Assembly: GCA_012513515.1 (NCBI GenBank)
Contig: JAAZCA010000036.1
Coordinates: forward strand, 9,045-73,044
DNA from: Myxococcales bacterium
Lineage (GTDB): Bacteria > UBA10199 > 2-02-FULL-44-16 > JAAZCA01
Direction of reading: 5' to 3'
Length of the DNA: 64,000 nt
The notes beneath the pieces were generated by a model. The model was not told where the DNA came from. It made no database searches and worked only from the letters and a program-made list of their open reading frames with translations. Positions 1 through 64,000 of this stretch are shown here, in pieces. Positions within the stretch are counted from its first letter, which is position 1. Every line of letters begins with the position of its first letter. Position numbers and translations under genes: made by a program.

Positions 1-4
1 TGAG

Positions 5-268
5 TTGTTCAGGGCTCAGAAGGGGATGACCAGAAAGACTGTTGACTCTATCGCCGAATCCTTTGGATACGACATGCAGGATTTTGCATCGTGCATCGCA
101 TCGCCGGAAACGGAATCCAGGGTGAAGGATGATCTGGCAGCTGCCAGAAAATTGGGGATAACGGGGACTCCCACTATATACATAAATGGGAAAAAGGCAC
201 GATATTGGAGAAATCCCGAGTTCTTGAGAATGATCATAAAGAGCGAAATTAGAAGGGGCCATAGATGA
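5..268 (+). CDS. DsbA-family thiol:disulfide oxidoreductase, C-terminal part (gene begins upstream of window)
   Basis: ORF runs to window edge; C-terminal 'ITGTPTIYINGKK' resembles DsbA/thioredoxin-fold tail; no start seen in window. Confidence 0.45.
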   Translation: MFRAQKGMTRKTVDSIAESFGYDMQDFASCIASPETESRVKDDLAAARKLGITGTPTIYINGKKARYWRNPEFLRMIIKSEIRRGHR

Positions 269-1503
269 AAGACAGCCTGAAGAAAAAATGTGATTATTCG
301 AAAGACTTCATCAGGAAGCTTCCAAAGACCGACCTCCATGTTCATCTGGACGGGAGCCTTCGCGTGTCGACGTTGATAGACTTGGCAAAAAAGCATTCTG
401 TGAAACTTCCCTCTTTTACAGAAGCAGGGCTTAGAAAAACGGTTTTTAAAAAAAGATATGGGGATCTGCTGGAATACCTCAGGGGCTTCGATTATACGCT
501 AGCCGTCATGCAGACTCCAGAGGCGCTGGAGCGCGTCGCCTATGAATTTGCGATGGACTGTTTTGAGGATGGCGTCAGGTATGTGGAACCGAGGTTTGCT
601 CCGCAGCTGCATGTGAACGATCTTATGGCTGTGGAGGATGTCCTGATCTCGGTCAACAAGGGACTCGCGCGCGCCAAAGAGGAGATCAATACCTCGAAGG
701 CCATAGCGTCGGGTTCCGAGCCTTATTTTGAATATGGAATAATCTGCTGCGCTATGAGGATGTTCAATGAAAATTTTCCGGGAGTATTCAGAAAGCTGCT
801 GTCCGTTCACAAGTATATGGATCGTGAGGAGCTCTATGGCCTTGCAGCGCTCGACCTCGTCGAGTCCATGATATATTGCCGTGATGAGTTAGGTCTTCCT
901 ATAGTCGGATTCGACCTGGCCGGAGCCGAGTCCGGATATCCAGCGGAGCATTATAAAAGTTCGTTCGAGTTGGCCCATAAAAATTTTTTCAGAAAGACGG
1001 TGCACGCCGGGGAAGCATATGGCCCGGAATCCATATTTCAGGCCATAGCGGATTGTCACGCCGACAGGATAGGGCACGGCACTCACATATTCGACGCTTC
1101 GATGGTGAAATCAGGTAGCAAGGCCGAAAAGGAACGTTACGTCAACGACCTGTGGCAATACGTTGCTGATAGCAGAATGACCATCGAAGTATGTCTGACA
1201 TCCAACCTTCAGACGAAGCCGGAGATGAAGTCCGTTAGGAGCCATCCTGTTTCCAAGATGCTTGAGAAGAGGCTTTCATTTACCTTCTGTACTGATAACA
1301 TGCTCGTATCGGATACGACTGCGACTGATGAAATATTGCTGGCTGTTAACAATTTCAAAATAAATTCCAACAAACTCAAGGATATAATAATCTACGGCTT
1401 CAAACGAAGTTTTTTTCCTGGCGACTATTTGGAAAAGCGCCGGTACATACGCAGCGTGATAGATTACTACGACAGGGTGGAGAAAGAATTCTTTGTTTCT
1501 TAG
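265..1503 (+). CDS. add: adenosine deaminase family protein
   Basis: N-terminal 'LPKTDLHVHLDGSL' metal-binding signature of adenosine/AMP deaminase superfamily; later conserved His/Asp positions ('HAGE', 'IGHG'); 412 aa; 4-bp overlap with upstream ORF. Confidence 0.8.
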   Translation: MKDSLKKKCDYSKDFIRKLPKTDLHVHLDGSLRVSTLIDLAKKHSVKLPSFTEAGLRKTVFKKRYGDLLEYLRGFDYTLAVMQTPEALERVAYEFAMDCFEDGVRYVEPRFAPQLHVNDLMAVEDVLISVNKGLARAKEEINTSKAIASGSEPYFEYGIICCAMRMFNENFPGVFRKLLSVHKYMDREELYGLAALDLVESMIYCRDELGLPIVGFDLAGAESGYPAEHYKSSFELAHKNFFRKTVHAGEAYGPESIFQAIADCHADRIGHGTHIFDASMVKSGSKAEKERYVNDLWQYVADSRMTIEVCLTSNLQTKPEMKSVRSHPVSKMLEKRLSFTFCTDNMLVSDTTATDEILLAVNNFKINSNKLKDIIIYGFKRSFFPGDYLEKRRYIRSVIDYYDRVEKEFFVS

Positions 1504-3229
1504 AATAACGACATTCCTGTTTTTAATTTTAATGCTGCCGTCATCGGCGGATGCCGTGCTGAGATCCCTATGTGAAGGTTACAAGATAGATTCTTCTGAA
1601 ATAATAAGATTCAATGTCAACGAGAAAAAACTTATATGCGGAGATCACAATGCCGAATCGTGGAACAAAATACCTAGATCACAGGCTAAGTATTTTGCGC
1701 GCAACTTTCTTCAGGAGCGCGGGTATTTGGATCCGGAGTTTAAAGAGGAAGGTGAAAATGTAATAATAGTCGTCGGGGAAAAAACTCGAATTACAGATGT
1801 TTCCATCAAAGGGGCTCCCCCGCGCACATTAAGGGCATGGCAAAAGAGGGGAATCAGGGGTGCTCCGCTCGATCCGAAATCCTTGGACTCGCTCGAAAGG
1901 TGGGGGGTATCGGGTCTCAAGTCGAAGGGGTTTGCATGCCCTCGCGTTTCGGCTTTAGGGGATGCCAGCAGCGGAGGGGTAGAGCTTGAAGTCAACCCCG
2001 GCCCTCGTCTCAATATAGCTTCCCTCGAACAGTCGCCTGTGGAAGGCCTGATGGATGGGGCGCTTGAACGGTTCAATGCGTTTCATGTGGGGGATCCGTA
2101 TGATTATAGGAATATAGCTCTCACCAGCAGAAGGATATCGCAGAGCGGAATACTTCAGAGCAGCTATTTTCTCACCGAGTGCGCCGACGACGGCGTTCAC
2201 CTTACACAGAAATCTATTTCAGGGGCGAGCAGGCTCGTAAGCGCCGGGCTAGGAGGGAGCACCGAGGAGTATCTGATAGGAAAGGCTTCATGGAAGCAGG
2301 GAAGATTGGGTAAAGCAGGATCTTCATTTGAAGTGGCCGGCAGGGCCTCCTACAGGAGACAGCGATTTCTAGTCAAAGGGATGGTCTATCCCTTTTCTTT
2401 TCCGACTCGCTGGCACTTCACGCCCGCCTTTTCGACCAGGAGGGAAAAAGAATCCAGGTACGAGTACCTTGCCAATGATCTTCTTATCCCAGCTGCTGTG
2501 AACTGGGATACCAGGGAAATAGGATGGAATCTTTTTTTCGGGCCGAGATTGAATTACACGAGGGTCTTCAGCGGAGCCGACAAAGGTTGGACGCACTTTC
2601 TATCAGGTATCGCAGGTTTGGAGATCATCAGCCATGTCTATGAGTTGAACGTGGCAGATCCCAAATCCGGTTACACCGTGAGGGGATTGGCTGAGTTCAA
2701 CTCAGACAAGGCGTTTTCCACGATCAGCGCGCAGAAATTCACGTTGTCAGGAGAAGCTCTGTACAATTTTGCAGGGTTCGATTCGCCGCTGCTTATTCTC
2801 TCCATAAGGGGATTCGCCGGTACAACTTTGGTGGATAGCGGCAACGCACAATTTTCCAAGATGCCTCCATGGTTATTTTATTATTTCGGAGGTTCAGCCG
2901 ATCTTCGCGGGTTCGGGCTTAAAAAATTGCCAGATGCTAACAGAGGCGCGCTGACTGCGCTTTACTCGGGCGTCGAAGCGAGGCTGGCGAATATATTTCC
3001 CTTGAACCTTCAGCCTATAGCTTTTGCGGATTTTGGTGTGATGGGTCAGAAGTCGGTCAGTCTTAATCTGCCTGTCTACTGCTCTCCGGGGATAGGTATC
3101 AGGTGGCCATCGCTCATTGGAGTTTTGAGGTTCACCGCTGCAAAGGGTCTGTTTTTGAAAAACAGCACCCCTCCCAAACAAGCCCCTTCGCGCTGGCATT
3201 TTATATTCAGCATAGGGGAGGAGTTTTGA
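1493..3229 (+). CDS. tamA: Omp85-family outer membrane protein (TamA-like translocation and assembly module subunit)
   Basis: Signal peptide; 578 aa (E. coli TamA 577 aa); C-terminal beta-barrel with aromatic-rich C-terminus; immediately followed by TamB-like gene. Confidence 0.65.
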   Translation: MFLRITTFLFLILMLPSSADAVLRSLCEGYKIDSSEIIRFNVNEKKLICGDHNAESWNKIPRSQAKYFARNFLQERGYLDPEFKEEGENVIIVVGEKTRITDVSIKGAPPRTLRAWQKRGIRGAPLDPKSLDSLERWGVSGLKSKGFACPRVSALGDASSGGVELEVNPGPRLNIASLEQSPVEGLMDGALERFNAFHVGDPYDYRNIALTSRRISQSGILQSSYFLTECADDGVHLTQKSISGASRLVSAGLGGSTEEYLIGKASWKQGRLGKAGSSFEVAGRASYRRQRFLVKGMVYPFSFPTRWHFTPAFSTRREKESRYEYLANDLLIPAAVNWDTREIGWNLFFGPRLNYTRVFSGADKGWTHFLSGIAGLEIISHVYELNVADPKSGYTVRGLAEFNSDKAFSTISAQKFTLSGEALYNFAGFDSPLLILSIRGFAGTTLVDSGNAQFSKMPPWLFYYFGGSADLRGFGLKKLPDANRGALTALYSGVEARLANIFPLNLQPIAFADFGVMGQKSVSLNLPVYCSPGIGIRWPSLIGVLRFTAAKGLFLKNSTPPKQAPSRWHFIFSIGEEF

Positions 3230-3230
3230 T

Positions 3231-5579
3231 ATGAAGAAAAAAGCTGTCATAGCCCTTATATCGGCGCCACTCCTGTTTTTAGCTATGATCTTCGCGCTTC
3301 TTATCGCTGTATTAAACTGGCCCACGATTATTATAAATCCATATTCGCTTTCGGCCCTTTCAAAATATCTCATCCCTCTTGGAATTCATGTCGGATGGTC
3401 CGACATGAAAGTTTCTACTGTATCAAGTGGATTCCTGGATGAAACAGTTTCGATCAAGGTTGAAAATATTTGCATTAAAATGAAACCGGAGATCGAACAC
3501 GGATGCTTTTCTGACGTCGGCATCTCTTTCAGATACGAATTCAAAGGTATGATTCCGAACTTGAAGGAAATCGGTCCGCTTTCTATGACAGGCGGCGATA
3601 TTTATGTGGTTCTAGCCGACGATGTAGAAGATGAGAGCACCGACGGTGAAATATTCATCCCCGATGTAAGAATTCCAGGATATTTCTCCGATGTATCCAT
3701 TTTGCCAGTGCGCATAAGTGTAGAGTCGACAAAGGTCGATTATTATGGCGGCAGCGTCTCAGGCTCGGTCGATATCAATGCTGATTCATCAAATCAAAAT
3801 ACGATAGATAGAATATCCCTCTCATTCAGGTTGAACTCCGATGCCCTTGGGAGATTCGACGGGACTATTGCCGCGCATAGCGCATCATCGTTCAGAAAAG
3901 GGGATTGGAGCGCCAGCGTCAATCTGTCAGGAAACCTGGATGGAGGTGGAATTGTTTCATCATCGATCGATCTATCTACAGATGACGGCAAAGAATTGGG
4001 AGTAGAGGTTAACGCGGATTATTCTGAAGGAATCCTTGCCGCGTCATCTAAAATCGACGCGACAATTTCAAGTAAATCAGTGAACGCGCTCTTGAATGGA
4101 AATATGAAGGGTGTGTCCGATGTGATTCCGGAGGTCAGATTCTCCGGATGTAGGTTGGACTTTAAGAGCTCCGATAAATCCGGAAATAGAGGCCTCTTTG
4201 ATTTTAAGTGCCTGACCTCTGCGCGGCTGAAAAGAAATAAACTTCCTTGCGATGCTGAAGTTATATACAGGCCTCCGGAAGATATCGATCTGGACATTTC
4301 GGCCAACGGAGAAAGTTTTTTTATTCCTGACCTCGATGTGATAACCAAGGGGAGCCTTTCTGCGGTTGTCAGGCCGCACAAGGGGAAATTGGTATATATG
4401 AGCGGGCATTTATCCTCTGCTTTTGAGGGAGTCCCTTCCGAAGGTGTGAAAGGGTGGAAATTTCAAACCGAGGCTGATCTCGACTTTACAATAAAGAATT
4501 TTGCTGAGTTGGTTTCCGTTCTTGAAAAAACGTCATGGCCAGTACCGGCTCCCTTTAATGTCCTTGACGGCTCTGTGGAGTTTTCTGTGGAAGGTAAGAT
4601 GTCTTCCGAATCTGACAAGATAATCCTTCCTGCAAAGCTCAGGTCCAGACTTGAATCCGCCAAACAAAAGATTTTTTTGGACAGCGCCGGAAAATTGGAG
4701 ATAGGTTTTAAAGGCGATGCATCAGGCAAAGCTGCGCTCGATATGAACGTTGACTTCGATGATGTGCAGATACAGCTCCCGGACCTCGCTCTGGCGTCGA
4801 TTCCAAGGCTCGTCCCCGACTCGAGGATAATCACAGGAGGAGGTTTGGGTAATTTGTCCGGTGATATGTCAGAATCGTATGACTTCGAGTACTCCATTTC
4901 ATTGAGGACTGTATCGGGCAAGCCAATCAGGATTCTTTCAAATTTGACGCCTGAGTTTATCCCAATAGCTCTGGATATGAACACCAATGATGAGAGGCTT
5001 TCTGGAAGCTTTAAGATAGAATCATTTCCGGTTAAGTTGTTTTCGCGCTCAGCGAATCTCGATTATCTGGATATAGAGTTGGCCGATCCATCTGAAAAGA
5101 GCGTTGTCAAAGGAAAATTTGTCATTCCATACATAGATATGAAAATTCTGGTCGAGATTGCCGGGACCATTGAGCAGCCTTCGATAGTCCTTGCGTCTGA
5201 GCCGCCTATGTCTGAAGGGGACATACTATCGATGCTTTTGTACGGAGAGCCTCTAAACGATCTGGATAGCGATAACGCATCATCTGTGAGCAACACAAAC
5301 ATGGCTATAGCTGAAAGGTCGATGGCCCTTACCAGCTTTTTACTTCTTGCATCAACACCGATTCAAAGCGTTGCTTATAATCCCGACACCAAAACTTTTT
5401 CAGCAAGGGTTAGGCTCGCCAACAAAACCTCCCTGACTGTGGGCTCCAGCGGAGATCAGAAAGAAGTTGGAATCAAACAAAGGCTTGGTAAGGGCTGGAG
5501 TATAACGACTAACCTAGAAAAACACGACACCTCGCCAGGCGCGGCCTCCGCTTACATAGAGTGGAGCAAGAGATACTGA
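3231..5579 (+). CDS. tamB: TamB-like translocation/assembly module protein (DUF490 family), N-terminal TM anchor
   Basis: N-terminal hydrophobic anchor then long beta-rich periplasmic region; gene context directly after tamA-like; 782 aa. Confidence 0.6.
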   Translation: MKKKAVIALISAPLLFLAMIFALLIAVLNWPTIIINPYSLSALSKYLIPLGIHVGWSDMKVSTVSSGFLDETVSIKVENICIKMKPEIEHGCFSDVGISFRYEFKGMIPNLKEIGPLSMTGGDIYVVLADDVEDESTDGEIFIPDVRIPGYFSDVSILPVRISVESTKVDYYGGSVSGSVDINADSSNQNTIDRISLSFRLNSDALGRFDGTIAAHSASSFRKGDWSASVNLSGNLDGGGIVSSSIDLSTDDGKELGVEVNADYSEGILAASSKIDATISSKSVNALLNGNMKGVSDVIPEVRFSGCRLDFKSSDKSGNRGLFDFKCLTSARLKRNKLPCDAEVIYRPPEDIDLDISANGESFFIPDLDVITKGSLSAVVRPHKGKLVYMSGHLSSAFEGVPSEGVKGWKFQTEADLDFTIKNFAELVSVLEKTSWPVPAPFNVLDGSVEFSVEGKMSSESDKIILPAKLRSRLESAKQKIFLDSAGKLEIGFKGDASGKAALDMNVDFDDVQIQLPDLALASIPRLVPDSRIITGGGLGNLSGDMSESYDFEYSISLRTVSGKPIRILSNLTPEFIPIALDMNTNDERLSGSFKIESFPVKLFSRSANLDYLDIELADPSEKSVVKGKFVIPYIDMKILVEIAGTIEQPSIVLASEPPMSEGDILSMLLYGEPLNDLDSDNASSVSNTNMAIAERSMALTSFLLLASTPIQSVAYNPDTKTFSARVRLANKTSLTVGSSGDQKEVGIKQRLGKGWSITTNLEKHDTSPGAASAYIEWSKRY

Positions 5580-5784
5580 TCTTTGTCATCCGTAAGGATA
5601 TCGGCTCCAGAGTTAAGTTGCCACGTTAGACAGAGGTAATATTAAGAAATCAAGATGCGATCATACGGCTTTGATCTTCGAGCAGATTTCATTCGGACGG
5701 GCTGAAATCTACAAGATTCAAGAGGAAGAGGAGGCAAGAGATCGGGCGGGGAGATGACAGCCGTGCAGTCATTCCCGCATGTCT

Positions 5785-6693
5785 TCAGCGGGCCTGCTTT
5801 TTCAGCCAGTTCCAGCTTTTATCTATGTATTGCTGATAGGACTCGATCTGCTCTTGTGTCATGTGGCGGAAGCGCCCTTGCATCGAGAGATAATCCTGAA
5901 CCGGAATTCCCTTTGGTTCTATGTTGATCGTGTATTTTTCACCATTTTCAACTTCGAATATGGGAAAGACCTTTGAATCGACGGCCTTTCTCATTACCTC
6001 GATGGATTTTTCCGAATCGATTTTCCATCCTGCGGTGCATGAGGCCAGTATGTGAATGAACCGGAACCCCTTTATCTTTTTGGCCTTTTCAAACTTGGCC
6101 ATGAGGTCGTGAGGAAATGCTGGCGAGGTCGTAGCCAGGTAAGGTATGCCGTGCGATGCCATTATCCTATCGATGTTTTTCTTAGGCGTCATCTTCGGAA
6201 AATCAACAGGCGTCGTGGTGGTCCACGTGAATTCCGGTGTTGCTCCGGACTGCTGAATGCCGGTATTCATATACGCCTCATTGTCGTAACAGACGTAGAT
6301 TACATCCTCGTTTCTTTCGGCTGCTGAAGAGAGGGATTGAAGGCCGATGTCGAATGTTCCTCCGTCTCCAGCCCAACCCATGATTTGGGTTGTTTTATTT
6401 TCCTTTATGTCGAGCGCCGCACGGATTCCGGAGAGCACTGCGCCAGTCGTTTCGAAGGCCGTATGCATGAGCGGGACCTTCATGTTTGAGTAGGGAAATG
6501 GCCCTGGGATCACAGCCCAGCAGCAGGCTGGAATTACCACGATGGTGTCTGGCCCGAGAGATTTGAGAGCGAGTCTCATCGCTATCGCGGCGCCGCATCC
6601 GGGGCATGCCAGATGGCCGCTCGTCATCATTTCCGACTGTTCGTAACTCTGTTTGGACTCACCCTGTTTGAAAAGATGTGGATCTGTTCGCAT
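5785..6693 (-). CDS. porB: 2-oxoacid:ferredoxin oxidoreductase beta subunit (TPP-binding)
   Basis: 'CPGCG' plus thiamine-PP binding 'GDG' region typical of PorB/KorB; last gene of four-gene minus-strand operon. Confidence 0.85.
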   Translation of the reverse strand: MRTDPHLFKQGESKQSYEQSEMMTSGHLACPGCGAAIAMRLALKSLGPDTIVVIPACCWAVIPGPFPYSNMKVPLMHTAFETTGAVLSGIRAALDIKENKTTQIMGWAGDGGTFDIGLQSLSSAAERNEDVIYVCYDNEAYMNTGIQQSGATPEFTWTTTTPVDFPKMTPKKNIDRIMASHGIPYLATTSPAFPHDLMAKFEKAKKIKGFRFIHILASCTAGWKIDSEKSIEVMRKAVDSKVFPIFEVENGEKYTINIEPKGIPVQDYLSMQGRFRHMTQEQIESYQQYIDKSWNWLKKQAR

Positions 6694-6705
6694 TATAACC
6701 CTCTT

Positions 6706-7881
6706 CTATTTTTTGAGACCTATCCAAATGTCTTCGGATGGGTGATCTGCTGCTTTCGTTTTGTTATAAACTTCGATGATGGATTCCGGCGTTACATCTC
6801 TTCCTCCAAGGCCTATATGGAAGGTGAAGATATCCGGAGCCTGCGCGATGTCGTAGAAAGCGGACTTGATTTCGCTGCTCCATATTCCGCCGCAGCCATG
6901 GCTGATATTTCTGTCCAGAACGGCTATCTTTTTTATTTTCCTGCCGCCCGAGATGTTTCCAGCCGCCTCACGTAACGCATCGAACGGGAATGGGCGGAAC
7001 ATTCGAATTTTACAGATGCCAACCTTTTCTCCACGTTCGCGGAGTTGTTTTACAGCGACGCGAGCGGTGGACGTCATCGATCCGCTGGTGAGGAACACTA
7101 TTTCAGCATCATCGGCATCTATCATTTCCACGATGTCATTCGGCCTTCCAAATTTCTTTTCGAAATTTTTGGCGATATCGTTATATGTGTTTATCGCTTC
7201 ACGGTGGGCCTTTTCCATTATATAGCGGAACTCCATATAGTTGTCAGGCGCGCAAAGCGGGTTGAAGGTCATTGGCGCGCTCGTGTCGAGCTTATATTTC
7301 GGCTTGAATGGAGGAAGGAACTTATCGACCTCGCTGATGTCGGGAATCTCAACCGGTTCGTAGGTATGGGAGAGTATGAACGAATCGTAGACCACCATGA
7401 CCGGAAGATAGATCGTTTCCGCGAGCCTGAAGGCCATCAGTATGGTGTCGATGACTTCCTGATTCGTTTCACAGTATAGCTGTATCCAACCGGTGTCGCG
7501 CTGTGCAAGCGAGTCGGTCTGGTCGCTCCAGATGCTCCAGCCAGGGGCCATCGCACGGTTGACGTTGCAAAGCACTACCGGGAGCCTCCCATACGCGGCC
7601 CAGAATAAAAGCTCGTGCATTAAAGCCAGCCCTTGCGACGATGTTGCGGTAAATGCCCTTGCTCCGGCCTGCGAAGCCGCTATAGTAGCGGCCATTGCCG
7701 AATGCTCGGATTCCACTTTTATAAACTTGGCGTTGAGCTCCCCTTTTGCGCACATCTCCGAAAGCTCCTCGACTATCTGCGTCTGCGGTGTGATTGGATA
7801 TGCGGATATTACCTCTGTTCTGGCAAGCTTCACTCCGTAGGAGGTAGCGTGATTTCCCATTAGGACTTCTTTTTTTGACAT
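6706..7881 (-). CDS. porA: 2-oxoacid:ferredoxin oxidoreductase alpha subunit
   Basis: PorA/KorA-like N-terminus 'MGNHATSYGVKLARTEVISAYPITPQT'; 391 aa; adjacent to beta and gamma subunits. Confidence 0.85.
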   Translation of the reverse strand: MSKKEVLMGNHATSYGVKLARTEVISAYPITPQTQIVEELSEMCAKGELNAKFIKVESEHSAMAATIAASQAGARAFTATSSQGLALMHELLFWAAYGRLPVVLCNVNRAMAPGWSIWSDQTDSLAQRDTGWIQLYCETNQEVIDTILMAFRLAETIYLPVMVVYDSFILSHTYEPVEIPDISEVDKFLPPFKPKYKLDTSAPMTFNPLCAPDNYMEFRYIMEKAHREAINTYNDIAKNFEKKFGRPNDIVEMIDADDAEIVFLTSGSMTSTARVAVKQLRERGEKVGICKIRMFRPFPFDALREAAGNISGGRKIKKIAVLDRNISHGCGGIWSSEIKSAFYDIAQAPDIFTFHIGLGGRDVTPESIIEVYNKTKAADHPSEDIWIGLKK

Positions 7882-7906
7882 TTCAAACCTTCCTTCCGAT
7901 GGACGT

Positions 7907-9715
7907 TCAAAATTCGGTTGGTTCTTCGGTCATCCTCATTGCTGCGCGCGGGCATTCGTGGGAACAAAGACCGCATCCCTTGCAGTAGTAGAGGTCTATC
8001 TCGAAACCGGAGCTTTTTTTGGCGATCGCCAAGTCGGGGCAGTATATGTAGCAGTTATCGCACTCCGTGCATCTGCCACAGTGAAAACATCTTGAGAGTT
8101 CCGATGATTTTATATCTTCCGCTGGCGAAGCGTGAACCTCTGTGAACGGGTCGCCTGAGAATCTTTTTTCCAAGGGCAGAGATGGTTTTTCCGCAGGAGT
8201 TGAGTGCGTGAAATAGGCGCTGTTGAGGTCGGTAAATCGTACGATCTCGCCCAGCATCTCTGTCTTAGAATCCGTTGACGCATTGTGAACTTTGCCCGTT
8301 CTGTGTTCCAGATATTTCGACATCAGAGGCGTGGACGTGCCAGGGATGGTTATCCTTGGAATGATGTCGGCTGGGTTTTCTCCTCGTAGAATGCAATCTA
8401 TGGCTATGGCGCTGCGTTTGCCATCGCCGAGGGCGTCGACGACAGTACGGGAGCCTGCTGTTATATCTCCGCCAGCGAACATCCCCTTCAAGGAGGTCTT
8501 GCCAAACTCATCCGCTACCAGAGAACCATCTTTTATATGTATTGCGGCAGGGATGATCCTGTTTTCTATCTCCTCCCCTATGGCGGAGAAGATGGCGTCA
8601 GCATCGAACATCATTTCTGAACCTTCGATTGGAACGGGGCGGCGTCTTCCGGACTCGTCGGGATCTCCAAGCTTCATGCGCAGGCATTCAAGCCCTTTTG
8701 CCTTTCCGGATTTTACTATGACTCTCTTTGGAGCCATGAGTATCTCTATACGGACCCCCTCGTCGAGGGCTGCCTGGATCTCTTCCTGAGATGCAGGCAT
8801 TTCCGCAACGGATCTGCGGTAGATCACCGTAACTTCTGCGCCGAGCCTCTTCGCAGTTCTTGCAGTGTCGATTGCGGTATTTCCTCCGCCAACCACCAAG
8901 ACCTTGCTTCCTATGTTTATCTTCTTGCTGTGTTCTATGGATTTGAGGAAGTTGAGTCCGGATGTCACGCCCTCGCTCTTTTCGTCAGAAACTCCCATCG
9001 GACGGGATTTGTGCGCCCCTGTGGCGACGAAGGTTGCGTCGTATTCACGCACGATCTCCTCCAGGTGTGCAGCGTCCTTTATTTCTTGGCCAAGTTTGAA
9101 TTCTACTCCCATCCTCTTCAGCGAGTCGATCTCCCTGTCGATTACTCTTCTTGGAAGGCGGTAGGATGGAATGCCATAGCGAAGCATTCCACCCGCCATT
9201 TTTTCCCTGTCATAGACGACCGCTTTATGGCCGAGCCTGGTGATGTGGTAAGCGAATGCCAGCCCCGCCGGGCCGGCTCCAACAGCAGCAACTTTTTTGC
9301 CGCTTTTTGCCGCAAATGGTTCCGGCGTTGGAATTTTATCTCCTATCGCATCGCCGAGGGCTCTTTCGAGCATGTTGATGTTGACCGCGCCACCCATCTC
9401 GCACCTGTTGCAGCCTTCCATGCACGGATGAAAGCAGACGCGCCCCATTATAGCTGGAAATGGATTTTCCAATGTTGCCGCCTGCCACGCCTTTTCGACT
9501 TCGCCATCTTGCATGAACCTTATCCAGCGCTCTATGTCGTTTCCGGTGGGACATGATGCTTGGCAAGCCGGAATTTTTTCAACGTAGCTTGGGCGAAGGT
9601 AGCGCCATGACCCAGTCTCGTTCCACTCCATCGTGGCCGAGCAGATGTCAAAATATGGCATCTCTTTTTCGCTGTTGAAGATTACAGGTTTTGGTTTGTT
9701 TTCTGTGCTGTTCAT
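7907..9715 (-). CDS. Fusion protein: GltD-like NAD(P)H-dependent FAD oxidoreductase (glutamate synthase small-chain family) with C-terminal 2x[4Fe-4S] ferredoxin (PorD-like) domain
   Basis: N-terminal 'ENPFPAIMGRVCFHPCMEGC' Fe-S plus 'VAAVGAGPAGLA' FAD/NAD Rossmann motifs of GltD family; C-terminal 'CFHCGRCTECDNCYIYCP...CKGCGLCSHECP' two ferredoxin cluster motifs; embedded in por operon where porD normally sits. Confidence 0.75.
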   Translation of the reverse strand: MNSTENKPKPVIFNSEKEMPYFDICSATMEWNETGSWRYLRPSYVEKIPACQASCPTGNDIERWIRFMQDGEVEKAWQAATLENPFPAIMGRVCFHPCMEGCNRCEMGGAVNINMLERALGDAIGDKIPTPEPFAAKSGKKVAAVGAGPAGLAFAYHITRLGHKAVVYDREKMAGGMLRYGIPSYRLPRRVIDREIDSLKRMGVEFKLGQEIKDAAHLEEIVREYDATFVATGAHKSRPMGVSDEKSEGVTSGLNFLKSIEHSKKINIGSKVLVVGGGNTAIDTARTAKRLGAEVTVIYRRSVAEMPASQEEIQAALDEGVRIEILMAPKRVIVKSGKAKGLECLRMKLGDPDESGRRRPVPIEGSEMMFDADAIFSAIGEEIENRIIPAAIHIKDGSLVADEFGKTSLKGMFAGGDITAGSRTVVDALGDGKRSAIAIDCILRGENPADIIPRITIPGTSTPLMSKYLEHRTGKVHNASTDSKTEMLGEIVRFTDLNSAYFTHSTPAEKPSLPLEKRFSGDPFTEVHASPAEDIKSSELSRCFHCGRCTECDNCYIYCPDLAIAKKSSGFEIDLYYCKGCGLCSHECPRAAMRMTEEPTEF

Positions 9716-9734
9716 CTTTTCACCTGTGGTTCAC

Positions 9735-10304
9735 TTAGTGTTCGCTTGAAAAAAGAACTTCGTCATAAGCTTCCATGGCGGCCTTAATGTTGGCGTCTGG
9801 TTTTATTGGAACGCCTTTTCTTATCGCATTGGAGATAGAATCCATCGAGCATATGCCGGTTATTCTGCAAAATGCCCCAAGAATTGCGGTATTCACTATC
9901 GGGCTGGTCTGTGATCCGAGCCTGTTTCGCGCAGCTATGCCGCTTGCATCGACGCAGGCGATTTTGAATTCTGACATCTGGGCGGATGCCTTCAGCTCTT
10001 CAGGGGATTTTTTTGAATTGATGAGAACCCAGCCTTCTTTTTTGAATCCCTTGAAGGTGGCCGGATTTTTTAAGAGCGTCGAGTCGAGTATGATGAGGTG
10101 GTCTGGGGTGTATATCTGACTTCTCAGGTCTATTTTTTCTTTGTCTATTCGAACGAATGCGGCCACGGGAGCTCCGCGTCTTTCAACTCCGAATGTTGGG
10201 AATGCCTGAACGAAGTTTCCTTCCGAAAAAATGGCAGTGGCCAGGATCTTTCCGCCGATCACAGCTCCTTGGCCGCCACGTCCGTGAAAGCGAATCTCGA
10301 TCAT
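9735..10304 (-). CDS. porG: 2-oxoacid:ferredoxin oxidoreductase gamma subunit
   Basis: '[18 protein letters not shown]' PorG signature; GGAGGA RBS 5 nt upstream of ATG; first gene of operon. Confidence 0.8.
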
Positions 10305-10401
10305 AGCTCCTCCGCAGCTGAATTAAAACGCACCCCTTCATATAACATGGGGATATCTTGTCAAATGGGATATTGGCTGCGGCCGACCGCGTTGCTAGCC
10401 T

Positions 10402-11292
10402 TTAAATGACGTCTGGAGGGTGTTTAGCGTGTTTTGTGCATTCTTCCGGATCGCTGTGGACCATGAGTCTAGAGTTGGGTATCTTAGCGCGTATTTCGGA
10501 TATTATAATTTCTGTCAGATCGTGTGCTTCACGAAATGAAAGTTCATTTTCAAGCTCCAGATGGAACTCTATGAATTTCTCTCCGCCGACCCATCTCGTA
10601 CGAAGATTGTGGTAACCTTTGGCCATCGGCCTGTGGGCGCGGATTGTCTCTCCGATCAAATCTAGAAATTCCCTGGGAAGCGTTCTGTCCATCAACTGGG
10701 ATATGGCGCTATGTCCTATTCTCGCTGCGGATATTATTATGTAGAGCGATATGAGTATCGATATTATCGGATCGGCATTTTTTACGTGCCACCATTTTTC
10801 AAGCCCCAGCGCAACTATGACTCCGGAGTTGGTCCATATATCCGATGTGAAATTGAGCGCCGATGCCTCGAATGCCGTGGAATTGAATATTCTCCCGGCT
10901 TTTTTCATGCTGGCTGAAAGAAAGATGCTGAATATAACCGAGGCCAGCATGATCCCCAGCGCCAAGCCTTCTTCTTTGAGTGAATAGCCGAGCGCGATTC
11001 TCCTCAAGGCCTGATAGACGAGAAAGCTGGCGGAGACCATTATGAGAACTGCTTGCACGAGCCCGGCTATCGCTTCAGCCTTCGCATGTCCGAATGGATG
11101 ATTTTCATCGGCCGGCTTTTCAGATGCCGATACCGCAAAAGCGGTTATCGACGATGAGAATACGTCCATCAGCGAGTCGAGTGCGCTGGCAAGGACGCTG
11201 ATGGACATGGTGGCGAAGCCTATTGCCCCCTTCACGATTGCGAGAAACAAAGGGATGACTATGGCGACAAGAGCTGTTCTTTTTTTCTGCAT
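10402..11292 (-). CDS. cation diffusion facilitator (CDF) family metal efflux transporter
   Basis: Six predicted TM helices followed by cytoplasmic C-terminal domain; CDF-like 'HxxxD' motif region; 296 aa. Confidence 0.75.
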   Translation of the reverse strand: MQKKRTALVAIVIPLFLAIVKGAIGFATMSISVLASALDSLMDVFSSSITAFAVSASEKPADENHPFGHAKAEAIAGLVQAVLIMVSASFLVYQALRRIALGYSLKEEGLALGIMLASVIFSIFLSASMKKAGRIFNSTAFEASALNFTSDIWTNSGVIVALGLEKWWHVKNADPIISILISLYIIISAARIGHSAISQLMDRTLPREFLDLIGETIRAHRPMAKGYHNLRTRWVGGEKFIEFHLELENELSFREAHDLTEIIISEIRAKIPNSRLMVHSDPEECTKHAKHPPDVI

Positions 11293-11313
11293 CGTCTAAG
11301 CCCATCCCCTCTT

Positions 11314-11955
11314 TCAGCGCAGCGAAGCTATTGATTTTGCATAGTCGTTGGATTCGAAGATGGCCGACCCCGCTACTATTATGTCCGCGCCAGCGCTAAG
11401 AACCCTGTTAACCGTGTTGGAATTTACTCCGCCGTCAACTTCGACTGGTATTGATGCCCCCATCTCTTTCAGCCGTTTTTTGATGATGGAGATTTTTTCC
11501 ACCGAATCGTATATCATTTTCTGCCCGCCAAAGCCCGGGTTTACGGTCATTATAAGCACGAAGTCGGCGAGTTCGAGATATGGAAAAATCTTTTCGACAG
11601 GAGTAGGAGGGTTGATTACGATACCCGCCTTGCATTCCAGTTTTCTTATGTCCGGGAGAAGGTTTCGCAAATCTGAAGTTTCGACGTGAACCGATATCCA
11701 GTCAGCCCCTGCCTTTGCAAAGGCCGCTATGTATTTTTCGGGTTCTTCTATCATAAGATGGCAATCCAACGGAAGCCTTGTCGTCTTGCGTATTCCCTTC
11801 ACCACCAGAGGGCCTATCGTTATATTTGGGACGAAGTGACCATCCATGACGTCAATATGTATGACATCAGCCCCGGCGCGTTCGACCGCTGAAATTTCTT
11901 CGCCTAGCTTTGCAAAATCGGCTGAAAGTATAGAGGGTGCAATCATGGTTTTCAT
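11314..11955 (-). CDS. rpe: ribulose-phosphate 3-epimerase
   Basis: 'MIAPSILSADFAKLGEE' canonical Rpe N-terminus; start trimmed to internal ATG (MKTM...) giving ATGA overlap with fmt stop. Confidence 0.85.
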   Translation of the reverse strand: MKTMIAPSILSADFAKLGEEISAVERAGADVIHIDVMDGHFVPNITIGPLVVKGIRKTTRLPLDCHLMIEEPEKYIAAFAKAGADWISVHVETSDLRNLLPDIRKLECKAGIVINPPTPVEKIFPYLELADFVLIMTVNPGFGGQKMIYDSVEKISIIKKRLKEMGASIPVEVDGGVNSNTVNRVLSAGADIIVAGSAIFESNDYAKSIASLR

Positions 11956-12878
11956 TTTAAGATAGTTCCTTTCTTGACTTTGTAGCCGCGTAAAAAATCC
12001 TGAGCCGGCATCTTCTTTTTTCCCTCGAGCTGTACCTCGATGAGATATAAAACTCCGCTTCCGCATTTGACTGCGAGAGCTCCGTCCGTTTCGATTATCT
12101 CTCCGGGCGCTGCGTCGAAATCCAGATCCGTAAGGGCGGCTTCATGAATGCGAAGTGATTTGCCTCCCAGATGTGTAAATGCCCCCGGCCAGGGCTTGAA
12201 CCCCCTTACCCTGTTGTATATATCTTTGGCGCGCATCGACCAGTCTATCAGTCCGTCTTCCTTTCTGATCATTGGCGCATATGTTGCCTTGGTATGGTCT
12301 TGATTGCGCGGTCTTATCCTGCCGGACTCTATCTGGGATATCGTTTCAACGAGGAGGTTAGATCCCATCTGCGCCAGCCTGTCGTGAAGCATCGGTGCGT
12401 CTTCGACGTCGTCGATGTCGGTTTTGCAGGACAACAGTATTTCACCGGCATCCATCTCTTCGTTGATCCTCATTGTTGTGACGCCAGTCTCAGTTTCACC
12501 GTTGATTATAGCCCAGTTTATCGGGGCAGCTCCCCTGTATTTGGGCAGCAATGAAGAGTGCACATTAACGCATCCGAATTTGGGTATCTCGATGAGCTCG
12601 ATCGGCAGAATTTTGCCGTACGCAACTATCGCGATAAGATCCGGCGCTCTTTCTTTAAAGTGTGAAATAACCTCGGGCTTCTTTACGCTCTTTGGCTGAT
12701 AGAGTTGAAGATTCATCTTCCGCGCCTTCGCTGCTATCGGACATGGGGTTATCTCTCGCCCACGGCCTGCTGGTTTATCAGGCTGGGTGACAACCTCTGC
12801 GATCTCATGTTCGGCCTCGGCGAGCGCCATAAGTGAAGGAACCGCGAATGCCGCAGAGCCCATGAAGATGATTTTCAT
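11952..12878 (-). CDS. fmt: methionyl-tRNA formyltransferase
   Basis: 'MKIIFMGSAAFAVPSL' plus formyltransferase core; directly downstream of def (classic def-fmt pair). Confidence 0.9.
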   Translation of the reverse strand: MKIIFMGSAAFAVPSLMALAEAEHEIAEVVTQPDKPAGRGREITPCPIAAKARKMNLQLYQPKSVKKPEVISHFKERAPDLIAIVAYGKILPIELIEIPKFGCVNVHSSLLPKYRGAAPINWAIINGETETGVTTMRINEEMDAGEILLSCKTDIDDVEDAPMLHDRLAQMGSNLLVETISQIESGRIRPRNQDHTKATYAPMIRKEDGLIDWSMRAKDIYNRVRGFKPWPGAFTHLGGKSLRIHEAALTDLDFDAAPGEIIETDGALAVKCGSGVLYLIEVQLEGKKKMPAQDFLRGYKVKKGTILK

Positions 12879-13397
12879 CTAGAATGAAATCCCTTCCTTT
12901 TTCTTCTTTTCGATTTTTTTCAGGTACATATCCTGTTTGAGTCCGCTGGCGCAATCGATGATGAGCTTGCCGTCTAAATGGTCTATCTCATGCTGTACTG
13001 CGATGGAGAGAAGCTCTTTGCAATCGAGTGTCTTTCTTATGCCGTTTTCATCGAGATATCGAAGGGTAACCCGGGCGCTTCTCTTCATCTTTATCCTGAA
13101 ATCGGGGACGGAGAGGCATCCCTCTTCCCATTCGATCTGACCCTCTCTGTCGGTTATTTCCGGATTTACAATTTTCAGAACGCCGTATTTTTTTTCGGAC
13201 GCCTCCGAATCTATGTCTATCACGATAACCCTGAGGCTTACCGCTACCTGAGGGGCGGCCAGACCGACTCCCCCATCGGCGTACATGGTCTCGACCATGT
13301 CAGCTAGGAGGGTACGGATTTCATCATCAACCTCTAAAACCGGTTTGGCAACCTTGCGCAGGATTGGATTAGGGTGTGTTATGATTTTTCGTATCAT
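12879..13397 (-). CDS. def: peptide deformylase
   Basis: 'GVGLAAPQV', 'EGCLS' and 'HEIDHLDG' three Def motifs; start trimmed to MIRKIITHP. Confidence 0.9.
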   Translation of the reverse strand: MIRKIITHPNPILRKVAKPVLEVDDEIRTLLADMVETMYADGGVGLAAPQVAVSLRVIVIDIDSEASEKKYGVLKIVNPEITDREGQIEWEEGCLSVPDFRIKMKRSARVTLRYLDENGIRKTLDCKELLSIAVQHEIDHLDGKLIIDCASGLKQDMYLKKIEKKKKEGISF

Positions 13398-13892
13398 GGC
13401 GATAGCTATACATAAATCGCCCACTGCGGGCAAGTGTTAGAGCCGGCCCGGCTGGTTTCCCATTCCTCGTAATGATCTTCTTTTGATATAAAAAATACTC
13501 CGCGATCCATTGTGTACTGTATAAATATTATGGACAGGGCTACCGCTGCGGTTGAGTTTACCTTTATGAATTTCTTGCAGCAAAATCCGATGCTGCAGGT
13601 CTTTAGCATCAGGTGAGTTGAAGGAAACAGCGCGATGACTTCGGGAGAGAGCGTCTAGCGCGTCTTCATCATGAACATAATCCCCCATTTTGATTGGTGG
13701 GCTTTTATGGCTGTAGGTCGAAATCTGATCGATCTGTTTGAACACCGGATAACAAAGAGCCCTTCAACACTATTGCTGAAGGGCCCAAAAAGGGGGGGCA
13801 GTCAAATTTTTAACCTCTACATCTTTCAGCCCATGCAAACGCTGCTTCCACAGTAATTATCGGTTGCGCGGATGCCCAAGTTGCTTTGGGTG

Positions 13893-13928
13893 AAAAAAAA
13901 GTGCGCAGTCGCGTATATTTTTGCGCCT
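13893..13928 (-). terminator. weak hairpin plus U-run about 28 nt downstream of priA stop
   Basis: minus-strand GGCGCA...TGCGC stem with 14-nt loop followed by 8 U. Confidence 0.3.
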
Positions 13929-13955
13929 GACAAAAAGATCAATAATATTAGATAG

Positions 13956-16019
13956 TTATAAAAGATTGAGGGGGTCTACATCTATGCCGAACCGGACGTT
14001 TCCGGGCAGTGAGCTCTCAATTTTCGGTCGCGCGTTTTTCAGCAATGAGGAAAGGGCTGATGCAGATGGCGCTTTTAAGAGCATCTGCCAGCGATATCGT
14101 CCCCGCAGCTTTTCTATGATGGCGGGGGCGGGCCCGAGCAGTTTGATTCCGCTTTCAGAACGGCTTTCCAGAAGCATCTTCTTTATTATCTCCGCGGCAG
14201 TCTCGGCGGCCATCCGGGCCTTCTTTTTTTCGGTGGAAGATATTCTTATGTTCGCCAGACGCGTGAAAGGGGGATAGCCGCTCTCAATTCTCTGGGCGAT
14301 CTCGGCTTCGGCGAATGATGCGCAGTCGTGATTCTTTGCGGAAACCAGGCTCAGGTGCGATGGCTGTCTTGTTTGGATTATTACCCTGCCGGGGCGATTT
14401 CTTCTTCCCGCGCGGCCGGCGACCTGCGTGAGAAGCTGGAATGTTCTCTCGGCGGACCGAAAATCTGGTATAGACAAGGAAAGGTCGGCAGAGATTACGC
14501 CCACGAGAGTCACATCGGGGAAATCGTGCCCCTTCGTGATCATCTGTGTTCCTATGAGTACGTCGATTTTTCCGCTACGCATGTCATTCAAGATTTTTCT
14601 TCGCGTCGATGAGCGCATCACCGTGTCGCTGTCCAGCCTGGCTACTTTTGCTGAAGGGAAAAAATCCGTTATCTCCGCCTCTATGCGCTCCGTTCCGAAG
14701 CCTATAGGTGATATCTGGTCGGACCCGCATACGGAGCAGGTGTTTGGGGCGTCTATGCTATAGCCGCAGTAATGGCAATTTAATTTTTCCTTTTTTCCTG
14801 AATTTCCGTGAAGCGCCAGTGATATGTCGCAGTTAGGGCATTTGATCACTTCGCCGCAGCCTGCGCACTGTATGAGGCTTGCGAAACCCCGTCTTCCGAC
14901 AAAGAGCATTGTCTGCTCTCCGGAGTTCAATGTCTTTTCTATTGCGTCATAGAGCTCTGGGGAGAGGGCGCAGAGTTCGCGCTTCTTGCGATTCCCTTCA
15001 CTTTTGTTGCGATCTTCTCTTTTCTGTTTAGCTCTCATGTCGACGATGGTGATCTCTGGGAGTCTGGAGAAGTTTGCACGGCTATTCATCTCGAGTTTGG
15101 AATACTTTCCCGCCTTTACATTATAGAGGCTTTCCAAGGATGGCGTGGCGCTTCCCAGTATCGCCACAGCCCCTTCCAGCTTTGCGCGCATAACTGCTGC
15201 GTCGCGCGCGTTGTATTGAAAGCCGTCGTCCTGTTTGAATGATGGGTCGTGCTCCTCGTCGACGACTATCACTCCGAGTCTTTCAAGGGGAGCGAAGAGC
15301 GCTGAACGAGTTCCGATGACGACCTTGGCTTTTCCGTCTCTTATGCGCAGCCACTGCTCGTGCCTTTGTGCGTCGGTGAGCCCGGAATGGTACACGGCAA
15401 CATCATCCTTGAATTTTGCGACGGCTCTGGAAGTCAACTGCGGAGTCAACCCTATTTCCGGGACCAGCAGGAGAGCGGTCCTCCCTTTAGAGACCATCTC
15501 TCCAAAGATTTCCAAATAGACCTCTGTCTTGCCGCTTCCTGTTATTCCGTGAAGGAGGAATACCCTAGATTCCCCATCAGAAGATGATCTTATTATCTCG
15601 GCAGAGGCGGCCGCCTGCTCACGATTTAGCGTGGAGATGCCGCCCTCGGGCCTTATCTCATGTGGGGAGGAGGCGCGTGTCGTCTTCGGCGAATTGCTTT
15701 TGAGCATCCTGGATGGAAGTGCGCATCTCACTACTTCCCCTATCGGAGCGCAGTAGTATGAAGACATCCATTCTGCGAGTTTGAGCATAGCCGTCGAAAA
15801 TGACGGTTTCTGATCCAGTACGGATGATATTTTTTTGATCTTGGCAGGGGGAATGCCGGGGGTTGGGTCGTCCGATGTAGCAAAGCAAAGCCCTATCCTT
15901 TTTTTTCCTCTGAATTCGACCTCGACTCTCATTCCAGGGGAGATATTTTGAGCGTCGTCGAAGGAGTAGGTGAATAGCTTGAAGACCGGCGATTGTATGG
16001 CTATGTCCGCGTATTTCAT
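13956..16019 (-). CDS. priA: primosomal protein N' (replication restart helicase PriA)
   Basis: Walker A 'GITGSGKT', DEAH-like 'DEEHD', cysteine-rich Zn-binding region 'CAGCG...CPNC...CHYCG'; 687 aa. Confidence 0.9.
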   Translation of the reverse strand: MKYADIAIQSPVFKLFTYSFDDAQNISPGMRVEVEFRGKKRIGLCFATSDDPTPGIPPAKIKKISSVLDQKPSFSTAMLKLAEWMSSYYCAPIGEVVRCALPSRMLKSNSPKTTRASSPHEIRPEGGISTLNREQAAASAEIIRSSSDGESRVFLLHGITGSGKTEVYLEIFGEMVSKGRTALLLVPEIGLTPQLTSRAVAKFKDDVAVYHSGLTDAQRHEQWLRIRDGKAKVVIGTRSALFAPLERLGVIVVDEEHDPSFKQDDGFQYNARDAAVMRAKLEGAVAILGSATPSLESLYNVKAGKYSKLEMNSRANFSRLPEITIVDMRAKQKREDRNKSEGNRKKRELCALSPELYDAIEKTLNSGEQTMLFVGRRGFASLIQCAGCGEVIKCPNCDISLALHGNSGKKEKLNCHYCGYSIDAPNTCSVCGSDQISPIGFGTERIEAEITDFFPSAKVARLDSDTVMRSSTRRKILNDMRSGKIDVLIGTQMITKGHDFPDVTLVGVISADLSLSIPDFRSAERTFQLLTQVAGRAGRRNRPGRVIIQTRQPSHLSLVSAKNHDCASFAEAEIAQRIESGYPPFTRLANIRISSTEKKKARMAAETAAEIIKKMLLESRSESGIKLLGPAPAIIEKLRGRYRWQMLLKAPSASALSSLLKNARPKIESSLPGNVRFGIDVDPLNLL

Positions 16020-16111
16020 CGCTATACCGGTCTATATCATCGCCGGATTGTTCGCAAGGGCTTGATATCGTCGTGCCTGGCGTGTAGGTTAATTGCACGA
16101 AAGGGGGTTTT

Positions 16112-16780
16112 ATGGGATCCAGGAAAAAGGTGGCTGTGATTTTAGCAGGTTGTGGCAGGCTCGATGGCACTGAAATAAGCGAGGCGGTGTGTACGCTGCT
16201 TTCGATAGACCTCCTGGGGGCTGAAGCCGTATGTGCTGCGCCTCGAGGTGAATTTGAAGTGATACACCCCATTTCAGATAATCCCATGGGCGAGAAGAGG
16301 GAAATGCTTTTGGAAAGCGCTAGGATATCTAGGGGAAAAATTTCTGACATTGAAGCTCTAAATCCGGAAAAGATCGATGCAGCTGTGATTCCAGGGGGAA
16401 GAGGGATCGGCATCAACCTCTGTAATCTGAATGTAAAAGGCGCCTCCTGCGATATGAATCCCGGGTTTCAGAAGTTTTTGACGGAGATGCACAAAATGGG
16501 CAAACCTCTTTGCGGAATATGCCTTGGCACGGTAATTCTTGCGAGATCGCTGCATTTGATGGGAATAACAGCCGGGATAACTACAGGCGGAAAGGGTTTT
16601 TTTGCCAAGATGGTGGAATCCATGGGTCATACCCATATAGAGTGCAGCCCAAGTTCATGCGTATCCGATGACAAGTCGAGGATCGTGACCACCCCTGCAT
16701 TCATGAACGCTTCTTCGTTGTCCGAGACGTGGCTCGGAATCCAGAAAGCTGTTTCAGCGCTGATGGAGTTTGCACGGTGA
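16112..16780 (+). CDS. elbB: DJ-1/PfpI-family protein, ElbB-like (glyoxalase/isoprenoid biosynthesis protein ElbB)
   Basis: 'KKVAVILAGCGRLDGTEISEAV' ElbB-type N-terminus; conserved Cys in 'GICLG'. Confidence 0.7.
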   Translation: MGSRKKVAVILAGCGRLDGTEISEAVCTLLSIDLLGAEAVCAAPRGEFEVIHPISDNPMGEKREMLLESARISRGKISDIEALNPEKIDAAVIPGGRGIGINLCNLNVKGASCDMNPGFQKFLTEMHKMGKPLCGICLGTVILARSLHLMGITAGITTGGKGFFAKMVESMGHTHIECSPSSCVSDDKSRIVTTPAFMNASSLSETWLGIQKAVSALMEFAR

Positions 16781-17202
16781 AAATCAAGATTATCAGCATT
16801 GGCAAGATCAAATCGAAGCCGGTTACCGAATTGGTCTCGGATTATTTTTCGAGGTTAAAACATTACCATAATGCAAGTTTGAATTCTTTCAGGGACGATT
16901 TCTATGCGCTCGGCGAGATATCATCATCGGATTATCTGGTAGTCATGGATGAGCATGGGAAAAAATTAAGCTCCGTCGGTCTCGCCGAATTTATCGAGTC
17001 GAGGGCGAATGCATCCACAAAAAACCTCTGCTTTTTCATAGGAGGTCCGGATGGAGTTTCCGATGAGGTGAAGTTCAGGGCAAATTTAATCCTCTCCCTT
17101 TCCGATATGACTTTTCCACATGAACTTGCGCAGGCTATGCTTCTCGAGCAGCTCTATCGTGCAAGTTCGATAAACCGGAATGAACCTTATCATAGAACTT
17201 GA
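16777..17202 (+). CDS. rlmH: 23S rRNA (pseudouridine1915-N3)-methyltransferase RlmH
   Basis: 'VKIKIISIGKIK' start (GTG, 4-bp overlap with elbB stop), SPOUT-type C-terminus 'HELAQAMLLEQLYRA'. Confidence 0.8.
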   Translation: MKIKIISIGKIKSKPVTELVSDYFSRLKHYHNASLNSFRDDFYALGEISSSDYLVVMDEHGKKLSSVGLAEFIESRANASTKNLCFFIGGPDGVSDEVKFRANLILSLSDMTFPHELAQAMLLEQLYRASSINRNEPYHRT

Positions 17203-18934
17203 GGCATCAGAGAATATGGATTCACTTCGCATATCGGAAATTTTTCACGAGATGGCGGTTTTCTCTGAATTGCTGGAGGAGAGCCCGTTCAAGTCGCGCG
17301 CATACGAAAAGGCCGCCAGGATAATAGAAAACCTTGGCGACGAGATATTGGAGATCGCTCAAAGGGGCGAGCTCACGAAAGTAGATGGAATAGGCGAAAA
17401 GATCGCTTCCAAAATAAAAGAAATTATAGAGACAGGAGAGCTGGAGAGCCGCAATAAGATGCTCTTGTCGATTCCCGATGGAGTCCTTGAGATGCTAAAG
17501 ATCCCCAGTTTGGGACCTAAACGGGTGAGGGGCCTTTGGAAGGATTACGGCATATCCTCGGTCGCATCTCTCAAGCTCGTCTGCGATCGACACGGCCTTG
17601 CAAAGATACCAGGATACGGGGCAAAAATGGAGCGCAATATCCTCGCAGGAATTGCGATGCTCAGGAAAAATGCGGGCAAGTGGCTTCTTTCAGAGGCGTG
17701 GGAGTTTGCATCCGATATAGCCAAGTCGATAGGTTCTTGGGATGAGGTCGAATCGGTAAAAGTGGCCGGAAGCCTGAGGAGGCGCAAGGAACTCGTGAAA
17801 GATGTCGATCTCGTCGTAGCAACGCAAAATCCTAAAGCGGTGATGAAAAAATTTGTTTCACTTCCTTTCGTCGAAAGAGTTATACAGCATGGCGATACTA
17901 AATCTGAGGTGATCCTCGATTCAGGAATTCAGTGTGATCTCAGGGCTGTTTCTCCTTCGGAGTATCCTTTTGCGCTTCATCACTTCACTGGTTCTAAGGA
18001 ACACAACTTAAAAATGAGATCCATTGCCAAAGATTCTGGCATGAAACTGAATGAGTACGGAATTTTCAAGGGCAGCTCAAAGAAGGCTCTTCCGTGCAAG
18101 GACGAGGCTGAGATATTTAAAACGCTGAGCCTTGATTATATACCTCCAGAACTGAGAGAAGACATGGGGGAAATAGAGGCCGCTTCCCACGGCGCGCTTC
18201 CAAAACTGATAGAGGAGGACGACCTGAAAGGGGTCCTGCATGTTCACAGCAACTATTCCGACGGCGTAAATTCTATATCCGAACTGAAATATGAAAGCGA
18301 AAGGCTAGGGTATGAATATCTACTGATCTGTGATCACAGCAAATCCCTTGCCATAGCCAATGGCATGGATGAAAAAGATGTTGTCAGGCAGCACCAGGAA
18401 ATAGACAGGCTCAATATGGGGAAGGGTGGATGCAGAGTTTTAAAAGGGATCGAGGCAGATATTCTCGGTGATGGCTCGGTTGATTTCGATGGAGATATGT
18501 TATCTGCGTTCGACATCGTCATCGCTTCGGTGCACAGCAAATTCAAGATGGATAAAACTGAAATGACGGATCGAATAATAAGGGCGATAGAAAATCCCGA
18601 CGTCGATATCATAGGGCATCCTAGCGGAAGACTTCTACTATCGAGGGAGCCGTATCAAATAGATACCAGGAAAATAATAGACGCAGCATCCGCTAACGGA
18701 AAGGCGATTGAAATAAATAGCCACCCGCAGAGGTTGGATCTCGACTGGAGATGGATTATGTATGCGCGAAAAAAGAAGGTTAAGCTTGCGATAGGTGTAG
18801 ATGCCCATGACACTTTCGGTCTTTCTCTCGCCAAGTACGGCATATGGATTGCCAGGAAGGGGTGGCTTGAGAAGGATGACGTCATCAACTCGATGGCCAT
18901 AAAGGACTTTTTGAAACGGTATTCAATAAAATAG
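17180..18934 (+). CDS. polX: DNA polymerase X family protein with C-terminal PHP phosphoesterase domain (PolX)
   Basis: N-terminal HhH/pol-beta-like region, nucleotidyltransferase 'GS...RR..VKDVDLVV' and PHP 'LHVHSNYSDG' motif; 584 aa. Confidence 0.85.
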   Translation: MNLIIELEASENMDSLRISEIFHEMAVFSELLEESPFKSRAYEKAARIIENLGDEILEIAQRGELTKVDGIGEKIASKIKEIIETGELESRNKMLLSIPDGVLEMLKIPSLGPKRVRGLWKDYGISSVASLKLVCDRHGLAKIPGYGAKMERNILAGIAMLRKNAGKWLLSEAWEFASDIAKSIGSWDEVESVKVAGSLRRRKELVKDVDLVVATQNPKAVMKKFVSLPFVERVIQHGDTKSEVILDSGIQCDLRAVSPSEYPFALHHFTGSKEHNLKMRSIAKDSGMKLNEYGIFKGSSKKALPCKDEAEIFKTLSLDYIPPELREDMGEIEAASHGALPKLIEEDDLKGVLHVHSNYSDGVNSISELKYESERLGYEYLLICDHSKSLAIANGMDEKDVVRQHQEIDRLNMGKGGCRVLKGIEADILGDGSVDFDGDMLSAFDIVIASVHSKFKMDKTEMTDRIIRAIENPDVDIIGHPSGRLLLSREPYQIDTRKIIDAASANGKAIEINSHPQRLDLDWRWIMYARKKKVKLAIGVDAHDTFGLSLAKYGIWIARKGWLEKDDVINSMAIKDFLKRYSIK

Positions 18935-19000
18935 ACGAGTCTTCTTGACAGGATATGCTGCCGGCTATAGCTTCACGCGATATTTTTTGAAGGAGGATCG

Positions 19001-19240
19001 ATGGCAAATCGTGACGGTAAATTTTTTGAAAATTCAAAGGGGTGTTACTACGTCGATTCACAATGTATAGGCTGCAATATGTGCGTTGAAACGGCGTCCG
19101 GAAATTTCATCATGCATGAAAGCGGCAGCTATGCTTATGTAAATAAACAGCCAACCAGCGCCGAGGAAGAAAAACTTTGTGCGGAGGCTGTGAGATCATG
19201 CCCGGTCGAAGCTATAGGAGATGATGGCGAAGGATATTGA
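19001..19240 (+). CDS. small 4Fe-4S ferredoxin
   Basis: 'CIGCNMCVETA' and 'CPVEAI' cluster motifs; 79 aa. Confidence 0.7.
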   Translation: MANRDGKFFENSKGCYYVDSQCIGCNMCVETASGNFIMHESGSYAYVNKQPTSAEEEKLCAEAVRSCPVEAIGDDGEGY

Positions 19241-19288
19241 AAGGGTGTCGGCTTGGCGGTATTTGAAATATCGTTCTTATTCTTATTC

Positions 19289-20110
19289 TTATTTTTTACG
19301 TTTCGTTCTTTTGTATTTGGGAAGATTTATCCCCTTCATAAAGAAGGGGCTTGGCTCTGCGATTTCAAGCGCCGGTTTTTTTGATGCCGGAATTGAAAGG
19401 GTCGTCTCATTTTTTGGCTCTATAGCGAATTTTCTGAGCATTTCCAGAAAAGACGGTTCGTTTTGAATTTTAAAAAAGTCATCGCTGACGAATATCCACT
19501 CTGATGTCTTTTCAGGATCGATCTCATATGCTCTCTGGAGATTTCTCACCGCTTCATCTACGTTTCCGAGTGCGGCGTTGTAAGCGGCCGCGTGTTCAGC
19601 CGCGGCGAAATCTCCAAACGTCGCCGCCTGCTCGACCTTTTCGAATATTTTCGATGCTTTTTTGAGATCCCCTGATGCTGCGAAAAGAGCTGCTTCGAGA
19701 AGTTTACACTGATCTTTTTGCATTCCCTTTGCTACCCTGCTGGCCTTGGTGTAATTTTTTTTTGCCTCGCTTAAAAATTTATCGCTGCTTACGCCCTCAG
19801 CGAGCAGAAAAAGATAGAGATTGTGATATGCAGTTGCTGCCCTGCGATAAGCGTTATATGCGTTGGACTTGGAAGGTTTTTCCGAAGCCTCCATGTACAG
19901 AACCTTGGATATTTCACCTTGAATGTATTTGACCTTCATTCCCTGGGGCGATTCTGCAAGTTTGACGGAGGCCCCCTGAAGATCGCCTGCAGCTATCAGT
20001 TCTATCGTTTCCTGCGAAATTGTGTGCTGGTTTTTTCCTTCAGCCGACGCATCGCCAACAGATATGCAGGCGATGATTATAAAGATGGGCAAAGATATCC
20101 TTTTGATCAT
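19289..20110 (-). CDS. hypothetical secreted/lipoprotein with TPR-like helical repeats and lysine-rich C-terminus
   Basis: Signal peptide 'IFIIIACISVGDASA'; alanine/tyrosine-rich helical repeats; no recognisable catalytic motif. Confidence 0.4.
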   Translation of the reverse strand: MIKRISLPIFIIIACISVGDASAEGKNQHTISQETIELIAAGDLQGASVKLAESPQGMKVKYIQGEISKVLYMEASEKPSKSNAYNAYRRAATAYHNLYLFLLAEGVSSDKFLSEAKKNYTKASRVAKGMQKDQCKLLEAALFAASGDLKKASKIFEKVEQAATFGDFAAAEHAAAYNAALGNVDEAVRNLQRAYEIDPEKTSEWIFVSDDFFKIQNEPSFLEMLRKFAIEPKNETTLSIPASKKPALEIAEPSPFFMKGINLPKYKRTKRKK

Positions 20111-20113
20111 TCG

Positions 20114-20782
20114 CTACTCCGATGAAATTGCGAAGGCCGAGTAATCGCAGCCGGATGGTTTGTGCACTGCGTTTCCGTCCGTCAATATGGCTATCCCGGA
20201 AGGTTTTTTGTTCGGAGGTGACCCAAAAAGTTTTTTGTAATCCTCTATGACATCCACCTTTTCGGTTTTCCACGAGTTTGTCTTTTTCAGACCGCTTTCC
20301 AAAACCTTTATTTTAAGTTTTCCATCTCTTCTCGTGACGGTTTTCCCGATAGGCAGCTCGGTGCTCCATACGTACTTTATGGCGTTTCCGGTGTATTGTC
20401 CGAATATGACGTAGACGCCGCAAGCACTGTCGTTTGTGGCGTCATTCGATTCATTGGCGCCATCCGGCAATTTTGTGGGACGCCAATTCCATGAAAGTTT
20501 CGGGTAAGTCTCAGTCTTCCAGTTGAAATTCAAAAATATTTGCTGCGATAGATCGGATGAGTCGTAAGCTCTAATATATCTGACCCCATCCTCTTCGGCG
20601 ATTTTATAGACCTGGGCCGCCTTGGATCTCTGAAGCGGCCAGGTTCTCCATCTCTTCGGGATGTTGCCTGGAGCGGTTCCGGAAAAATCATCCAGCAGTA
20701 TCGACCTCCCCTGCGAGTTAATCGTCCCTTCAATCGCAAAAATTGCCACGGCAACCAAAATAATGACTGTCAGTTTTTTCAT
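20114..20782 (-). CDS. hypothetical secreted protein (possibly DUF3047-like)
   Basis: Cleavable signal peptide; no motif confidently recognised. Confidence 0.35.
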   Translation of the reverse strand: MKKLTVIILVAVAIFAIEGTINSQGRSILLDDFSGTAPGNIPKRWRTWPLQRSKAAQVYKIAEEDGVRYIRAYDSSDLSQQIFLNFNWKTETYPKLSWNWRPTKLPDGANESNDATNDSACGVYVIFGQYTGNAIKYVWSTELPIGKTVTRRDGKLKIKVLESGLKKTNSWKTEKVDVIEDYKKLFGSPPNKKPSGIAILTDGNAVHKPSGCDYSAFAISSE

Positions 20783-20814
20783 GGTGCGGATATTCCGCTA
20801 TTGGGGCACGTCTG

Positions 20815-21558
20815 TCAATGTTCCTCCATCCTTTGGATGAGTTCTAAAAAATCATCTGCAAGAGGGGATTCATAGCTCTCCAAAAGAAGTGATTTCGGAT
20901 GTATTATGGCTACCCTGAAGGAGTGCAGCAGATGCCTCCTAGGCTTTAGCGTGTCGAGATCTTTCAGCGAACTGTTCATGTACAGGTCGTCCCCTGAAAT
21001 GGGGTGGCCGATGCTGGCCATGTGAGCTCTTATCTGATGTCGCACCCCGGTCTTTATCGAAATTTCGCATAGAGTATAACTGGTGTTTTTTAGTTTGAAA
21101 TTTCTCAGAGGTTTTACGGTAGTCGTTGCAGCCCTAGCCGCGAATTTTTCGGCCTCAGATTTAGAATTGCATACCAGCATCTTCTTTTTTTTGCGCGGAT
21201 GGTGAGCGATTGGCTTGTTTAAAAGAATCTCATCTTCGATCGTTCCTATGCACAGCGCCAGATATACTTTGTCAAAATTTTCTGCGGCGGTGACATTCCT
21301 TCGCAGCATTTTGAGAGTGGCAGTATTCCTCGCCGCTATGATGAGCCCTGAAGTTTCGTTGTCGAGCCTTTGGATGAGTCCCGCCTCGAGTTTTCCCTGC
21401 GGCAGATCGGCTTGGGAGGGAAAATTGTCTAATATCCATGATGCCAGTGTCCCTTTTTCACCTGATTTCAGTGACACTGAGGGCATTCCGGGGGGCTTCG
21501 ATATTACGATGATGAAGGCGTCATTATGAATTATCGACGGTTCGAGGATTTTTTTCAT
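20815..21558 (-). CDS. RluA-family pseudouridine synthase
   Basis: 'HQIRAHMASIGHPISGDDLY' and catalytic Asp region 'RLDNETSGLII'. Confidence 0.85.
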   Translation of the reverse strand: MKKILEPSIIHNDAFIIVISKPPGMPSVSLKSGEKGTLASWILDNFPSQADLPQGKLEAGLIQRLDNETSGLIIAARNTATLKMLRRNVTAAENFDKVYLALCIGTIEDEILLNKPIAHHPRKKKKMLVCNSKSEAEKFAARAATTTVKPLRNFKLKNTSYTLCEISIKTGVRHQIRAHMASIGHPISGDDLYMNSSLKDLDTLKPRRHLLHSFRVAIIHPKSLLLESYESPLADDFLELIQRMEEH

Positions 21559-21639
21559 CTGGGGATGGCGTCCTTTTTGTCACACGGGAATGAGAGGCAT
21601 TTCAACTAATCGATAATCCTTATAGAATTATTTCGAGAG

Positions 21640-22929
21640 CTAAGGTGTAAGTCTGTTGAGTAGCCTCGGGAAGGGGATGGTTTCGCGGATATGATGTGTG
21701 CCACATATCCATCCGACGAGACGCTCCAGCCCGTATCCGAATCCTGAATGTGGAACGCTTCCGAATTTGCGCAGGTCGAGATACCATTCGAATGCCTTCA
21801 CCGGTAGGCCGTGTTCTTTGATTCTAGAAAGAAGCACTTCGTATTCATCTTCGCGCTGCGAGCCACCGATAATTTCTCCAAACCCTTCCGGGGCGAGCAT
21901 GTCGGCGCAAAGGGCTAGATGTGGCTCGTTTGGATCGCGCTTCATGTAGAAGGCTTTTACCTCAGCCGGGTATTTTTCTATGAAGATAGGACGATCCATA
22001 TCCTTGGTAAGAAGCGTTTCGTCATCCCCTCCCAGATCATCATTTTCTTTGATGTCGCTTCCCATAGAGCGCAGTTTTTTAACTGCGTCGGCGTGCGTCA
22101 TCCTGTGAAAAGGGAGTTGAACCGATTCGAGCTTTGAGATGTCGCGTTCCAAAATGGCGAGCTCCTCTCGGCGATTCTCAAGGCATCTTTTGACGATGTG
22201 ATATACGAGCTGTTCCTGAATCTCGAGGTTGTTTTTATGATCGCAGAATGCCATTTCGGCGTCCATCATCCAGAATTCGGTGAGATGCCTTCTGGTTTTA
22301 CTCTTCTCCGCCCTGAAAACTGGTCCGAAGTCGAAAACCCTGCCGAGGCTCATGATCGCCGCCTCTAGATACAGCTGTCCGGATTGCGACAGATACGCCT
22401 TGCCGAGGTCGAAATATTTGACTTCGAAAAGTGTAGTGGTCCCTTCGCAGGCCGCAGGAGTTAGGATAGGCGAGTCGATCTTCGTGAAGCCGTTGTTAGC
22501 GAACCATTCATAGGTTCCGTTTATTACCTCGTTCCTGACCTTCTGAATCGCCCACTGTTTTTTGGAACGTAGCCACAGGTGTCGCACGTCGAGAAGAAAA
22601 TCGGGGCCGTGTTCCTTTTTTCCGATGGGATACTCGGGAGCTATCTGCACGATTTCGATGTCAGAGATATGAAGCTCATATTCATCCTTTTTGGGATGCT
22701 TCGAAACTTTTCCGGTGATTATGGCGGAGCTCTCAAGGGTCAGATTGCGTGCGTCGTTCCAGGTTTTTTCCGAGACATCTGGGTGATGAACTATCCCCTG
22801 TACGAAACCGGATCCGTCGCGGATCTGCAAAAATGTAATTTTGCCTGAGCTCCTCAGATTATAGATCCAACCCTTGATGGTGACTGTACTGTCTATGTAT
22901 CTTGAAATATCGCTGATGAAAATATCCAT
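21640..22929 (-). CDS. asnS: class II aminoacyl-tRNA synthetase, most likely asparagine--tRNA ligase (archaeal-type AspRS not excluded)
   Basis: Motif 2 '[22 protein letters not shown]', motif 3 region 'GGSQRE', N-terminal OB fold '[24 protein letters not shown]'; 429 aa. Confidence 0.7.
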
Positions 22930-22936
22930 TTTTTCC

Positions 22937-23815
22937 TCACATCATCAGAAGGTTTCTCTCGATAACTTCCTCGATAAAATTTGAAACGCCGTTTTTAAAT
23001 TCACGGTGTCCGTAGTATATGTTCGCTTTGAGAAAGCCGAGAGGATCGCCGGTGTCGAACTGCCTTCCCTCGTATTCGAACGCGACCATCTTCCCCTCTT
23101 TGGCTAGGGTGTTCATGCCGTCAGCCAGCTGAATCTCGTTGTTTTTACCCGGAGGGGTTTTTTCGAGAATCTTGAAAAGTTCGGATGGGAAGAGATATCT
23201 GCCAACGACCGAAAAATCGGACGGGGCATCTTCCGCCTTTGGTTTTTCGACGACTCCACTGGCGTAGTGATAAGCCCCTTCAGATTTCGCTATATCGTAA
23301 ACTCCGTATAGGTGGATCTGGTTTCTAGGAGTGTGTTCGGTAGCGTTCACAGCGCAGCCGGTTTTGACGTATGCGTCGATCAACTGCTTGCAGCAAGGAA
23401 CTTTGCTTTCTATTATGACGTCTGGAAGAATCACGATGAAGGGTTCGTCACCTACGGCTTCCTTAGCACAAAGTATCGCGTGGCCTAGCCCTTTTGGATT
23501 GATCTGCATCGTTGTCGTTATATTCACTTTTGAGAGAAGTGAATATAGCCCTGACAACATAGCCTCTTTACCCGCCTCCGCCAGCTTCCTGTCGTAGGAG
23601 GTCTTTTTGCTGAAAAATTCCTCGATCTGTTTTTTGTCGGGGGATGATACAAGGATGATCTCTTCTACCCCGGATGAGACCGCCTCCTCTACGACGATCT
23701 GAAGCGTGGGTTTGGTTCCTATGGGCAAAAGTTCCTTAGGTACCGATTTCGTGACGGGTAGAAATCTGGTTCCCATTCCGGCCACAGGGATTACGGCCTT
23801 GCGGACTTTGGTCAT
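22937..23815 (-). CDS. galU: UTP--glucose-1-phosphate uridylyltransferase
   Basis: '[28 protein letters not shown]' canonical GalU N-terminus; start trimmed to MTKVRK. Confidence 0.9.
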
Positions 23816-23887
23816 AATTCCTCCGGGATTGAATTTACTGCAAACTAGCACAGGTATTTTTGCTGTAAAGCGGTAAATTGACGCCAA

Positions 23888-24676
23888 CTAGCTATCCATG
23901 AGGCACAGCGGGCGGCCGGTTTGAGGATCCTGCATAGTTCTAACCTCGGTTTGAAATGTGGCTGCCAGCCTGTCGGACCTTATGGTTTCTTGCGGAGGTC
24001 CATCGGAGATTATCCGGCCATCGCGCATAAGCAGTATTCTGGAGCAAAGCGCAGATGCGAAATTTATGTCGTGTGCTGCGATGATAACCGTCATGCCGAG
24101 TTGGTCTCTAAGTTTTGCGATCGTTTTTCTCAGTGCAGAAAGATGTCCTATGTCGAGAAATGTGGTCGGCTCGTCCATGATGAGCGCTTTGGGCTGCTGG
24201 GCGATAGCTCTTGCGAGAAAGACGCGTTGGCGTTCACCGCCGGAGAGTTCTGATATATCTCGATTTGCGAGCTCTTCACAGTTGACCATCTTCATGGCAC
24301 CCAGAGCGGTTTCTATATCTAATTTCGATTCGAAACCAGTTGCCGGAATGTGAGGGGCCCTGCCCATTAATACCGTTTCGAGGGCTGTTATCGAATATGC
24401 TATTGAAGGGCTCTGTGCGACAAAGGCTATTTTTTTTGCGCGCTCGCGGCATGTCATTTTGCGATTCGGCTTTCCAAATAGGAGAATTTCACCTGATGAT
24501 GGCTTCCTATTTCCGGCGATAAGCGAAAGCAGTGTGCTCTTCCCAGCTCCGTTAGGGCCGAGGACCCCCAGCAGTTCGCCGGGCGAGACCGCGAAGGAGA
24601 CCGTATCTACTGCCATTCTGTTTCCGTAGCTGAATGATATTTCTCGTATATCGAATGCCGTCGTATTTTCAGGCAT
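23888..24676 (-). CDS. btuD: ABC transporter ATP-binding protein, iron-siderophore/cobalamin (FecE/BtuD) type
   Basis: Walker A 'GPNGAGKST', signature 'LSGGERQR', Walker B 'LIMDEPT'; overlaps permease gene. Confidence 0.85.
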   Translation of the reverse strand: MPENTTAFDIREISFSYGNRMAVDTVSFAVSPGELLGVLGPNGAGKSTLLSLIAGNRKPSSGEILLFGKPNRKMTCRERAKKIAFVAQSPSIAYSITALETVLMGRAPHIPATGFESKLDIETALGAMKMVNCEELANRDISELSGGERQRVFLARAIAQQPKALIMDEPTTFLDIGHLSALRKTIAKLRDQLGMTVIIAAHDINFASALCSRILLMRDGRIISDGPPQETIRSDRLAATFQTEVRTMQDPQTGRPLCLMDS

Positions 24677-25670
24677 GGCTCTTCCCCATGTTTTTTCTGA
24701 GAAGTATCATGAACAGAGGTGCGCCTATAAGTGCCGTTATTACGCCGACTGGCAGCTCAGTGGCGTAGTCGGAGTTGGAAAGTATCGTTCTTGCGATAGT
24801 ATCTGCCAAAACCAGAAATGCTGCGCCGGCGATTCCGGAGGCCGGGATCAATAGGCGGTTGTCGGCGCCAAGGGTCAGGCGGACTATGTGCGGCACGAAG
24901 AGCCCTACGAAACCTATGAGTCCGGATGCCGCAACGGCCGCCCCAACCATAACCGACGAACATACGAAGACCGCAGCGCGTATCCTGGAAGGATCGACTC
25001 CTACCGATCTCGCCTCGTCGTCTCCGAGCATAAGGATGTTCATTCTTCTTGCGAGAAGGGAAAGGATTATGAGCCCTGGAATTACCAGCGCCGCTGTTAT
25101 CGCTACCAGCCCCAGCCCCATCTCTTCGAGATTTCCTATTAGGAGGAAGAGGATCTGATACGCCTCCTCCATGGTCACCATGGCGTTGATGAAGAGTATC
25201 AGCGCAAAGCAGAAGGCGTTGAAGATCACCCCGGTGAGCATCAGTTCGGTGGAGCGAAAGGAACTTCGCACCCTGGAAAACCACATGATTGCTATCATCG
25301 AGAGCATTGCGCCTAAAAATGCGGCTCCAGAGATCCATGCGAATGGAAGCCTGAAACCCAGTGCGGCGATGCTGCCTAGTGCAGCGCCTCCTGATACTCC
25401 TAGTATGAATGGGTCAGCCAGAGGATTTTTTAGAAGAGTTTGAAATGCTCCACCTGATGAAGCTAGAGCCATCCCGACGATGGCTGCAAGTAGGACCCTC
25501 GGGAGCCTCGCTCCCAACAGTATGTCGCTGCCAGCTCCGCCGAGAAGCGCTTCAAAGATATCTACCGATCCGCTGCCATGCGACAGGCCAAAATAAATCG
25601 CCGCGAGAAGCAGCACAGTAAGGATCGATATCGAAAACAAAAACTTCTTTTTTGTAAGGTACGATTTCAT
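24669..25670 (-). CDS. btuC: ABC transporter permease, FecCD family (BtuC/HmuU-like)
   Basis: About 9-10 TM helices, FecCD-like glycine-rich segments; 4-bp overlaps on both sides. Confidence 0.85.
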   Translation of the reverse strand: MKSYLTKKKFLFSISILTVLLLAAIYFGLSHGSGSVDIFEALLGGAGSDILLGARLPRVLLAAIVGMALASSGGAFQTLLKNPLADPFILGVSGGAALGSIAALGFRLPFAWISGAAFLGAMLSMIAIMWFSRVRSSFRSTELMLTGVIFNAFCFALILFINAMVTMEEAYQILFLLIGNLEEMGLGLVAITAALVIPGLIILSLLARRMNILMLGDDEARSVGVDPSRIRAAVFVCSSVMVGAAVAASGLIGFVGLFVPHIVRLTLGADNRLLIPASGIAGAAFLVLADTIARTILSNSDYATELPVGVITALIGAPLFMILLRKNMGKSHA

Positions 25671-26506
25671 CTTTCTCCGTGTATAACCCTCGCCAGATTT
25701 TCCAGAGCGTCAGGTAGGCGTGGTCCGGGGCGAAAATCGTCAGCGTTCATTATGTATATCCTGCCGCGCTTGTACGCATCGCAATTTTTTATCTTGCTCC
25801 ACGCCTCTTCCGGGGTGTGCGCCTCGCTTCCCATCGACAGGTCCACTATGAAATCCGGATTCGCTGTTAGTATATCTTCCACCCCTATTCTGGGGTAGGG
25901 CACAGAAGATTTCTTCGCGGCGTTTTCAACTCCTATAGATGAAAGGAGCGTGCCCATATACGAGATATCGCCAGCGGCTATGATGGGCCTTCTTCCCCAT
26001 ATTATGAATCCTTTTTTTTGGGGAGCGCTGCTCCACCTCTTTTTGAGTTCAATAAACTCCTTCTTTATTTGAAGCGCAACTGCATCGGCGGATTTTTTCA
26101 TTCCTATAGTTGCGCCTATTGCCGAGATGGATGAAACGATTTCATCGGGAGTGCTGAATGAAAAAAAACTCGTTTTTATTCCGAGGCTTTCCATTTTTTC
26201 GAATGATCTTCTGCTGGAGTTTTCCTCCGAATTCAGGACGACATCCGGGCGCAGCGCGACTATTTTTTCGATCATAGGGCGGGTGTAGTCACCTACGATC
26301 TGCGGTCTATTTTCCAGAGCTTCCAGTTCGCAGTATTTCGTCGCCCCGACGATCATATCTCCGGCTCCTATCGCGATCAGTGTGTCAGTGATCACCGGCT
26401 TCAGCGATACGATTCGCTTCGGCATCTCGTCGTTCGAAAATAGGTTTTGCGAAGAGAGGGAAGCTATAATCACGAATGTGATTAACACCCCTTCCTTGAT
26501 TTTCAT
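25667..26506 (-). CDS. btuF: periplasmic substrate-binding protein of cobalamin/Fe3+-siderophore ABC family (BtuF-like)
   Basis: Signal peptide; 'RIVSLKPVITDTLIAIGAGDMIVG' class III SBP N-lobe typical of BtuF/FhuD. Confidence 0.8.
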   Translation of the reverse strand: MKIKEGVLITFVIIASLSSQNLFSNDEMPKRIVSLKPVITDTLIAIGAGDMIVGATKYCELEALENRPQIVGDYTRPMIEKIVALRPDVVLNSEENSSRRSFEKMESLGIKTSFFSFSTPDEIVSSISAIGATIGMKKSADAVALQIKKEFIELKKRWSSAPQKKGFIIWGRRPIIAAGDISYMGTLLSSIGVENAAKKSSVPYPRIGVEDILTANPDFIVDLSMGSEAHTPEEAWSKIKNCDAYKRGRIYIMNADDFRPGPRLPDALENLARVIHGER

Positions 26507-26507
26507 T

Positions 26508-27845
26508 TCAGTTCATCCCTGAGAGATCAACCTCATATATAGCACCGCCCATCGATGCATCGGTCGCCGTTTGATATAATACTCCGTCAAATATCGTAGC
26601 GGGGCCGGGGTTTGCAGGGAGTTTTGTTTCTACGGTTCCATCCCATCCATCTTCGGCGGTGTTGAAAAAGATTACTTTGCCTGTGCTGCCAAAGAGGCCG
26701 AAATCCGATGCCGCTGCGACATTTCCGAAAATCTGCAGGGATGATATGAAACTTTCAACTTCGCCAAGCTCCAGTTTGAAAATCCTATCTCCGCTTTGTG
26801 CGTCAATCCCCGCCACCGCGTTCGAAGGCTTTTGCAGGCCTACGAGGATGGCTCCATCCTGCGATATTGGCATCTCAGGGCTTATTATTCCTGTGAGAGG
26901 TCTTCTATCGTCAGATGCCATCGTGTGCGATATTTTATCTCCAGAGGGGAATGAAAATATATCAACCGAAAGTTGCGTTTTTTGGTTGGGGTTAAATCCG
27001 TTTGAACAGAGAACAGCCAGCTTGTCTGAATCCATGGGTGCTACAGCGGTCGGGTTGATCCCTCCCGTGTAGTATGCAGTTGATGCGTCATGGACTACCG
27101 CTCCGAAACCATCGTATGGGAAGCAGATCAGAGTCCCTTCGTTGTGAGTGCTCTTTAATGGGTCCATGTCGATATGATCCATATTGGATGTCACGATGCA
27201 AACGTTGTCCTTTATAAGGGCAGCTCCCGAGGGCATGTTGGGTAGAAAAGCGAGAGGCTTTCCATTTTTATCGGCGATATATTCTTTCGAGAAAATGACT
27301 TCATCAGATATCTTTCGACTGACATCGTTTATCAGGACGAATCCATCAGGAGAGGATCTCGTTATAAGGTGATATCCGCCGGAAAGTATCACGTGGTTCG
27401 ATGGGCGACCGTCGAACTCTTCGAACGATTTCCATGGGGAATTAACACCCCCTATCAGCGACCTTTCCTGCAGAGAACCCTTGGTTGTTTCGCAGGTGAC
27501 AAATACCTTCTGTGACTCATCATCTATTCTGATGCTTGCAGGAAAACCGCATGGCAATTCGGAAAACAGATTTGCCATGGGTGGAGTTGGAGCTGCTGGT
27601 TTAGTTATCTCGGTTAATCCGTCTAAATAATCGATGATGTCGCCAAACGATATCTCTTTTGAAACTTCCGAAGTTTCCGCGTGGGTTACCAGTTCGTCTC
27701 TGATTTTGTCTGTCGGGTCCTGATGGTGAGACAGATCCATAGGTCGGTCAACGTCTGTGACAGCATCGACTTCCTTATCGATAACATCGTTTTTTACCGG
27801 GCGCGGTGCTGGTGAACATCCCCAAAGAAAACCTGCTGATAACAT
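26508..27845 (-). CDS. hypothetical exported (lipo)protein, predicted beta-propeller-like, within B12 uptake locus
   Basis: N-terminal 'FLWGCS' lipobox-like; repeated beta-strand blocks; located between btuB-like and btuF. Confidence 0.4.
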   Translation of the reverse strand: MLSAGFLWGCSPAPRPVKNDVIDKEVDAVTDVDRPMDLSHHQDPTDKIRDELVTHAETSEVSKEISFGDIIDYLDGLTEITKPAAPTPPMANLFSELPCGFPASIRIDDESQKVFVTCETTKGSLQERSLIGGVNSPWKSFEEFDGRPSNHVILSGGYHLITRSSPDGFVLINDVSRKISDEVIFSKEYIADKNGKPLAFLPNMPSGAALIKDNVCIVTSNMDHIDMDPLKSTHNEGTLICFPYDGFGAVVHDASTAYYTGGINPTAVAPMDSDKLAVLCSNGFNPNQKTQLSVDIFSFPSGDKISHTMASDDRRPLTGIISPEMPISQDGAILVGLQKPSNAVAGIDAQSGDRIFKLELGEVESFISSLQIFGNVAAASDFGLFGSTGKVIFFNTAEDGWDGTVETKLPANPGPATIFDGVLYQTATDASMGGAIYEVDLSGMN

Positions 27846-27857
27846 AACTCCTCCTTT

Positions 27858-29771
27858 TTAGTTTTGGATTTCTCCGTTTACGACCGATATGGCGTCGAGA
27901 TCGAAGCCGGCTACCGGTTTTGATCCCGTGCTCTTGCGGTCTTTGATTTTTATGTAACGAGCCCGTGCGACTCCGATTTCCGACAGATCGAATGCATTGC
28001 CTCCCGCGAGGTCAGGATCGAAGGGGCTTATTCCGTTTTTGGAATTTGAATATACCGGCATCGATCCGGCGCATCCATCGTATGGGTAAGCGGATGTGTC
28101 GCATGGGAATGCCTTGAAATTTATTCCGTCTGCGCTGACTTCAACCGATGCCAGTTCAGCGAAGGGGGCGTTTTCATCCCCTCCGATATAGAATGCGTTT
28201 TCAAATATTATGAAATCAGCGCCGGGGCCGTCTACCGCGTGGCAATTGCCGAGGTCCAGCGTGATACTGCCGTTTTTGCCCAGGCTTAAAACATCCAGGC
28301 CTCCTGCGAGCGCGCCATTTCCCTGTGGCGGGCCAAGGACAATATCTGGAAATTTATCCTGCCCAAACCCCGCATCGTATCCGTATTTGACCGATCTGAC
28401 TGCCTGTGCAAATCCCTGACAGGAATCTCCGTCATTTCCTTCCGGGGGGGGCGGAGGGTCGAAGCTTTCGCTATCCCCAGATTGTTCGTTCGGCAGATAT
28501 CTCTTTGCAGGTGCATCGCTATAAACTGCCACGAGCGTCCCCGGATATCCGGTAAGGATGAAGAGATCGGGCCCTTCGTAGTCGATTCCTCTGGTGCCGG
28601 GGCGGACCGCGATCGGGCCTGCTCCGGTGTTTGCACCGGTGGGATTTTCCGTGGTTACTTCGGAGGAATAGCCTACAACTATCGGGTCCTTCACTTCAGG
28701 GTTTGCAATATCGGATATGTCGACCGGATAAACAGCGCTTTTTTCAAAGCTTGCTATGAAGATGTGGCTATTGTCCTGAGAGAGCTTTACATCCGTCATA
28801 TAGTCGCTTTCATCCGTTATCATCAGCGGGTTATTTTTTCCTCTAAGGACGGAGATATTTATGAGGTCTATCTCATAGACTTCTCCAAACGCAGATGACC
28901 CGACAAATGCCAGAGATCCGTCTATGGTCACGGCCGCAGCATGAAATGATGCAGCAACCTGTCCAAGCGGGATGCTTCCGGTTATCTCCATCGTTTCCGG
29001 GTCGGCGATATCTATTACGGAATCGGTTGCAGGAACTGATTCCGCATTTATGATATTGATGACGCCGGAATTTGTTATTATCAATTCTTCTCCATTTCGC
29101 ACCGAGAGCCCCGTTGGGTTAAATGCGCTCGTGACTATTATACCTGCGTCGATCATCGATCCGCCCGACTTAATATCGAACGCTCGAACGATTCCTGGAG
29201 CGGCAACAGCCGGGTTTGTGGTGTTGATGTAATTCGACATGGCTACAAATATCCTGTCGCCGATTCTTGCTATTCCGGATGGAAAATTCGGAGTTATCTT
29301 CTCATCCGACGAAGTTCCGTCCGAGTTTCTATGGTCTTTCCCTATTTCCACATCCGAAAGGAGATTTGTCCTAGAGTGGACTCTTCCGGTTTTAGGGCTG
29401 AAGCGTATCAACGAATTCGAGGTGGTCAAGAACGCATCATCCTGGGATGAAATCAGCAGCTTCGAGGGGATTCCGGATCCATTCGGCGATATCAATCCTT
29501 GAAATTTCGAGGACACCTTCATCGTGTCGGCATTTATATCCACGGCTATTACTCCTGCAGGGGATGATGTGCTCACTATGAACGCGGTCGAATCCATCCC
29601 TTTGATATCCGGTATTACGATGTCGGATGGAAAATCGCTGGATAAAATAAATGATGGCGGCGCGAGAGATTCATCTTCATTTGGAGGAGGCCTGCTCTCT
29701 ATCTCGCTGCTCCCGCAGGCGATCAAAAGCGTAAAAAAGATCACCGGTAAAATTCGAATATTCTTTTTCAT
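27858..29771 (-). CDS. hypothetical surface lipoprotein, beta-propeller-like N-region plus C-terminal beta-sandwich-like domain, within B12 uptake locus
   Basis: Lipoprotein signal 'FFTLLIACGSS'; proline-rich linker 'DPPPPPEGNDGD' separating two regions; immediately downstream of TonB-dependent receptor. Confidence 0.45.
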   Translation of the reverse strand: MKKNIRILPVIFFTLLIACGSSEIESRPPPNEDESLAPPSFILSSDFPSDIVIPDIKGMDSTAFIVSTSSPAGVIAVDINADTMKVSSKFQGLISPNGSGIPSKLLISSQDDAFLTTSNSLIRFSPKTGRVHSRTNLLSDVEIGKDHRNSDGTSSDEKITPNFPSGIARIGDRIFVAMSNYINTTNPAVAAPGIVRAFDIKSGGSMIDAGIIVTSAFNPTGLSVRNGEELIITNSGVINIINAESVPATDSVIDIADPETMEITGSIPLGQVAASFHAAAVTIDGSLAFVGSSAFGEVYEIDLINISVLRGKNNPLMITDESDYMTDVKLSQDNSHIFIASFEKSAVYPVDISDIANPEVKDPIVVGYSSEVTTENPTGANTGAGPIAVRPGTRGIDYEGPDLFILTGYPGTLVAVYSDAPAKRYLPNEQSGDSESFDPPPPPEGNDGDSCQGFAQAVRSVKYGYDAGFGQDKFPDIVLGPPQGNGALAGGLDVLSLGKNGSITLDLGNCHAVDGPGADFIIFENAFYIGGDENAPFAELASVEVSADGINFKAFPCDTSAYPYDGCAGSMPVYSNSKNGISPFDPDLAGGNAFDLSEIGVARARYIKIKDRKSTGSKPVAGFDLDAISVVNGEIQN

Positions 29772-29781
29772 TCGATATCTC

Positions 29782-31752
29782 CTATATCCCTGCTCCGAGA
29801 GTTACCCAGTAACTCCTGCGAGGGAGAGGAAATCCCCTTGCATCGTATATCTGCACGTTGGTCACGTCCCTGACCTCGGCGGTAGCAAAGAAATGCTTTG
29901 CGAATTTCACAGTGGTTCCCAGATCTATTGCTGTATGCTGCGAGATCCAAACCGTGTTTGATGTATTGGATGGAAAGGATCCGATGTAGTGCAGCGTGCC
30001 GAAAAGGATCACTGGTTTTATCGTTCCGCGTACGCCTACGTTCAACTTGTGTTCAGGCCTTCCCGGCAATCTAAGCCTTCCTCCGGCGAATTTTGCATCC
30101 ATCCATGAATAGTTTGCTTCCAGGTGAAGCTGCTTAACAGGATCCATGCTGATGCCAACCTCGACGCCATTCGTGATGGCCTTGTTCGTATTGACAGGCT
30201 CGATCGTAGTGGCGGAGATCGGTACGAAGATGATCTGATTCTCGATTCGATTCTGAAAAAAGGAAAATTCGAGGCTCACGTACTTTGGGCCTATTATGAA
30301 TCCGGCATCGAAGTTTAGTGAATGTTCGTCTTTCAGTCGCGGGTTTCCACGCAGATACCCCTGGTCTGGATAGTACAGTTCGGAAAAATTTGGGTATCGG
30401 TATGCGGTCTGGACGTTTGATTTTAGAGTCAGCCATGGCAGCGGTTTCCCCGACAATCCGACGCGCCAGCTCGCCCGAAATTTCCTGGAGGTTGCCTTCT
30501 CCAGACGTATCTGAGGAGATAGTATAAGCCTGTCGCCGAGAAATCCGACCACCTCTTCCAGAAAAAATGTGCCGGTATTCCGGGTATGGCTTCCCATGGT
30601 AGGGGTGGATGGTATCGGCGAGAGATCTTTTGCGTGATCGAATCTGTATTGTCCTCTTGCGGTGGATGCTAAATTTATACTGCGCCACGATGCGATGTGC
30701 ATGACCTGCGCGTGCGCCTCCGGCGTGTAGCTTATGTAGGTCACGTCTATAGGATTTCCTATTGCAGGAGTGGGGTCCTTGAAATGGTCGTCATCGAAGA
30801 AGAATGTCGCGCCGCTTTGAAAGGAGAGCGGATCCATGAAAAATTTTTCAATTTCAAAGAGTACGTTAGATGTGTTTCGAAATATCTCCTGTTTGGCTTC
30901 CAGAGGATTTGTCGGGCTAAGCAGGGTGGTTTCTTCCTCCATCCCGGGAACTTCTCTATTCGTCCAGAAAAAGTCATTTGCTAGCGATATCTTCGTATTT
31001 TCAGAAAGCCTGATCCTTCCTTTGACGAGTACATTTTCGGCTATCGAACGGTTGTTTTCACGAGTCAGCGTCCTTGAAGCGCCGATTCTTCCTCCTGCCA
31101 TGTTTACCGCCGCAGTTTTGAAGGTGAAGTCTCCCGCGGTAGACCTGTGGCTGTGCGCTAGAGTCATATCTCCGTTTTTAAATGGTTCCGACCAGGATTC
31201 GGCGGTCTTGAGAGTTAGGAAGGATCCTCCGGTCAGCTTTACATCGATGGAACGCTTGTCATGTGCTTCTTTGGTGACGATGTTGATCACCCCGCCTATG
31301 GCGTCGGTGCCGAAGCGCGCCGACGTCGCTCCGCGTATAACCTCGATTCGTTCTATGGCATCTAGAGGGATTGTGGAAAAATCCACTGCGCCGAAGGTGG
31401 AAGAGTTGAGCCTGACACCATCGACAAAAACCGCAACCTGCTCCGCTGATGAGCCTCGTATAGATACGGTAGAGAGTTGTCCTTCGCCGCCGAGATTTGT
31501 CACGTCGACTCCGAGAGTTTCAGAGAGGATCTCTGAGGTGGTCTTCGACTGGTCGAAGTATTTGTCAGGTTTTATGATTGTAGCGAATGAGCCGGTGCTT
31601 TCGAGAGATTCGTATTCGTTTCTCCCCTTTATCTGGATTTCGCCGATGTCGGCGCTATCGCTTGCCTTCGAGGGCAGAGGTGCGCACAGGAGAAGGATCA
31701 AAAAAATAAACCTCCTCCGCTGGAGAAGGTTTTGTGTGAAGCGAGGCTTCAT
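29782..31752 (-). CDS. btuB: TonB-dependent outer membrane receptor (BtuB-like; cobalamin/corrinoid receptor inferred from riboswitch)
   Basis: Signal peptide at MKPRF...; plug region near 'TVSIRGSSAEQVAVFVDGVRLN' and C-terminal beta-barrel; start trimmed from ORF-track 31920 because upstream sequence is a riboswitch. Confidence 0.85.
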   Translation of the reverse strand: MKPRFTQNLLQRRRFIFLILLLCAPLPSKASDSADIGEIQIKGRNEYESLESTGSFATIIKPDKYFDQSKTTSEILSETLGVDVTNLGGEGQLSTVSIRGSSAEQVAVFVDGVRLNSSTFGAVDFSTIPLDAIERIEVIRGATSARFGTDAIGGVINIVTKEAHDKRSIDVKLTGGSFLTLKTAESWSEPFKNGDMTLAHSHRSTAGDFTFKTAAVNMAGGRIGASRTLTRENNRSIAENVLVKGRIRLSENTKISLANDFFWTNREVPGMEEETTLLSPTNPLEAKQEIFRNTSNVLFEIEKFFMDPLSFQSGATFFFDDDHFKDPTPAIGNPIDVTYISYTPEAHAQVMHIASWRSINLASTARGQYRFDHAKDLSPIPSTPTMGSHTRNTGTFFLEEVVGFLGDRLILSPQIRLEKATSRKFRASWRVGLSGKPLPWLTLKSNVQTAYRYPNFSELYYPDQGYLRGNPRLKDEHSLNFDAGFIIGPKYVSLEFSFFQNRIENQIIFVPISATTIEPVNTNKAITNGVEVGISMDPVKQLHLEANYSWMDAKFAGGRLRLPGRPEHKLNVGVRGTIKPVILFGTLHYIGSFPSNTSNTVWISQHTAIDLGTTVKFAKHFFATAEVRDVTNVQIYDARGFPLPRRSYWVTLGAGI

Positions 31753-31784
31753 GCGCTCCCTCTTTCCGCGAAGAGTTGCAGCTT

Positions 31785-31950
31785 GAAAATGCGGCGCAAG
31801 GTTTCCTGGCTTCGAGGGGATCTCTTTTTGCCTCGCCTTCCCGCCCCGCGGTAGGCGGGACAGTGACTTGCGGCAGAAGGGTGTTCCTCTTACAGTGGCG
31901 GGACCGCGCGGGATTTTCACCCGGCTTCCCTTGAACGTCGAATCAGCAAA
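31785..31950 (-). ncRNA. cobalamin (B12) riboswitch
   Basis: Minus-strand RNA reads AAGGGAAGCCGGGUGAAAAUCCCGCGCGGUCCCGCCACUGUAAGAGG...GAAGCCAGGAAACCUUGCGCC, matching the conserved GGUGAAAAUCC / CCCGCCACUGU core and B12-box (AGCCAGGAnACC) of the cobalamin riboswitch; directly upstream of the TonB receptor start. Confidence 0.85.
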
Positions 31951-31961
31951 TTGTGCGGCAT

Positions 31962-31990
31962 CACTAACAGGAAGGGATATCGCTTGTCAA
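31962..31990 (-). promoter_or_regulatory. candidate sigma70-type promoter for riboswitch/btuB transcript
   Basis: minus-strand TTGACA, 17-nt spacer, TTAGTG about 10 nt upstream of riboswitch 5' region. Confidence 0.3.
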
Positions 31991-32029
31991 TAAAAGCTAT
32001 TCTCGTTGCTTTTGCCCGCGAAATGAGGT

Positions 32030-32719
32030 TTGAAGCGCGATATGAAGAAAAGCGGTGAAATGAGTACGACCCTTTGGGATTTCCCCTCCCGGCATATCGG
32101 GTCCTCCATTCAGGGGGATGATTCCTATATAGGCGCGACACCGGCCGGAATTATCTGGAATCTTCTCGAGAGATATACGCGGGAAGGGGACCTCGTAGTC
32201 GACCCGATGTGCGGAAGCGGCACGACTCTGGATGTAGCCCGCGAACTTTCGAGGCGTGCTCTCGGCTATGATCTCAAACCGTCCCGCAAGGATATCTTTC
32301 GCGCTGATGCGAGAAAACTTCCGTTGGAAAACGGGAAGGCGGATTTCATCTTCGTTGATCCTCCGTATTCGACGCACATCGACTATTCGGATGATCCGAG
32401 ATGTATCGGGAAGCTTTCGGCGTTCGAGGAAAAATATTTCAAGGAGATGGAAAGGGTGATCGCGGAATGCGACAGGATCCTGCGCCCCAAGCGCTGCATG
32501 GCCCTTTACGTTTCCGACACATATCAGAAGAAAAAAGGGTTTGTGCCAATCGGATTTCGTCTATTCGAGATGCTTTGCCGGCGCTTTCGGCCGCTTGATG
32601 TCGTAGCAGTGGTTAGGCATAACAGGAAACTGAAGCGCGGAAACTGGCATGCCGAGGCGATAAAAGGGAATTTCTACCTGCGCGGCTTCAATTACCTCTT
32701 TATAATGAAGAAAGATTGA
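32030..32719 (+). CDS. SAM-dependent methyltransferase with DPPY motif (orphan DNA N6A/N4C MTase or UPF0020-type RNA m2G MTase)
   Basis: Motif I 'VVDPMCGSGTTLD' followed by motif IV 'FIFVDPPYS'; no adjacent restriction endonuclease. Confidence 0.55.
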   Translation: MKRDMKKSGEMSTTLWDFPSRHIGSSIQGDDSYIGATPAGIIWNLLERYTREGDLVVDPMCGSGTTLDVARELSRRALGYDLKPSRKDIFRADARKLPLENGKADFIFVDPPYSTHIDYSDDPRCIGKLSAFEEKYFKEMERVIAECDRILRPKRCMALYVSDTYQKKKGFVPIGFRLFEMLCRRFRPLDVVAVVRHNRKLKRGNWHAEAIKGNFYLRGFNYLFIMKKD

Positions 32720-32818
32720 AGTGTTTAACCTTTTGATATTACTGAATATTGTTGTGAATGTGGCGGGCGTTATGGTGCGGCTCAATTTCCTTGAAAATGT
32801 AGGTGCAATCGGTTAGCT

Positions 32819-32852
32819 TCCGCCGCCATTTGATCGGCGGTACCGTTTTTTG
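32819..32852 (+). terminator. candidate rho-independent terminator downstream of methyltransferase
   Basis: CCGCCGCC-loop-CGGCGG hairpin followed by TACCG TTTTTT. Confidence 0.35.
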
Positions 32853-33095
32853 AAATTGGATTCGTATTTTTGTTGTCATCCCCGCATGGTTTTGGCGGGG
32901 ATCCAAAAACTGCCGTGACTTTTTCGAGGTTCGATGGTCGAAAACAGGAAGTGTTGGAACTGGATTGCTTCGCTTGGCGCTCGCAATGACGGCGAGTGTG
33001 TCATCGCGCTATGCTCACCAACGGTTTAGTGGCGGGCAATGCTGGCTCCGCCATTAATGCGTCGGCAGGTGCTCGATTTGACAGCAGCTTTTTGT

Positions 33096-33167
33096 GGGCG
33101 CATAACTCAGCGGAAGAGTGCGATCCTCACACGGTCGAAGTCGCAGGTTCAAACCCTGCTGCGCCCA
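33096..33167 (+). tRNA. tRNA-Val (anticodon CAC)
   Basis: Cloverleaf folded by hand: acceptor GGGCGCA/TGCGCCC, D stem ACTC/GAGT, anticodon loop CUCACAC, T arm GCAGG-TTCAAAC-CCTGC; CCA not encoded. Confidence 0.9.
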
Positions 33168-33246
33168 CAAAAAGCTGCGCCAAATCGGGAGTTCAAACCC
33201 AGCAACGCCCACAGTAGGACAGGGAGTAGGGGTAGAAAAGTGGAAT

Positions 33247-33318
33247 GCCCCCGTAGCTCAGTGGATAGAGTACCTGCCTCCGGAGCAGGTTGCGCAGGTT
33301 CGATTCCTGCCGGGGGCG
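33247..33318 (+). tRNA. tRNA-Arg (anticodon CCG)
   Basis: Acceptor GCCCCCG/CGGGGGC, anticodon stem CCTGC/GCAGG loop CUCCGGA, T loop TTCGATT. Confidence 0.9.
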
Positions 33319-33422
33319 CAGGAGATTTGTTGTGCGGATATCCCCTCTATTTTCCATTTTCTATTTTCGTAAAATGGGAAACAGGAAATTGAAAATGGGC
33401 GGAAATTTGTAAAACGGATTTT

Positions 33423-33470
33423 GGGGCAGTAGCTCAGCTTAAGAGAGCACCACGTTCGTCCCGACGTCCG
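33423..33470 (+). pseudogene. tRNA-Ala-like 5' half (truncated/pseudo tRNA)
   Basis: First ~36 nt (GGGGCAGTAGCTCAGCTTAAGAGAGCACCACGTTCG) nearly identical to 5' half of downstream tRNA-Ala, then no complementary anticodon stem, T arm or acceptor 3' strand. Confidence 0.45.
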
Positions 33471-33553
33471 CATTCCTCCGTAGGCGGGATTTGCGGCGTC
33501 GAGGATCCTCGATGTGACTGACAATTTTTTGCTTTACCCCTTATGGGTTGAGA

Positions 33554-33626
33554 GGGGCACTAGCTCAGTTGGGAGAGCACCACGTTCGCAACGTGGGGGT
33601 CGAGGGTTCGAATCCCTTGTGCTCCA
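33554..33626 (+). tRNA. tRNA-Ala (anticodon CGC)
   Basis: Acceptor GGGGCAC/GTGCTCC with G3:U70 Ala identity pair, anticodon loop UUCGCAA, T loop TTCGAAT. Confidence 0.9.
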
Positions 33627-34106
33627 CTGAGCCCACGAGGGCGTGAAGCGAAAAATTGTGCCACATCGGGACAAGTGGGGGCCAAGGGTTCGAACGAACA
33701 AATGTTATGATGCGTGAGGGCGAAGCCCGGAACAAATAGCCCTGATCATCAGAACGAAGTGACAATCCCTTCTACTCCACAAAAAAGAAAAGGGTCGCTG
33801 GTTTTTTGGCGGCCCCTTTCTTTTTTGGTGGGGTTGAGGATGAGAACCGCAGCCGCAAGGTTGCCGGTTCCGACGCCCGACCATGTGAGGCGATTCTTTT
33901 ATTCTTGAATTTTGCAGACTTCAGATCCTCAGATTAAATGCTATTCAAAGATCAAATCCGTACGATTGTCTCTTGTTTTGTACATCTGAACAATTTATTG
34001 ACGCTTGAAGTCTATAGTGTAAGTAGATCCTATATTGCAGATTTTGGACAAGACCGTAAGAGCCTGTGACAAATCAAATCGGAAATAAAACACAAATAGC
34101 GATTGC

Positions 34107-34808
34107 GTGATGTATTTAATTACGGTAAAATTCCAAAACTGCATAGCCTGGTTTTCTAAATTTTTTAATGGAGATTCTTTTGAGGGATTTGGCAATGAAT
34201 GGTATTTTCTCATTATAAAAATTATTTACTTGGGATTTGCACTGATCATTATGAGGTACGTAGGCGGTTTGTCCCCCAAGCAGCTTGGAATTACCATTGA
34301 TCGTAACAAAAAAACTTTTATTTTTTGGTTTGCGTCATCTGTAGGGTTCGCAATTCTGGTGATGTGTTTTTATATTCTTCTTATTAATATCTACTCATAT
34401 TTTATAGGTGTTATTAATATTAATTTTTTATCCATAGTCGAAACTTTAAATAAATTAAGTTCGTATGATATAATCAACCATTTCTTTATATCACCTATAT
34501 TTGAAGAAATATTTTTTCGAGCAATTCTTTGTTCGGTTTTTGCGTATTTATGCGGGTGGAACGTTTCTTTTATTGTTGTTACGAATGGGTTGTTATTTAG
34601 TATCGCACATTTTTACTATGGGAACCCAGATCCGGCCAATCTAGTCGGAGGTTATTTTCTCGCGTGGTCTTTTTGTATAAGTCGTTCTGTAATTACGCCG
34701 ATAATGTTTCATATCATAGGTAATGCTCTTTGTTTTTTTCCAAATATTATAAGCACGTTTTACCCAACGCTAATCTTGGATGTAACTTCAAAGCTTAATT
34801 TTTTCTAG
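34107..34808 (+). CDS. CPBP-family intramembrane metalloprotease (CAAX protease / Abi-type)
   Basis: Motif 1 'EEIFFR', motif 'FSIAHFYYG', 'HIIGNA' within multi-TM protein; lies in a visibly AT-rich segment unlike flanks. Confidence 0.75.
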   Translation: MMYLITVKFQNCIAWFSKFFNGDSFEGFGNEWYFLIIKIIYLGFALIIMRYVGGLSPKQLGITIDRNKKTFIFWFASSVGFAILVMCFYILLINIYSYFIGVININFLSIVETLNKLSSYDIINHFFISPIFEEIFFRAILCSVFAYLCGWNVSFIVVTNGLLFSIAHFYYGNPDPANLVGGYFLAWSFCISRSVITPIMFHIIGNALCFFPNIISTFYPTLILDVTSKLNFF

Positions 34809-34970
34809 TTATCCAGGGGCACATACCGTTTGTGTCCCCGAAAAAGCTTCTAAATATCAAATAGTTGCTTGTTTTAAGAGGGGCGGCTCCTCTCTTTTGG
34901 GGACGCTTACCGTTTGTCTCCCCCGAAAGTGTTTGCGAAATTGGGTATCTGCAAGTATGCCTGCCGCCCG

Positions 34971-36605
34971 ATGAAAACAGTCGATAATGCAATAAGGGGC
35001 GAGATCACCCGCCGCAAGACCTTCGCGATAATTTCGCATCCCGATGCCGGAAAGACAACCGTCACCGAGAAGCTGCTCCTTTTTGGGAACGCCATCCAGA
35101 TGGCGGGTACCGTCAAGGCGAAGCGATCTGCGCAGTTCGCCACCTCCGATTGGATGGAGATAGAAAAACAGCGCGGCATTTCAGTCACCTCTGCGGTGAT
35201 GCAGTTTTCGTATGCCAATCACGAGATCAATCTTCTCGATACCCCTGGCCACGCCGATTTCAGCGAGGATACATACCGAGTTCTTACGGCCGTCGACAGC
35301 GCGCTGATGGTCATCGATGCCGCAAAGGGAATCGAGGCGCAGACTAAAAAACTTTTTCAGGTCTGCCGAGATCGCCACATGCCGATCATGACGTTGATGA
35401 ACAAGATGGATCGCGAGGGGCGAAATCCATTCGATCTGATCGATGAACTTGAGAATCAGCTCCATCTTTCATGCACGGTCATGACCTGGCCAATAGGCCA
35501 GGGGCGCGATTTTCGCGGTGTGTACGATCTCAAGGAGAAATGCATCAGGCTCTTCAGGCCGGGAGTGAAGGATCTTCACGAAGGGGATGACTTGAGGCTC
35601 GTTCGCGACCTCGATGATACGGAACTGAAAAAGCTCGTCGGCGAAGATGCAATTGCGAAGCTCAAAGATGATCTCGAGCTGATCGAAGGGGCGGGGCACG
35701 GGTTTGACGAGAAGGGATATCTATCCGGAAAACTCACCCCCGTCTTTTTCGGATCCGCCATAAATAACTTTGGAATAAGGGAGCTCCTCGAAGCATTTGT
35801 GAATTACGCCCCATCGCCGCTTCCGAGGCCGGCTGAAACTCGTGTCGTTGATCCGTTCGAGGGGAATTTTTCAGGGCTTATATTCAAGATTCAGGCGAAT
35901 ATGGATCCCAACCACAGGGACCGCATTGCATTCTTGAGAATCTGCGCCGGCGAATTCATCCAGGGGATGTCGGTCTATCACGTTCGTGCTGGCAAGGAAT
36001 TTCGAATAAAAAATGCGCTGCAGTTCATGTCTCAAAAACGCAGCAACATCGATAGGGCGTACGCCGGAGATATCATAGGAATACACGACCGTGGCAATCT
36101 CATGATAGGGGATGCGCTGACGATGGGCGAAGATCTGAAGTTCACAGGAATTCCGCAGTTTTCTCCCGACAGGTTCAGCCTTGTGACGCTGAAAAATCCG
36201 ATCAAGGTGAAGCAGCTTCACAAAGGACTCGGGCAGCTAGCGGAGGAAGGCAGTTCGCAGCTTTTTCGTAGGAAATACAACTCGGACATCATAATAGGTG
36301 TCGTCGGTCAGCTGCAGTTCGAGGTCGTGAAATTCAGGCTGCTAAACGAATATGGCGCGGATGCTATATTTCATCCCATGAATTATACGTGTTCCAGATG
36401 GTATCGTTCGGCCGATAGAAAAAAGCGGGAGGCATTCGAAAACTATTACCGCGACCACATAGTCTATGATGCCCGCGGCTATCCTATGATACTCTTTAAA
36501 AGCGAATGGGAGCTGGGATATATTCAGGAAAAGCATCCTGAAATCAGCTTCTATTCAAGCCTTATAAATTACGAGCAGGAATGTTCTGAAAAAGCCGATA
36601 CCTAA
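34971..36605 (+). CDS. prfC: peptide chain release factor 3
   Basis: 'RRKTFAIISHPDAGKTTVTEKLLLFG' G1 motif, 'DTPGHADF', 'NKMDR'; start trimmed to MKTVDNA. Confidence 0.85.
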   Translation: MKTVDNAIRGEITRRKTFAIISHPDAGKTTVTEKLLLFGNAIQMAGTVKAKRSAQFATSDWMEIEKQRGISVTSAVMQFSYANHEINLLDTPGHADFSEDTYRVLTAVDSALMVIDAAKGIEAQTKKLFQVCRDRHMPIMTLMNKMDREGRNPFDLIDELENQLHLSCTVMTWPIGQGRDFRGVYDLKEKCIRLFRPGVKDLHEGDDLRLVRDLDDTELKKLVGEDAIAKLKDDLELIEGAGHGFDEKGYLSGKLTPVFFGSAINNFGIRELLEAFVNYAPSPLPRPAETRVVDPFEGNFSGLIFKIQANMDPNHRDRIAFLRICAGEFIQGMSVYHVRAGKEFRIKNALQFMSQKRSNIDRAYAGDIIGIHDRGNLMIGDALTMGEDLKFTGIPQFSPDRFSLVTLKNPIKVKQLHKGLGQLAEEGSSQLFRRKYNSDIIIGVVGQLQFEVVKFRLLNEYGADAIFHPMNYTCSRWYRSADRKKREAFENYYRDHIVYDARGYPMILFKSEWELGYIQEKHPEISFYSSLINYEQECSEKADT

Positions 36606-36617
36606 TTTGGGAGGGTT

Positions 36618-38741
36618 ATGGCGAAAATTCACAAAACTCATCCGCTGAGGCAGATATTTTGGGCAGCAGCGATAGCCGCTGTATCGGTAATTCTGCTCCT
36701 CTCTCTTTCCAAGACCAAGCTGTTCAGGATTACCGAGTTAAAAACATATGATCTGCGAATGTCACTTCTGAGAAGCGGGCGCGCTGTTCCGGAAAACGTG
36801 GTCATGTTCTATGTGGACGAGCCATCGCTTCGTCACATGGAGTCTCAAGGGGTGAGCTGGCCGTGGCCCCGCGAACTCTATTCGATGGCGCTCGATTTCT
36901 GCAAGCGTGGCGGTGCGCGTGCCGCTGTTTTCGATATTTTCTTTTCTGAGGACTCGGTTTACGGCGTCGAAGATGATGAGGCTTTTACCTTCGGAATAAA
37001 GAGTGGACCGCCATCATATTTTGTTCTCTTCCTGTCTAAAAATAAGGCAGAAATTACGCCTGTCGGAGAGATTGCGATTTCCAAAACAGACATTCCATTT
37101 CAAAGCGATCTCCCTCCATGGGTGTTAAAAAGTAATTCAATAAGTTCGCTGCCGATACCCGGAGTTGCTGAGTCGGCCTCTGGTTTCGGAAACGCCCAGG
37201 TTCCTCCCGATGAGGACGGGATCTATAGAAGGATATCTCTGATAGATGCTATGGATTCTCATGCCATTCCTGCAATTTCTCTGAAAGTGGTCAGCGATGT
37301 GAGAGGGGTCGGGAATATCGAGTGGCTGCAGAGAAAAAATATCAAAATGGATGGCAGGAATCTGCCGCTCGATTCCGACGGCATGATGATGATCAACTAT
37401 TATGGGGGTACCGATACATTTCCAAATTATCCGCTTGCTGGAATTATTTCCTCCGCATTTCAAGTGGCAAACGGAGATGATCCTCAAATTTCCCCCGAAG
37501 TTGTGAAGGACAAGATCGTGATCTTCGGCCTCGCTGCTCCGGGACTTTACGACATGAAGCCATCTCCTATATCGCGCGTATATCCAGGCCCGGAGGTGCA
37601 CGCAACTGTCATAGAAAATTTGATGCGAGGAGATTTCATGCGGCCTTTTCGGGCGCATGCTGATTTTGTAGTGGTATTTTTGTCGGCTGCCATCGCATCT
37701 CTTGGCCTTACATGGATAGCGACATCTTGGGGAATAGCGATATTCATAGCCATCGTGCTTTGCTCTATAGCGGGTTCCTCCTTTCTGCTTTTTGCGAACG
37801 GTATTTGGATGCCGGTTGTCACACCGTTTCTTGCCGCTTCGTTTTCGTCATTTGCGATGATATTGAAAAATTATCTCACCGAGGGAAGGCGTAGGCGCGA
37901 GATAAAGTCGGCCTTCAAACAGTATCTCTCCCCCGAGGTCGTATCGGAGATATCCAAGGACCCCGAAAGTTTGCGACTGGGGGGAGAGGAAAAAATCGTC
38001 ACGCTGTTTTTCTCGGACATAGCGGATTTCACGACGATCTCCGAAAGCACCGAGCCCCCGGCGCTAGTGGCTCAACTCAACGAATATTTTTCATCGACGA
38101 CGAGAATTATACAGGAAAGCGGAGGGACTCTCGACAAGTACATAGGCGATGCGATCATGGCGTTCTGGGGGGCGCCGCTGCCTATGGATGATCACGCCGC
38201 CAAGGCCGCGATCGCTGCGCTTCGAATACAATCGCTTCTTGATAAGGGATCTCCATTTACGACCAGAATCGGCATTCACACTGGACCTGCCGTGGTCGGC
38301 AACATAGGGTCGGATATACGGTTCAACTACACCGCTATCGGCGACACCGTGAATCTAGCCTCCCGCCTTGAGGGGCTCAACAAAAAACTGGGAACTCGGA
38401 TCATGATGAGCGAATCCAGCTTCGAAGCTTCGAAGGATTTTTTGGAAGCGAGAAGGATAGGGGCTGTAAGGGTTAAGGGGCGTTCGAAACCTGTCGGAAT
38501 ATACGAACCTCTCGGTGCTATAGGTGAATCGCATTCCCTTTCCGGCGATCTTCTTTCGATATTCTCCGATGCGCTTTTGCTCTTCGAAGTCGGAAGATTC
38601 AGCGAGGCCGCTGCTCTGTTTAACAAAGTTGCGGGAATAACCGGCGATCAGTGCTCAAAAATTTATGTTGGCATTTGCAATCAATATGATTTGAATCCCC
38701 CCGAAGGGTTTGATGGAGTTATAAATTTCACTACAAAATAA
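36618..38741 (+). CDS. CHASE2 sensor domain-containing class III adenylate/guanylate cyclase
   Basis: N-terminal TM, extracytoplasmic region, TM bundle, then cyclase homology domain 'VTLFFSDIADFTTISE...YIGDAIMAFWGAP...GIHTGPAVVGNIGS...YTAIGDTVNLASRLE'. Confidence 0.8.
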   Translation: MAKIHKTHPLRQIFWAAAIAAVSVILLLSLSKTKLFRITELKTYDLRMSLLRSGRAVPENVVMFYVDEPSLRHMESQGVSWPWPRELYSMALDFCKRGGARAAVFDIFFSEDSVYGVEDDEAFTFGIKSGPPSYFVLFLSKNKAEITPVGEIAISKTDIPFQSDLPPWVLKSNSISSLPIPGVAESASGFGNAQVPPDEDGIYRRISLIDAMDSHAIPAISLKVVSDVRGVGNIEWLQRKNIKMDGRNLPLDSDGMMMINYYGGTDTFPNYPLAGIISSAFQVANGDDPQISPEVVKDKIVIFGLAAPGLYDMKPSPISRVYPGPEVHATVIENLMRGDFMRPFRAHADFVVVFLSAAIASLGLTWIATSWGIAIFIAIVLCSIAGSSFLLFANGIWMPVVTPFLAASFSSFAMILKNYLTEGRRRREIKSAFKQYLSPEVVSEISKDPESLRLGGEEKIVTLFFSDIADFTTISESTEPPALVAQLNEYFSSTTRIIQESGGTLDKYIGDAIMAFWGAPLPMDDHAAKAAIAALRIQSLLDKGSPFTTRIGIHTGPAVVGNIGSDIRFNYTAIGDTVNLASRLEGLNKKLGTRIMMSESSFEASKDFLEARRIGAVRVKGRSKPVGIYEPLGAIGESHSLSGDLLSIFSDALLLFEVGRFSEAAALFNKVAGITGDQCSKIYVGICNQYDLNPPEGFDGVINFTTK

Positions 38742-38754
38742 ACGGAGGTTTCTC

Positions 38755-39225
38755 ATGAAGAGACTCTTTTTTGCGGTGATCTTTGTTGTATCTGCTATCG
38801 CTGCGACACAGCTCTTTGCGCAGCAGAAGATGACGGTTGAGGTGCGTGAGGTTATGGTGAAGACGAGTCCTAATTATCTCGCCCAGTCTTCGGGAAAGCT
38901 CTCCTACGGCACCGAGGTAAATGTCATCGGCGAGGAGGGGAGTTGGATCAGGATTTCTTCACCATCCGGATATCTTCCGAAGAGCTCGGTTACCAAGAAG
39001 TCGATTCCCAAAAATCCTGACCAGAAATATGCTGGTGGAAGCGTCAAGCACGACGAGGTGGCGCTGGCCGGAAAGGGTTTCAACCCCCAGGTCGAGGCGC
39101 AGTACAAGAAAAACAATGCGCAGATGGCTGTGGCATTTTCAAGCGTAGACAAGATCGAAAAATTAGGATCCAGCGAGGCTGAGCTTCGCGCGTTTCAATC
39201 GGCAGGAAAATTGAAGCCAAGATGA
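38755..39225 (+). CDS. small secreted protein, bacterial SH3-like domain
   Basis: Signal peptide; 'GSWIRISSPSGYLPKS' SH3b-like beta segment. Confidence 0.4.
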   Translation: MKRLFFAVIFVVSAIAATQLFAQQKMTVEVREVMVKTSPNYLAQSSGKLSYGTEVNVIGEEGSWIRISSPSGYLPKSSVTKKSIPKNPDQKYAGGSVKHDEVALAGKGFNPQVEAQYKKNNAQMAVAFSSVDKIEKLGSSEAELRAFQSAGKLKPR

Positions 39226-39292
39226 TTCGTATTAATCCGATCTTTTTGATGCGATGGAAAATTAATTCAGACCAAAAACAAGAGGTGATGGC

Positions 39293-40159
39293 ATGAAAAA
39301 GACATTTTTGATAGCAGCCATGCTCATGATTGTTATCCCAGCGATGTCGAGCGCGCAGGACTTGGGGAGAATAATAAGTTCTTCAATCGGAGGAATTCAG
39401 CAGATAGCCGAGGCTTCGAAAGACATCACTCCATCCGAGGAGCACTACATCGGGAGGGCGGTGGCCGCCACGATCATTTCCAAATATCCGCTGCTTCAAA
39501 ATCCGGCGCTCAACAGCTATCTGAACAGGGTGGGATTGCTTGTAGCGGCAGCTTCGGAAAGGCCGGAAACCTATGGTGGGTATCATTTCGCCGTTCTAAC
39601 TAGCGATGAACCAAACGCTTATGCCTGCCCCGGCGGAATAATTCTGGTGAACCAGGGACTGCTCAAACAAATAAAAAACGAGGATCAGCTCGCGGCGATT
39701 CTCGCTCACGAGGTCGCGCACGTCGCTCACAGGCATGGAATCAGAGCGATTAAAAAATCGCGTTGGACCAAATTCGGGTTTTACGTCGCAGGCGAGGTTG
39801 GAAGCCAGTACACATCCGACCAGCTTGGCCAGCTTGCGCAGGAGTTTCAAAATGTCGTGATGGATGTTGCGAAGAAAGTCATGGAATCCGGGTACAGCAA
39901 GGGAGATGAGAAAGACGCAGATTCAAGCGGGATGCGCTTTGCCTGGGCCGCCGGTTATAATCCCGGCGAGATGATAGAATTCATCGAGGCGGAGGCACAA
40001 GCAGGGAAAGGTCATCCTGTCGGCCCATTTTCTTCCCATCCGAAACCAGCTGACAGAGTTGCATCCCTCAAGAGGGAACTTTCAGGGCTTTCTCCGACAG
40101 GAAAAACCGAAAAAGTAAGAACTTCGAGATATGTGGCTGCAGTAGGCAATGTGAAATAG
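39293..40159 (+). CDS. M48-family zinc metallopeptidase (BepA/Ste24-like), secreted
   Basis: Signal peptide; 'LAAILAHEVAHVAHRH' HExxH motif typical of M48; downstream glutamate-containing segment. Confidence 0.75.
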   Translation: MKKTFLIAAMLMIVIPAMSSAQDLGRIISSSIGGIQQIAEASKDITPSEEHYIGRAVAATIISKYPLLQNPALNSYLNRVGLLVAAASERPETYGGYHFAVLTSDEPNAYACPGGIILVNQGLLKQIKNEDQLAAILAHEVAHVAHRHGIRAIKKSRWTKFGFYVAGEVGSQYTSDQLGQLAQEFQNVVMDVAKKVMESGYSKGDEKDADSSGMRFAWAAGYNPGEMIEFIEAEAQAGKGHPVGPFSSHPKPADRVASLKRELSGLSPTGKTEKVRTSRYVAAVGNVK

Positions 40160-40238
40160 TTTCTTGCGGTGAAACGCTGCCAGCTATTGTGCTTTTTCCG
40201 CCGGATGCTGATCCCATCCTCTAGTCCGATATAGATTT

Positions 40239-41870
40239 TTATTTGCAGAAAACATTCGCAGCTTTTGAGTCGTATCTATATATGTCCCTGCGAAAGTGAC
40301 TTCCATCCTCATCCGCCCATGCAGTCAGATATATTATGTGTATAGGTAACTTTTCGGGAAGAGAGACCATCTGTTCTTTACCGCTCTTTGAAGCTTTTTC
40401 GATGCGATCTCGTTCCCACTTTTTTGTCGGTGAAAGCAGATATTCCGCCAGGTCCAGTGGTTTTTCAATTCTTATGCATCCGTGGCTGAATGCGCGCACA
40501 TCATGTGCGAAAAGAGTTCTTGTGGGTGTGTCGTGAAGATAGACGTTATCCTTGTTAGGAAAAAGGAATTTTATTCCGCCTAGCGCATTTCCAGCTCCGG
40601 GATCCTGAACGAAGTTATATTCAAAGTTGTCTGCGGTCACTGAGTTCCAGTCATAATTTTCGTAATCGATCTCAACTCGTTCCTTCCCGCTTCCGCTGTA
40701 AACACGCATACCGCGTTTGCGAAAAAGTTCGGGGTCTTCCCTCAGCTTACCAAGCTCTTCCTTTACCGCTATAGAGTGTGGCACGTGCCACTTGGGGCTC
40801 ATTACTATGAATTCCATCTCGTCAGACATGATGGGGCTCTTGTCCTTGTAGGTGCCAACGATCGCTCTCATGGAGAGGGCCTTTTTGCCGCGTTCGAATA
40901 AATCCAGTTCAAATCCTGGAATATTTACAACGAGATATTTATTACCGGCGAGGAGTATGTCGTATGCTCTCAGCCTGTCCATGTTCATTTGAATCTGGCA
41001 TATTCTCTCTTCGACTGTTGCGCCTAGCATCTCAATAGTTATCTTGCCGGCGATTCCATCCTCGTTTAGGCCGTATATCCTTTGAAAGGACCTTACCGCC
41101 TCAGCGACTGCCTCGTCATATAGATCCTCATCTTCAGGCGGCACCTTAGGAAGCCGGGCTGCGGCGGATAGCCTCTTTCTGAGATCGATCACGAATGGGT
41201 GCCGTGTTCCTGTTTCCAGCTTTGTATTTTGGGGAAGGTTTGGAAATGGTGGCAGGGTCGGCCATCCACCATCAGTTGCGGATTTTCTGTATTTTTGAAG
41301 AAGATCGCGCAGCATCAGGTACCGGACCGACTTTGGTTTTAGCTGGTCCAATGATTTCCTGACGGAGTTCCGTCCCTCAGCTACCTCTGAGAGCAGCCAC
41401 GACGGATCTGCCCCTTCCGGCTTTGAAAACCAGACGGGTTTCATGCTTTTCACATCCATCAGCCCATTGGAGAGATGGGAGGCGAGCATGAAGTAAGCGT
41501 CGGTAAATAAAAGTTCCAACTCGGTGGAACTTTCCGGCTTGCCGGATAGCTCCTCTATTTTGCCGCGGTGATAAAATTCTGGACGGAGTCCCTCCAGATA
41601 AATCGAGTCGATGGCATTTACCAGTTCCCTTGCGCTTGAGTTGTTCTTTCCATTCTTCGTCCACACCGGCGCAAAATTTCGCGATTCGTAAAAAGGCTTC
41701 ATCTGTGAATATGAGCGAAGTTCCTCACCAGCGGCCCTGTTCGTCCGCAGTGCCGCCTTGATCGCGGCATTTTCCCGAGGGGTTTCAATTGCTACTTCCG
41801 ATGAGGCAACGTAAGGGTGGACCGATGTCAGGGTAAATACCAAGACTAAGAAAAACAGTAGTTTTTTCAT
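40239..41870 (-). CDS. L,D-transpeptidase, YcbB/LdtD-like with peptidoglycan-binding region
   Basis: YkuD catalytic motif 'SHGCIRI' near C-terminus; signal peptide; size (543 aa) like E. coli YcbB. Confidence 0.75.
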   Translation of the reverse strand: MKKLLFFLVLVFTLTSVHPYVASSEVAIETPRENAAIKAALRTNRAAGEELRSYSQMKPFYESRNFAPVWTKNGKNNSSARELVNAIDSIYLEGLRPEFYHRGKIEELSGKPESSTELELLFTDAYFMLASHLSNGLMDVKSMKPVWFSKPEGADPSWLLSEVAEGRNSVRKSLDQLKPKSVRYLMLRDLLQKYRKSATDGGWPTLPPFPNLPQNTKLETGTRHPFVIDLRKRLSAAARLPKVPPEDEDLYDEAVAEAVRSFQRIYGLNEDGIAGKITIEMLGATVEERICQIQMNMDRLRAYDILLAGNKYLVVNIPGFELDLFERGKKALSMRAIVGTYKDKSPIMSDEMEFIVMSPKWHVPHSIAVKEELGKLREDPELFRKRGMRVYSGSGKERVEIDYENYDWNSVTADNFEYNFVQDPGAGNALGGIKFLFPNKDNVYLHDTPTRTLFAHDVRAFSHGCIRIEKPLDLAEYLLSPTKKWERDRIEKASKSGKEQMVSLPEKLPIHIIYLTAWADEDGSHFRRDIYRYDSKAANVFCK

Positions 41871-41907
41871 CCCGGCGATAATAGCGAATTTTTGAGGAGT
41901 TGTCTAT

Positions 41908-42609
41908 CTAGCGGCGTCTTCCAAGGAGGCGAAGCAGCATCAAAAAGAGATTTATGAAATCCAGGTAGAGTCGAAGGGCTCCGATTATCGCCCCTTTCTG
42001 TTCCTCGCTGCTTTCGGGGTTAAGAAACCTCGCCATCTGCTTTATCTTCTGTGCGTCATAGGCGGTAAGCCCTACGAATACGAGCACGCCTATGTAAGTA
42101 GTAGCTGTGTAGATGAATGTGCTTTTTACGAAGATATTTACCACCGAGGCTATGATGATGCCTATGAGCCCCATGAATGCCAGGTTGCCCATGCTGGTGA
42201 GATCCTTCTTCGTCAAGTAGCCGTAAAAGCTCATAGCGCCAAACGTGCCTGCGGTTATCACGAAAGTGGAAGTCAGGGATTCATGCGTGTACACGAGAAA
42301 TATCGATGAAAGAGTTATGCCGGTGAGGGCAGAGTAGAGGAAGAACATCGCCGTGGCGACCGTTGTGGATAGCTTGTTTATCGCCGCTGAAAGACCTATG
42401 ACGAGTCCCAGCTGGGCTATGACGAGGATCATTAGTGTGCCGGGGCTTTGGAATATCCTCCGAAGCAGCGCTTCGTTGGAGACCACGTAATACGATACGA
42501 AGCCCGTTGTCAGCAGCGCCGCGCACATCCATCCGTAGACCTTTGTGACAAATCTCTGTACCGACGATTTGGATTCCTCCTGAGATCCGGCAAATGCTTG
42601 ATAGTCCAT
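41908..42609 (-). CDS. Bax inhibitor-1/YccA family inner membrane protein
   Basis: Seven TM helices, N-terminal 'MDYQAF...VQRFVTKVYGWM' typical of YccA/BI-1. Confidence 0.75.
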   Translation of the reverse strand: MDYQAFAGSQEESKSSVQRFVTKVYGWMCAALLTTGFVSYYVVSNEALLRRIFQSPGTLMILVIAQLGLVIGLSAAINKLSTTVATAMFFLYSALTGITLSSIFLVYTHESLTSTFVITAGTFGAMSFYGYLTKKDLTSMGNLAFMGLIGIIIASVVNIFVKSTFIYTATTYIGVLVFVGLTAYDAQKIKQMARFLNPESSEEQKGAIIGALRLYLDFINLFLMLLRLLGRRR

Positions 42610-42674
42610 ATCTCCCTCCACTTAAGTACAGACATTAGGATAGGTATAATGCGGATATGAAACAAGTGGCGCGG

Positions 42675-43142
42675 CTATTCTGTGTCTGGCTGAATAATCT
42701 TCAGTTCCACTCGCCTGTTCTGTTCCCTCCCTGCGGCAGTGCTATTTGAAGCTACAGGGTTCTTCTCTCCAAAGCCTACGATCTGCATCCTGTCAGTTTC
42801 TATGCCATTGTCGATCATGTAATTGAATACGGTTGTGGCGCGGCGAACCGAGAGAACTTGGTTGTACTCGTCGCTGCCGATGCTGTCGGTATGACCTTCT
42901 ATCGAAATGACGAGTTTTTTATCCTTCTTCAAAAGTTCGATGTCCTCGGAAAGTATCTTAATGCCATCCTTGCGGAGCTGATATTTATCGAAGTCGAAGT
43001 GGACCCCTCTCAGGGTGGTTACCTTGACGACTTTGCCGCAGTATTTGCAGCGGGCTTCCATCTTCTGGCAGCCCATGTAAAATGCCCCGAGTACCGCTAC
43101 TGCAGCCATAAGCACTAAAGCTCTTTTCATCGCGCCCTCCAT
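42675..43142 (-). CDS. OmpA-family peptidoglycan-binding lipoprotein (Pal-like)
   Basis: C-terminal OmpA domain 'VISIEGHTDSIGSDEYNQVLSVRRATTV...RRVEL'. Confidence 0.8.
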   Translation of the reverse strand: MEGAMKRALVLMAAVAVLGAFYMGCQKMEARCKYCGKVVKVTTLRGVHFDFDKYQLRKDGIKILSEDIELLKKDKKLVISIEGHTDSIGSDEYNQVLSVRRATTVFNYMIDNGIETDRMQIVGFGEKNPVASNSTAAGREQNRRVELKIIQPDTE

Positions 43143-43375
43143 TTAGTTCAATTTTATGCCCTGCCGGTGGCACCTGGCGGCCTTCCGGTGGGTGCGGAGA
43201 GGTATTCCAATCTTTTGTTTAGAATTCAACCGTTAATTTGACTTTGAGGGGCTTTTGTCGATTTTATGGCGATCCCGGGGAGGCCCGCTGATCAGCGCAG
43301 ATAGGGGCTTTACAGCCGAATTTTCATGGTCTATAGCCGAAATGTATAGGCTTGGAGAGCAAAAGGGGGGGAGAT

Positions 43376-45028
43376 ATGAATAGATTTGCCCTTGTAGCGG
43401 TTGCCGCTGTTTTCATCTTTGGAGCGGCTGCGTCCGCCTCCACAGGTATGGAGGATCTCATGACCGTGAAAACCCAGCTGGACAAGTTTTCTCCCGTCAC
43501 GATCAAGGTCGATTCCAAACTCCTCGATGCCAGACAGAAAAAGATGGTCAAGGAGCTTGTTGCTGCCGCGGATTACATTGACAAGATCTTCCTGATGCAG
43601 GTCTATGAAAACAACTATGAGATCAAAAAGAAACTCGAGGCATCGAAAGGCAAAAAATCTGCCCTGCTGGAATATTTCAAAATAAATTACGGCCCTTTCG
43701 ACAGGCTCGATCACGATAAACCTTTTGTCGAAGGGGTAGGATTCAAGCCGCTTGGTGCCAATTTCTATCCCTCGGATATGACCAAAGATGAGTTCGAAAA
43801 GTGGTTGAAGAAGCATCCGAAAGACAGGCCTGCCTTTGAGAGCAATTTTACGGTGATAAAACGGGATGACAAAAGATTGATCGCCGTTCCCTATTCGGTG
43901 GAATACAAAGATTTCCTTGAGCCCGCGGCGGACCATCTTCGCAAAGCGGCCAAATATGCGGATAATGCGACGTTGAAAAAATATCTACTCAGCCGCGCAG
44001 ATTCGTTTTTGTCGAACGATTACTACCAAAGCGATGTCGATTGGGTCCGTATGAAAGATCACGATATCGAGGTCGTGATAGGGCCGTACGAGGTCTATGA
44101 AGATTCCCTTTTCGGATACAAGGCCGCCTTTGAGGCCTTTGTAACGCGCGTTGATCCCAAGGAGAGCGAGAGGCTTGCCAAGGTCGTTGCCTATATGGGC
44201 GACCTCGAAAAAAATCTTCCAATCGACGACAGGTACAAGGGGCTAGGGCGTAATCTCGAATCGCCGATAATCGTCGCTCAGGAGATATACACCGCTGGCG
44301 ATACAAGAGCCGGCGTGCAGACCCTCGCCTTCAACCTCCCCAACGATGAACGCGTCCGTAAGGAGGAGGGGAGCAAAAAGGTGATGCTTAAGAACGTCCA
44401 GACGGCGAAATTCAACAAGGTTCTGATCCCTATTGCTAAAAAAGTTCTCGATCCGAAGGATGTGGCAAATGTCGATTACGAGGCGTTCTTTGCGCATACG
44501 CTACTCCACGAAGTTTCCCACGGAATAGGGCCCGGGGAGATTGTAAAAAATGGAAGAAAGACAACCGTCAATAAGGAGCTCAAGGAGCTATACTCGGTAA
44601 TAGAGGAGGCCAAGGCTGATGTCCTTGGTGCCTATAACAACGTCTATCTCACGAAGAAGGGGCTCTACGAGAAAAACTTCATCGATGTGATATGGCCCAC
44701 CTATCTAGCCGGGATGTTTCGCTCGGTCCGCTTCGGAATAAACGAGGCGCATGGCGGGGCCAACGCCATTCAGTTCAGCTATCTATTGGACAAGGGGGCC
44801 GTGAAGTATAATGAGAAGACTGGGCTCTTTTCTATCGACGAAACGAAGATAGATTCGGCGGTGAGGTCTCTGGCCTCAGAACTTCTCATGATCGAGGCCA
44901 GGGGTGACTACGAGTCGGCCAAAAAATTCGTAGCCAAGTACAGGAAGATGCCCGAGTCCATGAAGAATGCGATATCCAGGCTTGATTCTGTGCCGGTAGA
45001 TATAAAGCCTACCTACGCTATCAAGTAG
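43376..45028 (+). CDS. secreted zinc metallopeptidase-like protein (HExxH ... EExxAD; M49/DPP-III-like arrangement)
   Basis: Signal peptide; 'LLHEVSHGIGP' and downstream 'EEAKAD' reminiscent of DPP-III two-motif zinc site; family assignment uncertain. Confidence 0.45.
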   Translation: MNRFALVAVAAVFIFGAAASASTGMEDLMTVKTQLDKFSPVTIKVDSKLLDARQKKMVKELVAAADYIDKIFLMQVYENNYEIKKKLEASKGKKSALLEYFKINYGPFDRLDHDKPFVEGVGFKPLGANFYPSDMTKDEFEKWLKKHPKDRPAFESNFTVIKRDDKRLIAVPYSVEYKDFLEPAADHLRKAAKYADNATLKKYLLSRADSFLSNDYYQSDVDWVRMKDHDIEVVIGPYEVYEDSLFGYKAAFEAFVTRVDPKESERLAKVVAYMGDLEKNLPIDDRYKGLGRNLESPIIVAQEIYTAGDTRAGVQTLAFNLPNDERVRKEEGSKKVMLKNVQTAKFNKVLIPIAKKVLDPKDVANVDYEAFFAHTLLHEVSHGIGPGEIVKNGRKTTVNKELKELYSVIEEAKADVLGAYNNVYLTKKGLYEKNFIDVIWPTYLAGMFRSVRFGINEAHGGANAIQFSYLLDKGAVKYNEKTGLFSIDETKIDSAVRSLASELLMIEARGDYESAKKFVAKYRKMPESMKNAISRLDSVPVDIKPTYAIK

Positions 45029-45221
45029 GTTTGATGTGAGGCTCCTGGTGGGAGAGACCTTCACCCGAATTTACAGGCGATCTGTTACACTAACTTATTC
45101 CACGTCAGCTTTTGCCGATGACAGAGAGTAGATATCAGAGGGCTGCCCGCGCCAAAGGAAAGGAAGTCTGGTACGGCGACCTTGCTAGTAACGGCATCTT
45201 ATGATTTGCTGATGGGTATAG

Positions 45222-46112
45222 TTAAATTTTTATCGCCGGGGTGGATCCTGGCGGGCTCTGCTTTTTCGGAGCGTTGAGCATGATGGCTATTCCCGATCCG
45301 ACTATTATGCAGGCTCCGGCAATGGATATTGCATCCGGAATTTCAGAAAATATCAGCAATCCTGCGATGTACGATCCGATCACGAATGTGTAGTTAAAGG
45401 GCGCTATGGTCGCCGCTTGTCCGAGTTTGTAGGCCTTCGTCAGAAATATCTGGGCCAGGGATATCATTAATCCGATGAATCCTAGCAGTGCCCATTCAAT
45501 CGGTGTGGGCGGGACATATGTCGCTATTGCCATCGGAGCGCTGGCGATGGCTGTAAAAATTGTGAAATAAAGCGCGATTACCCACGATGAATCTTTTTCA
45601 TGTATCTTTCTTATGCAAATCATGGATATCGAAGATATGAAACCTGCCAGAAGTGCATAGACCGACATCGTTTGAACGATGCCGGAGGTCGGCTTCAATA
45701 TCATCAGTATGCCGGCAAAAGCCGTTATGATGAATATAAACTGTTTTCTTCCGAATGGTTCGCGCAGCAGGGGAGGCGCAAGCAGGGCGACAAATATCGG
45801 AAGGGTGTTAAATAGAGAGGCTGCGTCACCCATCTCCATGCGTACGATCGCATGGAACGACAATATCATTGCGATATATCCAAAAAACGAGCGCAAAAAA
45901 ACCATCTTTTTCGCGTTCACACGCAATGTCCTGACCCGCCAGAGCGTAGCGGGGAGGAGTATTGAGAGAGAAAAAAAACCGCGGAAGAAAAGTACTTCGA
46001 ACAGCGGGAGTCTTTGTCCTATATGTTTGACTGCGCTCCAAGCTCCTACAAAGCAGATCTGCGCCAATATCATGAGTATGATGCCGCGCCTTGTTGTATA
46101 TCTCGTTGTCAT
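45222..46112 (-). CDS. DMT superfamily transporter (EamA domains)
   Basis: Ten TM helices in 2x5 arrangement; 296 aa. Confidence 0.7.
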   Translation of the reverse strand: MTTRYTTRRGIILMILAQICFVGAWSAVKHIGQRLPLFEVLFFRGFFSLSILLPATLWRVRTLRVNAKKMVFLRSFFGYIAMILSFHAIVRMEMGDAASLFNTLPIFVALLAPPLLREPFGRKQFIFIITAFAGILMILKPTSGIVQTMSVYALLAGFISSISMICIRKIHEKDSSWVIALYFTIFTAIASAPMAIATYVPPTPIEWALLGFIGLMISLAQIFLTKAYKLGQAATIAPFNYTFVIGSYIAGLLIFSEIPDAISIAGACIIVGSGIAIMLNAPKKQSPPGSTPAIKI

Positions 46113-47035
46113 CTTATTTCAAACGCCGCACTTTCTTTTATCGCAGGCATCGATTCCGGCATCTCGCCGCAGAACCCCACAGAGATCCTGTAGCGGCCCG
46201 AGGATATTTTTTCCGGCAGATCCAGGGAGATCCCTGTCATTTCATCTATATTCTTCATCGAAACGCATTCTGCGCCAGAATTGCTCGAAAACTTTGCGCG
46301 TATGGTTTTTTTCAATTTCCATTTGTCCGATCGCGAGAGTTCCTCCAGACTGAAGTTGGGAGAGGCAGAAACGGGGAAAAGGGTTGCTCTGGTGAGTCTG
46401 ACTTTTATCGTTTCGCCGGGTTTGTATATGTCTTTGTCCAAAACTATTTCTATGAGCTTATTATCATCCGAGATGTCGGTGCCGACCCCTGAGGTGGTCT
46501 CATCCCAGAATCTCGCCGGTCCGCTATCTACATGTACTGAGGTCCCATGGTAATAGCCTGCTCCTCCGAAATTATTCTCCCTTATGAAATGCCATAGGTC
46601 TTCAGCCCGAACTCCATCTATCTTTATGTCCGCCGCCATCCCGTACTGATGGAGACTAGCCTTGGCAGCAAGTCGTCCTTTGTTTCTGAGACCGGTATTG
46701 TAAGATGGGCTTCTATATCCTGATATTATTGTGATTTTTGCCTTAGGATTGTAGTGATCTTGAATATAATCGAGATATTCTATGAATCGTGTTGAAATTT
46801 CTGATCCAGGAATTCCGTATTTGGCGGAAAAGACCGAATGTATTTTTTCCATGGCCGAGGGGTCGTAGGTGCCGTCGGCAAGCCTGTATGTTCCGTTGAA
46901 TGATATTCCATTTTTAGCTCCAACGATGTTGATTTTTCCGTCTCCTGAAAAGAAATATCGGGTTTGACCAAGACCTCTCGCAGATAGGGATGTCGCTACG
47001 AGAAGGAGGGCTGCGATGATCATTGTTTTTTTCAC
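46109..47035 (-). CDS. DUF882/YcbK-family peptidase M15-like protein (DpaA-like peptidoglycan-Lpp amidase family)
   Basis: Signal peptide; 'ISGYRSPSYN...SLHQYGMAADI' Zn-binding H/D pattern of M15/YcbK family; 4-bp overlap with upstream transporter. Confidence 0.75.
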   Translation of the reverse strand: MKKTMIIAALLLVATSLSARGLGQTRYFFSGDGKINIVGAKNGISFNGTYRLADGTYDPSAMEKIHSVFSAKYGIPGSEISTRFIEYLDYIQDHYNPKAKITIISGYRSPSYNTGLRNKGRLAAKASLHQYGMAADIKIDGVRAEDLWHFIRENNFGGAGYYHGTSVHVDSGPARFWDETTSGVGTDISDDNKLIEIVLDKDIYKPGETIKVRLTRATLFPVSASPNFSLEELSRSDKWKLKKTIRAKFSSNSGAECVSMKNIDEMTGISLDLPEKISSGRYRISVGFCGEMPESMPAIKESAAFEIR

Positions 47036-47114
47036 GCTGGCAGGATAGATTGAATGCCAGCGAAGTCAAGGAGTCTTAGGATCCCATTCTGCAAGAGTGC
47101 GCTCGATTTGATCG

Positions 47115-47582
47115 GTGGAGGTTCTCATGAAAGAAAAAACGGTTTCAATGAAGAAAAAAAAGAGAATTGCGCTCATAGCCCATGATAATAAAAAAGATAC
47201 GATACTCCAGTGGGCGAGGTTTAACAGAGAGCTTCTGGCCGAACACGAGCTGTACGGAACAGGAACTACCGGGTCCCTCATAGCCAGGGAACTTTGTCTG
47301 GGCGTGCACTGCTTCAAGAGCGGACCCCTAGGAGGGGACCAGCAAGTAGGGGCAAAAATTTCAGAAGGTGAACTCGACTGTATAATATTCTTTTGGGATC
47401 CCCTTTCACCCCATCCTCATGATGTGGATGTCAAAGCGCTTCTCAGGATCGCTGTTGTATACAATGTTCCAATTGCATGCAATCGCTCCAGCGCCGACTT
47501 CATAATATCTTCGCAGCTCATGAATGATAAATACGAAAGGATTACGCCTGACTTCGATACCCTGATTCCAGGGCATAGCTGA
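47115..47582 (+). CDS. mgsA: methylglyoxal synthase
   Basis: 'KRIALIAHDNKKD' and 'GTGTTG' MGS motifs; 155 aa. Confidence 0.85.
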   Translation: MEVLMKEKTVSMKKKKRIALIAHDNKKDTILQWARFNRELLAEHELYGTGTTGSLIARELCLGVHCFKSGPLGGDQQVGAKISEGELDCIIFFWDPLSPHPHDVDVKALLRIAVVYNVPIACNRSSADFIISSQLMNDKYERITPDFDTLIPGHS

Positions 47583-47713
47583 CAGGATGTAGTATGCGCA
47601 TTCCGGTTGTAATGGGAAGTTACAGGAAGGGTAAATGCGTCGATACGCTCGTGGAGAGAGTTGTCGGGGGCTTTCATGCGATGGCGTTATGATGGGCGAG
47701 CTCGTTCTCTTAG

Positions 47714-47741
47714 GCAAGGATGAAAAAAGCCCCCCGCAAGG
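47714..47741. terminator. bidirectional rho-independent terminator between mgsA (+) and transketolase-family gene (-)
   Basis: AAAAAAGCCCCCC-GCAA-GGGGGGCTTTT perfect GC hairpin flanked by A-run and T-run. Confidence 0.7.
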
Positions 47742-47774
47742 GGGGCTTTTAACGTCAAGCGATATTAGAAATCG

Positions 47775-50114
47775 TTACCTTTCTTTGATGTATCGCTGAA
47801 TCTGTCTGAACTGGCTCTTTCCATCGAGACCTGCCTGCTGCATTACTGCGCGGGCCTCGCCGCTTCCTAAATAGTGTCCGTTTTGGAATGGATGCATGGT
47901 CATCGAGAGTCCGGATTCTGATCTGATCCACCGAAACATGGTCGGCAGGGTGAAGCCCGTTATTCCAATAGCGTTTTTCGAAGCTGTTTCCGGAAAGATC
48001 TCACGCTGTTTTTCAATCGGCAACATGTCGAATATCTCGGCGCTGGATACGTAATACACATCCAGGTTCATTCCAGCCTGACGGATGAGTGGAAGCGCTT
48101 CTTCGACGAAGGCGTATGCTACTCCGCTTCCTTGTATGACTATCGTGGCCTCGCTCTTTCCATTTGCCTCTACGAGTTTGTAGAGACCGTTTGAAGTCTC
48201 AAGCACCGGGGCGAGATTGAGCGCTTTCCTGTCATAGACCGTTTCGCTCGGACGCGTCACGAACGGGGCTATCACCGCCGGCCTTTTTGCAAGGGCGGTG
48301 GAGAGCAGTGGCCACACTTCCTGGGGATCCCATGGCGTCATGGTTATCATCGTCCCTCGCGGGAAGTTTTCCTGCAGGAGTTGAAGTGCCTGCGGATCGG
48401 CGTGCGTAGGTCCATCCTCTCCGGTTTTTAATCCTGCGTGTGCGCATACGAGTATGAAAGTCTTGTAAGGTTCTTTTTTGATCTCTTGGCGCGACTGGCT
48501 TCCGATGCAATGCAGCCTCGCAGCTATATGCCCAAGCGGCGCTATGAATGCGCCGTACGAGGAACCGGCGCCGATGTTGTGACCGAAGGTGCTAAGGCCG
48601 GAGAGAACGCCTGCCATCGCATCTTCACATATACCCCCTACTGACAGAGTTCTCGCGCCTGCGTTGGAGATCGCGTTGAAAAATCCGGCGGGAAATTCCT
48701 TTCCGACTTCGTTGAAACTGGTTGAACCGAGAAGGTCCGCCGCCGCGACCAATATGGCTCCGCCGCTTTTCTTGTTGAGATAGCCGAGAGCTTTCCCCAG
48801 TTCCCCTCTCAACGTAGTTGACGATCCAGACTGAATGGCAAGTTTGGATGGAACCTTTAATCCCTCCTCCTTGGCCGTGCGATATACGGCTTCCATGTCG
48901 GGAGCGTTTGCACGTGGCTTTCTGGAAAGTTTTGCCAGTCTGCTGCGCGATTCGGATATTTTCTTCGCAAGGTAGGCGCATGTATCCGGGTTATTTTCCA
49001 AAGCCATGCGGATTGCCTTTAGGGCTTCCCAGAAGCATGCCTCGCCGACTGTGGAATCGTCGGAGCATCTTTTCTCATTCTCACAGCGCGGAATTTCCGA
49101 AATACGGTCCCCTATCAGCGGTCCGAGCGTCTTAAAATATCCGTCCGTGCAAAGTTTATGACCAGCTCCATGCGATGCCCGCCCTTCGATTCCATACTGC
49201 CATCCTTTGATTGTCCTGTACACGATAGCCGTCGGCTGCCCGTTGTTCAGTTCGGATGCTTTTTTCTGAGCTGCGAGTATCTGCGCGAAGTTCTTTCCAT
49301 CCGGGACGGAAATGACATTCCAGTCGTACAGATATGCGAATTCAGCAGGGTTCCACTGGACGTAGTCTCCCGGCTTATCGCCTTCGCGGCAGACGGCGTT
49401 GGAGTCAATGGATGCCTGGTTCCAGTCGACGTGCATCATTATGTTGGCTAGCGATGATGTTCCGGCGGATGCGAATGCCTCGGCGACCCTGCCCGGGGTC
49501 ATTCCTCCTTCTCCCTCCACTACGTGAACTACCGGCGCGTTCTTGCCGAACCTGTCGGCGGCTCCGAATGCCAGCCCCAATGATGCTGCCACTCCAACCC
49601 CGGAGGCCCCGGTCGAAAGCTTCACGAAGGGGGTCGCTGGTGTGGGATGTCCGTCGAGAGGCTTGGAGTTGAATTTTTTAAACAGCGGAGTTGATGTAGT
49701 AGGGTTTCTTCTGAAACCGAGCAGATCCTCTAACCTTAATTGAAGTTTTACATCCTTCGGAAGAAGATCCGGATCTGCTATGCGGACTATTTCGTTTCTC
49801 AGTGCCCACATCGCGTAGAGCCCCAGGGCCTTGTGTCCTGCAGCATAGGATATCATGTCCGCATCTTCCCTGTCCGGATCGGAGATATCGTAATTCATCG
49901 TTTCAAATAGTAGCGATGATACGAATCTCCCAGACGATATCGATCCGCCAGGATGCCCTGAAGTGGGCACGTAATTGTACATCATTGCGCAAAGAGTGCG
50001 ATAGACTAGATCCAGTTTTTCAAGGTGATCAATCCCGGCACTTGCATCAGCAGTTTTAATTTCCTTCGATATGTCGATGTAAGTTCCGCGCCTCGGTCCG
50101 AATTCGAATGACAT
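47775..50114 (-). CDS. transketolase-family TPP enzyme, unusually long (779 aa)
   Basis: N-terminal 'SGHPGGS', TPP-binding 'VEGEGGMTPGRVAEAFASAG...NIMMHVDWNQASID' resembling transketolase 'DGCMMEGISHE...DNGISIDG'; C-terminal domain TK-like. Confidence 0.6.
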   Translation of the reverse strand: MSFEFGPRRGTYIDISKEIKTADASAGIDHLEKLDLVYRTLCAMMYNYVPTSGHPGGSISSGRFVSSLLFETMNYDISDPDREDADMISYAAGHKALGLYAMWALRNEIVRIADPDLLPKDVKLQLRLEDLLGFRRNPTTSTPLFKKFNSKPLDGHPTPATPFVKLSTGASGVGVAASLGLAFGAADRFGKNAPVVHVVEGEGGMTPGRVAEAFASAGTSSLANIMMHVDWNQASIDSNAVCREGDKPGDYVQWNPAEFAYLYDWNVISVPDGKNFAQILAAQKKASELNNGQPTAIVYRTIKGWQYGIEGRASHGAGHKLCTDGYFKTLGPLIGDRISEIPRCENEKRCSDDSTVGEACFWEALKAIRMALENNPDTCAYLAKKISESRSRLAKLSRKPRANAPDMEAVYRTAKEEGLKVPSKLAIQSGSSTTLRGELGKALGYLNKKSGGAILVAAADLLGSTSFNEVGKEFPAGFFNAISNAGARTLSVGGICEDAMAGVLSGLSTFGHNIGAGSSYGAFIAPLGHIAARLHCIGSQSRQEIKKEPYKTFILVCAHAGLKTGEDGPTHADPQALQLLQENFPRGTMITMTPWDPQEVWPLLSTALAKRPAVIAPFVTRPSETVYDRKALNLAPVLETSNGLYKLVEANGKSEATIVIQGSGVAYAFVEEALPLIRQAGMNLDVYYVSSAEIFDMLPIEKQREIFPETASKNAIGITGFTLPTMFRWIRSESGLSMTMHPFQNGHYLGSGEARAVMQQAGLDGKSQFRQIQRYIKER

Positions 50115-50138
50115 TACGTTCTCCTTTTTTGTTGTTGG

Positions 50139-51455
50139 TCAGCTGAGACGTTTGCCTTCCTTTATGAAAGCGGCAAAGCCATCACGATCGCGGGCCGCTT
50201 TCGATATCCGTTCAACGCCATTTTTCAGGTCCTCTATTCCGGTTGCGATGGAGAGCCTCAAGAAATGCTTCCCCGCGGTTCCTATTTTTCCGAAGGATTT
50301 TCTATCCATCGACGCCACGTGATATTTGAATAGAAGGAACATCTGAAACAGAGTCGACGGGCTAGTTTTCGCTTTTACTTCATCTGGAAGCGAATTGTAG
50401 GCAGATACAGCGCCTATGCTTTCGCATACACCGCCGATGTTCGGAAATACGTAGAAAGCACCTTTCGGCTTCTGACAGCTTATGCCCTCTATCGAATTTA
50501 GCCCCGATACTACGACGTCGCGGCGCTCTTGAAAGGCGGTGACCATCTTGCGTATTTCGGCCGGACTCTCCGGTGATTCGATTGCGACTTTTGCCCCCAT
50601 CTGGTTGTAGGCCGGTATGCAGGAAAAGTAATTGATGTTGAGGTTCTTGAATGTTTGCGCTTCTTCGGCGGTAGGGAATACAGCCCATCCCACTCTGCCT
50701 CCAGTCCAGGAGTATGACTTTGAGACTCCCGATATGATTATAGTATTGTCGGGCATGAGCGGGGCGATGCTCCGGTGGACGCTTCCGTCGAAGAGTATGT
50801 GCTCGTAAACTTCATCCGAGTAGATCCTGATGTCCGGGTTTGCTTTCTTTTTTATCACCCTCGCGATTTCCGATAGCTGTTCTTCGGTCGCGACGCCGCC
50901 AGTGGGATTCGAGGGAAAATTGATGTAAATTAGCTTGGTTTTATCCGTGATCAGCGGTTCGAGCTCAGCTCCCGTAAAACTGAAACCGGCTTCTTCCCTC
51001 AGATGCAGCGGAACAGGCTTCGCCCCGATGTAGGCTATGAAAGATTCGTATATCGGGAACCCGGGGCTGGGATAGATTATTTCATCCCCCGGATTGCAGT
51101 AGGTCTGCTGGCACAAGCCTATCGGAGGTTTTGCGCCCGGGAAGACGACGACCCTGTCCGGTGTTACGCTGATGCCTCTTGATTTGGAGATATAGGATGC
51201 TATCGCCTCGCGAAGCGGAAGTATCCCCTGTGGATCGCAGTAGTGGGTGAGGTCGTTGTCGATCTGCTTTTTAACTTCTTCGCGGATATGTTTGGGCAGG
51301 GCGAAATCGGGTTCGCCCAAATTGCATTTGATGACTTTGTGGCCCTGCTTCTCCACCTCCGCGATGTAAGGCCCGACTTTAAATGCATTTTCCGTGTCGA
51401 TCTTTGAAACCCTTTCCGCATACAGATTCATGTAACCCTCCCTGGTTTTGTTCAA
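50139..51455 (-). CDS. class I/II pyridoxal-phosphate-dependent aminotransferase
   Basis: 'GVSKSYSWTGGRVGW' PLP-lysine segment; N-terminal 'NLGEPDF' aminotransferase I motif. Confidence 0.8.
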   Translation of the reverse strand: MNKTREGYMNLYAERVSKIDTENAFKVGPYIAEVEKQGHKVIKCNLGEPDFALPKHIREEVKKQIDNDLTHYCDPQGILPLREAIASYISKSRGISVTPDRVVVFPGAKPPIGLCQQTYCNPGDEIIYPSPGFPIYESFIAYIGAKPVPLHLREEAGFSFTGAELEPLITDKTKLIYINFPSNPTGGVATEEQLSEIARVIKKKANPDIRIYSDEVYEHILFDGSVHRSIAPLMPDNTIIISGVSKSYSWTGGRVGWAVFPTAEEAQTFKNLNINYFSCIPAYNQMGAKVAIESPESPAEIRKMVTAFQERRDVVVSGLNSIEGISCQKPKGAFYVFPNIGGVCESIGAVSAYNSLPDEVKAKTSPSTLFQMFLLFKYHVASMDRKSFGKIGTAGKHFLRLSIATGIEDLKNGVERISKAARDRDGFAAFIKEGKRLS

Positions 51456-51849
51456 AATCCGATGTGGGGCGCACTCTAGTGCTGATATCCCATTTAGTCA
51501 ACCTCTGCTGGTTGCAGGTTTTCCTTGTCGGCTTGACCTTAAGCGGAAATTCACTTAGATTGTTGCGCCAATCAAAAAGGTACGTGATTTCAATGAAAAA
51601 GCTTATTATAAGGAAGGCTTCAAATCCATTTTATTTTCATTCCAGACTTCATCTGAGGGAATTGATCGGCTTGAGGGCTTCGAACCCTCATCAGTTTTCG
51701 ATGGCAGATACCGCCGCAGAGACTTCGACAAGAACTCTTAGAGACAAAATAGTCGATGCGATCGAAAACGCCCTTACGGAAATATCTTTGCTTATAGATG
51801 GGCGGAAAAATTTGTTTCAGAACTCGCCTCGCTGGTTTGAATTAAAATT

Positions 51850-52632
51850 ATGAAATATTTGCCTCATTCAATTCCATTCATAAAAAAGAGAGCCGTTGCA
51901 TCCAAGGGGGTGCTCCTCCTCTTTGACTTCGATGGAACGATAGCCCCGATAGTCGGGGATCCCCTGAAGGCTGAAATGCTGCCCCATTGGCGCGATTGGC
52001 TCGTTGCCCTTATGGGGAAGAATAATATTGAAGTAGGTGTCGTAACAGGACGCGCCCAACCAGATGCTGGGGAGAAGGTCCGCATAGATCGTATGCTCAT
52101 AGCCTCGGATCATGGCTATGAGATATGGCGCGGTCGCAAAAAAATATTTTCTATAGGGTCAGAGTTTACCGCCGAGATTAAAAAATTGGGGTCTGTGGTC
52201 TATAAAAAATTCGGGTCAATCTCAGGCGTCAGTATAGAGCAGAAAGATTATTCAGTCGCTCTTCATTACAGACATGTGGATGTGAAAAAGCAGAGCTTGC
52301 TGGTTAAGGAATATATGGAAATGATTCGGCCCATTCTAAAAGAGCAGAACCTCGAGCTTATGAGGGCGAAAAAACTTTTTGAGGTCAGACCTAAAAAGTT
52401 TTGGGACAAGGGAAAGGGATCGAAATGGATATGGGAAAATATCGCGCCCGGATATCTTCCCGTTTATTTTGGCGATGATACGACCGATGAAGATGCATTC
52501 AAGGAACTGAAGTCATCTGGTATCACCGTTCGTGTCGGTCTGAAAAAGAGCAGCAAGGCGGAGTATTATGTCAGAGAGATAGACGATGCCGCTCCTCTCA
52601 TGAAGTGGCTACTCGAGGAATACGGGCGTTGA
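51850..52632 (+). CDS. otsB: HAD-IIB family sugar-phosphate phosphatase (trehalose-6-phosphate phosphatase-like)
   Basis: 'LLLFDFDGTIAPIV' DxD HAD motif I and 'GDDTTDEDAF' motif IV. Confidence 0.7.
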   Translation: MKYLPHSIPFIKKRAVASKGVLLLFDFDGTIAPIVGDPLKAEMLPHWRDWLVALMGKNNIEVGVVTGRAQPDAGEKVRIDRMLIASDHGYEIWRGRKKIFSIGSEFTAEIKKLGSVVYKKFGSISGVSIEQKDYSVALHYRHVDVKKQSLLVKEYMEMIRPILKEQNLELMRAKKLFEVRPKKFWDKGKGSKWIWENIAPGYLPVYFGDDTTDEDAFKELKSSGITVRVGLKKSSKAEYYVREIDDAAPLMKWLLEEYGR

Positions 52633-52648
52633 TGCTCCTGGATTTTCT

Positions 52649-53638
52649 TTAAGCTTTCCTTAGGTATTCCGCTGCGGTTTCCGGAGGGGTCGGATTTATG
52701 TAGAAATCGGTTCCTCTTTCAAACCCGGCTATTATGTTGAGGGACGGAGCTATTTCGATGTGCCAGTGATATATACCCTCAAGGTTTTCACCAAATGGCG
52801 ATGTGTGCAGCATCATGTTGTATGGAGGATCCTTCAAGGTTTGCTTCATTTTTGTCAGGACGGATTTCAATATCTCTGCCAAGCAGGTGATTTCGGAATC
52901 AGAGATATTTTCAAAAGAGCTTTCGTGCCGCCGCGGCAATATCCATGTTTCAAAGGCGTAACGGGGTGCAAAAGGACAGATGGCGGCAAATTTTTCATTC
53001 AGGAGAACTATCCTGGATTCTTGTTTTATTTCATCATCCAGCATCTTGCAGAATATGCACCCGCCCGTCGAGCGATTGAACTCTTTGGCAGGTGTGATTT
53101 CTTCCGAGAGAGCCTTCGGCGTTATCGGAAGCCCTATTATTTGCGAATGCGGATGTTCACGGCTGGCTCCGGCGCTCTGTCCATTATTCCTGAAGAGCAT
53201 GGCATATTTCACCGATCCGAGTTTTTTCATATGATCGAACCTTGCCGTGCAGGTTTTAAGAAAATCCGAGATTTCTTGGACGCCCAGGTCGGCTAGCGTC
53301 ACGGAATGTTTTGGCGTTTCGACGATGACCTCGTGGGTTCCGTGTCCTGCCATGTTTTTGTATATGCCATTCGAATTTAGTTCGGGCAGGGGACCCTCGG
53401 CAAGAGCCGCAAATTTGTTAGGGACAACCCTGGTTTTCCATCCCTGGGAATTTGCCTCGGTCCCTTCCCTTATCGCAAAAACTTCTTCGGGGGTCATCGA
53501 TTCATTTCCCTGGCAAAAGGGGCAGACCCCCTCTTTGCGCTCCGCTTTTGAGACGGTAAAATCTTCGGGGCGCTTGGCCCTCTCCGGGCTTATTATTACC
53601 CATCTTTCGGTGATTGGATCTTTTCTCAGTTCTGGCAT
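52649..53638 (-). CDS. galT: galactose-1-phosphate uridylyltransferase (HIT-like)
   Basis: 'RWVIISPERAKRP', zinc 'CPFCQGNE', active-site 'HPHSQ' (HxHxQ). Confidence 0.85.
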   Translation of the reverse strand: MPELRKDPITERWVIISPERAKRPEDFTVSKAERKEGVCPFCQGNESMTPEEVFAIREGTEANSQGWKTRVVPNKFAALAEGPLPELNSNGIYKNMAGHGTHEVIVETPKHSVTLADLGVQEISDFLKTCTARFDHMKKLGSVKYAMLFRNNGQSAGASREHPHSQIIGLPITPKALSEEITPAKEFNRSTGGCIFCKMLDDEIKQESRIVLLNEKFAAICPFAPRYAFETWILPRRHESSFENISDSEITCLAEILKSVLTKMKQTLKDPPYNMMLHTSPFGENLEGIYHWHIEIAPSLNIIAGFERGTDFYINPTPPETAAEYLRKA

Positions 53639-53656
53639 TTTGTTTCCTCGTATAAG

Positions 53657-54166
53657 TTAGAAAAAGATTTCAAACATTCCGCGTCCGGCTATCGTAGCTG
53701 CCGTGACTGCGACCCCTGCCAAAAAAACGCCGATCGTGTTCGCTACATAGAAGTTTTTTCGGCTCATTCCAAGAAGGTATGCCCCGACCGCCCCCGAATA
53801 GCTGCCGCTTCCGGGCAGAGGTATCGCGACGAATATCGCTATGCCAAGCGTGCCCCATTTCTCCACATACGGATGAACTTTTTTCTGAGCGTGTGAGGTG
53901 AAGCGGTTCCAAGCTTTTCCTATTAGTGGAATTTTAGACAGGAGCCTCATGATTTTATCGATCATCGGGTATAGTATGAAACCCAAGATTGCGTTCGCGG
54001 CTACGCATATTGTGAACGCCGACAGCCACCACATCCCCATCCCTTCAACGTGAAGGCCGAGTGGAAGATCGACTCGTCCACTGAGGATTCCGTATGGAAT
54101 TGAGGCCCTCAGCTCGAATGCCGGTATCATGGTTATTACGAACAGAATCAGAATATTTTTTATCAT
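53657..54166 (-). CDS. small membrane protein, small-multidrug-export-like family (COG2426-type)
   Basis: Start trimmed to MIKNILILFVI (ATGA overlap with upstream gene stop); 4 TM helices; ORF-track N-terminal extension judged non-coding. Confidence 0.5.
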   Translation of the reverse strand: MIKNILILFVITMIPAFELRASIPYGILSGRVDLPLGLHVEGMGMWWLSAFTICVAANAILGFILYPMIDKIMRLLSKIPLIGKAWNRFTSHAQKKVHPYVEKWGTLGIAIFVAIPLPGSGSYSGAVGAYLLGMSRKNFYVANTIGVFLAGVAVTAATIAGRGMFEIFF

Positions 54167-55074
54167 TTGATCTTCCGGTATCTGCCGATTTTGAGATATC
54201 TGCCTATGTTTGCATCCTTCGATTTTTTTGGGATGATAGCGCCGATTGAACTCGTCATTATCGTAGCCATCCCGGGGCCGTGACCGGAAAGGTGCGAGTC
54301 GCCGTGTATCACTACCGCCACCGTTATCGCGCCGCCACGGTGGCACCATCCGAAGCTTGCATCGCAGTCCGCTATTGCAACGATGTCTCCCAGCTTCAAA
54401 TCGAGAAGATCGTTTTGCTCCAGCAAATTTTTATCGGAGGATATCAGGTCGATATCTCCGCTTTTTGAATGCGTGGATCCCATTCCGGAACCGGTCAACT
54501 TTGCGGGAACTATTTTTGCTACCTCCACCTCAAGCTTTTTGCCGAGGGATTTCGGGGACATTTTATGAAGGAGTTCAGGATCGAGTGAGGATAATGTAAT
54601 TTCCGGGAAATCCTCCAGACACAGCCCCTGTCCGAAGGTCCTGATCTGTATTTTGTCGTCGAGCGACATCTTTTCAAACACATCCTTTGGGAAATCTATG
54701 ATTACATGTTCCACTCCGCCATGGTGGCCGGTGACTACTCCTTTTTTGCCAGCCATTTTTCCGCCGATGATTACCGCCTCGTTTCCTATGCAGGTCAGGA
54801 AATTGAACGCCACGTTGGGGCGTTCCTTTCGCTTTTCCGCATTGTGAACTGTGGAGACGCACGGTTCTATATGATCGGCCGCCCAGCCAAAAGCCGGATC
54901 TCCCACTAGCACGTTGAAGGTGATGCCACCTACGCTGGGGATGTTGTGGATTTTCCCGTCGCTGCCTATCTCATTTGGATAGGCCAGCGCCGGAGCTGGC
55001 TTGCCCTCGACTGCAATTTTTACCAGGCGCTTTTCGTTCGTCTTAAGCTTCATCGGTACCCTTTCTTTTGTCAC
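54163..55074 (-). CDS. conserved hypothetical protein (possibly DUF4438 family)
   Basis: No catalytic motif recognised; glycine/histidine-rich segments 'GHHGGVEHVII', 'GHGPGMATIM'; translationally coupled between DUF362 gene and small exporter. Confidence 0.35.
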   Translation of the reverse strand: MTKERVPMKLKTNEKRLVKIAVEGKPAPALAYPNEIGSDGKIHNIPSVGGITFNVLVGDPAFGWAADHIEPCVSTVHNAEKRKERPNVAFNFLTCIGNEAVIIGGKMAGKKGVVTGHHGGVEHVIIDFPKDVFEKMSLDDKIQIRTFGQGLCLEDFPEITLSSLDPELLHKMSPKSLGKKLEVEVAKIVPAKLTGSGMGSTHSKSGDIDLISSDKNLLEQNDLLDLKLGDIVAIADCDASFGWCHRGGAITVAVVIHGDSHLSGHGPGMATIMTSSIGAIIPKKSKDANIGRYLKIGRYRKIK

Positions 55075-56138
55075 AGCTCTACGAGTTTATATTTTCTGCT
55101 CCCCAGTCCGATTTTTTTGGCGTATTCGAGTTGCAGGCTGCAATCGAGCTCGGGATGGGCTTTTTTAAAGACGTCTCCGCTGTTTTGGACTACGAGTTCA
55201 AGCGATGCCGCATCTATCGCCACAGGATCTTCCGAGGCGAGTATCCCTACGTCGGCCGCTATCGGTTTTTCCCTTATTCCAGTGCAGTCGCAATTGGGCG
55301 TGATATGGCATACGAAATTAAAATAGTATGCAGGGATATCTTTCACCGCGCCCAGCGCGTATTCCACGATGCGCTCCTGAACATTTTTTGTCTCTTCGTT
55401 CCATGTGATCGAGAGCGCTGCCGTATGACACGCGATTATGCACTCACCACATCCAGCGCACAGCTTCTTATCGAGCTCAATCTTTCCGTCGGATAGCTTC
55501 AAAGCACTTTGCGCGCACGTAGGGATGCACATGCCGCATCCGACGCACTTTTGTGATGTGACTTTCGGCGCCGCGGATGAGTGCATTTCAAATTTTCCCT
55601 TCCTGGATCCGCATCCCATGCCGATATTTTTTATGGCTCCGCCGAATCCGGTGAGTACGTGACCCTTGAAATGCGATATTACGAGCATCCTGTCGGCGTT
55701 TGTTATTCCGGTGGCGATCTTTACCTTTGAAAAGTGTTTTCCTGGTATCGGTATCTCCCGATGTTCGTCTCCCAAAAGTCCGTCGGCTATGATTACCGGA
55801 ATTTGGAGCCTGTTAAGCGAGAAGCCGTGCTCCGCAGCTACCATGAGATGTTCCACCGCATTGTTTCTGGGGCCATGATAGATCGTGCATGTATCGGTGA
55901 GAAATGGTTTTGCCTTTTTGGACTTTGCAGCCCTTATGAACGGGCGGATAAATTCCGGTTTTACATGACCGTCTCCACCGCGTTCGCCGAAATGCATCTT
56001 AATGGCCAGATATTCACCCTTTGATATCGAGGAGGGGAAGGCGGACCTCTCGATCAGGCTATCTAGTCGGTCGCGTTTCTCCCACGGAAGAAAAATAACT
56101 TCCGGTGCTTTATCGGGATTTGTTTCTGCCAAGATCAT
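55071..56138 (-). CDS. DUF362 domain protein fused to 2x[4Fe-4S] ferredoxin domain
   Basis: DUF362-like N-terminus 'LAIKMHFGERGG', internal 'CVGCGMCIPTC' and 'CAGCGECIIAC' cluster motifs. Confidence 0.7.
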   Translation of the reverse strand: MILAETNPDKAPEVIFLPWEKRDRLDSLIERSAFPSSISKGEYLAIKMHFGERGGDGHVKPEFIRPFIRAAKSKKAKPFLTDTCTIYHGPRNNAVEHLMVAAEHGFSLNRLQIPVIIADGLLGDEHREIPIPGKHFSKVKIATGITNADRMLVISHFKGHVLTGFGGAIKNIGMGCGSRKGKFEMHSSAAPKVTSQKCVGCGMCIPTCAQSALKLSDGKIELDKKLCAGCGECIIACHTAALSITWNEETKNVQERIVEYALGAVKDIPAYYFNFVCHITPNCDCTGIREKPIAADVGILASEDPVAIDAASLELVVQNSGDVFKKAHPELDCSLQLEYAKKIGLGSRKYKLVEL

Positions 56139-56365
56139 ACCTCCGAAGGGGTTTGATTCATAGGTTATGGGCTGGTGTTGTCAATATAAACTCGTCATCA
56201 AGGTCATCATCCGTGCATGGTTTTGGCTGTGCCGCTTGCGGCGGACAGGTGGGGATTCCATGGCGATCGTGACTCGTGATCGGTAACGTCGGCATCCTGT
56301 CCGCCCGGTGTAGGTCGGTTTAAAATTTGTTGTAACGACAGCGGTTTTCGACCGTAATTTATCCC

Positions 56366-57037
56366 TTGCAGCGTCCGATAACATTGGCTATTACCTCAAT
56401 CAGCGAAGAGGAGCTGCGTATGAAATATAAGATATTGAAATACATAGGTTTTTTTGGGTTGCTGTGCGTTATTTCGCTTTTTCCGTCCAACTCCATAGCC
56501 TGCGGACATGAGGGGGTCTATCTTGGCGTCGGTTACTCCCAACTATTCATGTTCACGAACGCCATTCAAAATAATCCTTTTGGCGGTGGGGCGAAGGTTA
56601 AGTTCGGCCCCGGATACGGCGGCCATTTCATCGTTGGATACGATTTTCCGGGCTCTCGCTGGGGAATTCAGATCCCGTTTGAAATAAACAGGCTAAAGCT
56701 CAACCAGAGCGAATGGGTGAATTTCATCGACCTGTCGCTTGAGGGGGTCCTTCACATAGTGGAATGGAAAAACGGGGTCGACTTCCATCTGGTAGGAGGT
56801 GCGGGATGGTCTTACTTGACGGACGGGTCTATTGATAACAACAGCCAGGCAGGAGGCATTTCTGCGAGCTTTGGCCCTGGGCTTTCCTATTATTTTGCCC
56901 GGACTGAAAAGGTGAGCGCCTCGCTCACCCTCGAGGCGCCGTTTCGTTTCATACGCTTTTTCGGAGACAATATCTCCAGAGGCGGGGCCTCCGTCTTTGC
57001 ATTTCCAATCAGAATCGGAATGCAGGTCGGCTTCTAG
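56366..57037 (+). CDS. small outer-membrane beta-barrel protein (OmpW/OmpA-barrel-like), hypothetical
   Basis: Signal peptide; alternating amphipathic strands; C-terminal '...MQVGF' terminal Phe typical of OMPs. Confidence 0.5.
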   Translation: MQRPITLAITSISEEELRMKYKILKYIGFFGLLCVISLFPSNSIACGHEGVYLGVGYSQLFMFTNAIQNNPFGGGAKVKFGPGYGGHFIVGYDFPGSRWGIQIPFEINRLKLNQSEWVNFIDLSLEGVLHIVEWKNGVDFHLVGGAGWSYLTDGSIDNNSQAGGISASFGPGLSYYFARTEKVSASLTLEAPFRFIRFFGDNISRGGASVFAFPIRIGMQVGF

Positions 57038-57098
57038 TACGCATTTTTGGCAAATCCTCTTATTTGACAGCTAAAGCGGGGCGCGATAATCTCATCTC

Positions 57099-57956
57099 AT
57101 GAAAAAACTAATATCCCTTGTCTGTTTTTTCTCCCTGATTTCATCTGTCGCATCGGCTTTCGAGACCATTGGGTTTCAAAATCCCTACGGAGTTGCGGTA
57201 GATCCTGACTCCGGAAGCATATATGTTTCAAACATCAACGGCCCCTATGATTCGCGTGATGGAAACGGGTTTATATCCAAACTGAGGGGGGATGGAACCG
57301 TCGATCAGATGAGATATCTTGGAGGCGAGTCGGGCAGCGTTACGATGAACGCCCCCAAGGGAATGGCGGTCGTAGGAGGCAAGCTCTATGCAGCGGACAT
57401 AGACAAGTTGCGCGTCTTCGATTTACGCAAGGGAACCTTTCTTTATAATATCAACTTTGGCGACTACCTCGTCCGTCATCTGGTAGGAATAATCAAGGGG
57501 CCTGACAGGGCGCTTTATGTTACGGATGGTCCGGCCAATATCATCTACAGGATCGATCCGGATAGGCAGCATGAGGTCACGCTCTTTGCATCCGGCGATT
57601 TTTTAGGTGAGCCCCATGGGATATGCTGGCATCCCGTTCGTGAGATATTTATGATCTTGGGCTGGGCCTCCGGAGAGCTTTCGCATCTGGATAAAATCGG
57701 GAAGAGACAGATTCTGCCGTCTGTTTCAGTTCCCAGAATGGAGGGATGTGCCGTCGATAGCGCTGGGAATGTTTATCTATCCAGCGAATCGTTGGGCACT
57801 ATATTCAGGCTTTCGACGGCATTATCGCTTTTTCCGTTTTCGATCAATGAAGGGAGTCCCGTCGGGATATTGTACAGGGAATCGGCAAAAGATCTCATAT
57901 CCGTATCGATGGATTCCAACAAAGTGAAGAGTTTTTTGGTGGATAACGAAAAGTAA
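57099..57956 (+). CDS. secreted NHL-repeat / SMP-30-like beta-propeller protein
   Basis: Signal peptide; repeated 'G.IYVS/LYVTD/VYLS' blocks about 45 aa apart. Confidence 0.55.
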   Translation: MKKLISLVCFFSLISSVASAFETIGFQNPYGVAVDPDSGSIYVSNINGPYDSRDGNGFISKLRGDGTVDQMRYLGGESGSVTMNAPKGMAVVGGKLYAADIDKLRVFDLRKGTFLYNINFGDYLVRHLVGIIKGPDRALYVTDGPANIIYRIDPDRQHEVTLFASGDFLGEPHGICWHPVREIFMILGWASGELSHLDKIGKRQILPSVSVPRMEGCAVDSAGNVYLSSESLGTIFRLSTALSLFPFSINEGSPVGILYRESAKDLISVSMDSNKVKSFLVDNEK

Positions 57957-57960
57957 TCGA

Positions 57961-59136
57961 TCAGAAACGCTTGTAGTCGAAGGATATGCTCTCCGCGTTG
58001 CAGAGCCTTTTTTCGATGCAGGAGTTGCACTTTACATCCGGATCTATCTTTTCCCATACAGTTGGCGTTTCCATACAGAGATACACCTTGTGCCGCGGGA
58101 GTTTGGACAGGAGTTTTTCGTACAGCGGTCTGTATGCATCTTCGCGTATGAAGCGCAGATAGCGCATCTTTCCGTTGGAAGGGACGAATTCGCCGGTGTA
58201 TATCTTTGTGTCAGGAAATCTCCTCGATGCGATACGAGAAAGGTCTTTTGGAAAACGAAGAAGCCCTAAGCTTATCCATGATATCTGCCTAGGCTCGAGT
58301 TTTTCAAATATTTTGTCGACGACGTCGAGGTATGCTTGGATCTCCGATGTCGCATCTTTTATTATTATGATGGGATCGAAGTGAAAGCCGACCCCGTAGC
58401 CCGCCGATGACACTTTTGCCGCAGCTTCTAGCCTTTCTTCAAGCGATGAGGTGTTCCTCTCTTCGGATGCGATATAAGCCGGAGTGTTTATTGACCACGA
58501 AACCACGGTCCGGTTTCTGTGACGAAGTTCCATAAGCGAATCGACGCAAAGCGACTTTGTTTTTAGCTCCAGAATTGCATTTTTTTTTGACGCGAAGAAT
58601 GGGACTAACAGACTCGCCGACTCGGTGATCGGGTCGAGCGCTAGACTATCTCCGAGTTCGCCGGTTCCGATACGGAAGAACTTTCCTTCCTCCTTGGCCA
58701 GAAACGCTGAAACCTCAGCCAATATTTCCTCGACGTTTACGTAGACGGTGGTCCGTGGATTGTTGTACAGGTACGACTGCAGTATGCAGTAGCTGCATTC
58801 CATCGGGCATCCCGAGACGAGATCCAGAACGCGATAATTGCAGCAAAGATGTCCTTCTCCTATTCCTTGGCAGAGTTTAAAAGCCTGACCTTTGTGGGCT
58901 GTAAGAACCATCTGGTTTTTGGCGCTGGCCGCGTCGGTCGGACGTTTGAGGGTTCTCACATCATCGACGATATCTACTTCGATATCCTTGAGTTTGTTCA
59001 TGATGCGTATCGTTTGTGGATGATCGGCCACGGATGCGTCGATCCAGACGTGTTCCGGCGTGAAGGGAAACGCACTAGTTTTTATTTTTCTGGAAGGCAG
59101 CCTTCTGACCTTCGAATCATGAGCAACTGTGGACAT
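57961..59136 (-). CDS. spore photoproduct lyase (SplB)-family radical SAM protein
   Basis: CxxxCxxC motif 'GCPMECSYC'; N-terminal 'FTPEHVWIDASVADHP' like SplB N-terminus; 391 aa. Confidence 0.7.
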   Translation of the reverse strand: MSTVAHDSKVRRLPSRKIKTSAFPFTPEHVWIDASVADHPQTIRIMNKLKDIEVDIVDDVRTLKRPTDAASAKNQMVLTAHKGQAFKLCQGIGEGHLCCNYRVLDLVSGCPMECSYCILQSYLYNNPRTTVYVNVEEILAEVSAFLAKEEGKFFRIGTGELGDSLALDPITESASLLVPFFASKKNAILELKTKSLCVDSLMELRHRNRTVVSWSINTPAYIASEERNTSSLEERLEAAAKVSSAGYGVGFHFDPIIIIKDATSEIQAYLDVVDKIFEKLEPRQISWISLGLLRFPKDLSRIASRRFPDTKIYTGEFVPSNGKMRYLRFIREDAYRPLYEKLLSKLPRHKVYLCMETPTVWEKIDPDVKCNSCIEKRLCNAESISFDYKRF

Positions 59137-59200
59137 GGTTGCACCCTTACATATTAAGTATAGTTCTTGTCATGAATTTTTGTGGTCCCTGACGAAAAAA

Positions 59201-60172
59201 TCAGGCGCGATACCATTCGAAAATCTGCTGCCACTTCTGTTTTTCGAACGCATCCTGAATTTTCTTGATGACCGCGTCGAGCTCTCCGGGATGTGAGAAC
59301 TGGCATTCCAGTTTCATGTTTCTGTTTTCGAAATACGGATCGGCGACGACCCTTGCCGAATCGGGGAGTTCCAGCCCCTGAATCAACTCTGCGAGCTGAC
59401 GCTGCCTCTGAGAGAGCTGCGGCAGGCGGATACCCTTGAGGGCCTTCCTGAGCGCATTGACTTTATCGGCCGAAGGTGCGGCCGGATTGGCTACGACCTG
59501 AAGCAGCTGGTAGCGATGAAGTATTTCCTCGACCGACAGCGCATCACGAGCTGAAATCTCACGCAGAAGCGAGAGCAGCTCGTTTAGCTTATTCGTAGAA
59601 GGGCGGATGTGAGTCAAAACCGCCAAAAGCGCCTGCTGCGTGGACGGGGTGAACTCAGCTATTCTGCTGGCTGAAGAAAGCGCGATATCATTGTTTACCA
59701 CATGATTCTTGAGTGGTTCGGTGAGCGCGCCCAGAGAGAGCAACTGATGGAGTATCTTGAAACTCTGTTCTTCACCCAACAAGGGCAGGAACTGTTTCGT
59801 GAGATCTTCATCGGACATCGAATAGAACTGTTTCAGCTTTGTGAGTGCGATGCTCTTTTCGACCAGATTCAATCGGCGCGATATCGCGTTGTCGTGCAGA
59901 TTCCACAGAAATGCCTGCGTCGGCGACAGGTCGTTGTGCTCATAGAGCATCGCCGGGATAGATTGCCTCTCCAGCTCCTGCATAGCCAAAACGCGTTTGT
60001 AGCCGGTGACTATCTGGTATGTTCCCTCCGGAGTATGCCGCACAGTGATCGGCTGGATGATTCCTACCTGCTTGATCGAACGTTTCAACTCCTCGATCTT
60101 AGGGGAAAAGGTTATGCGGTAGCTGTCATCCGCAATGTTTAGACTGGAAACGTTTATGTATTGGAGTAACAT
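59201..60172 (-). CDS. ParB/Srx N-terminal domain protein (ParB-like nuclease/CTPase fold) with helical C-terminal region
   Basis: 'PITVRHTPEGTYQIVTGYKRVLAMQEL' matches ParB box (GxxRxxA-type arginine patch, one Arg replaced by Lys); immediately upstream of SPL-like gene on same strand. Confidence 0.6.
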   Translation of the reverse strand: MLLQYINVSSLNIADDSYRITFSPKIEELKRSIKQVGIIQPITVRHTPEGTYQIVTGYKRVLAMQELERQSIPAMLYEHNDLSPTQAFLWNLHDNAISRRLNLVEKSIALTKLKQFYSMSDEDLTKQFLPLLGEEQSFKILHQLLSLGALTEPLKNHVVNNDIALSSASRIAEFTPSTQQALLAVLTHIRPSTNKLNELLSLLREISARDALSVEEILHRYQLLQVVANPAAPSADKVNALRKALKGIRLPQLSQRQRQLAELIQGLELPDSARVVADPYFENRNMKLECQFSHPGELDAVIKKIQDAFEKQKWQQIFEWYRA

Positions 60173-60246
60173 GGCGGCGGATAATGGAGAAGTCCTTCCA
60201 GAATTGCAATATTAATCTTTATCCGAATCTGATTTTTTGAAAAATT

Positions 60247-60735
60247 TTGGAGGCCTCTTTGATGAAGGAAAAAAATCTCGAAGAAACTTTTATGAAAGCC
60301 GCTGTGGCACAGGCGGTGCGGGCGGGAGAATTAGACGAGGTACCAATTGGAGCGGTTGCGGTTTTGGGCAACAAAATAATAGCCAGGGCGCACAACCTTC
60401 GTGAAAAAAAACAGGATCCGCTAGGTCACGCCGAAATTTTGCTGATCGAAAAGGCGGCGAAAAAAATGAAAAGCTGGAGGCTGGATGGCGTCACCATATA
60501 TGTTACATGCGAGCCTTGTGTGATGTGTGCGGGAGCTATTTTGCAGTCGAGGGTGAAGAGGGTTGTATTTGGCTGTTTCGATCCGAAGGCGGGAGCGGTA
60601 GGTTCCCTCTTCAACCTGTCGAACGATAGAAGGCTAAATCACAGATTCGAGGTGAAAAGCGGGGTTATGGGAAAACAGTGTGCAGCTCTCCTCTCCGAAT
60701 TTTTCAGGCGGAAGCGGAAGAAAAAATGCAAATAA
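60247..60735 (+). CDS. tadA: tRNA-specific adenosine-34 deaminase
   Basis: 'HAEILLIEKAA' and 'CEPCVMCAGAI' CDA zinc motifs. Confidence 0.85.
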   Translation: MEASLMKEKNLEETFMKAAVAQAVRAGELDEVPIGAVAVLGNKIIARAHNLREKKQDPLGHAEILLIEKAAKKMKSWRLDGVTIYVTCEPCVMCAGAILQSRVKRVVFGCFDPKAGAVGSLFNLSNDRRLNHRFEVKSGVMGKQCAALLSEFFRRKRKKKCK

Positions 60736-60786
60736 CATCTCCTCTCCTCACAAAAAACCCGCGCTTTCGCACGGGTTTTTTTGTTG

Positions 60787-60873
60787 CGGAGAGGGAGGGA
60801 TTCGAACCCTCGGTACCCAGAAGGGTACAACGGTTTTCGAGACCGCCCCGTTCGACCGCTCCGGCACCTCTCC
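60787..60873 (-). tRNA. tRNA-Ser (anticodon CGA)
   Basis: Reverse complement GGAGAGG...CCTCTCCG with 3-bp D stem, anticodon loop CUCGAAA, long variable arm, T arm GAGGG-TTCGAAT-CCCTC. Confidence 0.9.
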
Positions 60874-60876
60874 AGT

Positions 60877-61246
60877 ATTTGCGTTATGCTGGCGACGACT
60901 GTAGGTCGGTGCTAGTCATTACGCAAATACTGGCCCGCCAAAGTTTTAGTGGCGGGCTCTTTCAGCAAGTTTTCAACAACTTTTCTGCCTTCGCCTGTTT
61001 TTAGAAATCGTTCACATTTCATTGCGTTATGCTGGCGACGACTGTAGGTCGGTGCTAGTCATTACGCAAATATTGGCCCGCCAAAGTTTTAGTGGCGGGC
61101 TCTTTCAGCAAGTTTTCAACAACTTTTCTGCCTTCGCCTGTTTTTAGAAATCGTTCACATTTCATTGCGTTATGCTGGCGACGACTGTAGGTCGGCGCTA
61201 GTCATTACGCAAATACTGGCCCGCCAAAGTTTTAGTGGCGGGCTCT
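60877..61246. repeat. tandem direct repeat, about 144-bp unit x 2.6 copies, each with two GC hairpins
   Basis: Unit 'ATTGCGTTATGCTGGCGACGACTGTAGGTCGGTGCTAGTCATTACGCAAATACTGGCCCGCCAAAGTTTTAGTGGCGGGCTCTTTCAGCAAG...' recurs at about 60877, 61021, 61165 with 1-2 mismatches; third copy truncated. Confidence 0.85.
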
Positions 61247-61508
61247 CCACTGAGGTTTCTGAGTCCTCGATTTAAGCACTTGATGATGACAATATTTCCG
61301 TCATTCCTGCACTGTAAGCCGCTTTCTGCGGCGGGGCAGGAATCCAGTTACGGACGTTCAACTCATAACCGCACATACCTCAACTTTCGACCTTGAAGCC
61401 GAATCCCCCTACAACAGGCAAAAAGCTTTGTCTAGATCTCATATCGGTTGTCTAAATCATGCCCCTGTAGTATCGGCCCTCTCTTAAAATTGAAGAAAGG
61501 TTGGGAAA

Positions 61509-62540
61509 ATGGAAATAGCGATAGTTGGACTCCCTCAAAGCGGGAAGAGCACTCTTTTTAAAATAATGACCGGCGTGGACAGCGGCTCGCAGCTCTCCGA
61601 GGTCGCTGTGCGCGGCGTCGCGAAGATCCCCGACGCGCGTTTTTTGAAGCTGGTGGAGATTTTCAAGCCCGCGAAGGTGACTCCTGCCTCCGTGCCGTTT
61701 GTGGATATCAACGCCCGCGGCGAGGGAGCATGGTCCGTAATAAGACAGAGAATCGGATCAGCAGATGCGATCCTACATGTCATAGATGCCTTTACCGATT
61801 CGGATACTGTGAAACTCACGGATAAGTACCAAAAACTTTCGGTGGAGATGGCGATAGCCGATCTCATAATGGTCGAAGCCCGTCTCGAAAAACTTATGAA
61901 GATCCCGGCGGCGACGCTGAAGCCTGAGGAGAAAATACACAGGGAACTTCTTCCCAAGGTGAAGGATATGCTGGAGTCGGGCGGCGGGGTGAGGGATGTC
62001 GATATGTCCGATTTCGAAAGGGACTCGCTGAAAAGCTTTTCATTTCTTACGATCAAGCCTGAGATGGTGGTCGTCAATGTAGCAGAGGGAGTTTCCGGGG
62101 TAGCCGCTCAATTCGTTTCGAAATCGCCGGTCGGTCGAAATGCCATAGAGATCTGCTGCAACATAGAGTCTGAGATCGCCGAGCTCGAACAGGCTGAGCG
62201 CGAGGAGTTTATGAAGTCGCTAGGGATCGACGAGCCTGCCTTTGCACGAATCATCAGGGAGGCCTTTTTGATGCTAGGCCGCATCTATTATTTCACCGTC
62301 GGCGAGGATGAGGTGAGGGCGTGGGTCATAAGAAAGGGCTCCACCGCGCCACAGGCGGCCGCCGCTATACACAAAGATTTCGAACGTGGTTTCATCAGGG
62401 CTGAGGTCGTCGCATACCATGACTTCATAAACACCGGCTGCGATCTTCATAAGGCCAAAGCTGCCGGCAAACAGCGACTAGAGGGAAAGGAATATATCGT
62501 CGCGGATGGTGATATTGTAAATTTCAGGTTTAATGTGTAG
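61509..62540 (+). CDS. ychF: Obg-family ribosome-binding ATPase YchF-like (divergent)
   Basis: Walker A 'GLPQSGKST', C-terminal TGS-like 'AAIHKDFERGFIRAEVVAYHDF'. Confidence 0.7.
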   Translation: MEIAIVGLPQSGKSTLFKIMTGVDSGSQLSEVAVRGVAKIPDARFLKLVEIFKPAKVTPASVPFVDINARGEGAWSVIRQRIGSADAILHVIDAFTDSDTVKLTDKYQKLSVEMAIADLIMVEARLEKLMKIPAATLKPEEKIHRELLPKVKDMLESGGGVRDVDMSDFERDSLKSFSFLTIKPEMVVVNVAEGVSGVAAQFVSKSPVGRNAIEICCNIESEIAELEQAEREEFMKSLGIDEPAFARIIREAFLMLGRIYYFTVGEDEVRAWVIRKGSTAPQAAAAIHKDFERGFIRAEVVAYHDFINTGCDLHKAKAAGKQRLEGKEYIVADGDIVNFRFNV

Positions 62541-62631
62541 AGATCAGTGGCCCTGATTTTTATCCCTCAATTGTGGCTGCCTGATCCCTTATTTCCCCTT
62601 GAAACGGGGCCGTGTGCGGAACGTACCTACT

Positions 62632-62719
62632 TGGCGGAGAGAGTGGGATTCGAACCCACGTTACCGTTAAGTAAACACGCTTTCCAAGCGTGCGCCTTCA
62701 GCCTCTCGGCCATCTCTCC
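62632..62719 (-). tRNA. tRNA-Ser (anticodon GGA), CCA encoded
   Basis: Reverse complement GGAGAGATGGCCGAGAGG...CACGC-UUGGAAA-GCGUG...GGGTTCGAATCCCAC TCTCTCC GCCA, long variable arm. Confidence 0.9.
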
Positions 62720-62800
62720 AGAAGCGGGCGCAATAGAGCATAAGGCCATTTCCAGGGCAACTCATTTTTGCATGAGCGGGGTTTCGCAGATCGCTAGATA

Positions 62801-63826
62801 TTACGGTATCTGGTTCTGCTTCGTGCTTAAGTTTTCTGCGCGCCTTGCCGATTTTTCAAGTAGTGAAAAGATGAGAGCCGATGTGAACGGGATAGCTTCG
62901 CTGAATTCCTCAAAGCTGAGCGTCCCCGATAGTATGGATGCACCGGCTTCTGCGACAAACTCTCCCCAGTCTTGGCTGTAATAGCAGGATTTCGTCAGTC
63001 TTTCTAGTGTTACGAATTCCTTTTCGCCCCCGGACTTTATGGCCAGCATTGCCGCGACCCAGCCTTCAGATCTTTCACCTCCATGAAGCGAGTGACACAT
63101 CTCATGAAGAAATATTGGGAAGACTTCTCCATATTTCCTGTCGAATTCGAAGAGGCGCACGAGGTTTTTGGAGCTGCAAAATATTCCCCCTACGTCTGAG
63201 AGGGTACTGAATCCGTAATACGTTGAAGTATTGGGATAGATTTCTATTCGTTTTACGCTGCTGAAAAGTGCGATGGGGCTTTTTGACATCATCCTCACTA
63301 TTCTCGATCGTCTTGCTACAAATGATTTTCTTTCATCTGCCACAACTTGAAGAGTGATCTTCCTTTTAAATTCGGGGGTGAAGATGTCTATGGCCTGAGT
63401 GAAGATTCTTTCTGCAACAAGGTTTGCGCCTATTTCATTGATCTCCGATGTCGCCGGTATTGGGTGCCGGACTGTCGGAGTTTTTAAAGAGGCTGGATTG
63501 ATTTGCGCGTAAAAGTGTGTTTTAAAGAAATTCCTGATTTCATCGGTGGATGCCTCCCGCCATCTCCTGTTCGGGAGGGATTTGTGGAGTTTGATATTCC
63601 TGTGATCTCCGGATCCGTTTAATTCGAAATCTCCGTAGTTGGTCGGCTCCGAGATCGGGTTTATGAAAAAATCCGTGTTTCCAATTCGTATCGGATACTG
63701 CCTGTACATCTTTCCAAATTTATCGGTTATCACTCCTATGGAGGGATAACTCCTTCTTGTCAAAGGGGCAACCTTTTCGCCTTTTGGAACTGCGAAGAGA
63801 AAGCGTTCGCTGCTGTTGAGGTCCAT
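62801..63826 (-). CDS. hypothetical protein with HExxH zinc-metallopeptidase-like motif
   Basis: 'FLHEMCHSLHGGERSEGW' motif; no further family recognised. Confidence 0.4.
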   Translation of the reverse strand: MDLNSSERFLFAVPKGEKVAPLTRRSYPSIGVITDKFGKMYRQYPIRIGNTDFFINPISEPTNYGDFELNGSGDHRNIKLHKSLPNRRWREASTDEIRNFFKTHFYAQINPASLKTPTVRHPIPATSEINEIGANLVAERIFTQAIDIFTPEFKRKITLQVVADERKSFVARRSRIVRMMSKSPIALFSSVKRIEIYPNTSTYYGFSTLSDVGGIFCSSKNLVRLFEFDRKYGEVFPIFLHEMCHSLHGGERSEGWVAAMLAIKSGGEKEFVTLERLTKSCYYSQDWGEFVAEAGASILSGTLSFEEFSEAIPFTSALIFSLLEKSARRAENLSTKQNQIP

Positions 63827-64000
63827 GAGAAAATGCGGATTGGCATTTTCACCTTCGCTTTCGATTATCTCCGCTGTATCGGCCTTGTGCGCTTCGTAGG
63901 CTCTTCCTTCGTACGCTATGAATCTGATGTCGGTCAGGTCGGCGTTTTCTATCCTGACAGGGGTGTTTCCTTTTTCATCGATTTGGAAGGCGAAGTAGCC

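Follow-up and report, generated by a model that had tools for sequence, protein, structure and literature searches.

Operon layout

The window, meaning the whole 64,000-nt stretch of DNA that was analysed, carries on its reverse strand a cobalamin riboswitch followed by genes for a BtuB-like receptor, P637, P445, BtuF, BtuC and BtuD, in that order (Table 1). The RF00174 aptamer scores above its gathering threshold and lies 5′ of these genes on the same strand, in agreement with the original prediction of a B12 uptake operon governed by a riboswitch. The two ORFs of 637 and 445 aa were likewise found where that prediction had placed them, between a receptor with Plug and TonB_dep_Rec_b-barrel domains and the transporter genes. 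It had also argued for co-transcription from gene overlaps. P637 and P445 are instead flanked by short gaps (10, 12 and 1 nt for receptor/P637/P445/btuF), and overlaps are limited to btuF/btuC (-4) and btuC/btuD (-8). Co-transcription is still likely; the genes are tightly packed, with no gap longer than 12 nt.

The receptor gene starts at the ATG at 31752, with a ribosome-binding site, AGAGGGAG. Its top NCBIfam match is TIGR01779 (TonB-B12; E 3.2e-53, 181 bits against a curated cutoff of 600), and the NCBIfam BtuB model gives 133 bits, far under its curated cutoff of 836. B12 specificity is ascribed to the receptor because the riboswitch and BtuFCD belong to the same operon. A terminator-like hairpin followed by a T-run is, judged from its letters, a possible expression platform for the riboswitch. 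The hairpin falls within the receptor gene, among its first ~15 codons.

Table 1. Features of the operon, with positions in the window
Feature	Position	Strand	Basis
Cobalamin riboswitch aptamer RF00174, operon head	31782..31969	-	79.6 bits against gathering score 31.5, E 5.8e-18, full model 1-189
Terminator-like hairpin then T-run	31708..31732	-	11-bp stem AAACCTTCTCC/GGAGGAGGTTT, then ATTTTTTT
BtuB-like TonB-dependent receptor, 656 aa	29782..31752	-	Plug 8.7e-23, TonB_dep_Rec_b-barrel 3.7e-33
P637, BtuGH-like lipoprotein, 637 aa, whole gene	27858..29771	-	Signal, AF2 model, Foldseek, hhalign
P637 signal peptide and lipobox (LIA-C), residues 1-19	29715..29771	-	Sequence; conserved Cys19
P637 seven-bladed beta-propeller, ~residues 36-423	28503..29666	-	AF2, Foldseek, hhalign
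P637 Pro-rich acidic disordered linker RYLPNEQSGDSESFDPPPPPEGNDGDS, residues 424-450	28422..28502	-	Low pLDDT, composition
P637 C-terminal beta-sandwich, residues 451-637	27861..28421	-	AF2 model, hhalign
P445, putative accessory lipoprotein, 445 aa, whole gene	26508..27845	-	Divergent paralogue of P637 propeller
P445 very short signal and lipobox, MLSAGFLWG before C10	27816..27845	-	Sequence
P445 acidic low-complexity tether, residues 11-95	27561..27815	-	Composition
P445 predicted propeller domain, residues 96-445	26511..27560	-	Homology to P637 propeller
BtuF-like periplasmic binding protein	25667..26506	-	Peripla_BP_2 5e-27; top NCBIfam BtuF 5.4e-27, under cutoff
BtuC-like permease	24669..25670	-	FecCD 1e-80; top NCBIfam matches are BtuC models
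BtuD-like ABC ATPase	23888..24676	-	ABC_tran 2.1e-34

P637 and its likeness to BtuG

P637 has a textbook-type lipoprotein signal, MKKNIRILPVIFFTLLIA followed by C19. Cys19 is invariant in an alignment of 46 relatives, and the n-h-Cys form of the signal is found in all 48 family members (48/48). In the high-confidence AlphaFold2 model of the whole protein (pLDDT 86.9), 28 strands form seven blades and are followed by the linker and a beta-sandwich. Block-mean pLDDT exceeds 90 over most of the propeller and drops below 50 at residues 428-433 of the linker, which has 6 Pro and 7 Asp/Glu in 27 residues; the C-domain model has pLDDT 91.7. These models bear out the propeller character, Pro-rich linker and C-terminal beta-sandwich that had been predicted.

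A Foldseek search of the PDB with the P637 model gave as best match 8blw_B, BtuG1 of the BtuB1-BtuG1 complex (E 2.8e-12, 714 columns), ~1000-fold better than any propeller-only match. BtuG1 is a natural fusion of BtuG with a BtuH domain (PMC10404256). AdoCbl-bound BtuG2 (8bmz_A) was matched at E 3.3e-8. With hhalign, the P637 family aligned to 13 BtuG sequences at 95.3% (E 2.3e-8, 166 columns), against at most 1.7% for column-shuffled controls and at most 0.4% for cross-controls.

The link is profile-profile only, BLAST-level similarity of P637 to BT1954, BT1490 or BT2095 being absent. Neither P637 nor P445 matches Pfam, including DUF5074 (PF16819, the BtuG family), at E<=0.01, whereas a true BtuG1 orthologue does match DUF5074. 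PDB sequence searches with the P637 or P445 family profiles yielded no chain at E<=1 and no BtuG, and counterparts of the BtuG2 cavity residues W194, W272 and Y316 are not traceable in P637 at 12% identity. When the propeller only is considered, Foldseek ranks BtuG2 below YncE and Lp49; the P637 propeller alone is no nearer BtuG2 than these, and therefore the homology may be superfamily-level only. YncE/YVTN-type propellers and leptospiral Lp49 (3VGZ, 1L0Q, 3BWS) represent the general fold class of the P637 and P445 propellers but have no link to B12 uptake; P637 is set apart from them by its operon context and its fused BtuH-like domain.

BtuG1 of Bacteroides thetaiotaomicron (BT1490, 'BtuGH', 8BLW chain B) resembles P637 in having a lipoprotein signal, a seven-bladed propeller, a linker and a C-terminal beta-rich domain, and in the place of its gene, which directly follows btuB in a locus headed by a cobalamin riboswitch. 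It differs in sequence (~12-13% identity in aligned regions), in a C-domain ~80 residues longer, and in lineage, P637 coming from another phylum-level lineage whose records bear the labels Deltaproteobacteria, Pseudomonadota or Myxococcales. BtuG2 (BT1954; 3DSM, 8BMZ), the lipoprotein lid that covers BtuB2 at the cell surface and binds B12 with femtomolar affinity, is likewise an acidic seven-bladed propeller lipoprotein genetically tied to btuB and btuFCD, but is without the C-terminal domain. The propellers of P637 and P445 have net charges of about -25 and -20; in BtuG2, too, the face that binds B12 carries negative charge (PMC10404256). P637 shares the architecture of the BtuG-BtuH fusion and seems to be a very distant homologue. 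The earlier suggestion of BtuG-type corrinoid-capture lipoproteins is thus sustained by fold, profiles and context, with clean shuffle controls, while its qualifier 'possibly non-homologous' is probably wrong.

The C-terminal domain of P637 and BtuH

The C-domain aligned with a profile of four BtuH domains at 89.1%, a probability short of decisive (hhalign; E 2.3e-6, 82 columns), against 6.4% with one BtuG1 sequence, at most 0.8% for column-shuffled controls and 0.1-0.4% for other beta-rich families. The ligand-binding C-domain of BtuG1 is beta-rich; for its P637 counterpart, matched by profile-profile comparison, binding is predicted. The alignment runs along the first ~100 residues of the BtuH domain, including LSLGxxGG, DFxIxGNAF and SExGIVxV.

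We compared the B12-contact set of BtuH2 (Q333, N399, F401, H476, Y510, W511, W577 and L578) with P637. The invariant P637-family motif DF(I/V)xFENAF aligns to DFCVQGNAF of BtuH2, which sets the invariant N525 and F527 opposite N399, which touches the B12 phosphate, and F401, which touches the lower ligand (PMC8941943). Equivalence of Q333 is ambiguous (GFGQ vs PGQF). The corrin contacts H476, Y510 and W511 have no counterpart; their segment, the second half of the BtuH domain, is absent from the P637 C-domain, which is ~80 residues shorter than BtuH. In an alignment by eye only, W577 possibly corresponds to F623 of P637. The C-domain holds two conserved Cys pairs that are missing from BtuH, and each pair is retained or lost as a unit among relatives, which fits extracytoplasmic disulfides.

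Structural matches of the C-domain model in the PDB are weak (Foldseek E ~1e-3, TM 0.3-0.45), with CBM32/discoidin modules leading, BtuG1 at rank 6 and BtuH2 (7BIZ) absent from the top 50. An HMMER search of PDB sequences with the C-domain profile gave no match at E<=10. Membership in the CBM32 or F5/8 type C families was rejected on these weak structural scores and the lack of a Pfam CBM or discoidin match at E<=5, as was membership in BtuJ/DUF4465 (PF14717), with no Pfam match and 0.1% in hhalign against a bona fide DUF4465 protein.

P445

By sequence, P445 and the P637 propeller are divergent paralogues. The two align at 98.5% (hhalign; E 3e-15, 281-362 columns), paralogues at two related loci (L013 and L014) bridge the families, and the propeller-like character proposed for P445 is upheld through this homology only; P445 against BtuG directly gave 2.3%, no similarity. 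Its evidence is weaker than that for P637, with this missing direct match, an atypical signal and relatives outside B12 loci. Only nine residues precede the Cys, without a K/R n-region, and the start is fixed because of a strong AGGAGG ribosome-binding site and an in-frame TAA 12 nt upstream. The lipobox-like N-termini first described hold fully for P637; in P445 the Cys is present but the signal is atypically short. In orthologues of P445 the h-region is longer and ends in WGC, LGGC or LAGC, and the Cys is conserved. The tether has 18 Asp/Glu against 8 Lys/Arg in 85 residues, and those of orthologues are far richer in Asp.

The nearest Bacteroides parallels are BtuK1 and BtuK2, accessory lipoproteins composed of PKD and a seven-bladed propeller, P445 being the second, putatively accessory propeller lipoprotein of its operon. 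Unlike BtuK, P445 has no PKD domain, and its origin lies in the P637 propeller. Its sequence shows no relation to BtuJ (DUF4465), a protein of which type takes the P445 slot at one locus described below.

Related loci

Association of the homologues with B12 loci had been expected. It holds for P637, whose homologue is preceded by a cobalamin/AdoCbl riboswitch and a TonB-dependent receptor in 14/14 related loci with upstream sequence, but not for all relatives of P445; tandem relatives at L023 and L024 have no receptor, riboswitch or BtuFCD within 8 kb. BtuFCD is present in every related locus that reaches far enough downstream, except the split, rearranged L006/L028. At L005 a different, more BtuG-like lipoprotein directly follows the receptor, and therefore P637 is not always the receptor's immediate neighbour. 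L022 has in the P445 slot a DUF4465 (BtuJ) protein (E 3e-56), followed by a TonB gene; B12 binding has been demonstrated for that family (PMC13398666). This replacement suggests interchangeable accessory binders.

Domains are shuffled within the family. A Big_2 Ig domain is inserted between propeller and C-domain in P0041 and at L010; at L013, L014 and L020 the C-domain is separated from the propeller, as Big_2 plus C-domain; and at L019 the C-domain (P0046) stands without a propeller, behind Big_2 and directly upstream of BtuFCD. This mirrors BtuG1 and BtuH, of which BtuH2 (BT1956; 7BIZ) has Ig/PKD domains and a C-terminal B12-binding globular domain. In the test of modular architecture, the C-domain was thus fused behind a propeller or Big_2 within btuB-type loci, as in BtuH.

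Alternative explanations

Outside Bacteroidota and spirochaetes, diderm lipoproteins mostly face the periplasm. Price et al. (bioRxiv 10.1101/2023.03.17.533168) note that lids of TonB receptors occur almost exclusively in Bacteroidota. P637 and P445 might accordingly face the periplasm, passing corrinoid from the receptor to BtuF or stabilising the receptor from inside, and not be surface lids; P445-family signals without a charged n-region, Asp at +2 after the Cys in several members, and the lack of a surface-export factor encoded beside the operon would agree. We consider this unlikely. BtuG1, BtuG and BtuH, the nearest relatives by structure and profile, all belong to the cell surface, the periplasmic step is already served by BtuF, a long flexible tether and a second binding module suit ligand fishing outside the cell, and at L022 a DUF4465/BtuJ surface binder takes the place of P445.

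P637 could also be a generic receptor lid whose C-domain is a CBM32/discoidin-like glycan anchor, with corrinoid bound by the receptor alone. CBM32 and F5/8-type-C modules are indeed the top Foldseek matches of the C-domain, the BtuH residues that contact the corrin lack counterparts in P637, and there is a weak NCBIfam match to the LIC_13355 family of Leptospira outer-membrane lipoproteins, which is without a known B12 role (PMC11891782). The structural matches are all weak, however (TM <=0.45), and find no echo in Pfam, while the BtuH profile match is specific (89% vs <=0.8% for shuffles) and spans the motif in contact with the nucleotide loop of B12. For BtuH, the reported similarity is modest and limited to a CBM-bearing alginate lyase (PMC8941943), and a free-standing C-domain protein lies immediately 5′ of BtuFCD. 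A glycan anchor is accordingly improbable.

Finally, hydrolases are numerous among bacterial propellers with six or seven blades and relatives show faint Pfam matches to Lactonase, Arylesterase, Cytochrom_D1 and NHL, but we give very little credence to enzymes (e.g. lactonase- or amidase-like) that would act on corrinoids at the envelope, remodelling or releasing them, in place of passive binders, since those matches are far under threshold and confined to distant paralogues, the invariant residues are mostly Gly, Pro and structural with no conserved catalytic or metal-binding constellation evident, and the closest characterised relatives are non-enzymatic binders.

Proposed function and significance

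We regard the operon as probably devoted to corrinoid uptake, centred on a BtuB-like receptor and equipped with a lipoprotein capture layer of the Bacteroides type, in an uncultured lineage that does not belong to Bacteroidota. The corrinoid binding, surface exposure, lid-receptor complex and order of hand-off that we infer for P637 and P445 would be as follows. Scarcity of B12 would let the riboswitch permit expression of the operon. P637, lipidated at Cys19, would be anchored in the outer membrane, where its propeller would act as a hinged lid over the BtuB-like receptor, catching corrinoid and passing it on to the receptor, and its C-domain, on the flexible Pro-rich linker, may provide a second site for capture or hand-off, as BtuG1 does. 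P445, a fast-evolving propeller paralogue on a long acidic tether, may assist in capture or relay as an accessory lipoprotein, in a role akin to BtuK, BtuH or BtuJ in Bacteroides. Import would be finished by BtuF and then BtuCD.

The probable presence here of very distant BtuG/BtuH relatives suggests that this strategy of B12 capture is not restricted to Bacteroidota. More tentatively, and with some doubt, BtuG/BtuH-type capture may be an older modular system, not an invention of Bacteroidota, that survives highly diverged in uncultured environmental diderms; P445 would then found an unrecognised family of corrinoid-binding propellers, and the short C-domain would represent a minimal form of the BtuH type of B12-binding module, one that the Leptospira LIC_13355 family might also have. 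If so, such diderms would need their own route for the export of lipoproteins to the surface.

Operon anatomy

Genes for P637, a 637-aa lipoprotein, and P445, a 445-aa lipoprotein-like protein encoded directly after it, sit between a BtuB-like receptor and BtuF-BtuC-BtuD with a riboswitch at the head, as originally predicted (table). Spacings from receptor through P637, P445, BtuF and BtuC to BtuD are 10, 12, 1, -4 and -8 nt, so that P637 and P445 adjoin their neighbours across short gaps and do not show the overlaps that had been claimed for them.

Features of the operon and its surroundings in the window
Feature	Positions	Strand	Remarks
Cobalamin riboswitch	31782-31969	minus	RF00174, 79.6 bits
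TonB-dependent receptor (Plug + beta-barrel)	29782-31752	minus	best NCBIfam matches are B12 receptor models
P637	27858-29771	minus	
P445	26508-27845	minus	
BtuF-like binding protein	25667-26506	minus	
BtuC-like permease	24669-25670	minus	
BtuD-like ATPase	23888-24676	minus	
GalU and asparagine-tRNA ligase (AsnS)	21640-23887	minus	after btuD; gaps 0 and 7 nt
TTGACA	31985-31990		
Terminator-like hairpin + T-run	31708-31732	minus	AAACCTTCTCC-AGC-GGAGGAGGTTT ATTTTTTT
Three-tRNA cluster	33096-33626	plus	
Omp85-family and TamB-like gene pair	1493-5579	plus	

No clear promoter was found upstream of the operon: a perfect TTGACA is present without a convincing -10 box, and the expected -10 position falls within the riboswitch aptamer match. 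The strong hairpin, whose 3′ arm includes GGAGGAGG, occupies receptor codons ~7-15 rather than the interval from aptamer to start codon; it could act as an expression platform of unusual kind; alternatively, the true receptor start may lie further downstream. The tRNA cluster is on the opposite strand, directly upstream of the region where the operon's promoter is expected. The housekeeping genes GalU (UTP-glucose-1-phosphate uridylyltransferase) and AsnS also follow the B12 genes in four related loci of other genomes (L001, L003, L005 and L018), and AsnS does so without GalU in L010, L019 and L022. The Omp85-family/TamB-like pair confirms a diderm envelope.

Structure and family of P637

The lipobox, propeller, Pro-rich linker and C-terminal beta-sandwich predicted for P637 were all recovered. 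Its signal peptide is of the canonical lipoprotein type, ending LIA/C19, and its AlphaFold2 model (46-sequence alignment) is confident, with a pLDDT of 86.9. The model has 28 strands, which we assign to seven four-stranded blades at approximately residues 36-423, followed by a predicted disordered acidic Pro-rich linker (424-450) and the predicted sandwich (451-637; the C-domain), for which separate modelling gave a pLDDT of 91.7. Two cysteine pairs are retained or lost together in the family (C451/C510, both present in 42 members and both absent in 1; C557/C567, both present in 43), a sequence pattern that fits disulfides and an extracytoplasmic protein.

The family comprises 48 sequence clusters among 5.8 billion proteins and is found in 15 GTDB species genomes. 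All members come from uncultured bacteria or environmental MAGs, whose labels, taken as the INSDC names in record titles, are Deltaproteobacteria, Pseudomonadota, Myxococcales or 'bacterium'.

Direct sequence annotation of P637 and P445, with single sequences and profiles, was nearly empty. Neither protein matched a Pfam family, the profiles of the P637 family, the P445 family and the C-domain matched no solved structure among PDB sequences, and the sole NCBIfam match for either protein is a sub-threshold one of P637 (E 3.4e-10) to the Leptospira LIC_13355 lipoprotein family (C-terminal part), at residues 484-556 (window 28104-28322), the core of the C-domain. The LIC_13355 family is an outer-membrane lipoprotein of pathogenic Leptospira that has been studied as an adhesin; it might be BtuH-like too, if the C-domain is.

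Comparison of the P637 model with BtuG, as proposed in the original prediction, bore out the suggested likeness. The best Foldseek match in PDB is 8blw_B, the lipoprotein BtuG1 in its complex with BtuB1 of B. thetaiotaomicron; the E-value of this match (2.8e-12, 714 columns) beats every propeller-only match by three orders of magnitude. Lp49, YncE and WD40 proteins come next, and the match to BtuG2 with adenosylcobalamin has an E-value of 3.3e-8. In BtuG1 a BtuG propeller is naturally fused to a BtuH B12-binding domain (PMC10404256), a two-domain plan shared by P637. The P637 propeller by itself, however, is no nearer to BtuG2 than to YncE by Foldseek, which counts against the BtuG link. The C-domain model alone gave weak PDB matches (E ~1e-3) to CBM32/discoidin-type sandwiches; BtuG1 ranked sixth, and its query TM-score (0.44) is joint highest among the matches listed. 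The reported structural likeness of BtuH2 itself is modest, and only to a CBM-bearing alginate lyase (PMC8941943).

Tests of remote homology to BtuG and BtuH

BtuG was represented by 13 diverse sequences listed in PMC6143338 (Supplementary Table S2). In hhalign the P637 family matched this set at 95.3% (E 2.3e-8); the 166 aligned columns cover blades 3-6 by our assignment, and the reverse comparison gave 94.1%; 20 column-shuffled controls reached at most 1.7%.

Four sources supplied BtuH domains, all found among plasmid-labelled Bacteroidota records with tblastn. They are a BtuG1 orthologue from B. finegoldii (655 aa, with a DUF5074 annotation), a BtuH2 orthologue of 593 aa, in which 8/8 published B12-contact residues are at the published positions, and two Persicobacter BtuH-domain proteins. 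The C-domain profile matched these four domains at 89.1% (E 2.3e-6, 82 columns), and the controls gave at most 0.8% (shuffles), 0.4% (BtuG propeller), 0.1% (P445) and 0.1% (a true DUF4465 protein). The motifs best conserved in each family lie within the aligned stretch, which pairs LSLGxxG(E/G)I, DF(I/V)xFENAF and AExGxVSVS of the C-domain with LSLGAFGG, DFxIYGNAF and SExGIVxV of BtuH. In the GNAF motif of BtuH2, N399 touches the B12 phosphate and F401 the lower ligand (PMC8941943); judging from the alignment, their likely counterparts are N525 and F527 of P637, which are invariant or nearly so in the family. When the alignment threshold was relaxed, the match ran on colinearly as far as the C-terminal strand. 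The P637 domain is nevertheless ~80 residues shorter than BtuH, and the BtuH segment with the corrin-contacting H476, Y510 and W511 has no counterpart in it. An identity of the C-domain with DUF4465, that is BtuJ (PMC13398666), was rejected, there being no Pfam match and an hhalign probability of 0.1%.

Since P637 lacks sequence membership of BtuG (DUF5074) and its BtuH match is 89.1% over 82 columns, we place it outside both families. We class it as working like BtuGH, the BtuG-BtuH fusion, and as probably a distant descendant of it; of the original wording, "analogous, possibly non-homologous", the second half is improbable.

P445

P445 begins MLSAGFLWG/C, which we take as its real N-terminus in this genome because there is an in-frame stop 12 nt upstream and a well-spaced AGGAGG; the lipobox predicted for it has its Cys, behind a very short signal. 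Signals of the P445 family (window 27816-27845; proteins P0052, P0053, P0057 and P0071) have no Lys/Arg n-region, and in several of them very few residues come ahead of the lipobox Cys (MLSAGFWGC, MLSGFGC, MNAGGFIWLAGC). An acidic low-complexity tether precedes the propeller.

A word-indexed search for homologues yielded 3 proteins, even with a profile, and an exhaustive HMMER search returned 60 representatives, of which 27 scored better than 1e-30; P445 evolves fast. The P445 family (25 sequences) matched the P637 propeller in hhalign at 98.5% (E 3e-15, 281-362 columns), and paralogues in L013, L014 and L020 score with the profiles of both families, so P445 is a divergent copy of the P637 propeller. 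A direct relationship to BtuG was not supported (hhalign 2.5% with 3 sequences, 2.3% with 25).

Genomic context across relatives

Upstream sequence was sufficient in 12 of the 15 GTDB loci, and all 12 have a same-strand Cobalamin or AdoCbl riboswitch, then a TonB-dependent receptor, then the P637 homologue; two further distinct loci have the same order. The association with B12 loci expected from the original prediction holds in all 14. BtuFCD follows wherever the contig reaches far enough, except in L006 and L028, two contigs of one MAG (JACQOX01). L006 stops just past the P637 gene. In L028 (88-2460) the first gene is P445-like; a Y1 transposase and AsnS come after it, and BtuFCD is missing. 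This operon may be rearranged or decaying.

Three architectures are seen. The window, L001, L003, L005 and L018 have receptor, P637, P445 and BtuFCD, and the short contigs L025 and L026 retain P637, P445 and BtuF. L007, L010, L011 and L015 have receptor, a P637-like protein of 700-822 aa (with an inserted Big_2 domain in some) and BtuFCD, without P445. In L013 (9833-13782), L014 (2-3749) and L020 (8001-12866) propeller and C-domain are on separate genes: the receptor is followed by a lone propeller, an Ig + C-domain protein with an N-terminal extension, a second propeller paralogue bridging the P637 and P445 families, and BtuF, which in L020 has a 254-aa TPR protein ahead of it. L019 has a free-standing Big_2 + C-domain lipoprotein immediately upstream of BtuFCD. 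The C-domain thus shares the shuffling of Ig-type and propeller partners described for BtuH (PMC8941943).

In L022 the P445 position after the P637 homologue is taken by a DUF4465 (BtuJ-family) protein (E 3e-56) with an EGF-like segment; B12 binding has been demonstrated biochemically for all eight tested members of that family (PMC13398666). This protein and a TonB gene after btuD are at 6150-7253 and 9897-10505, respectively. In L005 (6536-9945) the receptor, 29% identical to that of the window, precedes an additional propeller lipoprotein of 423 aa, after which come the P637 and P445 homologues, so P637 is not always the receptor's immediate partner. Compared as a single sequence with the BtuG profile, this propeller scored 94.9% (E 4e-8), and its match to the P637 family was marginal (17.8%); the BtuG profile therefore recognises other receptor-linked propellers too, and by its sequence this one may represent another lineage outside Bacteroidota that is nearer to BtuG. 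Neither a receptor nor a riboswitch nor BtuFCD occurs within 8 kb of two tandem P445-family genes, encoding 459 and 525 aa (L023 8001-11022, the same as L024 7013-10034); on the opposite strand, ~5 kb upstream of them, is a gene for a B12-binding radical SAM protein. Like the gene order in L005 and the L006/L028 contigs, this tandem pair speaks against the reading favoured below.

Proposed mechanism and alternatives

Among known systems the Bacteroides BtuB-BtuG(H) machinery is nearest, and we favour, with fair but far from full confidence, a BtuGH-like lid and capture mechanism in which P637 and P445 serve the receptor and BtuFCD. Gene order, predicted folds, remote homology and genomic context are shown here; binding of the ligand, display at the surface and the lid-receptor complex are inferred. 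Under B12 limitation the operon would be expressed, and P637 would be lipid-anchored in the outer membrane, presumably exposed at the surface. By analogy with BtuG, its propeller would form a complex with the receptor by capping it; the tethered BtuH-like module could bind B12 as a further site for capture or hand-off, P445 could be an accessory propeller for capture or relay, and BtuF and BtuCD would finish import.

A doubtful alternative is that P637 and P445 are periplasm-facing helpers; no obvious dedicated surface-lipoprotein export gene was found near the operon. Slightly less probable still is a P637 lid with a glycan-binding anchor domain, to which the CBM32/discoidin-type matches of the C-domain point; these fold matches are weak, and we keep a carbohydrate-binding module as a minor rival to the BtuGH-like lid. 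That the propellers are enzymes is very improbable.

Significance

BtuG is called exclusive to Bacteroidetes in the literature and BtuH nearly so (PMC6143338, PMC8941943, PMC13616437), only three Firmicutes having BtuH outside Bacteroidota (PMC8941943, PMC13616437). Lipoprotein lids of TonB-dependent receptors are in general regarded as a Bacteroidota speciality (bioRxiv 10.1101/2023.03.17.533168), and the distribution of relay components past Bacteroidota is an open question in a 2026 review. The P637 family is a concrete, testable instance of this design far from Bacteroidota. If B12 binding is true, the range of sequences known for B12-binding propellers and BtuH-type domains would grow, a compact B12-binding module of ~190 aa would be usable for engineering, and riboswitch-regulated B12 loci in metagenomes could be annotated better; one would then also have to ask by what route lipoproteins reach the surface in these bacteria.

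Follow-up and report, generated by a model that had tools for sequence, protein, structure and literature searches.

The question raised by this locus is why a gene for a ParB-like protein lies beside a gene for a radical SAM enzyme of the spore photoproduct lyase (SPL) family, and whether the two products act together on DNA. The hosts of the gene pair are uncultured deltaproteobacteria-like bacteria of a non-sporulating lineage. The window, i.e. the whole 64-kb stretch of DNA that was analysed, has the following arrangement at the pair:

59201..60172, minus strand: orphan ParB-like gene, 323 aa, with a ParB/Srx N-domain, a ParB/KorB-type HTH and a novel C-terminal domain
57961..59136, minus strand: SPL-family radical SAM gene, 391 aa
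59137..59200, minus strand: intergenic spacer, 64 bp, with an SD-like AAGGGTG ahead of the second ATG
60181..60209, minus strand: promoter-like element, -35 TTGCAA at 60204-60209, 17 nt, -10 CATTAT at 60181-60186
60170-60172, minus strand: ATG of the ParB-like gene, separated from the -10 by 8 nt, CCGCCGCC

The reading that we favour, with about as much confidence as doubt, is that the pair constitutes a chromosomal two-protein, DNA-directed radical SAM unit, made up of an SP-lyase-fold enzyme and an orphan ParB-fold partner.

The operon-like layout proposed in the preliminary description was borne out: the genes share a strand and are 64 bp apart, an SD precedes the second gene, and a scan of the minus strand of the spacer predicted no terminator-like site. 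In the relatives the spacer is mostly 7-125 bp long. The ParB-like gene of the window has no Shine-Dalgarno sequence upstream of its ATG, so that its mRNA is probably leaderless or nearly so; only 3 of 26 distinct loci have an SD before this gene. The element upstream of it is promoter-like and is backed by phylogenetic conservation, the identical arrangement being present in 16 of the 26 distinct loci. It is absent from the list of the promoter scanner because merely 8 of 12 positions match the consensus.

The comparison of loci by computation shows that the adjacency of the ParB-like and SPL-like genes is strongly conserved. The radical SAM gene lies directly downstream of the ParB-like gene in 20 of the 23 informative distinct loci, and in one further locus the pair has been relocated and is still adjacent, i.e. 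the pairing pointed out in the preliminary description holds well beyond the window. The adjacency is maintained while all other neighbours are extensively reshuffled. Look-ups that started from the enzyme (n=6) found a full-length superfamily partner in four cases (the divergent lineages L010, L011 and L012, and L038), a stand-alone C-terminal domain in one (L045) and no partner within 4 kb of the enzyme gene in the last (L044), on account of which the proposition that the enzyme always has a partner was rejected. At two loci of the core family (L018 and L030) the partner is intact and no radical SAM gene lies within 4 kb, and in two others (L038 and L039) a well-conserved partner adjoins a radical SAM gene that lacks CxxxCxxC. 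Divergence of the one protein tracks that of the other (Spearman 0.73, n=19), a correlation that shared phylogeny alone would also give. The partner was more conserved than the enzyme in all 19 loci compared and more conserved than the essential TadA protein in 19 of 23, which suggests that it has a role of its own.

The third domain of the ParB-like protein is the one that could not be matched to a described family:

59204..59614, minus strand: novel C-terminal domain, aa 187-323, about 135 aa
59327-59368, minus strand: invariant L269-P...P279-x-F-E282 of the C-terminal domain

It gave no significant match in Pfam or PDB, and no relation to the ParB dimerisation domain was found in Pfam. Its LP...P[YF]FE signature does not vary even among partners that share 25-28% identity, and it is kept in the L010 partner, from which box II of the N-domain is deleted. 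The domain that stands alone in L045, without an HTH, is 50 bp from the SPL-like gene, and we infer from this that the C-terminal domain is probably the module that couples the ParB-like protein to the enzyme. The preliminary description had named the ParB N-domain; what this locus keeps beside the enzyme is the novel C-terminal domain.

A profile search placed the partner in a superfamily of proteins that bear this C-terminal domain, comprising 1,802 representative clusters, most of them with the same architecture. The members are often without a radical SAM neighbour. A profile search for remote partners gave at least 14 matches. Four distinct remote members (L036 included) have no SPL-like gene nearby, and there are remote members that adjoin HU or a glycosyltransferase. 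The large superfamily, the partners that are intact beside a motif-less or non-adjacent radical SAM gene and the higher conservation of the partner together indicate that the ParB-like protein is more than an accessory to the enzyme, and this part of the preliminary description needs revision.

The same observations speak for a different explanation, namely that the two genes lie side by side without any mechanistic link. On this view the product of the first gene would be of the KorB, VirB or Noc type, either a transcription factor or a nucleoid-associated protein, with a cellular role of its own, and would at most regulate an operon that happens to contain the SPL-like gene. SplA regulates splB in Bacillus subtilis, and the present case would then resemble that one; the gene upstream of the enzyme is here ParB-like and not splA. 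The preserved HTH and the conserved promoter fit this explanation as well. However, the adjacency has outlasted the reshuffling of everything around it, the loss of the HTH in L045 would be unexpected for a DNA-binding regulator, and the L010 partner has been kept despite its box II deletion. We consider independence of the two genes rather unlikely on these grounds.

The favoured reading of a DNA-directed unit further depends on what kind of enzyme the second gene encodes, for which the following features are relevant:

58786..58809, minus strand: CPMECSYC [4Fe-4S] motif, residues 110-117 (C110, C114, C117)
58783-58785, minus strand: I118, in place of SPL Tyr98
58870..58872, minus strand: invariant C89, aligned with SPL position 76, where the 4rh0 chain has Cys
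58840..58845, minus strand: invariant C98-C99, within a 6-7-residue insertion missing from SP lyase
58159..58188, minus strand: beta-hairpin predicted from the structure model, aa 317-326, strands E317-320 and E323-326

The 391-aa enzyme is a true SPL-fold protein with the SPL lesion-binding residues and was not assigned by homology to a radical SAM family with non-DNA substrates, and its earlier placement in the SplB family agrees with the Pfam matches (SPL 2.3e-38, Radical_SAM 1.8e-08). It is about 24-27% identical to SplB (G. thermodenitrificans 4FHC; Bacillus and Clostridium SPL), with which it shares the cluster cysteines, Tyr96 (here Y116), the Clostridium-type cysteine and, by alignment, the SAM-binding residues Lys174 (K194) and Arg273 (R294), Thr standing at the position of the third such residue, Ser195. 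Apart from this Thr, these counterparts are invariant or nearly so in the family. The invariant R325-Y326 at the hairpin end corresponds in the profile alignment to the SPL hairpin-tip residues Arg304-Tyr305, which serve base flipping (PMC3467042). On the other hand, Tyr98, which is strictly conserved in true SPLs (PMC3467042), is replaced by Ile or Val throughout the family, the window protein having Ile118; the Cys140 position is taken by Glu160, within a GTGE motif; and the Cys-Cys insertion and the conserved C354 are additional to SPL. The host is non-sporulating and uncultured. Among the matches listed, CxxxCxxC occurs in 118 of 120 homologues and C89 is invariant in 120 sequences. Clostridium SPLs have an upstream Cys77 as an alternative H-atom donor (PMC3467042), and C89 aligns as such a Clostridium-type fourth cysteine near the lesion. 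The idea that loss of Cys140 amounts to loss of the SPL H-donor was rejected, since the upstream Cys of Clostridium SPL aligns with the invariant C89.

One might take the enzyme for a genuine SP lyase which, in non-sporulators, repairs 5-thyminyl-5,6-dihydrothymine in dehydrated or dormant cells and has no need of the ParB-like protein. However, it scores 147.3 bits against TIGR04070, where the equivalog cut-off is 400, and 53.5 bits against the related model TIGR03886 (cut-off 437.55); the lost Tyr98 together with the TIGR04070 score suggests that its chemistry may differ from that of SPL. The invariant Cys-Cys insertion and C354 also speak against a genuine SP lyase, as does the conservation of the partner together with the enzyme, and several carriers come from groundwater assemblies, where UV exposure is presumably unlikely. 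We regard this explanation as improbable.

A further neighbour of the pair is conspicuous:

60247..60735, plus strand: tadA (tRNA adenosine-34 deaminase), divergent; NF008113 165 bits (cut-off 150)

Of the 23 informative loci, 21 have the divergent tadA; it is missing beside the pair in L011 and L012. There are tRNA-Ser genes near the locus. In L020 the radical SAM gene overlaps the 3' end of tadA, the two forming one operon. These observations could mean that the target of the pair is RNA or some other substrate that is not DNA, e.g. in a tRNA-directed radical reaction linked to tadA. Such a role appears quite improbable, since TadA is a standard housekeeping equivalog, the pair is retained without tadA in L010, L011 and L012, the HTH of the partner is of the dsDNA-binding ParB/KorB type, and the enzyme retains the duplex-DNA hairpin and the phosphate-binding Arg of SPL. 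Because the pair persists without it, tadA is judged to be lineage synteny, i.e. probably a syntenic neighbour outside the functional unit, and it was rejected as a component of the system, with some doubt left by L020. The MBL-fold and SDR genes that follow the genes of divergent enzymes have generic annotations only.

The part of the ParB-like protein that precedes the C-terminal domain can be divided as follows:

59873..60172, minus strand: ParB/Srx nucleotide-pocket domain, aa 1-100, from alignments to Noc 7ol9 and Caulobacter ParB 6t1f and from family conservation
60116-60130, minus strand: D15-D-S-Y-R19, in place of the QPR box
59984-60004, minus strand: box II G57-Y-K-R-V-L-A63, in place of GERRxRA
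59888-59896, minus strand: box III H93-D-N95
59615..59872, minus strand: HTH DNA-binding region, aa ~101-186

The ParB/Srx assignment was confirmed by Pfam ParB_N (2e-15, 57 bits, cut-off 26.3) and TIGR00180 (62.2 bits, cut-off 58.45). Box II indeed follows the GxxRxxA pattern with the first Arg changed to Lys, as first described, but two further replacements had been missed, those of the GERR Glu by Tyr and of the last Arg by Leu. In ParB the QPR Gln and the GERRxRA box contact the CTP phosphates and Mg, and the Gln and Glu of the QPR and GERR boxes have catalytic roles in CTP hydrolysis. Both are replaced family-wide, Gln by Ser and Glu by Tyr or another aromatic residue. Among the matches listed the G[YF][KR]R motif is found in 118 of 120 homologues, the remaining two being 260-aa fragments; as the same count holds for CxxxCxxC in the enzyme, we consider both motifs family signatures and not the product of chance. 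In the superfamily the pattern of box II is G[FYWH][RK]R. The proposal of a CTPase clamp or loader is supported in part only: the ParB fold is there, but the hydrolytic residues are replaced, and the nucleotide specificity of ParB-CTPase-fold proteins cannot be predicted from sequence (PMC12704722).

The protein carries the public annotation 'ParB/RepB/Spo0J family partition protein', its TIGR00180 score is barely over the cut-off, and its best PDB sequence matches are Noc and ParB. That it is the chromosome-partition ParB or Noc of the organism, placed beside the radical SAM gene incidentally, is nevertheless scarcely credible, given that neither a deviant Walker A ParA nor an LG[RK]GL ParA-binding peptide was found within the 64-kb window and no parA beside the gene in any locus examined, that canonical parS (TGTTNCACGTGAAACA) has no match in the window at up to 3 mismatches, that box II reads GYKR for GERR, that the Noc model gives 65.3 bits (cut-off 315), and that the C-terminal domain has no relative in Pfam and the adjacency to the radical SAM gene is conserved. 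We conclude that it is an orphan ParB and neither a partition ParB nor Noc. No palindromic binding site near the locus was shared across 19 loci, apart from the tRNA-Ser(GGA) anticodon stem, the sole palindrome common to several of them.

The context of the pair is chromosomal and non-mobile. A phage or plasmid origin was rejected: there are no relatives in IMG/VR and no full-length ones in PLSDB or INPHARED, and BFVD gave weak matches only, the best viral structural match to the enzyme having a TMq of 0.54. A defence system was likewise rejected, as the one PADLOC match, of MTase_II with the ParB domain, was weak and not meaningful.

If the pair is a DNA-directed unit, its mode of action might be pictured as follows. 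The [4Fe-4S] cluster of the enzyme would reductively cleave SAM. The Arg-Tyr hairpin would flip a pyrimidine (di)nucleotide out of the DNA duplex, and the 5'-deoxyadenosyl radical would take a hydrogen from it. The hydrogen atom would be given back by the Clostridium-type cysteine C89, and the C98-C99 pair may assume the relay role of the absent Tyr98. The ParB-like protein would be held on DNA via its HTH, its remodelled pocket (G-Y-K-R, D-D-S-Y-R) presumably binding an NTP, with ParB-like hydrolysis unlikely. Physical coupling would be provided by the C-terminal domain, which would contact or activate the enzyme so that it acts on double-stranded DNA. Probably the substrate derives from thymine, either as a lesion or as a modification, and is a relative of the spore photoproduct but not that compound itself; the outcome could be either repair or modification.

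No paper describing a pairing of a ParB-like with an SPL-like protein was found in the literature, so the view that the system is 'not described as such' holds for the pair itself, but not for the general principle, as a 2026 paper reported DNA thymine dioxygenases that have ParB-like activators (PMC13229309). These ParB-dependent phage enzymes are the nearest precedent. For dsDNA specifically, the phage enzyme 5mYOX176 depends on its cognate ParB-like activator, and mutation of the NTP site does not abolish function (PMC13229309). In both cases a ParB-fold gene adjoins the gene for an enzyme that acts, or here would act, on a thymine C5 substituent in DNA, and the canonical NTP-hydrolysis residues are dispensable in the phage system and absent here. 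In that system the NBD and the C-terminal domain are both important, and the pairs are cognate-specific (PMC13229309). The differences are also clear. 5mYOX176 is a phage-encoded Fe(II)/2OG dioxygenase, whereas the present enzyme is a chromosomal radical SAM protein of the SPL fold; the phage ParBs have no DNA-binding domain, whereas the partner here has an HTH and a different, unmatched C-terminal domain; and the dependence on the partner was shown experimentally for 5mYOX176/ParB176, whereas here we infer it.

The partner also differs from other orphan ParB-fold proteins. Noc, KorB, VirB and PadC have a GERR box II in contrast to the G-[F/Y/W/H]-[R/K]-R found here, and the C-terminal domain of the partner has no known relative. 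The survey of orphan ParB-CTPase-fold proteins (PMC12704722) makes no mention of an association with radical SAM proteins, and the orphans are tied to mobile elements, whereas the partner is chromosomal and vertically inherited. On the side of the enzyme, gp53 of phage M6 is an SPL-fold radical SAM isomerase that takes part in thymidine hypermodification in DNA (PMC8989533). Its action on a thymidine derivative in DNA means that the fold serves modification besides repair. However, gp53 shares only about 13% identity with SPL and works as part of a kinase/transferase/PLP gene cluster on phage DNA with 5-hmdU, and none of these partner genes occurs at the present locus.

Apart from SP lyase and a single phage isomerase, essentially no radical SAM enzyme is known to act on DNA. 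An SPL-fold enzyme conserved on the chromosomes of bacteria that do not sporulate and probably live without light would therefore point to new lesion-repair chemistry or to a new DNA modification, and the pair as a whole points to a helper-assisted radical enzyme acting on DNA that has so far not been described. The repurposing of ParB folds as activators of DNA-base enzymes is a theme of 2025-2026 only, and the pair, with its obligate-looking ParB-fold neighbour, would take it beyond phages, to bacterial chromosomes, and beyond dioxygenases, to radical SAM enzymes. A large ParB-like superfamily also comes to light, the C-terminal domain of which has no Pfam model and the members of which are publicly labelled 'partition protein'. 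We note that the pair lends itself to testing: both proteins are small and soluble, a reference structure is known and the assays are clear.

Tentatively, and with more doubt than conviction, we suggest that the C-terminal domain represents a new class of 'licensing' module which, alone or as a fusion with an orphan ParB NTP-switch and HTH, enables SPL-fold radical SAM enzymes to act on duplex chromosomal DNA. If this were true, bacteria of dark, anoxic habitats may use the pair to mend a thymine cross-link or radical lesion of non-UV origin or, alternatively, in installing or removing a thymine-based, epigenetic-like mark. The G-aromatic-[R/K]-R superfamily of about 1,800 clusters would then constitute new, widespread chromosomal ParB-fold switches with client enzymes.

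The pair consists of two minus-strand genes whose 64-bp spacer contains no predicted minus-strand terminator-like site; an SD-like AAGGGTG lies ahead of the enzyme start codon.

59201..60172, minus strand, ORF of the ParB-like partner, 323 aa
57961..59136, minus strand, ORF of the SPL-like radical SAM enzyme, 391 aa

The preliminary description of the two proteins was accurate: the partner matches Pfam ParB_N at 2e-15, and the enzyme matches Pfam SPL (2.3e-38) and Radical_SAM, with CPMECSYC at residues 110-117. The partner scores slightly over the cut-off of the generic ParB/RepB/Spo0J model TIGR00180 and reaches 65 bits against the Noc equivalog (cut-off 315), while the enzyme reaches 147 bits against the SP-lyase equivalog (cut-off 400).

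The neighbourhood is made up of housekeeping genes, i.e. tadA, YchF and tRNA-Ser. The tRNA-Ser genes (CGA, GGA) at 60786-60873 (-) and 62632-62719 (-) flank the tadA-ychF region; a 17-bp palindrome common to four loci was rejected as a protein-binding site, as it is the anticodon stem of tRNA-Ser(GGA), 62676-62692. On the other side lie three further genes:

55071-56138, minus strand, DUF362-type protein with two [4Fe-4S] ferredoxin motifs
56366-57037, plus strand, beta-barrel OMP-like protein
57099-57956, plus strand, NHL/SGL-repeat protein

Neighbours of these types near the pair also occur in the relative loci L006, L018, L030 and L038. Hypothetically, the ferredoxin-domain protein could in principle serve as an electron source for the radical SAM enzyme.

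Upstream of the ParB-like gene there is a phylogenetically conserved promoter-like element (60170-60209 (-); TTGCA(A/T), 16-17 nt, (C/T)A(T/A)TAT), separated from the ATG by merely 8-11 GC-rich nt. This layout was seen in 16 of 26 loci (besides the window, L001, L003, L004, L006, L009, L013, L015-L020, L031, L032 and L038), and a Shine-Dalgarno sequence in only 3 of 26. The short distance and the rarity of Shine-Dalgarno sequences suggest that the mRNA is leaderless or near-leaderless, with a GC-rich discriminator.

Conservation of the pairing was investigated in 27 distinct loci, gathered from the ParB-like protein in GTDB genomes, public assemblies and JGI metagenomes and de-duplicated at 97%; 23 had enough downstream sequence for the adjacency count. 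The SPL-like gene lies directly downstream of the ParB-like gene in 20 of the 23, mostly with gaps of 7-125 bp. In L020 it has been displaced to the far side of the adjacent tadA, whose 3' end it overlaps; the three genes are still together, the rSAM gene forming an operon with tadA that runs divergently to the ParB-like gene (L020:33-1642 (-)). In L018 and L030 the ParB-like gene is intact and there is no rSAM gene within 4 kb. In 21 of the 23 loci the pair lies beside a divergent tadA, which is a bona fide equivalog, and all remaining neighbours vary.

Six look-ups were begun from the enzyme. Full-length partners were found for L011 (323 aa, 13-bp gap, no tadA), L012 (322 aa, GFRR, no tadA), L038/L039 and L010; the L010 partner (304 aa) is divergently oriented and has box II, the GERR/GYKR region, deleted. 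The L044 enzyme has no partner within 4 kb. In L045 a stand-alone C-terminal domain diverges from the enzyme, 50 bp from its start:

L045:3546-3950, minus strand, stand-alone C-terminal domain, 134 aa, 79.6 bits to the remote profile, without ParB N-domain and HTH
L045:4001-5086, SPL-like gene

In the divergent subgroup of enzymes, the gene or genes next after the SPL-like one encode a metallo-beta-lactamase-fold protein of 305 aa, a short-chain dehydrogenase, or both (L010:7194-8979, L045:5076-5993, L012:7222-8028; generic NCBIfam matches only); in L045 the metallo-beta-lactamase-fold gene overlaps the SPL-like gene by 11 nt.

Every carrier is an uncultured MAG, with Deltaproteobacteria, Myxococcales, Pseudomonadota or 'bacterium' as its label, several of them from groundwater. 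No relatives were found in IMG/VR, INPHARED or PLSDB, and PADLOC gave no meaningful match.

The C-terminal domain also occurs far beyond the core family. A profile of this domain alone, searched against 1.84 billion representatives, matched 1,802 clusters at E<=1e-3, of which 221 reached E<=1e-10, the core family being three representatives among them. Nearly all full-length matches have 311-351 aa, the domain at about 185-320 and the three-part architecture of the partner. The full-length core profile likewise matched the 97 full-length representatives checked; among the 25 matches listed, the core family's own representative scores 514 bits and the others 176 to 235. Box II of the superfamily reads G-[F/Y/W/H]-[R/K]-R (GFRR in 34 of the 97). 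Among the best 150 domain matches 41 are shorter than 215 aa, and since 39 of these start with Met, stand-alone C-terminal-domain proteins seem to be common.

No SPL-like gene lies near four distinct remote members (L036/37, L040/41, L042, L043), three of which are downstream of an HU gene. The members in L040 (4567-5957), L041 and L042 (4601-5936), 311-318 aa without Pfam match, are directly downstream of this gene (Bac_DNA_binding) and convergent with ribD-nrdR, a location that hints at a nucleoid-related role of the wider family. In the core family, all 19 loci compared show higher conservation for the partner than for the enzyme (mean identity 66% against 54%); compared with TadA, an essential protein, the partner is the better conserved one in 19 of 23. 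Two independent assemblies, L038 and L039, carry an enzyme (P0057; 5001-6176 in both, motif region GSPIAASFGAEAL) without CxxxCxxC, next to a partner still 72% identical. P0057 retains C89, C354 and the Cys-Cys pair, and the tadA/ParB-like/rSAM triad is otherwise intact; the gene may be decaying or encode a pseudo-enzyme. The relation is therefore asymmetric: the SPL-like clade is nearly always accompanied by a superfamily member, whereas the partner also exists independently of the enzyme. The size of the superfamily, its members without an SPL-like gene and the higher conservation of the partner support the alternative of an independent nucleoid protein or regulator whose adjacency reflects co-regulation only; the robust adjacency and the stand-alone domain of L045 weaken this explanation, which we regard as possible but rather unlikely.

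The enzyme family profile aligned with SP lyase at E=1.5e-45, and its positions were interpreted against the SPL structure (PMC3467042). The three cluster cysteines, Tyr96 and the SAM-binding Lys174 (K194) and Arg273 (R294, invariant) are kept, and Arg304-Tyr305 at the tip of the base-flipping hairpin correspond to the invariant R325-Y326, within a hairpin predicted at residues 317-326. Cys140 is replaced by Glu160, part of a GTGE motif that is invariant. This Cys is missing from clostridial SPLs too, which use one further upstream instead, at the position of Ser76 in the Geobacillus enzyme (PMC3467042); the invariant C89 aligns exactly with position 76 (alignment to a chain carrying Cys76), so the idea that the H-atom donor is lost was rejected. 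On the other hand, Ile or Val takes the place of Tyr98, which true SPLs strictly conserve; an insertion of 6-7 residues absent from SPL contains the invariant C98-C99, and C354 is near-invariant. Judged from these residues, the enzyme is a member of the SPL fold family that has kept the DNA-lesion-handling apparatus, yet it is no orthologue of SPL. Classical SP repair is made less likely by the absence of Tyr98, the additional Cys-Cys pair and habitats that are probably free of UV, and a plain SP lyase with no need of the partner is improbable.

The N-terminus of the core-clade enzymes is a basic tail (pI 11.7, 6 K/R in 24 aa; 59065-59136 (-), aa 1-24), predicted to be disordered (pLDDT about 50) and absent from the shorter enzymes (340-365 aa) of more distant relatives; hypothetically, this tail could be a contact site for DNA or for the partner.

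An RNA or tRNA substrate tied to tadA is supported by L020, with its rSAM gene overlapping tadA, while L010-L012 and the dsDNA-type features of the pair speak against it; we consider it very doubtful.

The AF2 model of the partner (pLDDT 87.3) has three parts. By sequence, it can be aligned to Noc and Caulobacter ParB up to about residue 183; the C-terminal third gave no convincing structural match with the model, and no significant match to Pfam or PDB sequences even by profile. Across 119 homologues the QPR box is D15-D-S-Y-R19 and GERR is G57-Y-K-R60. The reported replacement of one Arg by Lys is thus real but understates the change in box II, from GERRxRA to GYKRVLA. ParB depends on the replaced Gln and Glu to coordinate Mg2+ and to hydrolyse CTP, hence we expect nucleotide binding without ParB-like hydrolysis, and the suggested role of a CTPase loader is not supported. 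A survey of the fold warns that nucleotide specificity is not predictable from sequence or AlphaFold3 (PMC12704722). The partner fits the 'orphan ParB' of that survey: it begins directly at the ParB fold, it has no LG[RK]GL ParA-binding peptide, and no ParA, second ParB or parS-like site was found in the 64-kb window. That it is a partition ParB or Noc is scarcely credible.

The reading with the most support is that of a radical SAM enzyme directed at DNA with the help of an orphan ParB-fold protein; the preliminary interpretation is partly supported, its CTPase-loader detail excepted. From fold, residue conservation and synteny we infer the further steps. The substrate, which may be repaired or modified, would be a flipped-out pyrimidine (di)nucleotide in duplex DNA, because the lesion-binding residues of SPL are conserved, and the partner, having an HTH, would sit on DNA. 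The coupling module would be its C-terminal domain, not the NTP pocket, given that LP...P[YF]FE is invariant at 25-28% identity, that L010 has lost box II and that L045 keeps this domain only.

In the closest precedent, an experimental one, the phage thymine dioxygenase 5mYOX176 depends on a cognate ParB-like protein, and does so specifically on dsDNA; the NBD is needed as well as the C-terminal domain, and mutations of NTP-site residues are tolerated (PMC13229309). A second precedent is phage M6 gp53, by which SPL-fold enzymes can modify, not repair, thymidine in DNA (PMC8989533). Full-text literature searches retrieved no paper that connects a ParB-like protein with a radical SAM enzyme, whether SPL-type or other; radical SAM and SPL go unmentioned in the 2025 survey of the ParB-CTPase fold (PMC12704722), and public databases annotate the two proteins generically, as 'partition protein' and 'radical SAM protein'. 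The pairing is real and conserved, and it is undescribed. Each of the two folds is known by itself, and phages now provide a precedent for a ParB-like protein that activates a DNA-base enzyme. The emphasis should be on the novel C-terminal domain and the large superfamily that it defines.

What the first reader, a model, noticed from the sequence alone, without database searches (positions are those of the whole stretch)
60874..61250. Tandem array of a ~144-bp hairpin-containing unit immediately 5' of tRNA-Ser(CGA)
About 2.6 near-identical direct copies with 1-2 substitutions per copy abut the 5' end of the minus-strand tRNA-Ser. Each unit contains an imperfect palindrome (TTTGCGTTATG...CATTACGCAAA) and a perfect 8-bp GC hairpin (GGCCCGCCA-aagttttag-TGGCGGGC). 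It is not a CRISPR, because the units are contiguous with no spacers. It could be a duplicated tRNA promoter/leader, a satellite-like MITE remnant, or tandemly repeated sRNA or protein-binding sites. A tandem duplication this recent is rare in a compact genome.
Basis: seen in the sequence. Interest (0 to 1): 0.55.

Follow-up and report, generated by a model that had tools for sequence, protein, structure and literature searches.

The report
Decaying duplication beside a tRNA gene
The 143-bp tandem repeat next to the serine tRNA gene is real and varies in copy number between strains. It is the shrunken, re-amplified remnant of an older duplication that in a sister species still holds a small nuclease gene, so it is ordinary genome decay, with one conserved double-hairpin piece of unknown role.

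Summary
Window 60879-61246 holds 2.6 copies of a 143-bp unit (not 144), with only two substitutions, abutting the 5' end of the minus-strand tRNA-Ser(CGA). The layout is A-B-A-B-A. A is an 81-nt double hairpin and B is 62 nt.

Independent metagenome assemblies reproduce the same order of copy-specific SNPs, so it is not an artefact. A second haplotype carries A-B-A in 7 of 7 spanning assemblies, so copy number truly varies.

A sister-species contig (L116) explains the origin. There A occurs twice, 458 nt apart. B is the 3' end of a 76-aa GIY-YIG nuclease ORF, and the second A is preceded by 23-24 nt of the tRNA's 5' end. The window's B|A junction matches a 316-nt deletion between TTGC microhomologies. 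So the unit is the tRNA-proximal hairpin element plus a nuclease-gene stub, later amplified by unequal crossover.

A shows structural constraint: 5 of 66 paired against 8 of 25 unpaired columns differ between species (p=0.006), with one compensatory pair.

I found no Rfam match, no conserved promoter, and no other copy in the DNA available. It is a locus-specific VNTR from a decaying duplication. Interest is low to moderate.

The parts
60262..60735 (+). tadA (tRNA adenosine deaminase), the upstream neighbour
   Evidence: ORF. Pfam dCMP_cyt_deam_1 on the called gene of identical contigs. Homologues are named TadA.
60752..60781 (.). Bidirectional intrinsic terminator shared by tadA (+) and tRNA-Ser(CGA) (-)
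   Evidence: Inverted repeat I6, AAAAAACCCGCGC/GCACGGGTTTTTT, with A/T runs on both sides. It is 94% conserved in the sister species.
60786..60873 (-). tRNA-Ser(CGA); its 5' end abuts the array
   Evidence: ARAGORN. Rfam tRNA 55.8 bits. 96.6% identical in sister species L116.
60873..60932 (.). Hairpin 1, full-length version (copy 1 only). The reported inverted repeat has 17-nt arms starting at 60872; in the predicted fold the stem starts at C60873, the tRNA's first base
   Evidence: I1; folds. The outer-stem pair changes T-A to G-C in the sister species.
60933..60957 (.). Hairpin 2, copy 1: 8-bp GC stem GCCCGCCA/TGGCGGGC with a 9-nt loop
   Evidence: All 8 pairs are invariant in 6 copies from 2 species, and 3 of the 9 loop bases differ between species.
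60879..60959 (.). A1: repeat segment A (hairpin 1 core plus hairpin 2)
   Evidence: Orthologous to L116 6825-6905.
60960..61021 (-). B1: 62-nt stub of the 3' end of a GIY-YIG nuclease gene (pseudogene fragment)
   Evidence: Exact repeat. It lies inside the 289-nt window stretch (290-column alignment) that is 89% identical to L116 6683-6970, where it overlaps the GIY-YIG ORF 6911-7141. Its translation AMKCERFLKTGEGRKVVENLLK aligns to residues 58-75 of that ORF. Appending it to the sister N-terminus adds 8.8 bits to the Pfam GIY-YIG score.
61022..61102 (.). A2: lacks the outer 7 bp of hairpin 1; private SNP T at 61073
61103..61164 (-). B2: second, identical GIY-YIG stub
61165..61246 (.). A3: the last copy. 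It carries C at 61196, the state seen in the sister species
61247..61384 (.). Lineage-specific spacer after the array. It contains a hairpin at 61303-61343 and is not alignable to the sister species
   Evidence: Overall folding is not better than shuffles.
61385..61508 (.). Conserved distal spacer and the ychF upstream region
   Evidence: blastn to L113 41-104 and 1411 onward, and to L116 7391-7449 and 8745 onward.
61509..62540 (+). ychF, divergent from the tRNA
   Evidence: ORF. Pfam YchF-GTPase_C.

Best explanation
The array is a locus-specific, strain-variable minisatellite. It is the latest stage of a decaying segmental duplication, not a purpose-built repeat system.

Inferred history:
1. 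An ancestor of this genus carried a roughly 458-bp duplication just 5' of tRNA-Ser(CGA). The duplicated segment ran from 23-24 nt inside the tRNA's 5' end, through an ~87-nt double-hairpin element (A), into a small GIY-YIG nuclease gene on the tRNA's strand.
2. In the window's lineage, a 316-nt deletion between two TTGC microhomologies removed most of the nuclease gene, its upstream spacer and the partial tRNA. This left tRNA-A-B-A, where B is the 62-nt 3' stub of the gene. One haplotype still has this state.
3. Unequal crossover (or replication slippage) between the near-identical A copies then added one A-B unit, giving the A-B-A-B-A seen here.

B and the extra copies are most likely functionless by-products. 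The only part under constraint is A, whose two stems are preserved between species while the loops change. I infer that A1 acts in cis at the tRNA's 5' flank, as a folded RNA or single-stranded-DNA hairpin pair at the boundary between the upstream (nuclease) transcription unit and the tRNA. This could be a 3'-end, stability or processing structure, or a protein-binding palindrome. It is probably neither a canonical promoter nor a canonical terminator.

Shown here: the anatomy, the copy-number variation, the orthology, the deletion junction, and the stem-versus-loop substitution bias. Inferred: the order of events, concerted evolution of the A copies, and any role for A.
For: Repeat and anatomy.

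Reality of the array: the same copy-specific SNP order (GTC, GTT, GCC at unit offsets 10, 32, 52) appears in the window, in L005/L100 and in L098. The partial contigs L007 and L008 agree.

True copy-number difference: the haplotype with YchF V43 and two private SNPs in the spacer has A-B-A, with its own SNP in the last copy, in 7 of 7 spanning assemblies.

Sister species L116:
- Window 60737-61025 matches L116 6683-6970 at 89% (E 5e-104).
- Window 60850-60976 matches L116 7254-7380 at 87%, so this second copy includes the last 24 nt of the tRNA's 5' part (21 of 23 positions match the tRNA within L116).
- The two A copies start 458 nt apart, and TRF finds no tandem repeat.
- The ORF between them (6911-7141, minus strand) matches Pfam GIY-YIG at E 2e-15.

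Deletion junction: L116 has ..CATTGC|AAGATCG at 6970/6971 and ..ATTTGC|GTTATGC at 7286/7287, against CATTGC|GTTATGC in the window. 458 - 316 = 142, plus a 1-nt indel in B, gives 143.

Stub: it adds 8.8 bits to the GIY-YIG match, extending it to model positions 60-70.

Constraint on A:
- Between species, 5 of 66 paired columns differ against 8 of 25 unpaired (Fisher p=0.006).
- Hairpin 2 has 8 of 8 pairs invariant with 3 loop changes.
- One pair changes on both sides.
- RNAalifold independently recovers both hairpins.
Against: - Only one sister-species contig shows the ancestral-like layout, and it comes from an indel-prone assembly with split ychF and parB genes.
- Within each species the A copies are far more alike (about 98-99%) than A is between species (85%). 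The shared-duplication model therefore needs gene conversion. Independent duplications in each lineage are not excluded.
- Three assemblies of the window's own haplotype show 2 A, and one MAG shows 1 A. These may be short-read collapse rather than real variation.
- The role proposed for A is untested.
- The strand on which A would fold is unresolved. Five wobble-preserving changes favour the + strand and one favours the - strand, which is not significant.
- The whole genome could not be searched for other copies, because the organism is absent from the scannable collections.
Confidence: 0.65

Rival explanations
1. The array is functional. Each unit would be a module, either an sRNA gene or a tRNA promoter with its leader, and amplification would raise dosage. 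The known analogues, cited from memory, are the tandem NsiR1 sRNA array of Anabaena and the tandem P1/P2 promoters of E. coli rRNA operons.
For: A folds far better than shuffles, and its stems are conserved between species with one compensatory pair. Five of six wobble-type changes keep pairing on the + strand. A weak sigma-70-like site (TTGCGT-17-TACAGT) lies in each A on the tRNA's strand, with its -10 box ending 24 nt before the tRNA.
Against: - The consensus scan finds no promoter or terminator in 60600-61600.
- The 7-of-12 site is at chance level, and its -10 box sits in the variable loop: it reads CATGGT or CACGGT in the sister species.
- Hairpin 2 lacks the U-run that this organism's real terminator has.
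- The inter-A segment is a gene stub, not a promoter.
- Copies 2 and 3 have lost the outer stem.
- The sister species has no tandem array.
- No Rfam family matches.
Confidence: 0.15
2. A, or A together with the GIY-YIG gene, is part of a mobile or integrative cassette that targets the 5' flank of tRNA-Ser(CGA). The direct repeats would then be attachment or target duplications, and the array a remnant of repeated insertion. The analogues would be MITE or REP/BIME elements, or a free-standing homing endonuclease.
For: In the sister species a ~127-nt direct repeat that includes 23-24 nt of the tRNA flanks a GIY-YIG nuclease ORF. That ORF has a weak, below-cutoff match to group I intron endonucleases. 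The neighbourhood carries other insertion scars. A 17-nt tRNA-Ser 3' fragment sits next to tadA in L116 and L114. L114 also has an extra glycosyltransferase gene between tadA and that fragment. A 358-aa gene is flanked by ~20-nt repeats in L113 and L116.
Against: - No other copy of A or B is found in the 64-kb window, by blastn-short, nhmmer or the covariance model, or in 0.74 Mb of loci.
- The viral, genome and metagenome pattern scans return zero hits, although the organism itself is missing from those collections.
- No integrase or transposase lies nearby.
- The segment between the repeats is only 328 nt.
- A plain 458-bp tandem duplication followed by decay explains the same layout.
Confidence: 0.12
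3. The array is an assembly artefact: copies were expanded or collapsed by a short-read assembler.
For: Assemblies of the same haplotype give 3, 2 or 1 A copies. Several contigs break inside the array (L006-L010, L109-L112).
Against: Three fully spanning assemblies from different samples and assemblers share the identical order of copy-specific SNPs, and two partial contigs agree. The second haplotype has a distinct 2-copy array with a private SNP in 7 of 7 spanning assemblies. The sister species also carries two A copies.
Confidence: 0.03

Closest known systems
Bacterial intergenic VNTR/minisatellite loci, such as MIRU-VNTR of Mycobacterium tuberculosis and the 100-130-bp 'ms' loci of Pseudomonas aeruginosa used for MLVA typing (from my own knowledge)
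   Same: Head-to-tail repeats with a unit above 100 bp in an intergenic region. Copies are near-identical, copy number differs between strains, and expansion and contraction occur by unequal recombination or slippage.
   Different: It is not a member of a dispersed repeat family; as far as could be tested it is unique to this locus. Its origin can be traced: the unit is a tRNA-flank hairpin element fused to a nuclease-gene stub.
The 178-bp repeats (about 3 copies) distal to tRNA-Tyr in the E. coli tyrT operon (from my own knowledge; Rossi, Egan, Landy and colleagues, about 1980)
   Same: A tandem array of units above 100 bp directly adjoining a tRNA gene. It arose by duplication that took in a piece of the tRNA; here the sister species' second copy carries 23-24 nt of the tRNA.
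   Different: The tyrT repeats lie 3' of the tRNA, contain its 3' end and encode the small Tpr protein. Here the array lies 5' of the tRNA, the tRNA piece has been deleted in the window, and the only ORF in the unit (36 aa) has no homologues.
Tandem sRNA arrays such as NsiR1 in Anabaena, and type III antitoxin repeats such as ToxI (from my own knowledge)
   Same: Contiguous repeats, each holding a stable hairpin.
   Different: In those systems each unit has its own promoter or processing site and a partner gene. No promoter, terminator or partner gene was found here. ToxI-type units are about 36 nt, not 143.
REP/BIME clusters of enterobacteria (from my own knowledge)
   Same: Alternating hairpins and linkers repeated in tandem between genes.
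   Different: BIMEs are built from one REP family in alternating orientation and occur at hundreds of sites. Here the two hairpins are unrelated to each other, and no other copy was found.

Membership tests
Bacterial VNTR / minisatellite | Head-to-tail direct repeats of a unit of tens to hundreds of bp | tested here: met
   TRF gives period 143, 2.6 copies, 98% matches and no indels.
Bacterial VNTR / minisatellite | Copy number differs between strains of one species | tested here: met
   Haplotype 1 has 3 A in three spanning assemblies. Haplotype 2 (YchF A43V) has 2 A in 7 of 7 spanning assemblies, with private SNPs.
CRISPR array | Short repeats separated by unique spacers, with a leader and usually cas genes | tested here: not met
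   The two inter-A segments are 100% identical. The repeat is 81 nt. None of the called neighbouring genes has a Pfam hit to a Cas-associated family.
Dispersed palindromic repeat families (REP/BIME, MITE, ERIC-like) | Many copies scattered over the genome | tested here: inconclusive
   No other copy is found in the 64-kb window or in 0.74 Mb of loci.
Tandem sRNA gene array (NsiR1-like) | Each unit carries its own promoter and terminator and yields a discrete transcript | tested here: inconclusive
   No consensus promoter or terminator is found. The best 7-of-12 site is not conserved. Transcription cannot be tested here.
Known structured RNA families (Rfam 15) | Match to a curated covariance model | tested here: not met
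   The only matches up to E=1 in 58000-64000 are the two tRNAs and matches lying over the tRNA genes and terminator. Nothing falls on A beyond a 14-nt overhang of a sub-threshold tRNA-driven match, and nothing on B.
tRNA-targeting integrative element (attL/attR) | Direct repeats containing a tRNA end, flanking an element that encodes an integrase | tested here: not met
   The sister species' repeat does contain 23-24 nt of the tRNA's 5' end. However, only 328 nt with a 76-aa GIY-YIG ORF lies between the repeats, and no integrase is nearby.
GIY-YIG nuclease gene (segment B as a remnant) | Sequence homologous to a GIY-YIG catalytic-domain ORF | tested here: met
   B lies in a contiguous 89% alignment with L116, where it overlaps an ORF matching PF01541 at E 2e-15. 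Appending the window stub raises the Pfam score of the N-terminal 57 aa from 45.4 to 54.2 bits. Searched alone, the stub finds nothing.

The most novel reading that the evidence does not exclude
Element A (hairpin 1 plus hairpin 2) could be an undescribed conserved structured element tied to tRNA-Ser(CGA). One possibility is a cis-acting RNA, or a single-strand-DNA hairpin pair folding on the + strand. Another is that A is the recognition or target module of a small GIY-YIG cassette that inserts at the tRNA's 5' flank and duplicates it. In that case the array would record repeated activity of a new kind of tRNA-flank-targeting selfish element.
Probability: 0.1. Interest if true: 0.55.

Novelty: new member of a known kind. 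Interest (0 to 1): 0.25.

Why it matters
In itself it matters little. It is a clean, traceable example of how a bacterial minisatellite is born: segmental duplication, then microhomology-mediated deletion, then unequal crossover.

It has three practical consequences:
- It breaks or collapses short-read assemblies of this uncultured lineage. Contigs end inside it, and MAGs report 1 to 3 copies.
- It could serve as a strain marker.
- The 36-aa ORF that gene callers predict in it is a gene fragment, not a gene.

The one open point of biological interest is the conserved double hairpin directly abutting a tRNA 5' end. Its stems are under constraint and its function is unknown.

Tried and rejected
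- **Rfam at a permissive threshold:** nothing on the unit itself, only matches driven by the adjacent tRNA gene and terminator.
- **Exact-pattern scans for A:** Metagenome contigs, genome contigs and viral contigs returned zero hits, not even the locus itself, so these collections lack the organism.
- **YchF relatives:** GTDB genomes reach at most 57% identity (best hit 59%), and the next-best hit in the 5.8-billion-protein set is 62%. Synteny is not conserved, so these were useless for comparison.
- **The route that worked:** members of the 90% clusters of YchF and TadA led to a second haplotype and a sister species.
- **Minus-strand 36-aa ORF:** it has no homologues beyond itself in two very large protein searches and no Pfam hit, so I rejected it as a gene.
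- **Promoter hypothesis:** the tool's consensus scan found none. My own relaxed scan found TTGCGT-17-TACAGT in A, but its -10 box is not conserved.
- **Hairpin 2 as a terminator:** it lacks a U-run on either strand, unlike the true terminator at 60752-60781.
- **A-like hit upstream of tRNA-Val (32973-33042):** nhmmer E 0.4, covariance model E 0.52, one shared 13-mer. I judged it chance.
- **Strand of folding:** 5 against 1 wobble-compatible changes favour the + strand, which is not significant.
- **Other readings considered by inspection:** integron attC (no R'/R'' core motifs), retron, DGR and type III toxin-antitoxin were all rejected, since there are no partner genes nearby.
- **Literature searches:** tandem repeats at tRNA genes and GIY-YIG genes near tRNAs gave nothing useful, and one search timed out.

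Full report
**1. Observation**

The repeat is there. Tandem Repeats Finder reports 60879-61246 with period 143, 2.6 copies, 98% matches and no indels. The repeat finder puts the copies at 60879, 61022 and 61165. tRNA-Ser(CGA) is at 60786-60873 on the minus strand, so the array begins 5 nt from the tRNA's 5' end.

The unit divides naturally into two segments:
- A is 81 nt: hairpin 1 (TTGCGTTATG...CATTACGCAA) directly followed by the GC hairpin GCCCGCCA-9 nt-TGGCGGGC.
- B is 62 nt.

The layout is A1-B-A2-B-A3. The two B copies are identical. The A copies differ at just two positions: 61073 is T in copy 2, and 61196 is C in copy 3.

Only A1 has the long form of hairpin 1. Its 17-nt arms take in the tRNA's first two bases, C60872 and C60873. 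A folds much better than shuffled sequence: RNA z = -5.9 on the + strand and -5.1 on the - strand, and DNA z = -8.8. The 262 nt between the array and ychF do not fold better than shuffles.

**2. Setting**

The order of features is:
- tadA (+);
- a bidirectional terminator at 60752-60781;
- tRNA-Ser(CGA) (-);
- the array;
- a 262-nt spacer;
- ychF (+, 61509-62540);
- tRNA-Ser(GGA) (-).

No Rfam family matches the unit itself; the only overlaps come from matches driven by the adjacent tRNA gene and terminator. The consensus scan finds no promoter or terminator. No other copy of A or B exists in the 64-kb window.

**3. Is it an artefact, and does copy number vary?**

The window's YchF protein is encoded on 23 public contigs. 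Spanning contigs from different samples and assemblers (L005/L100 and L098) show the same three A copies, with the same order of copy-specific SNPs. The partial contigs L007 and L008 agree. Many contigs end inside the array, which is what a real repeat does to short-read assemblies.

A second haplotype carries YchF A43V and two private SNPs in the spacer. It has A-B-A, with its own SNP (G10>A) in the last copy, in 7 of 7 spanning assemblies. So the array is real and its copy number truly differs between strains. The 2-copy and 1-copy contigs of the window's own haplotype (L001, L003, L004, L002) may be either real variants or collapses.

**4. Where it came from**

The lineage is isolated. The next YchF is 62% identical and not syntenic. 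However, the 90% clusters of YchF and TadA hold a sister species at about 86-90% nucleotide identity. Its 60-kb contig L116 carries the orthologous locus, in this order:
- tadA;
- terminator;
- tRNA-Ser(CGA), 6732-6819, minus strand;
- A1, from 6820;
- a 76-aa ORF on the minus strand, 6911-7141, which matches Pfam GIY-YIG at E 2e-15;
- about 110 nt of spacer;
- 23-24 nt of the tRNA's 5' end;
- A2, from 7278;
- about 26 nt;
- the sequence orthologous to window 61385-61444.

Two alignments tie the window to this contig. Window 60737-61025 aligns to L116 6683-6970 at 89% (E 5e-104). Window 60850-60976 aligns to L116 7254-7380 at 87%.

So B is orthologous to the 3' end of the GIY-YIG ORF. Its translation AMKCERFLKTGEGRKVVENLLK matches residues 58-75. 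Appending it to the sister N-terminus raises the Pfam score from 45.4 to 54.2 bits and extends the match to model positions 60-70.

In L116 the two A copies are 458 nt apart, and there is no tandem repeat.

The window's B|A junction reads CATTGC|GTTATGC. It is what results from deleting L116 6971-7286 (316 nt) between two TTGC microhomologies. 458 - 316 = 142, and a 1-nt indel in B brings this to 143.

The simplest history, which is inference, has three steps:
1. A ~458-bp duplication, with one breakpoint inside the tRNA.
2. Decay of the copies: the distal nuclease gene is truncated in the sister species, and the proximal one is deleted in the window's lineage.
3. One unequal crossover between A copies in the window's haplotype.

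**5. What is constrained?**

Between species, identity is 96.6% for the tRNA, 94% for the terminator, 85% for A and 75% for B. Within A the differences avoid the stems: 5 of 66 paired columns differ against 8 of 25 unpaired (Fisher one-sided p = 0.006).

- Hairpin 2 keeps all 8 pairs while 3 of its 9 loop bases change.
- The outer stem of hairpin 1 shows one compensatory change, T-A to G-C.
- The other stem changes are wobble-type.
- RNAalifold recovers both hairpins independently.

Five wobble-type changes keep pairing on the + strand and one on the - strand. That is suggestive only.

The A copies within a species are about 98-99% alike, against 85% between species. This implies either gene conversion or independent duplications.

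A covariance model of A finds no further instance in the window plus 88 loci, 0.74 Mb in total.

**6. Mechanism**

*Shown:* the array expands and contracts between strains, and its unit is a hairpin element plus a gene stub.

*Inferred:* B and the extra A copies do nothing. A1 is a cis element at the tRNA's 5' flank.

A is unlikely to be a canonical promoter. The only suitably placed sigma-70-like site scores 7 of 12, and its -10 box lies in the variable loop. A is also unlikely to be a canonical terminator, because neither strand has a U-run after hairpin 2, unlike the genuine terminator at 60752-60781. Its position is just after the nuclease gene's stop and immediately before the tRNA. That suggests a 3'-end, stability or processing structure, or a protein-binding palindrome. 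This part is a guess, at roughly one in three.

**7. Rivals**

- A functional tandem sRNA or promoter array: confidence 0.15.
- A mobile or integrative GIY-YIG cassette targeting the tRNA flank: 0.12.
- An assembly artefact: 0.03.

Evidence for and against each is given in the rival entries.

**8. Comparison and verdict**

It meets the definition of a bacterial VNTR/minisatellite. It fails the tests for CRISPR, for known Rfam families and for att-flanked integrative elements. Tests for a dispersed repeat family and for an sRNA array are inconclusive.

The nearest classical parallel is the set of 178-bp repeats next to E. coli tyrT (from memory).

Novelty: a new member of a known kind. Interest is low to moderate (0.25). 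The open question is the conserved double hairpin.

Noticed in passing
window 33169-33225 and 33424-33470: There are pseudo-tRNA fragments in the tRNA-Val/Arg/Ala cluster. A partial repeat of the tRNA-Val 3' end lies just after the gene. A truncated tRNA-Ala-like 5' half (GGGGCAGTAGCTCAGCTTAAGAGAGCACCACGTTCG) lies about 130 nt upstream of the real tRNA-Ala. These are local duplication or integration scars, like the one studied here.
   Followed up: no
L116 6577-6596, L115 contig end, L114 4933-4955: In the sister species a 17-nt fragment of the tRNA-Ser(CGA) 3' end (TGCGGAGAGGGAGGGATT) sits between tadA and the intact tRNA. In L114 a 707-aa Glyco_transf_20 gene lies between tadA and that fragment. 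This looks like an att-type scar of an element integrated at the tRNA's 3' end.
   Followed up: partly
window 61428-61458; L113 85-104 and about 1408-1440: The short direct repeat TTGTCTAGATC / TTGTCTAAATC upstream of ychF marks the spot where the sister species carries a 1.3-kb insert with a 358-aa gene on the minus strand. That insert is flanked by ~20-nt repeats of the same sequence.
   Followed up: partly
window 60912-61022 and 61055-61165 (minus strand): Gene callers predict a 36-aa 'hypothetical protein' here (P0121, JGI). It is a fragment of the GIY-YIG gene reading on into hairpin 2, not a gene.
   Followed up: yes
window 61303-61343: A hairpin (ATTCCTGC ... GCCGC-TTTCT-GCGGC ... GCAGGAAT) lies in the lineage-specific 138-nt spacer between the array and the conserved ychF upstream region. 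It has no counterpart in the sister species.
   Followed up: no
window 57961-60172 (minus strand): A radical-SAM gene of the spore-photoproduct-lyase family (Pfam SPL) sits next to a ParB_N-domain gene, just upstream of tadA. This unusual pairing is conserved in both haplotypes and in the sister species.
   Followed up: no
window 32973-33042: There is a weak A-like match upstream of tRNA-Val (nhmmer E 0.4, covariance model E 0.52), driven by a shared 13-mer TTTAGTGGCGGGC. It is probably chance.
   Followed up: partly
whole window / ychF 61509-62540: The lineage is poorly represented in public data. Apart from two haplotypes and one sister species, the closest YchF among 5.8 billion proteins is 62% identical. 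NCBI labels the source MAGs only as 'bacterium' or 'Myxococcales bacterium'.
   Followed up: partly
window 60786 and 62632 (3' ends of the two tRNA-Ser genes): tRNA-Ser(GGA) encodes its 3' CCA. tRNA-Ser(CGA) does not: after the discriminator base it runs into CAACAAAAAAA and the terminator.
   Followed up: no
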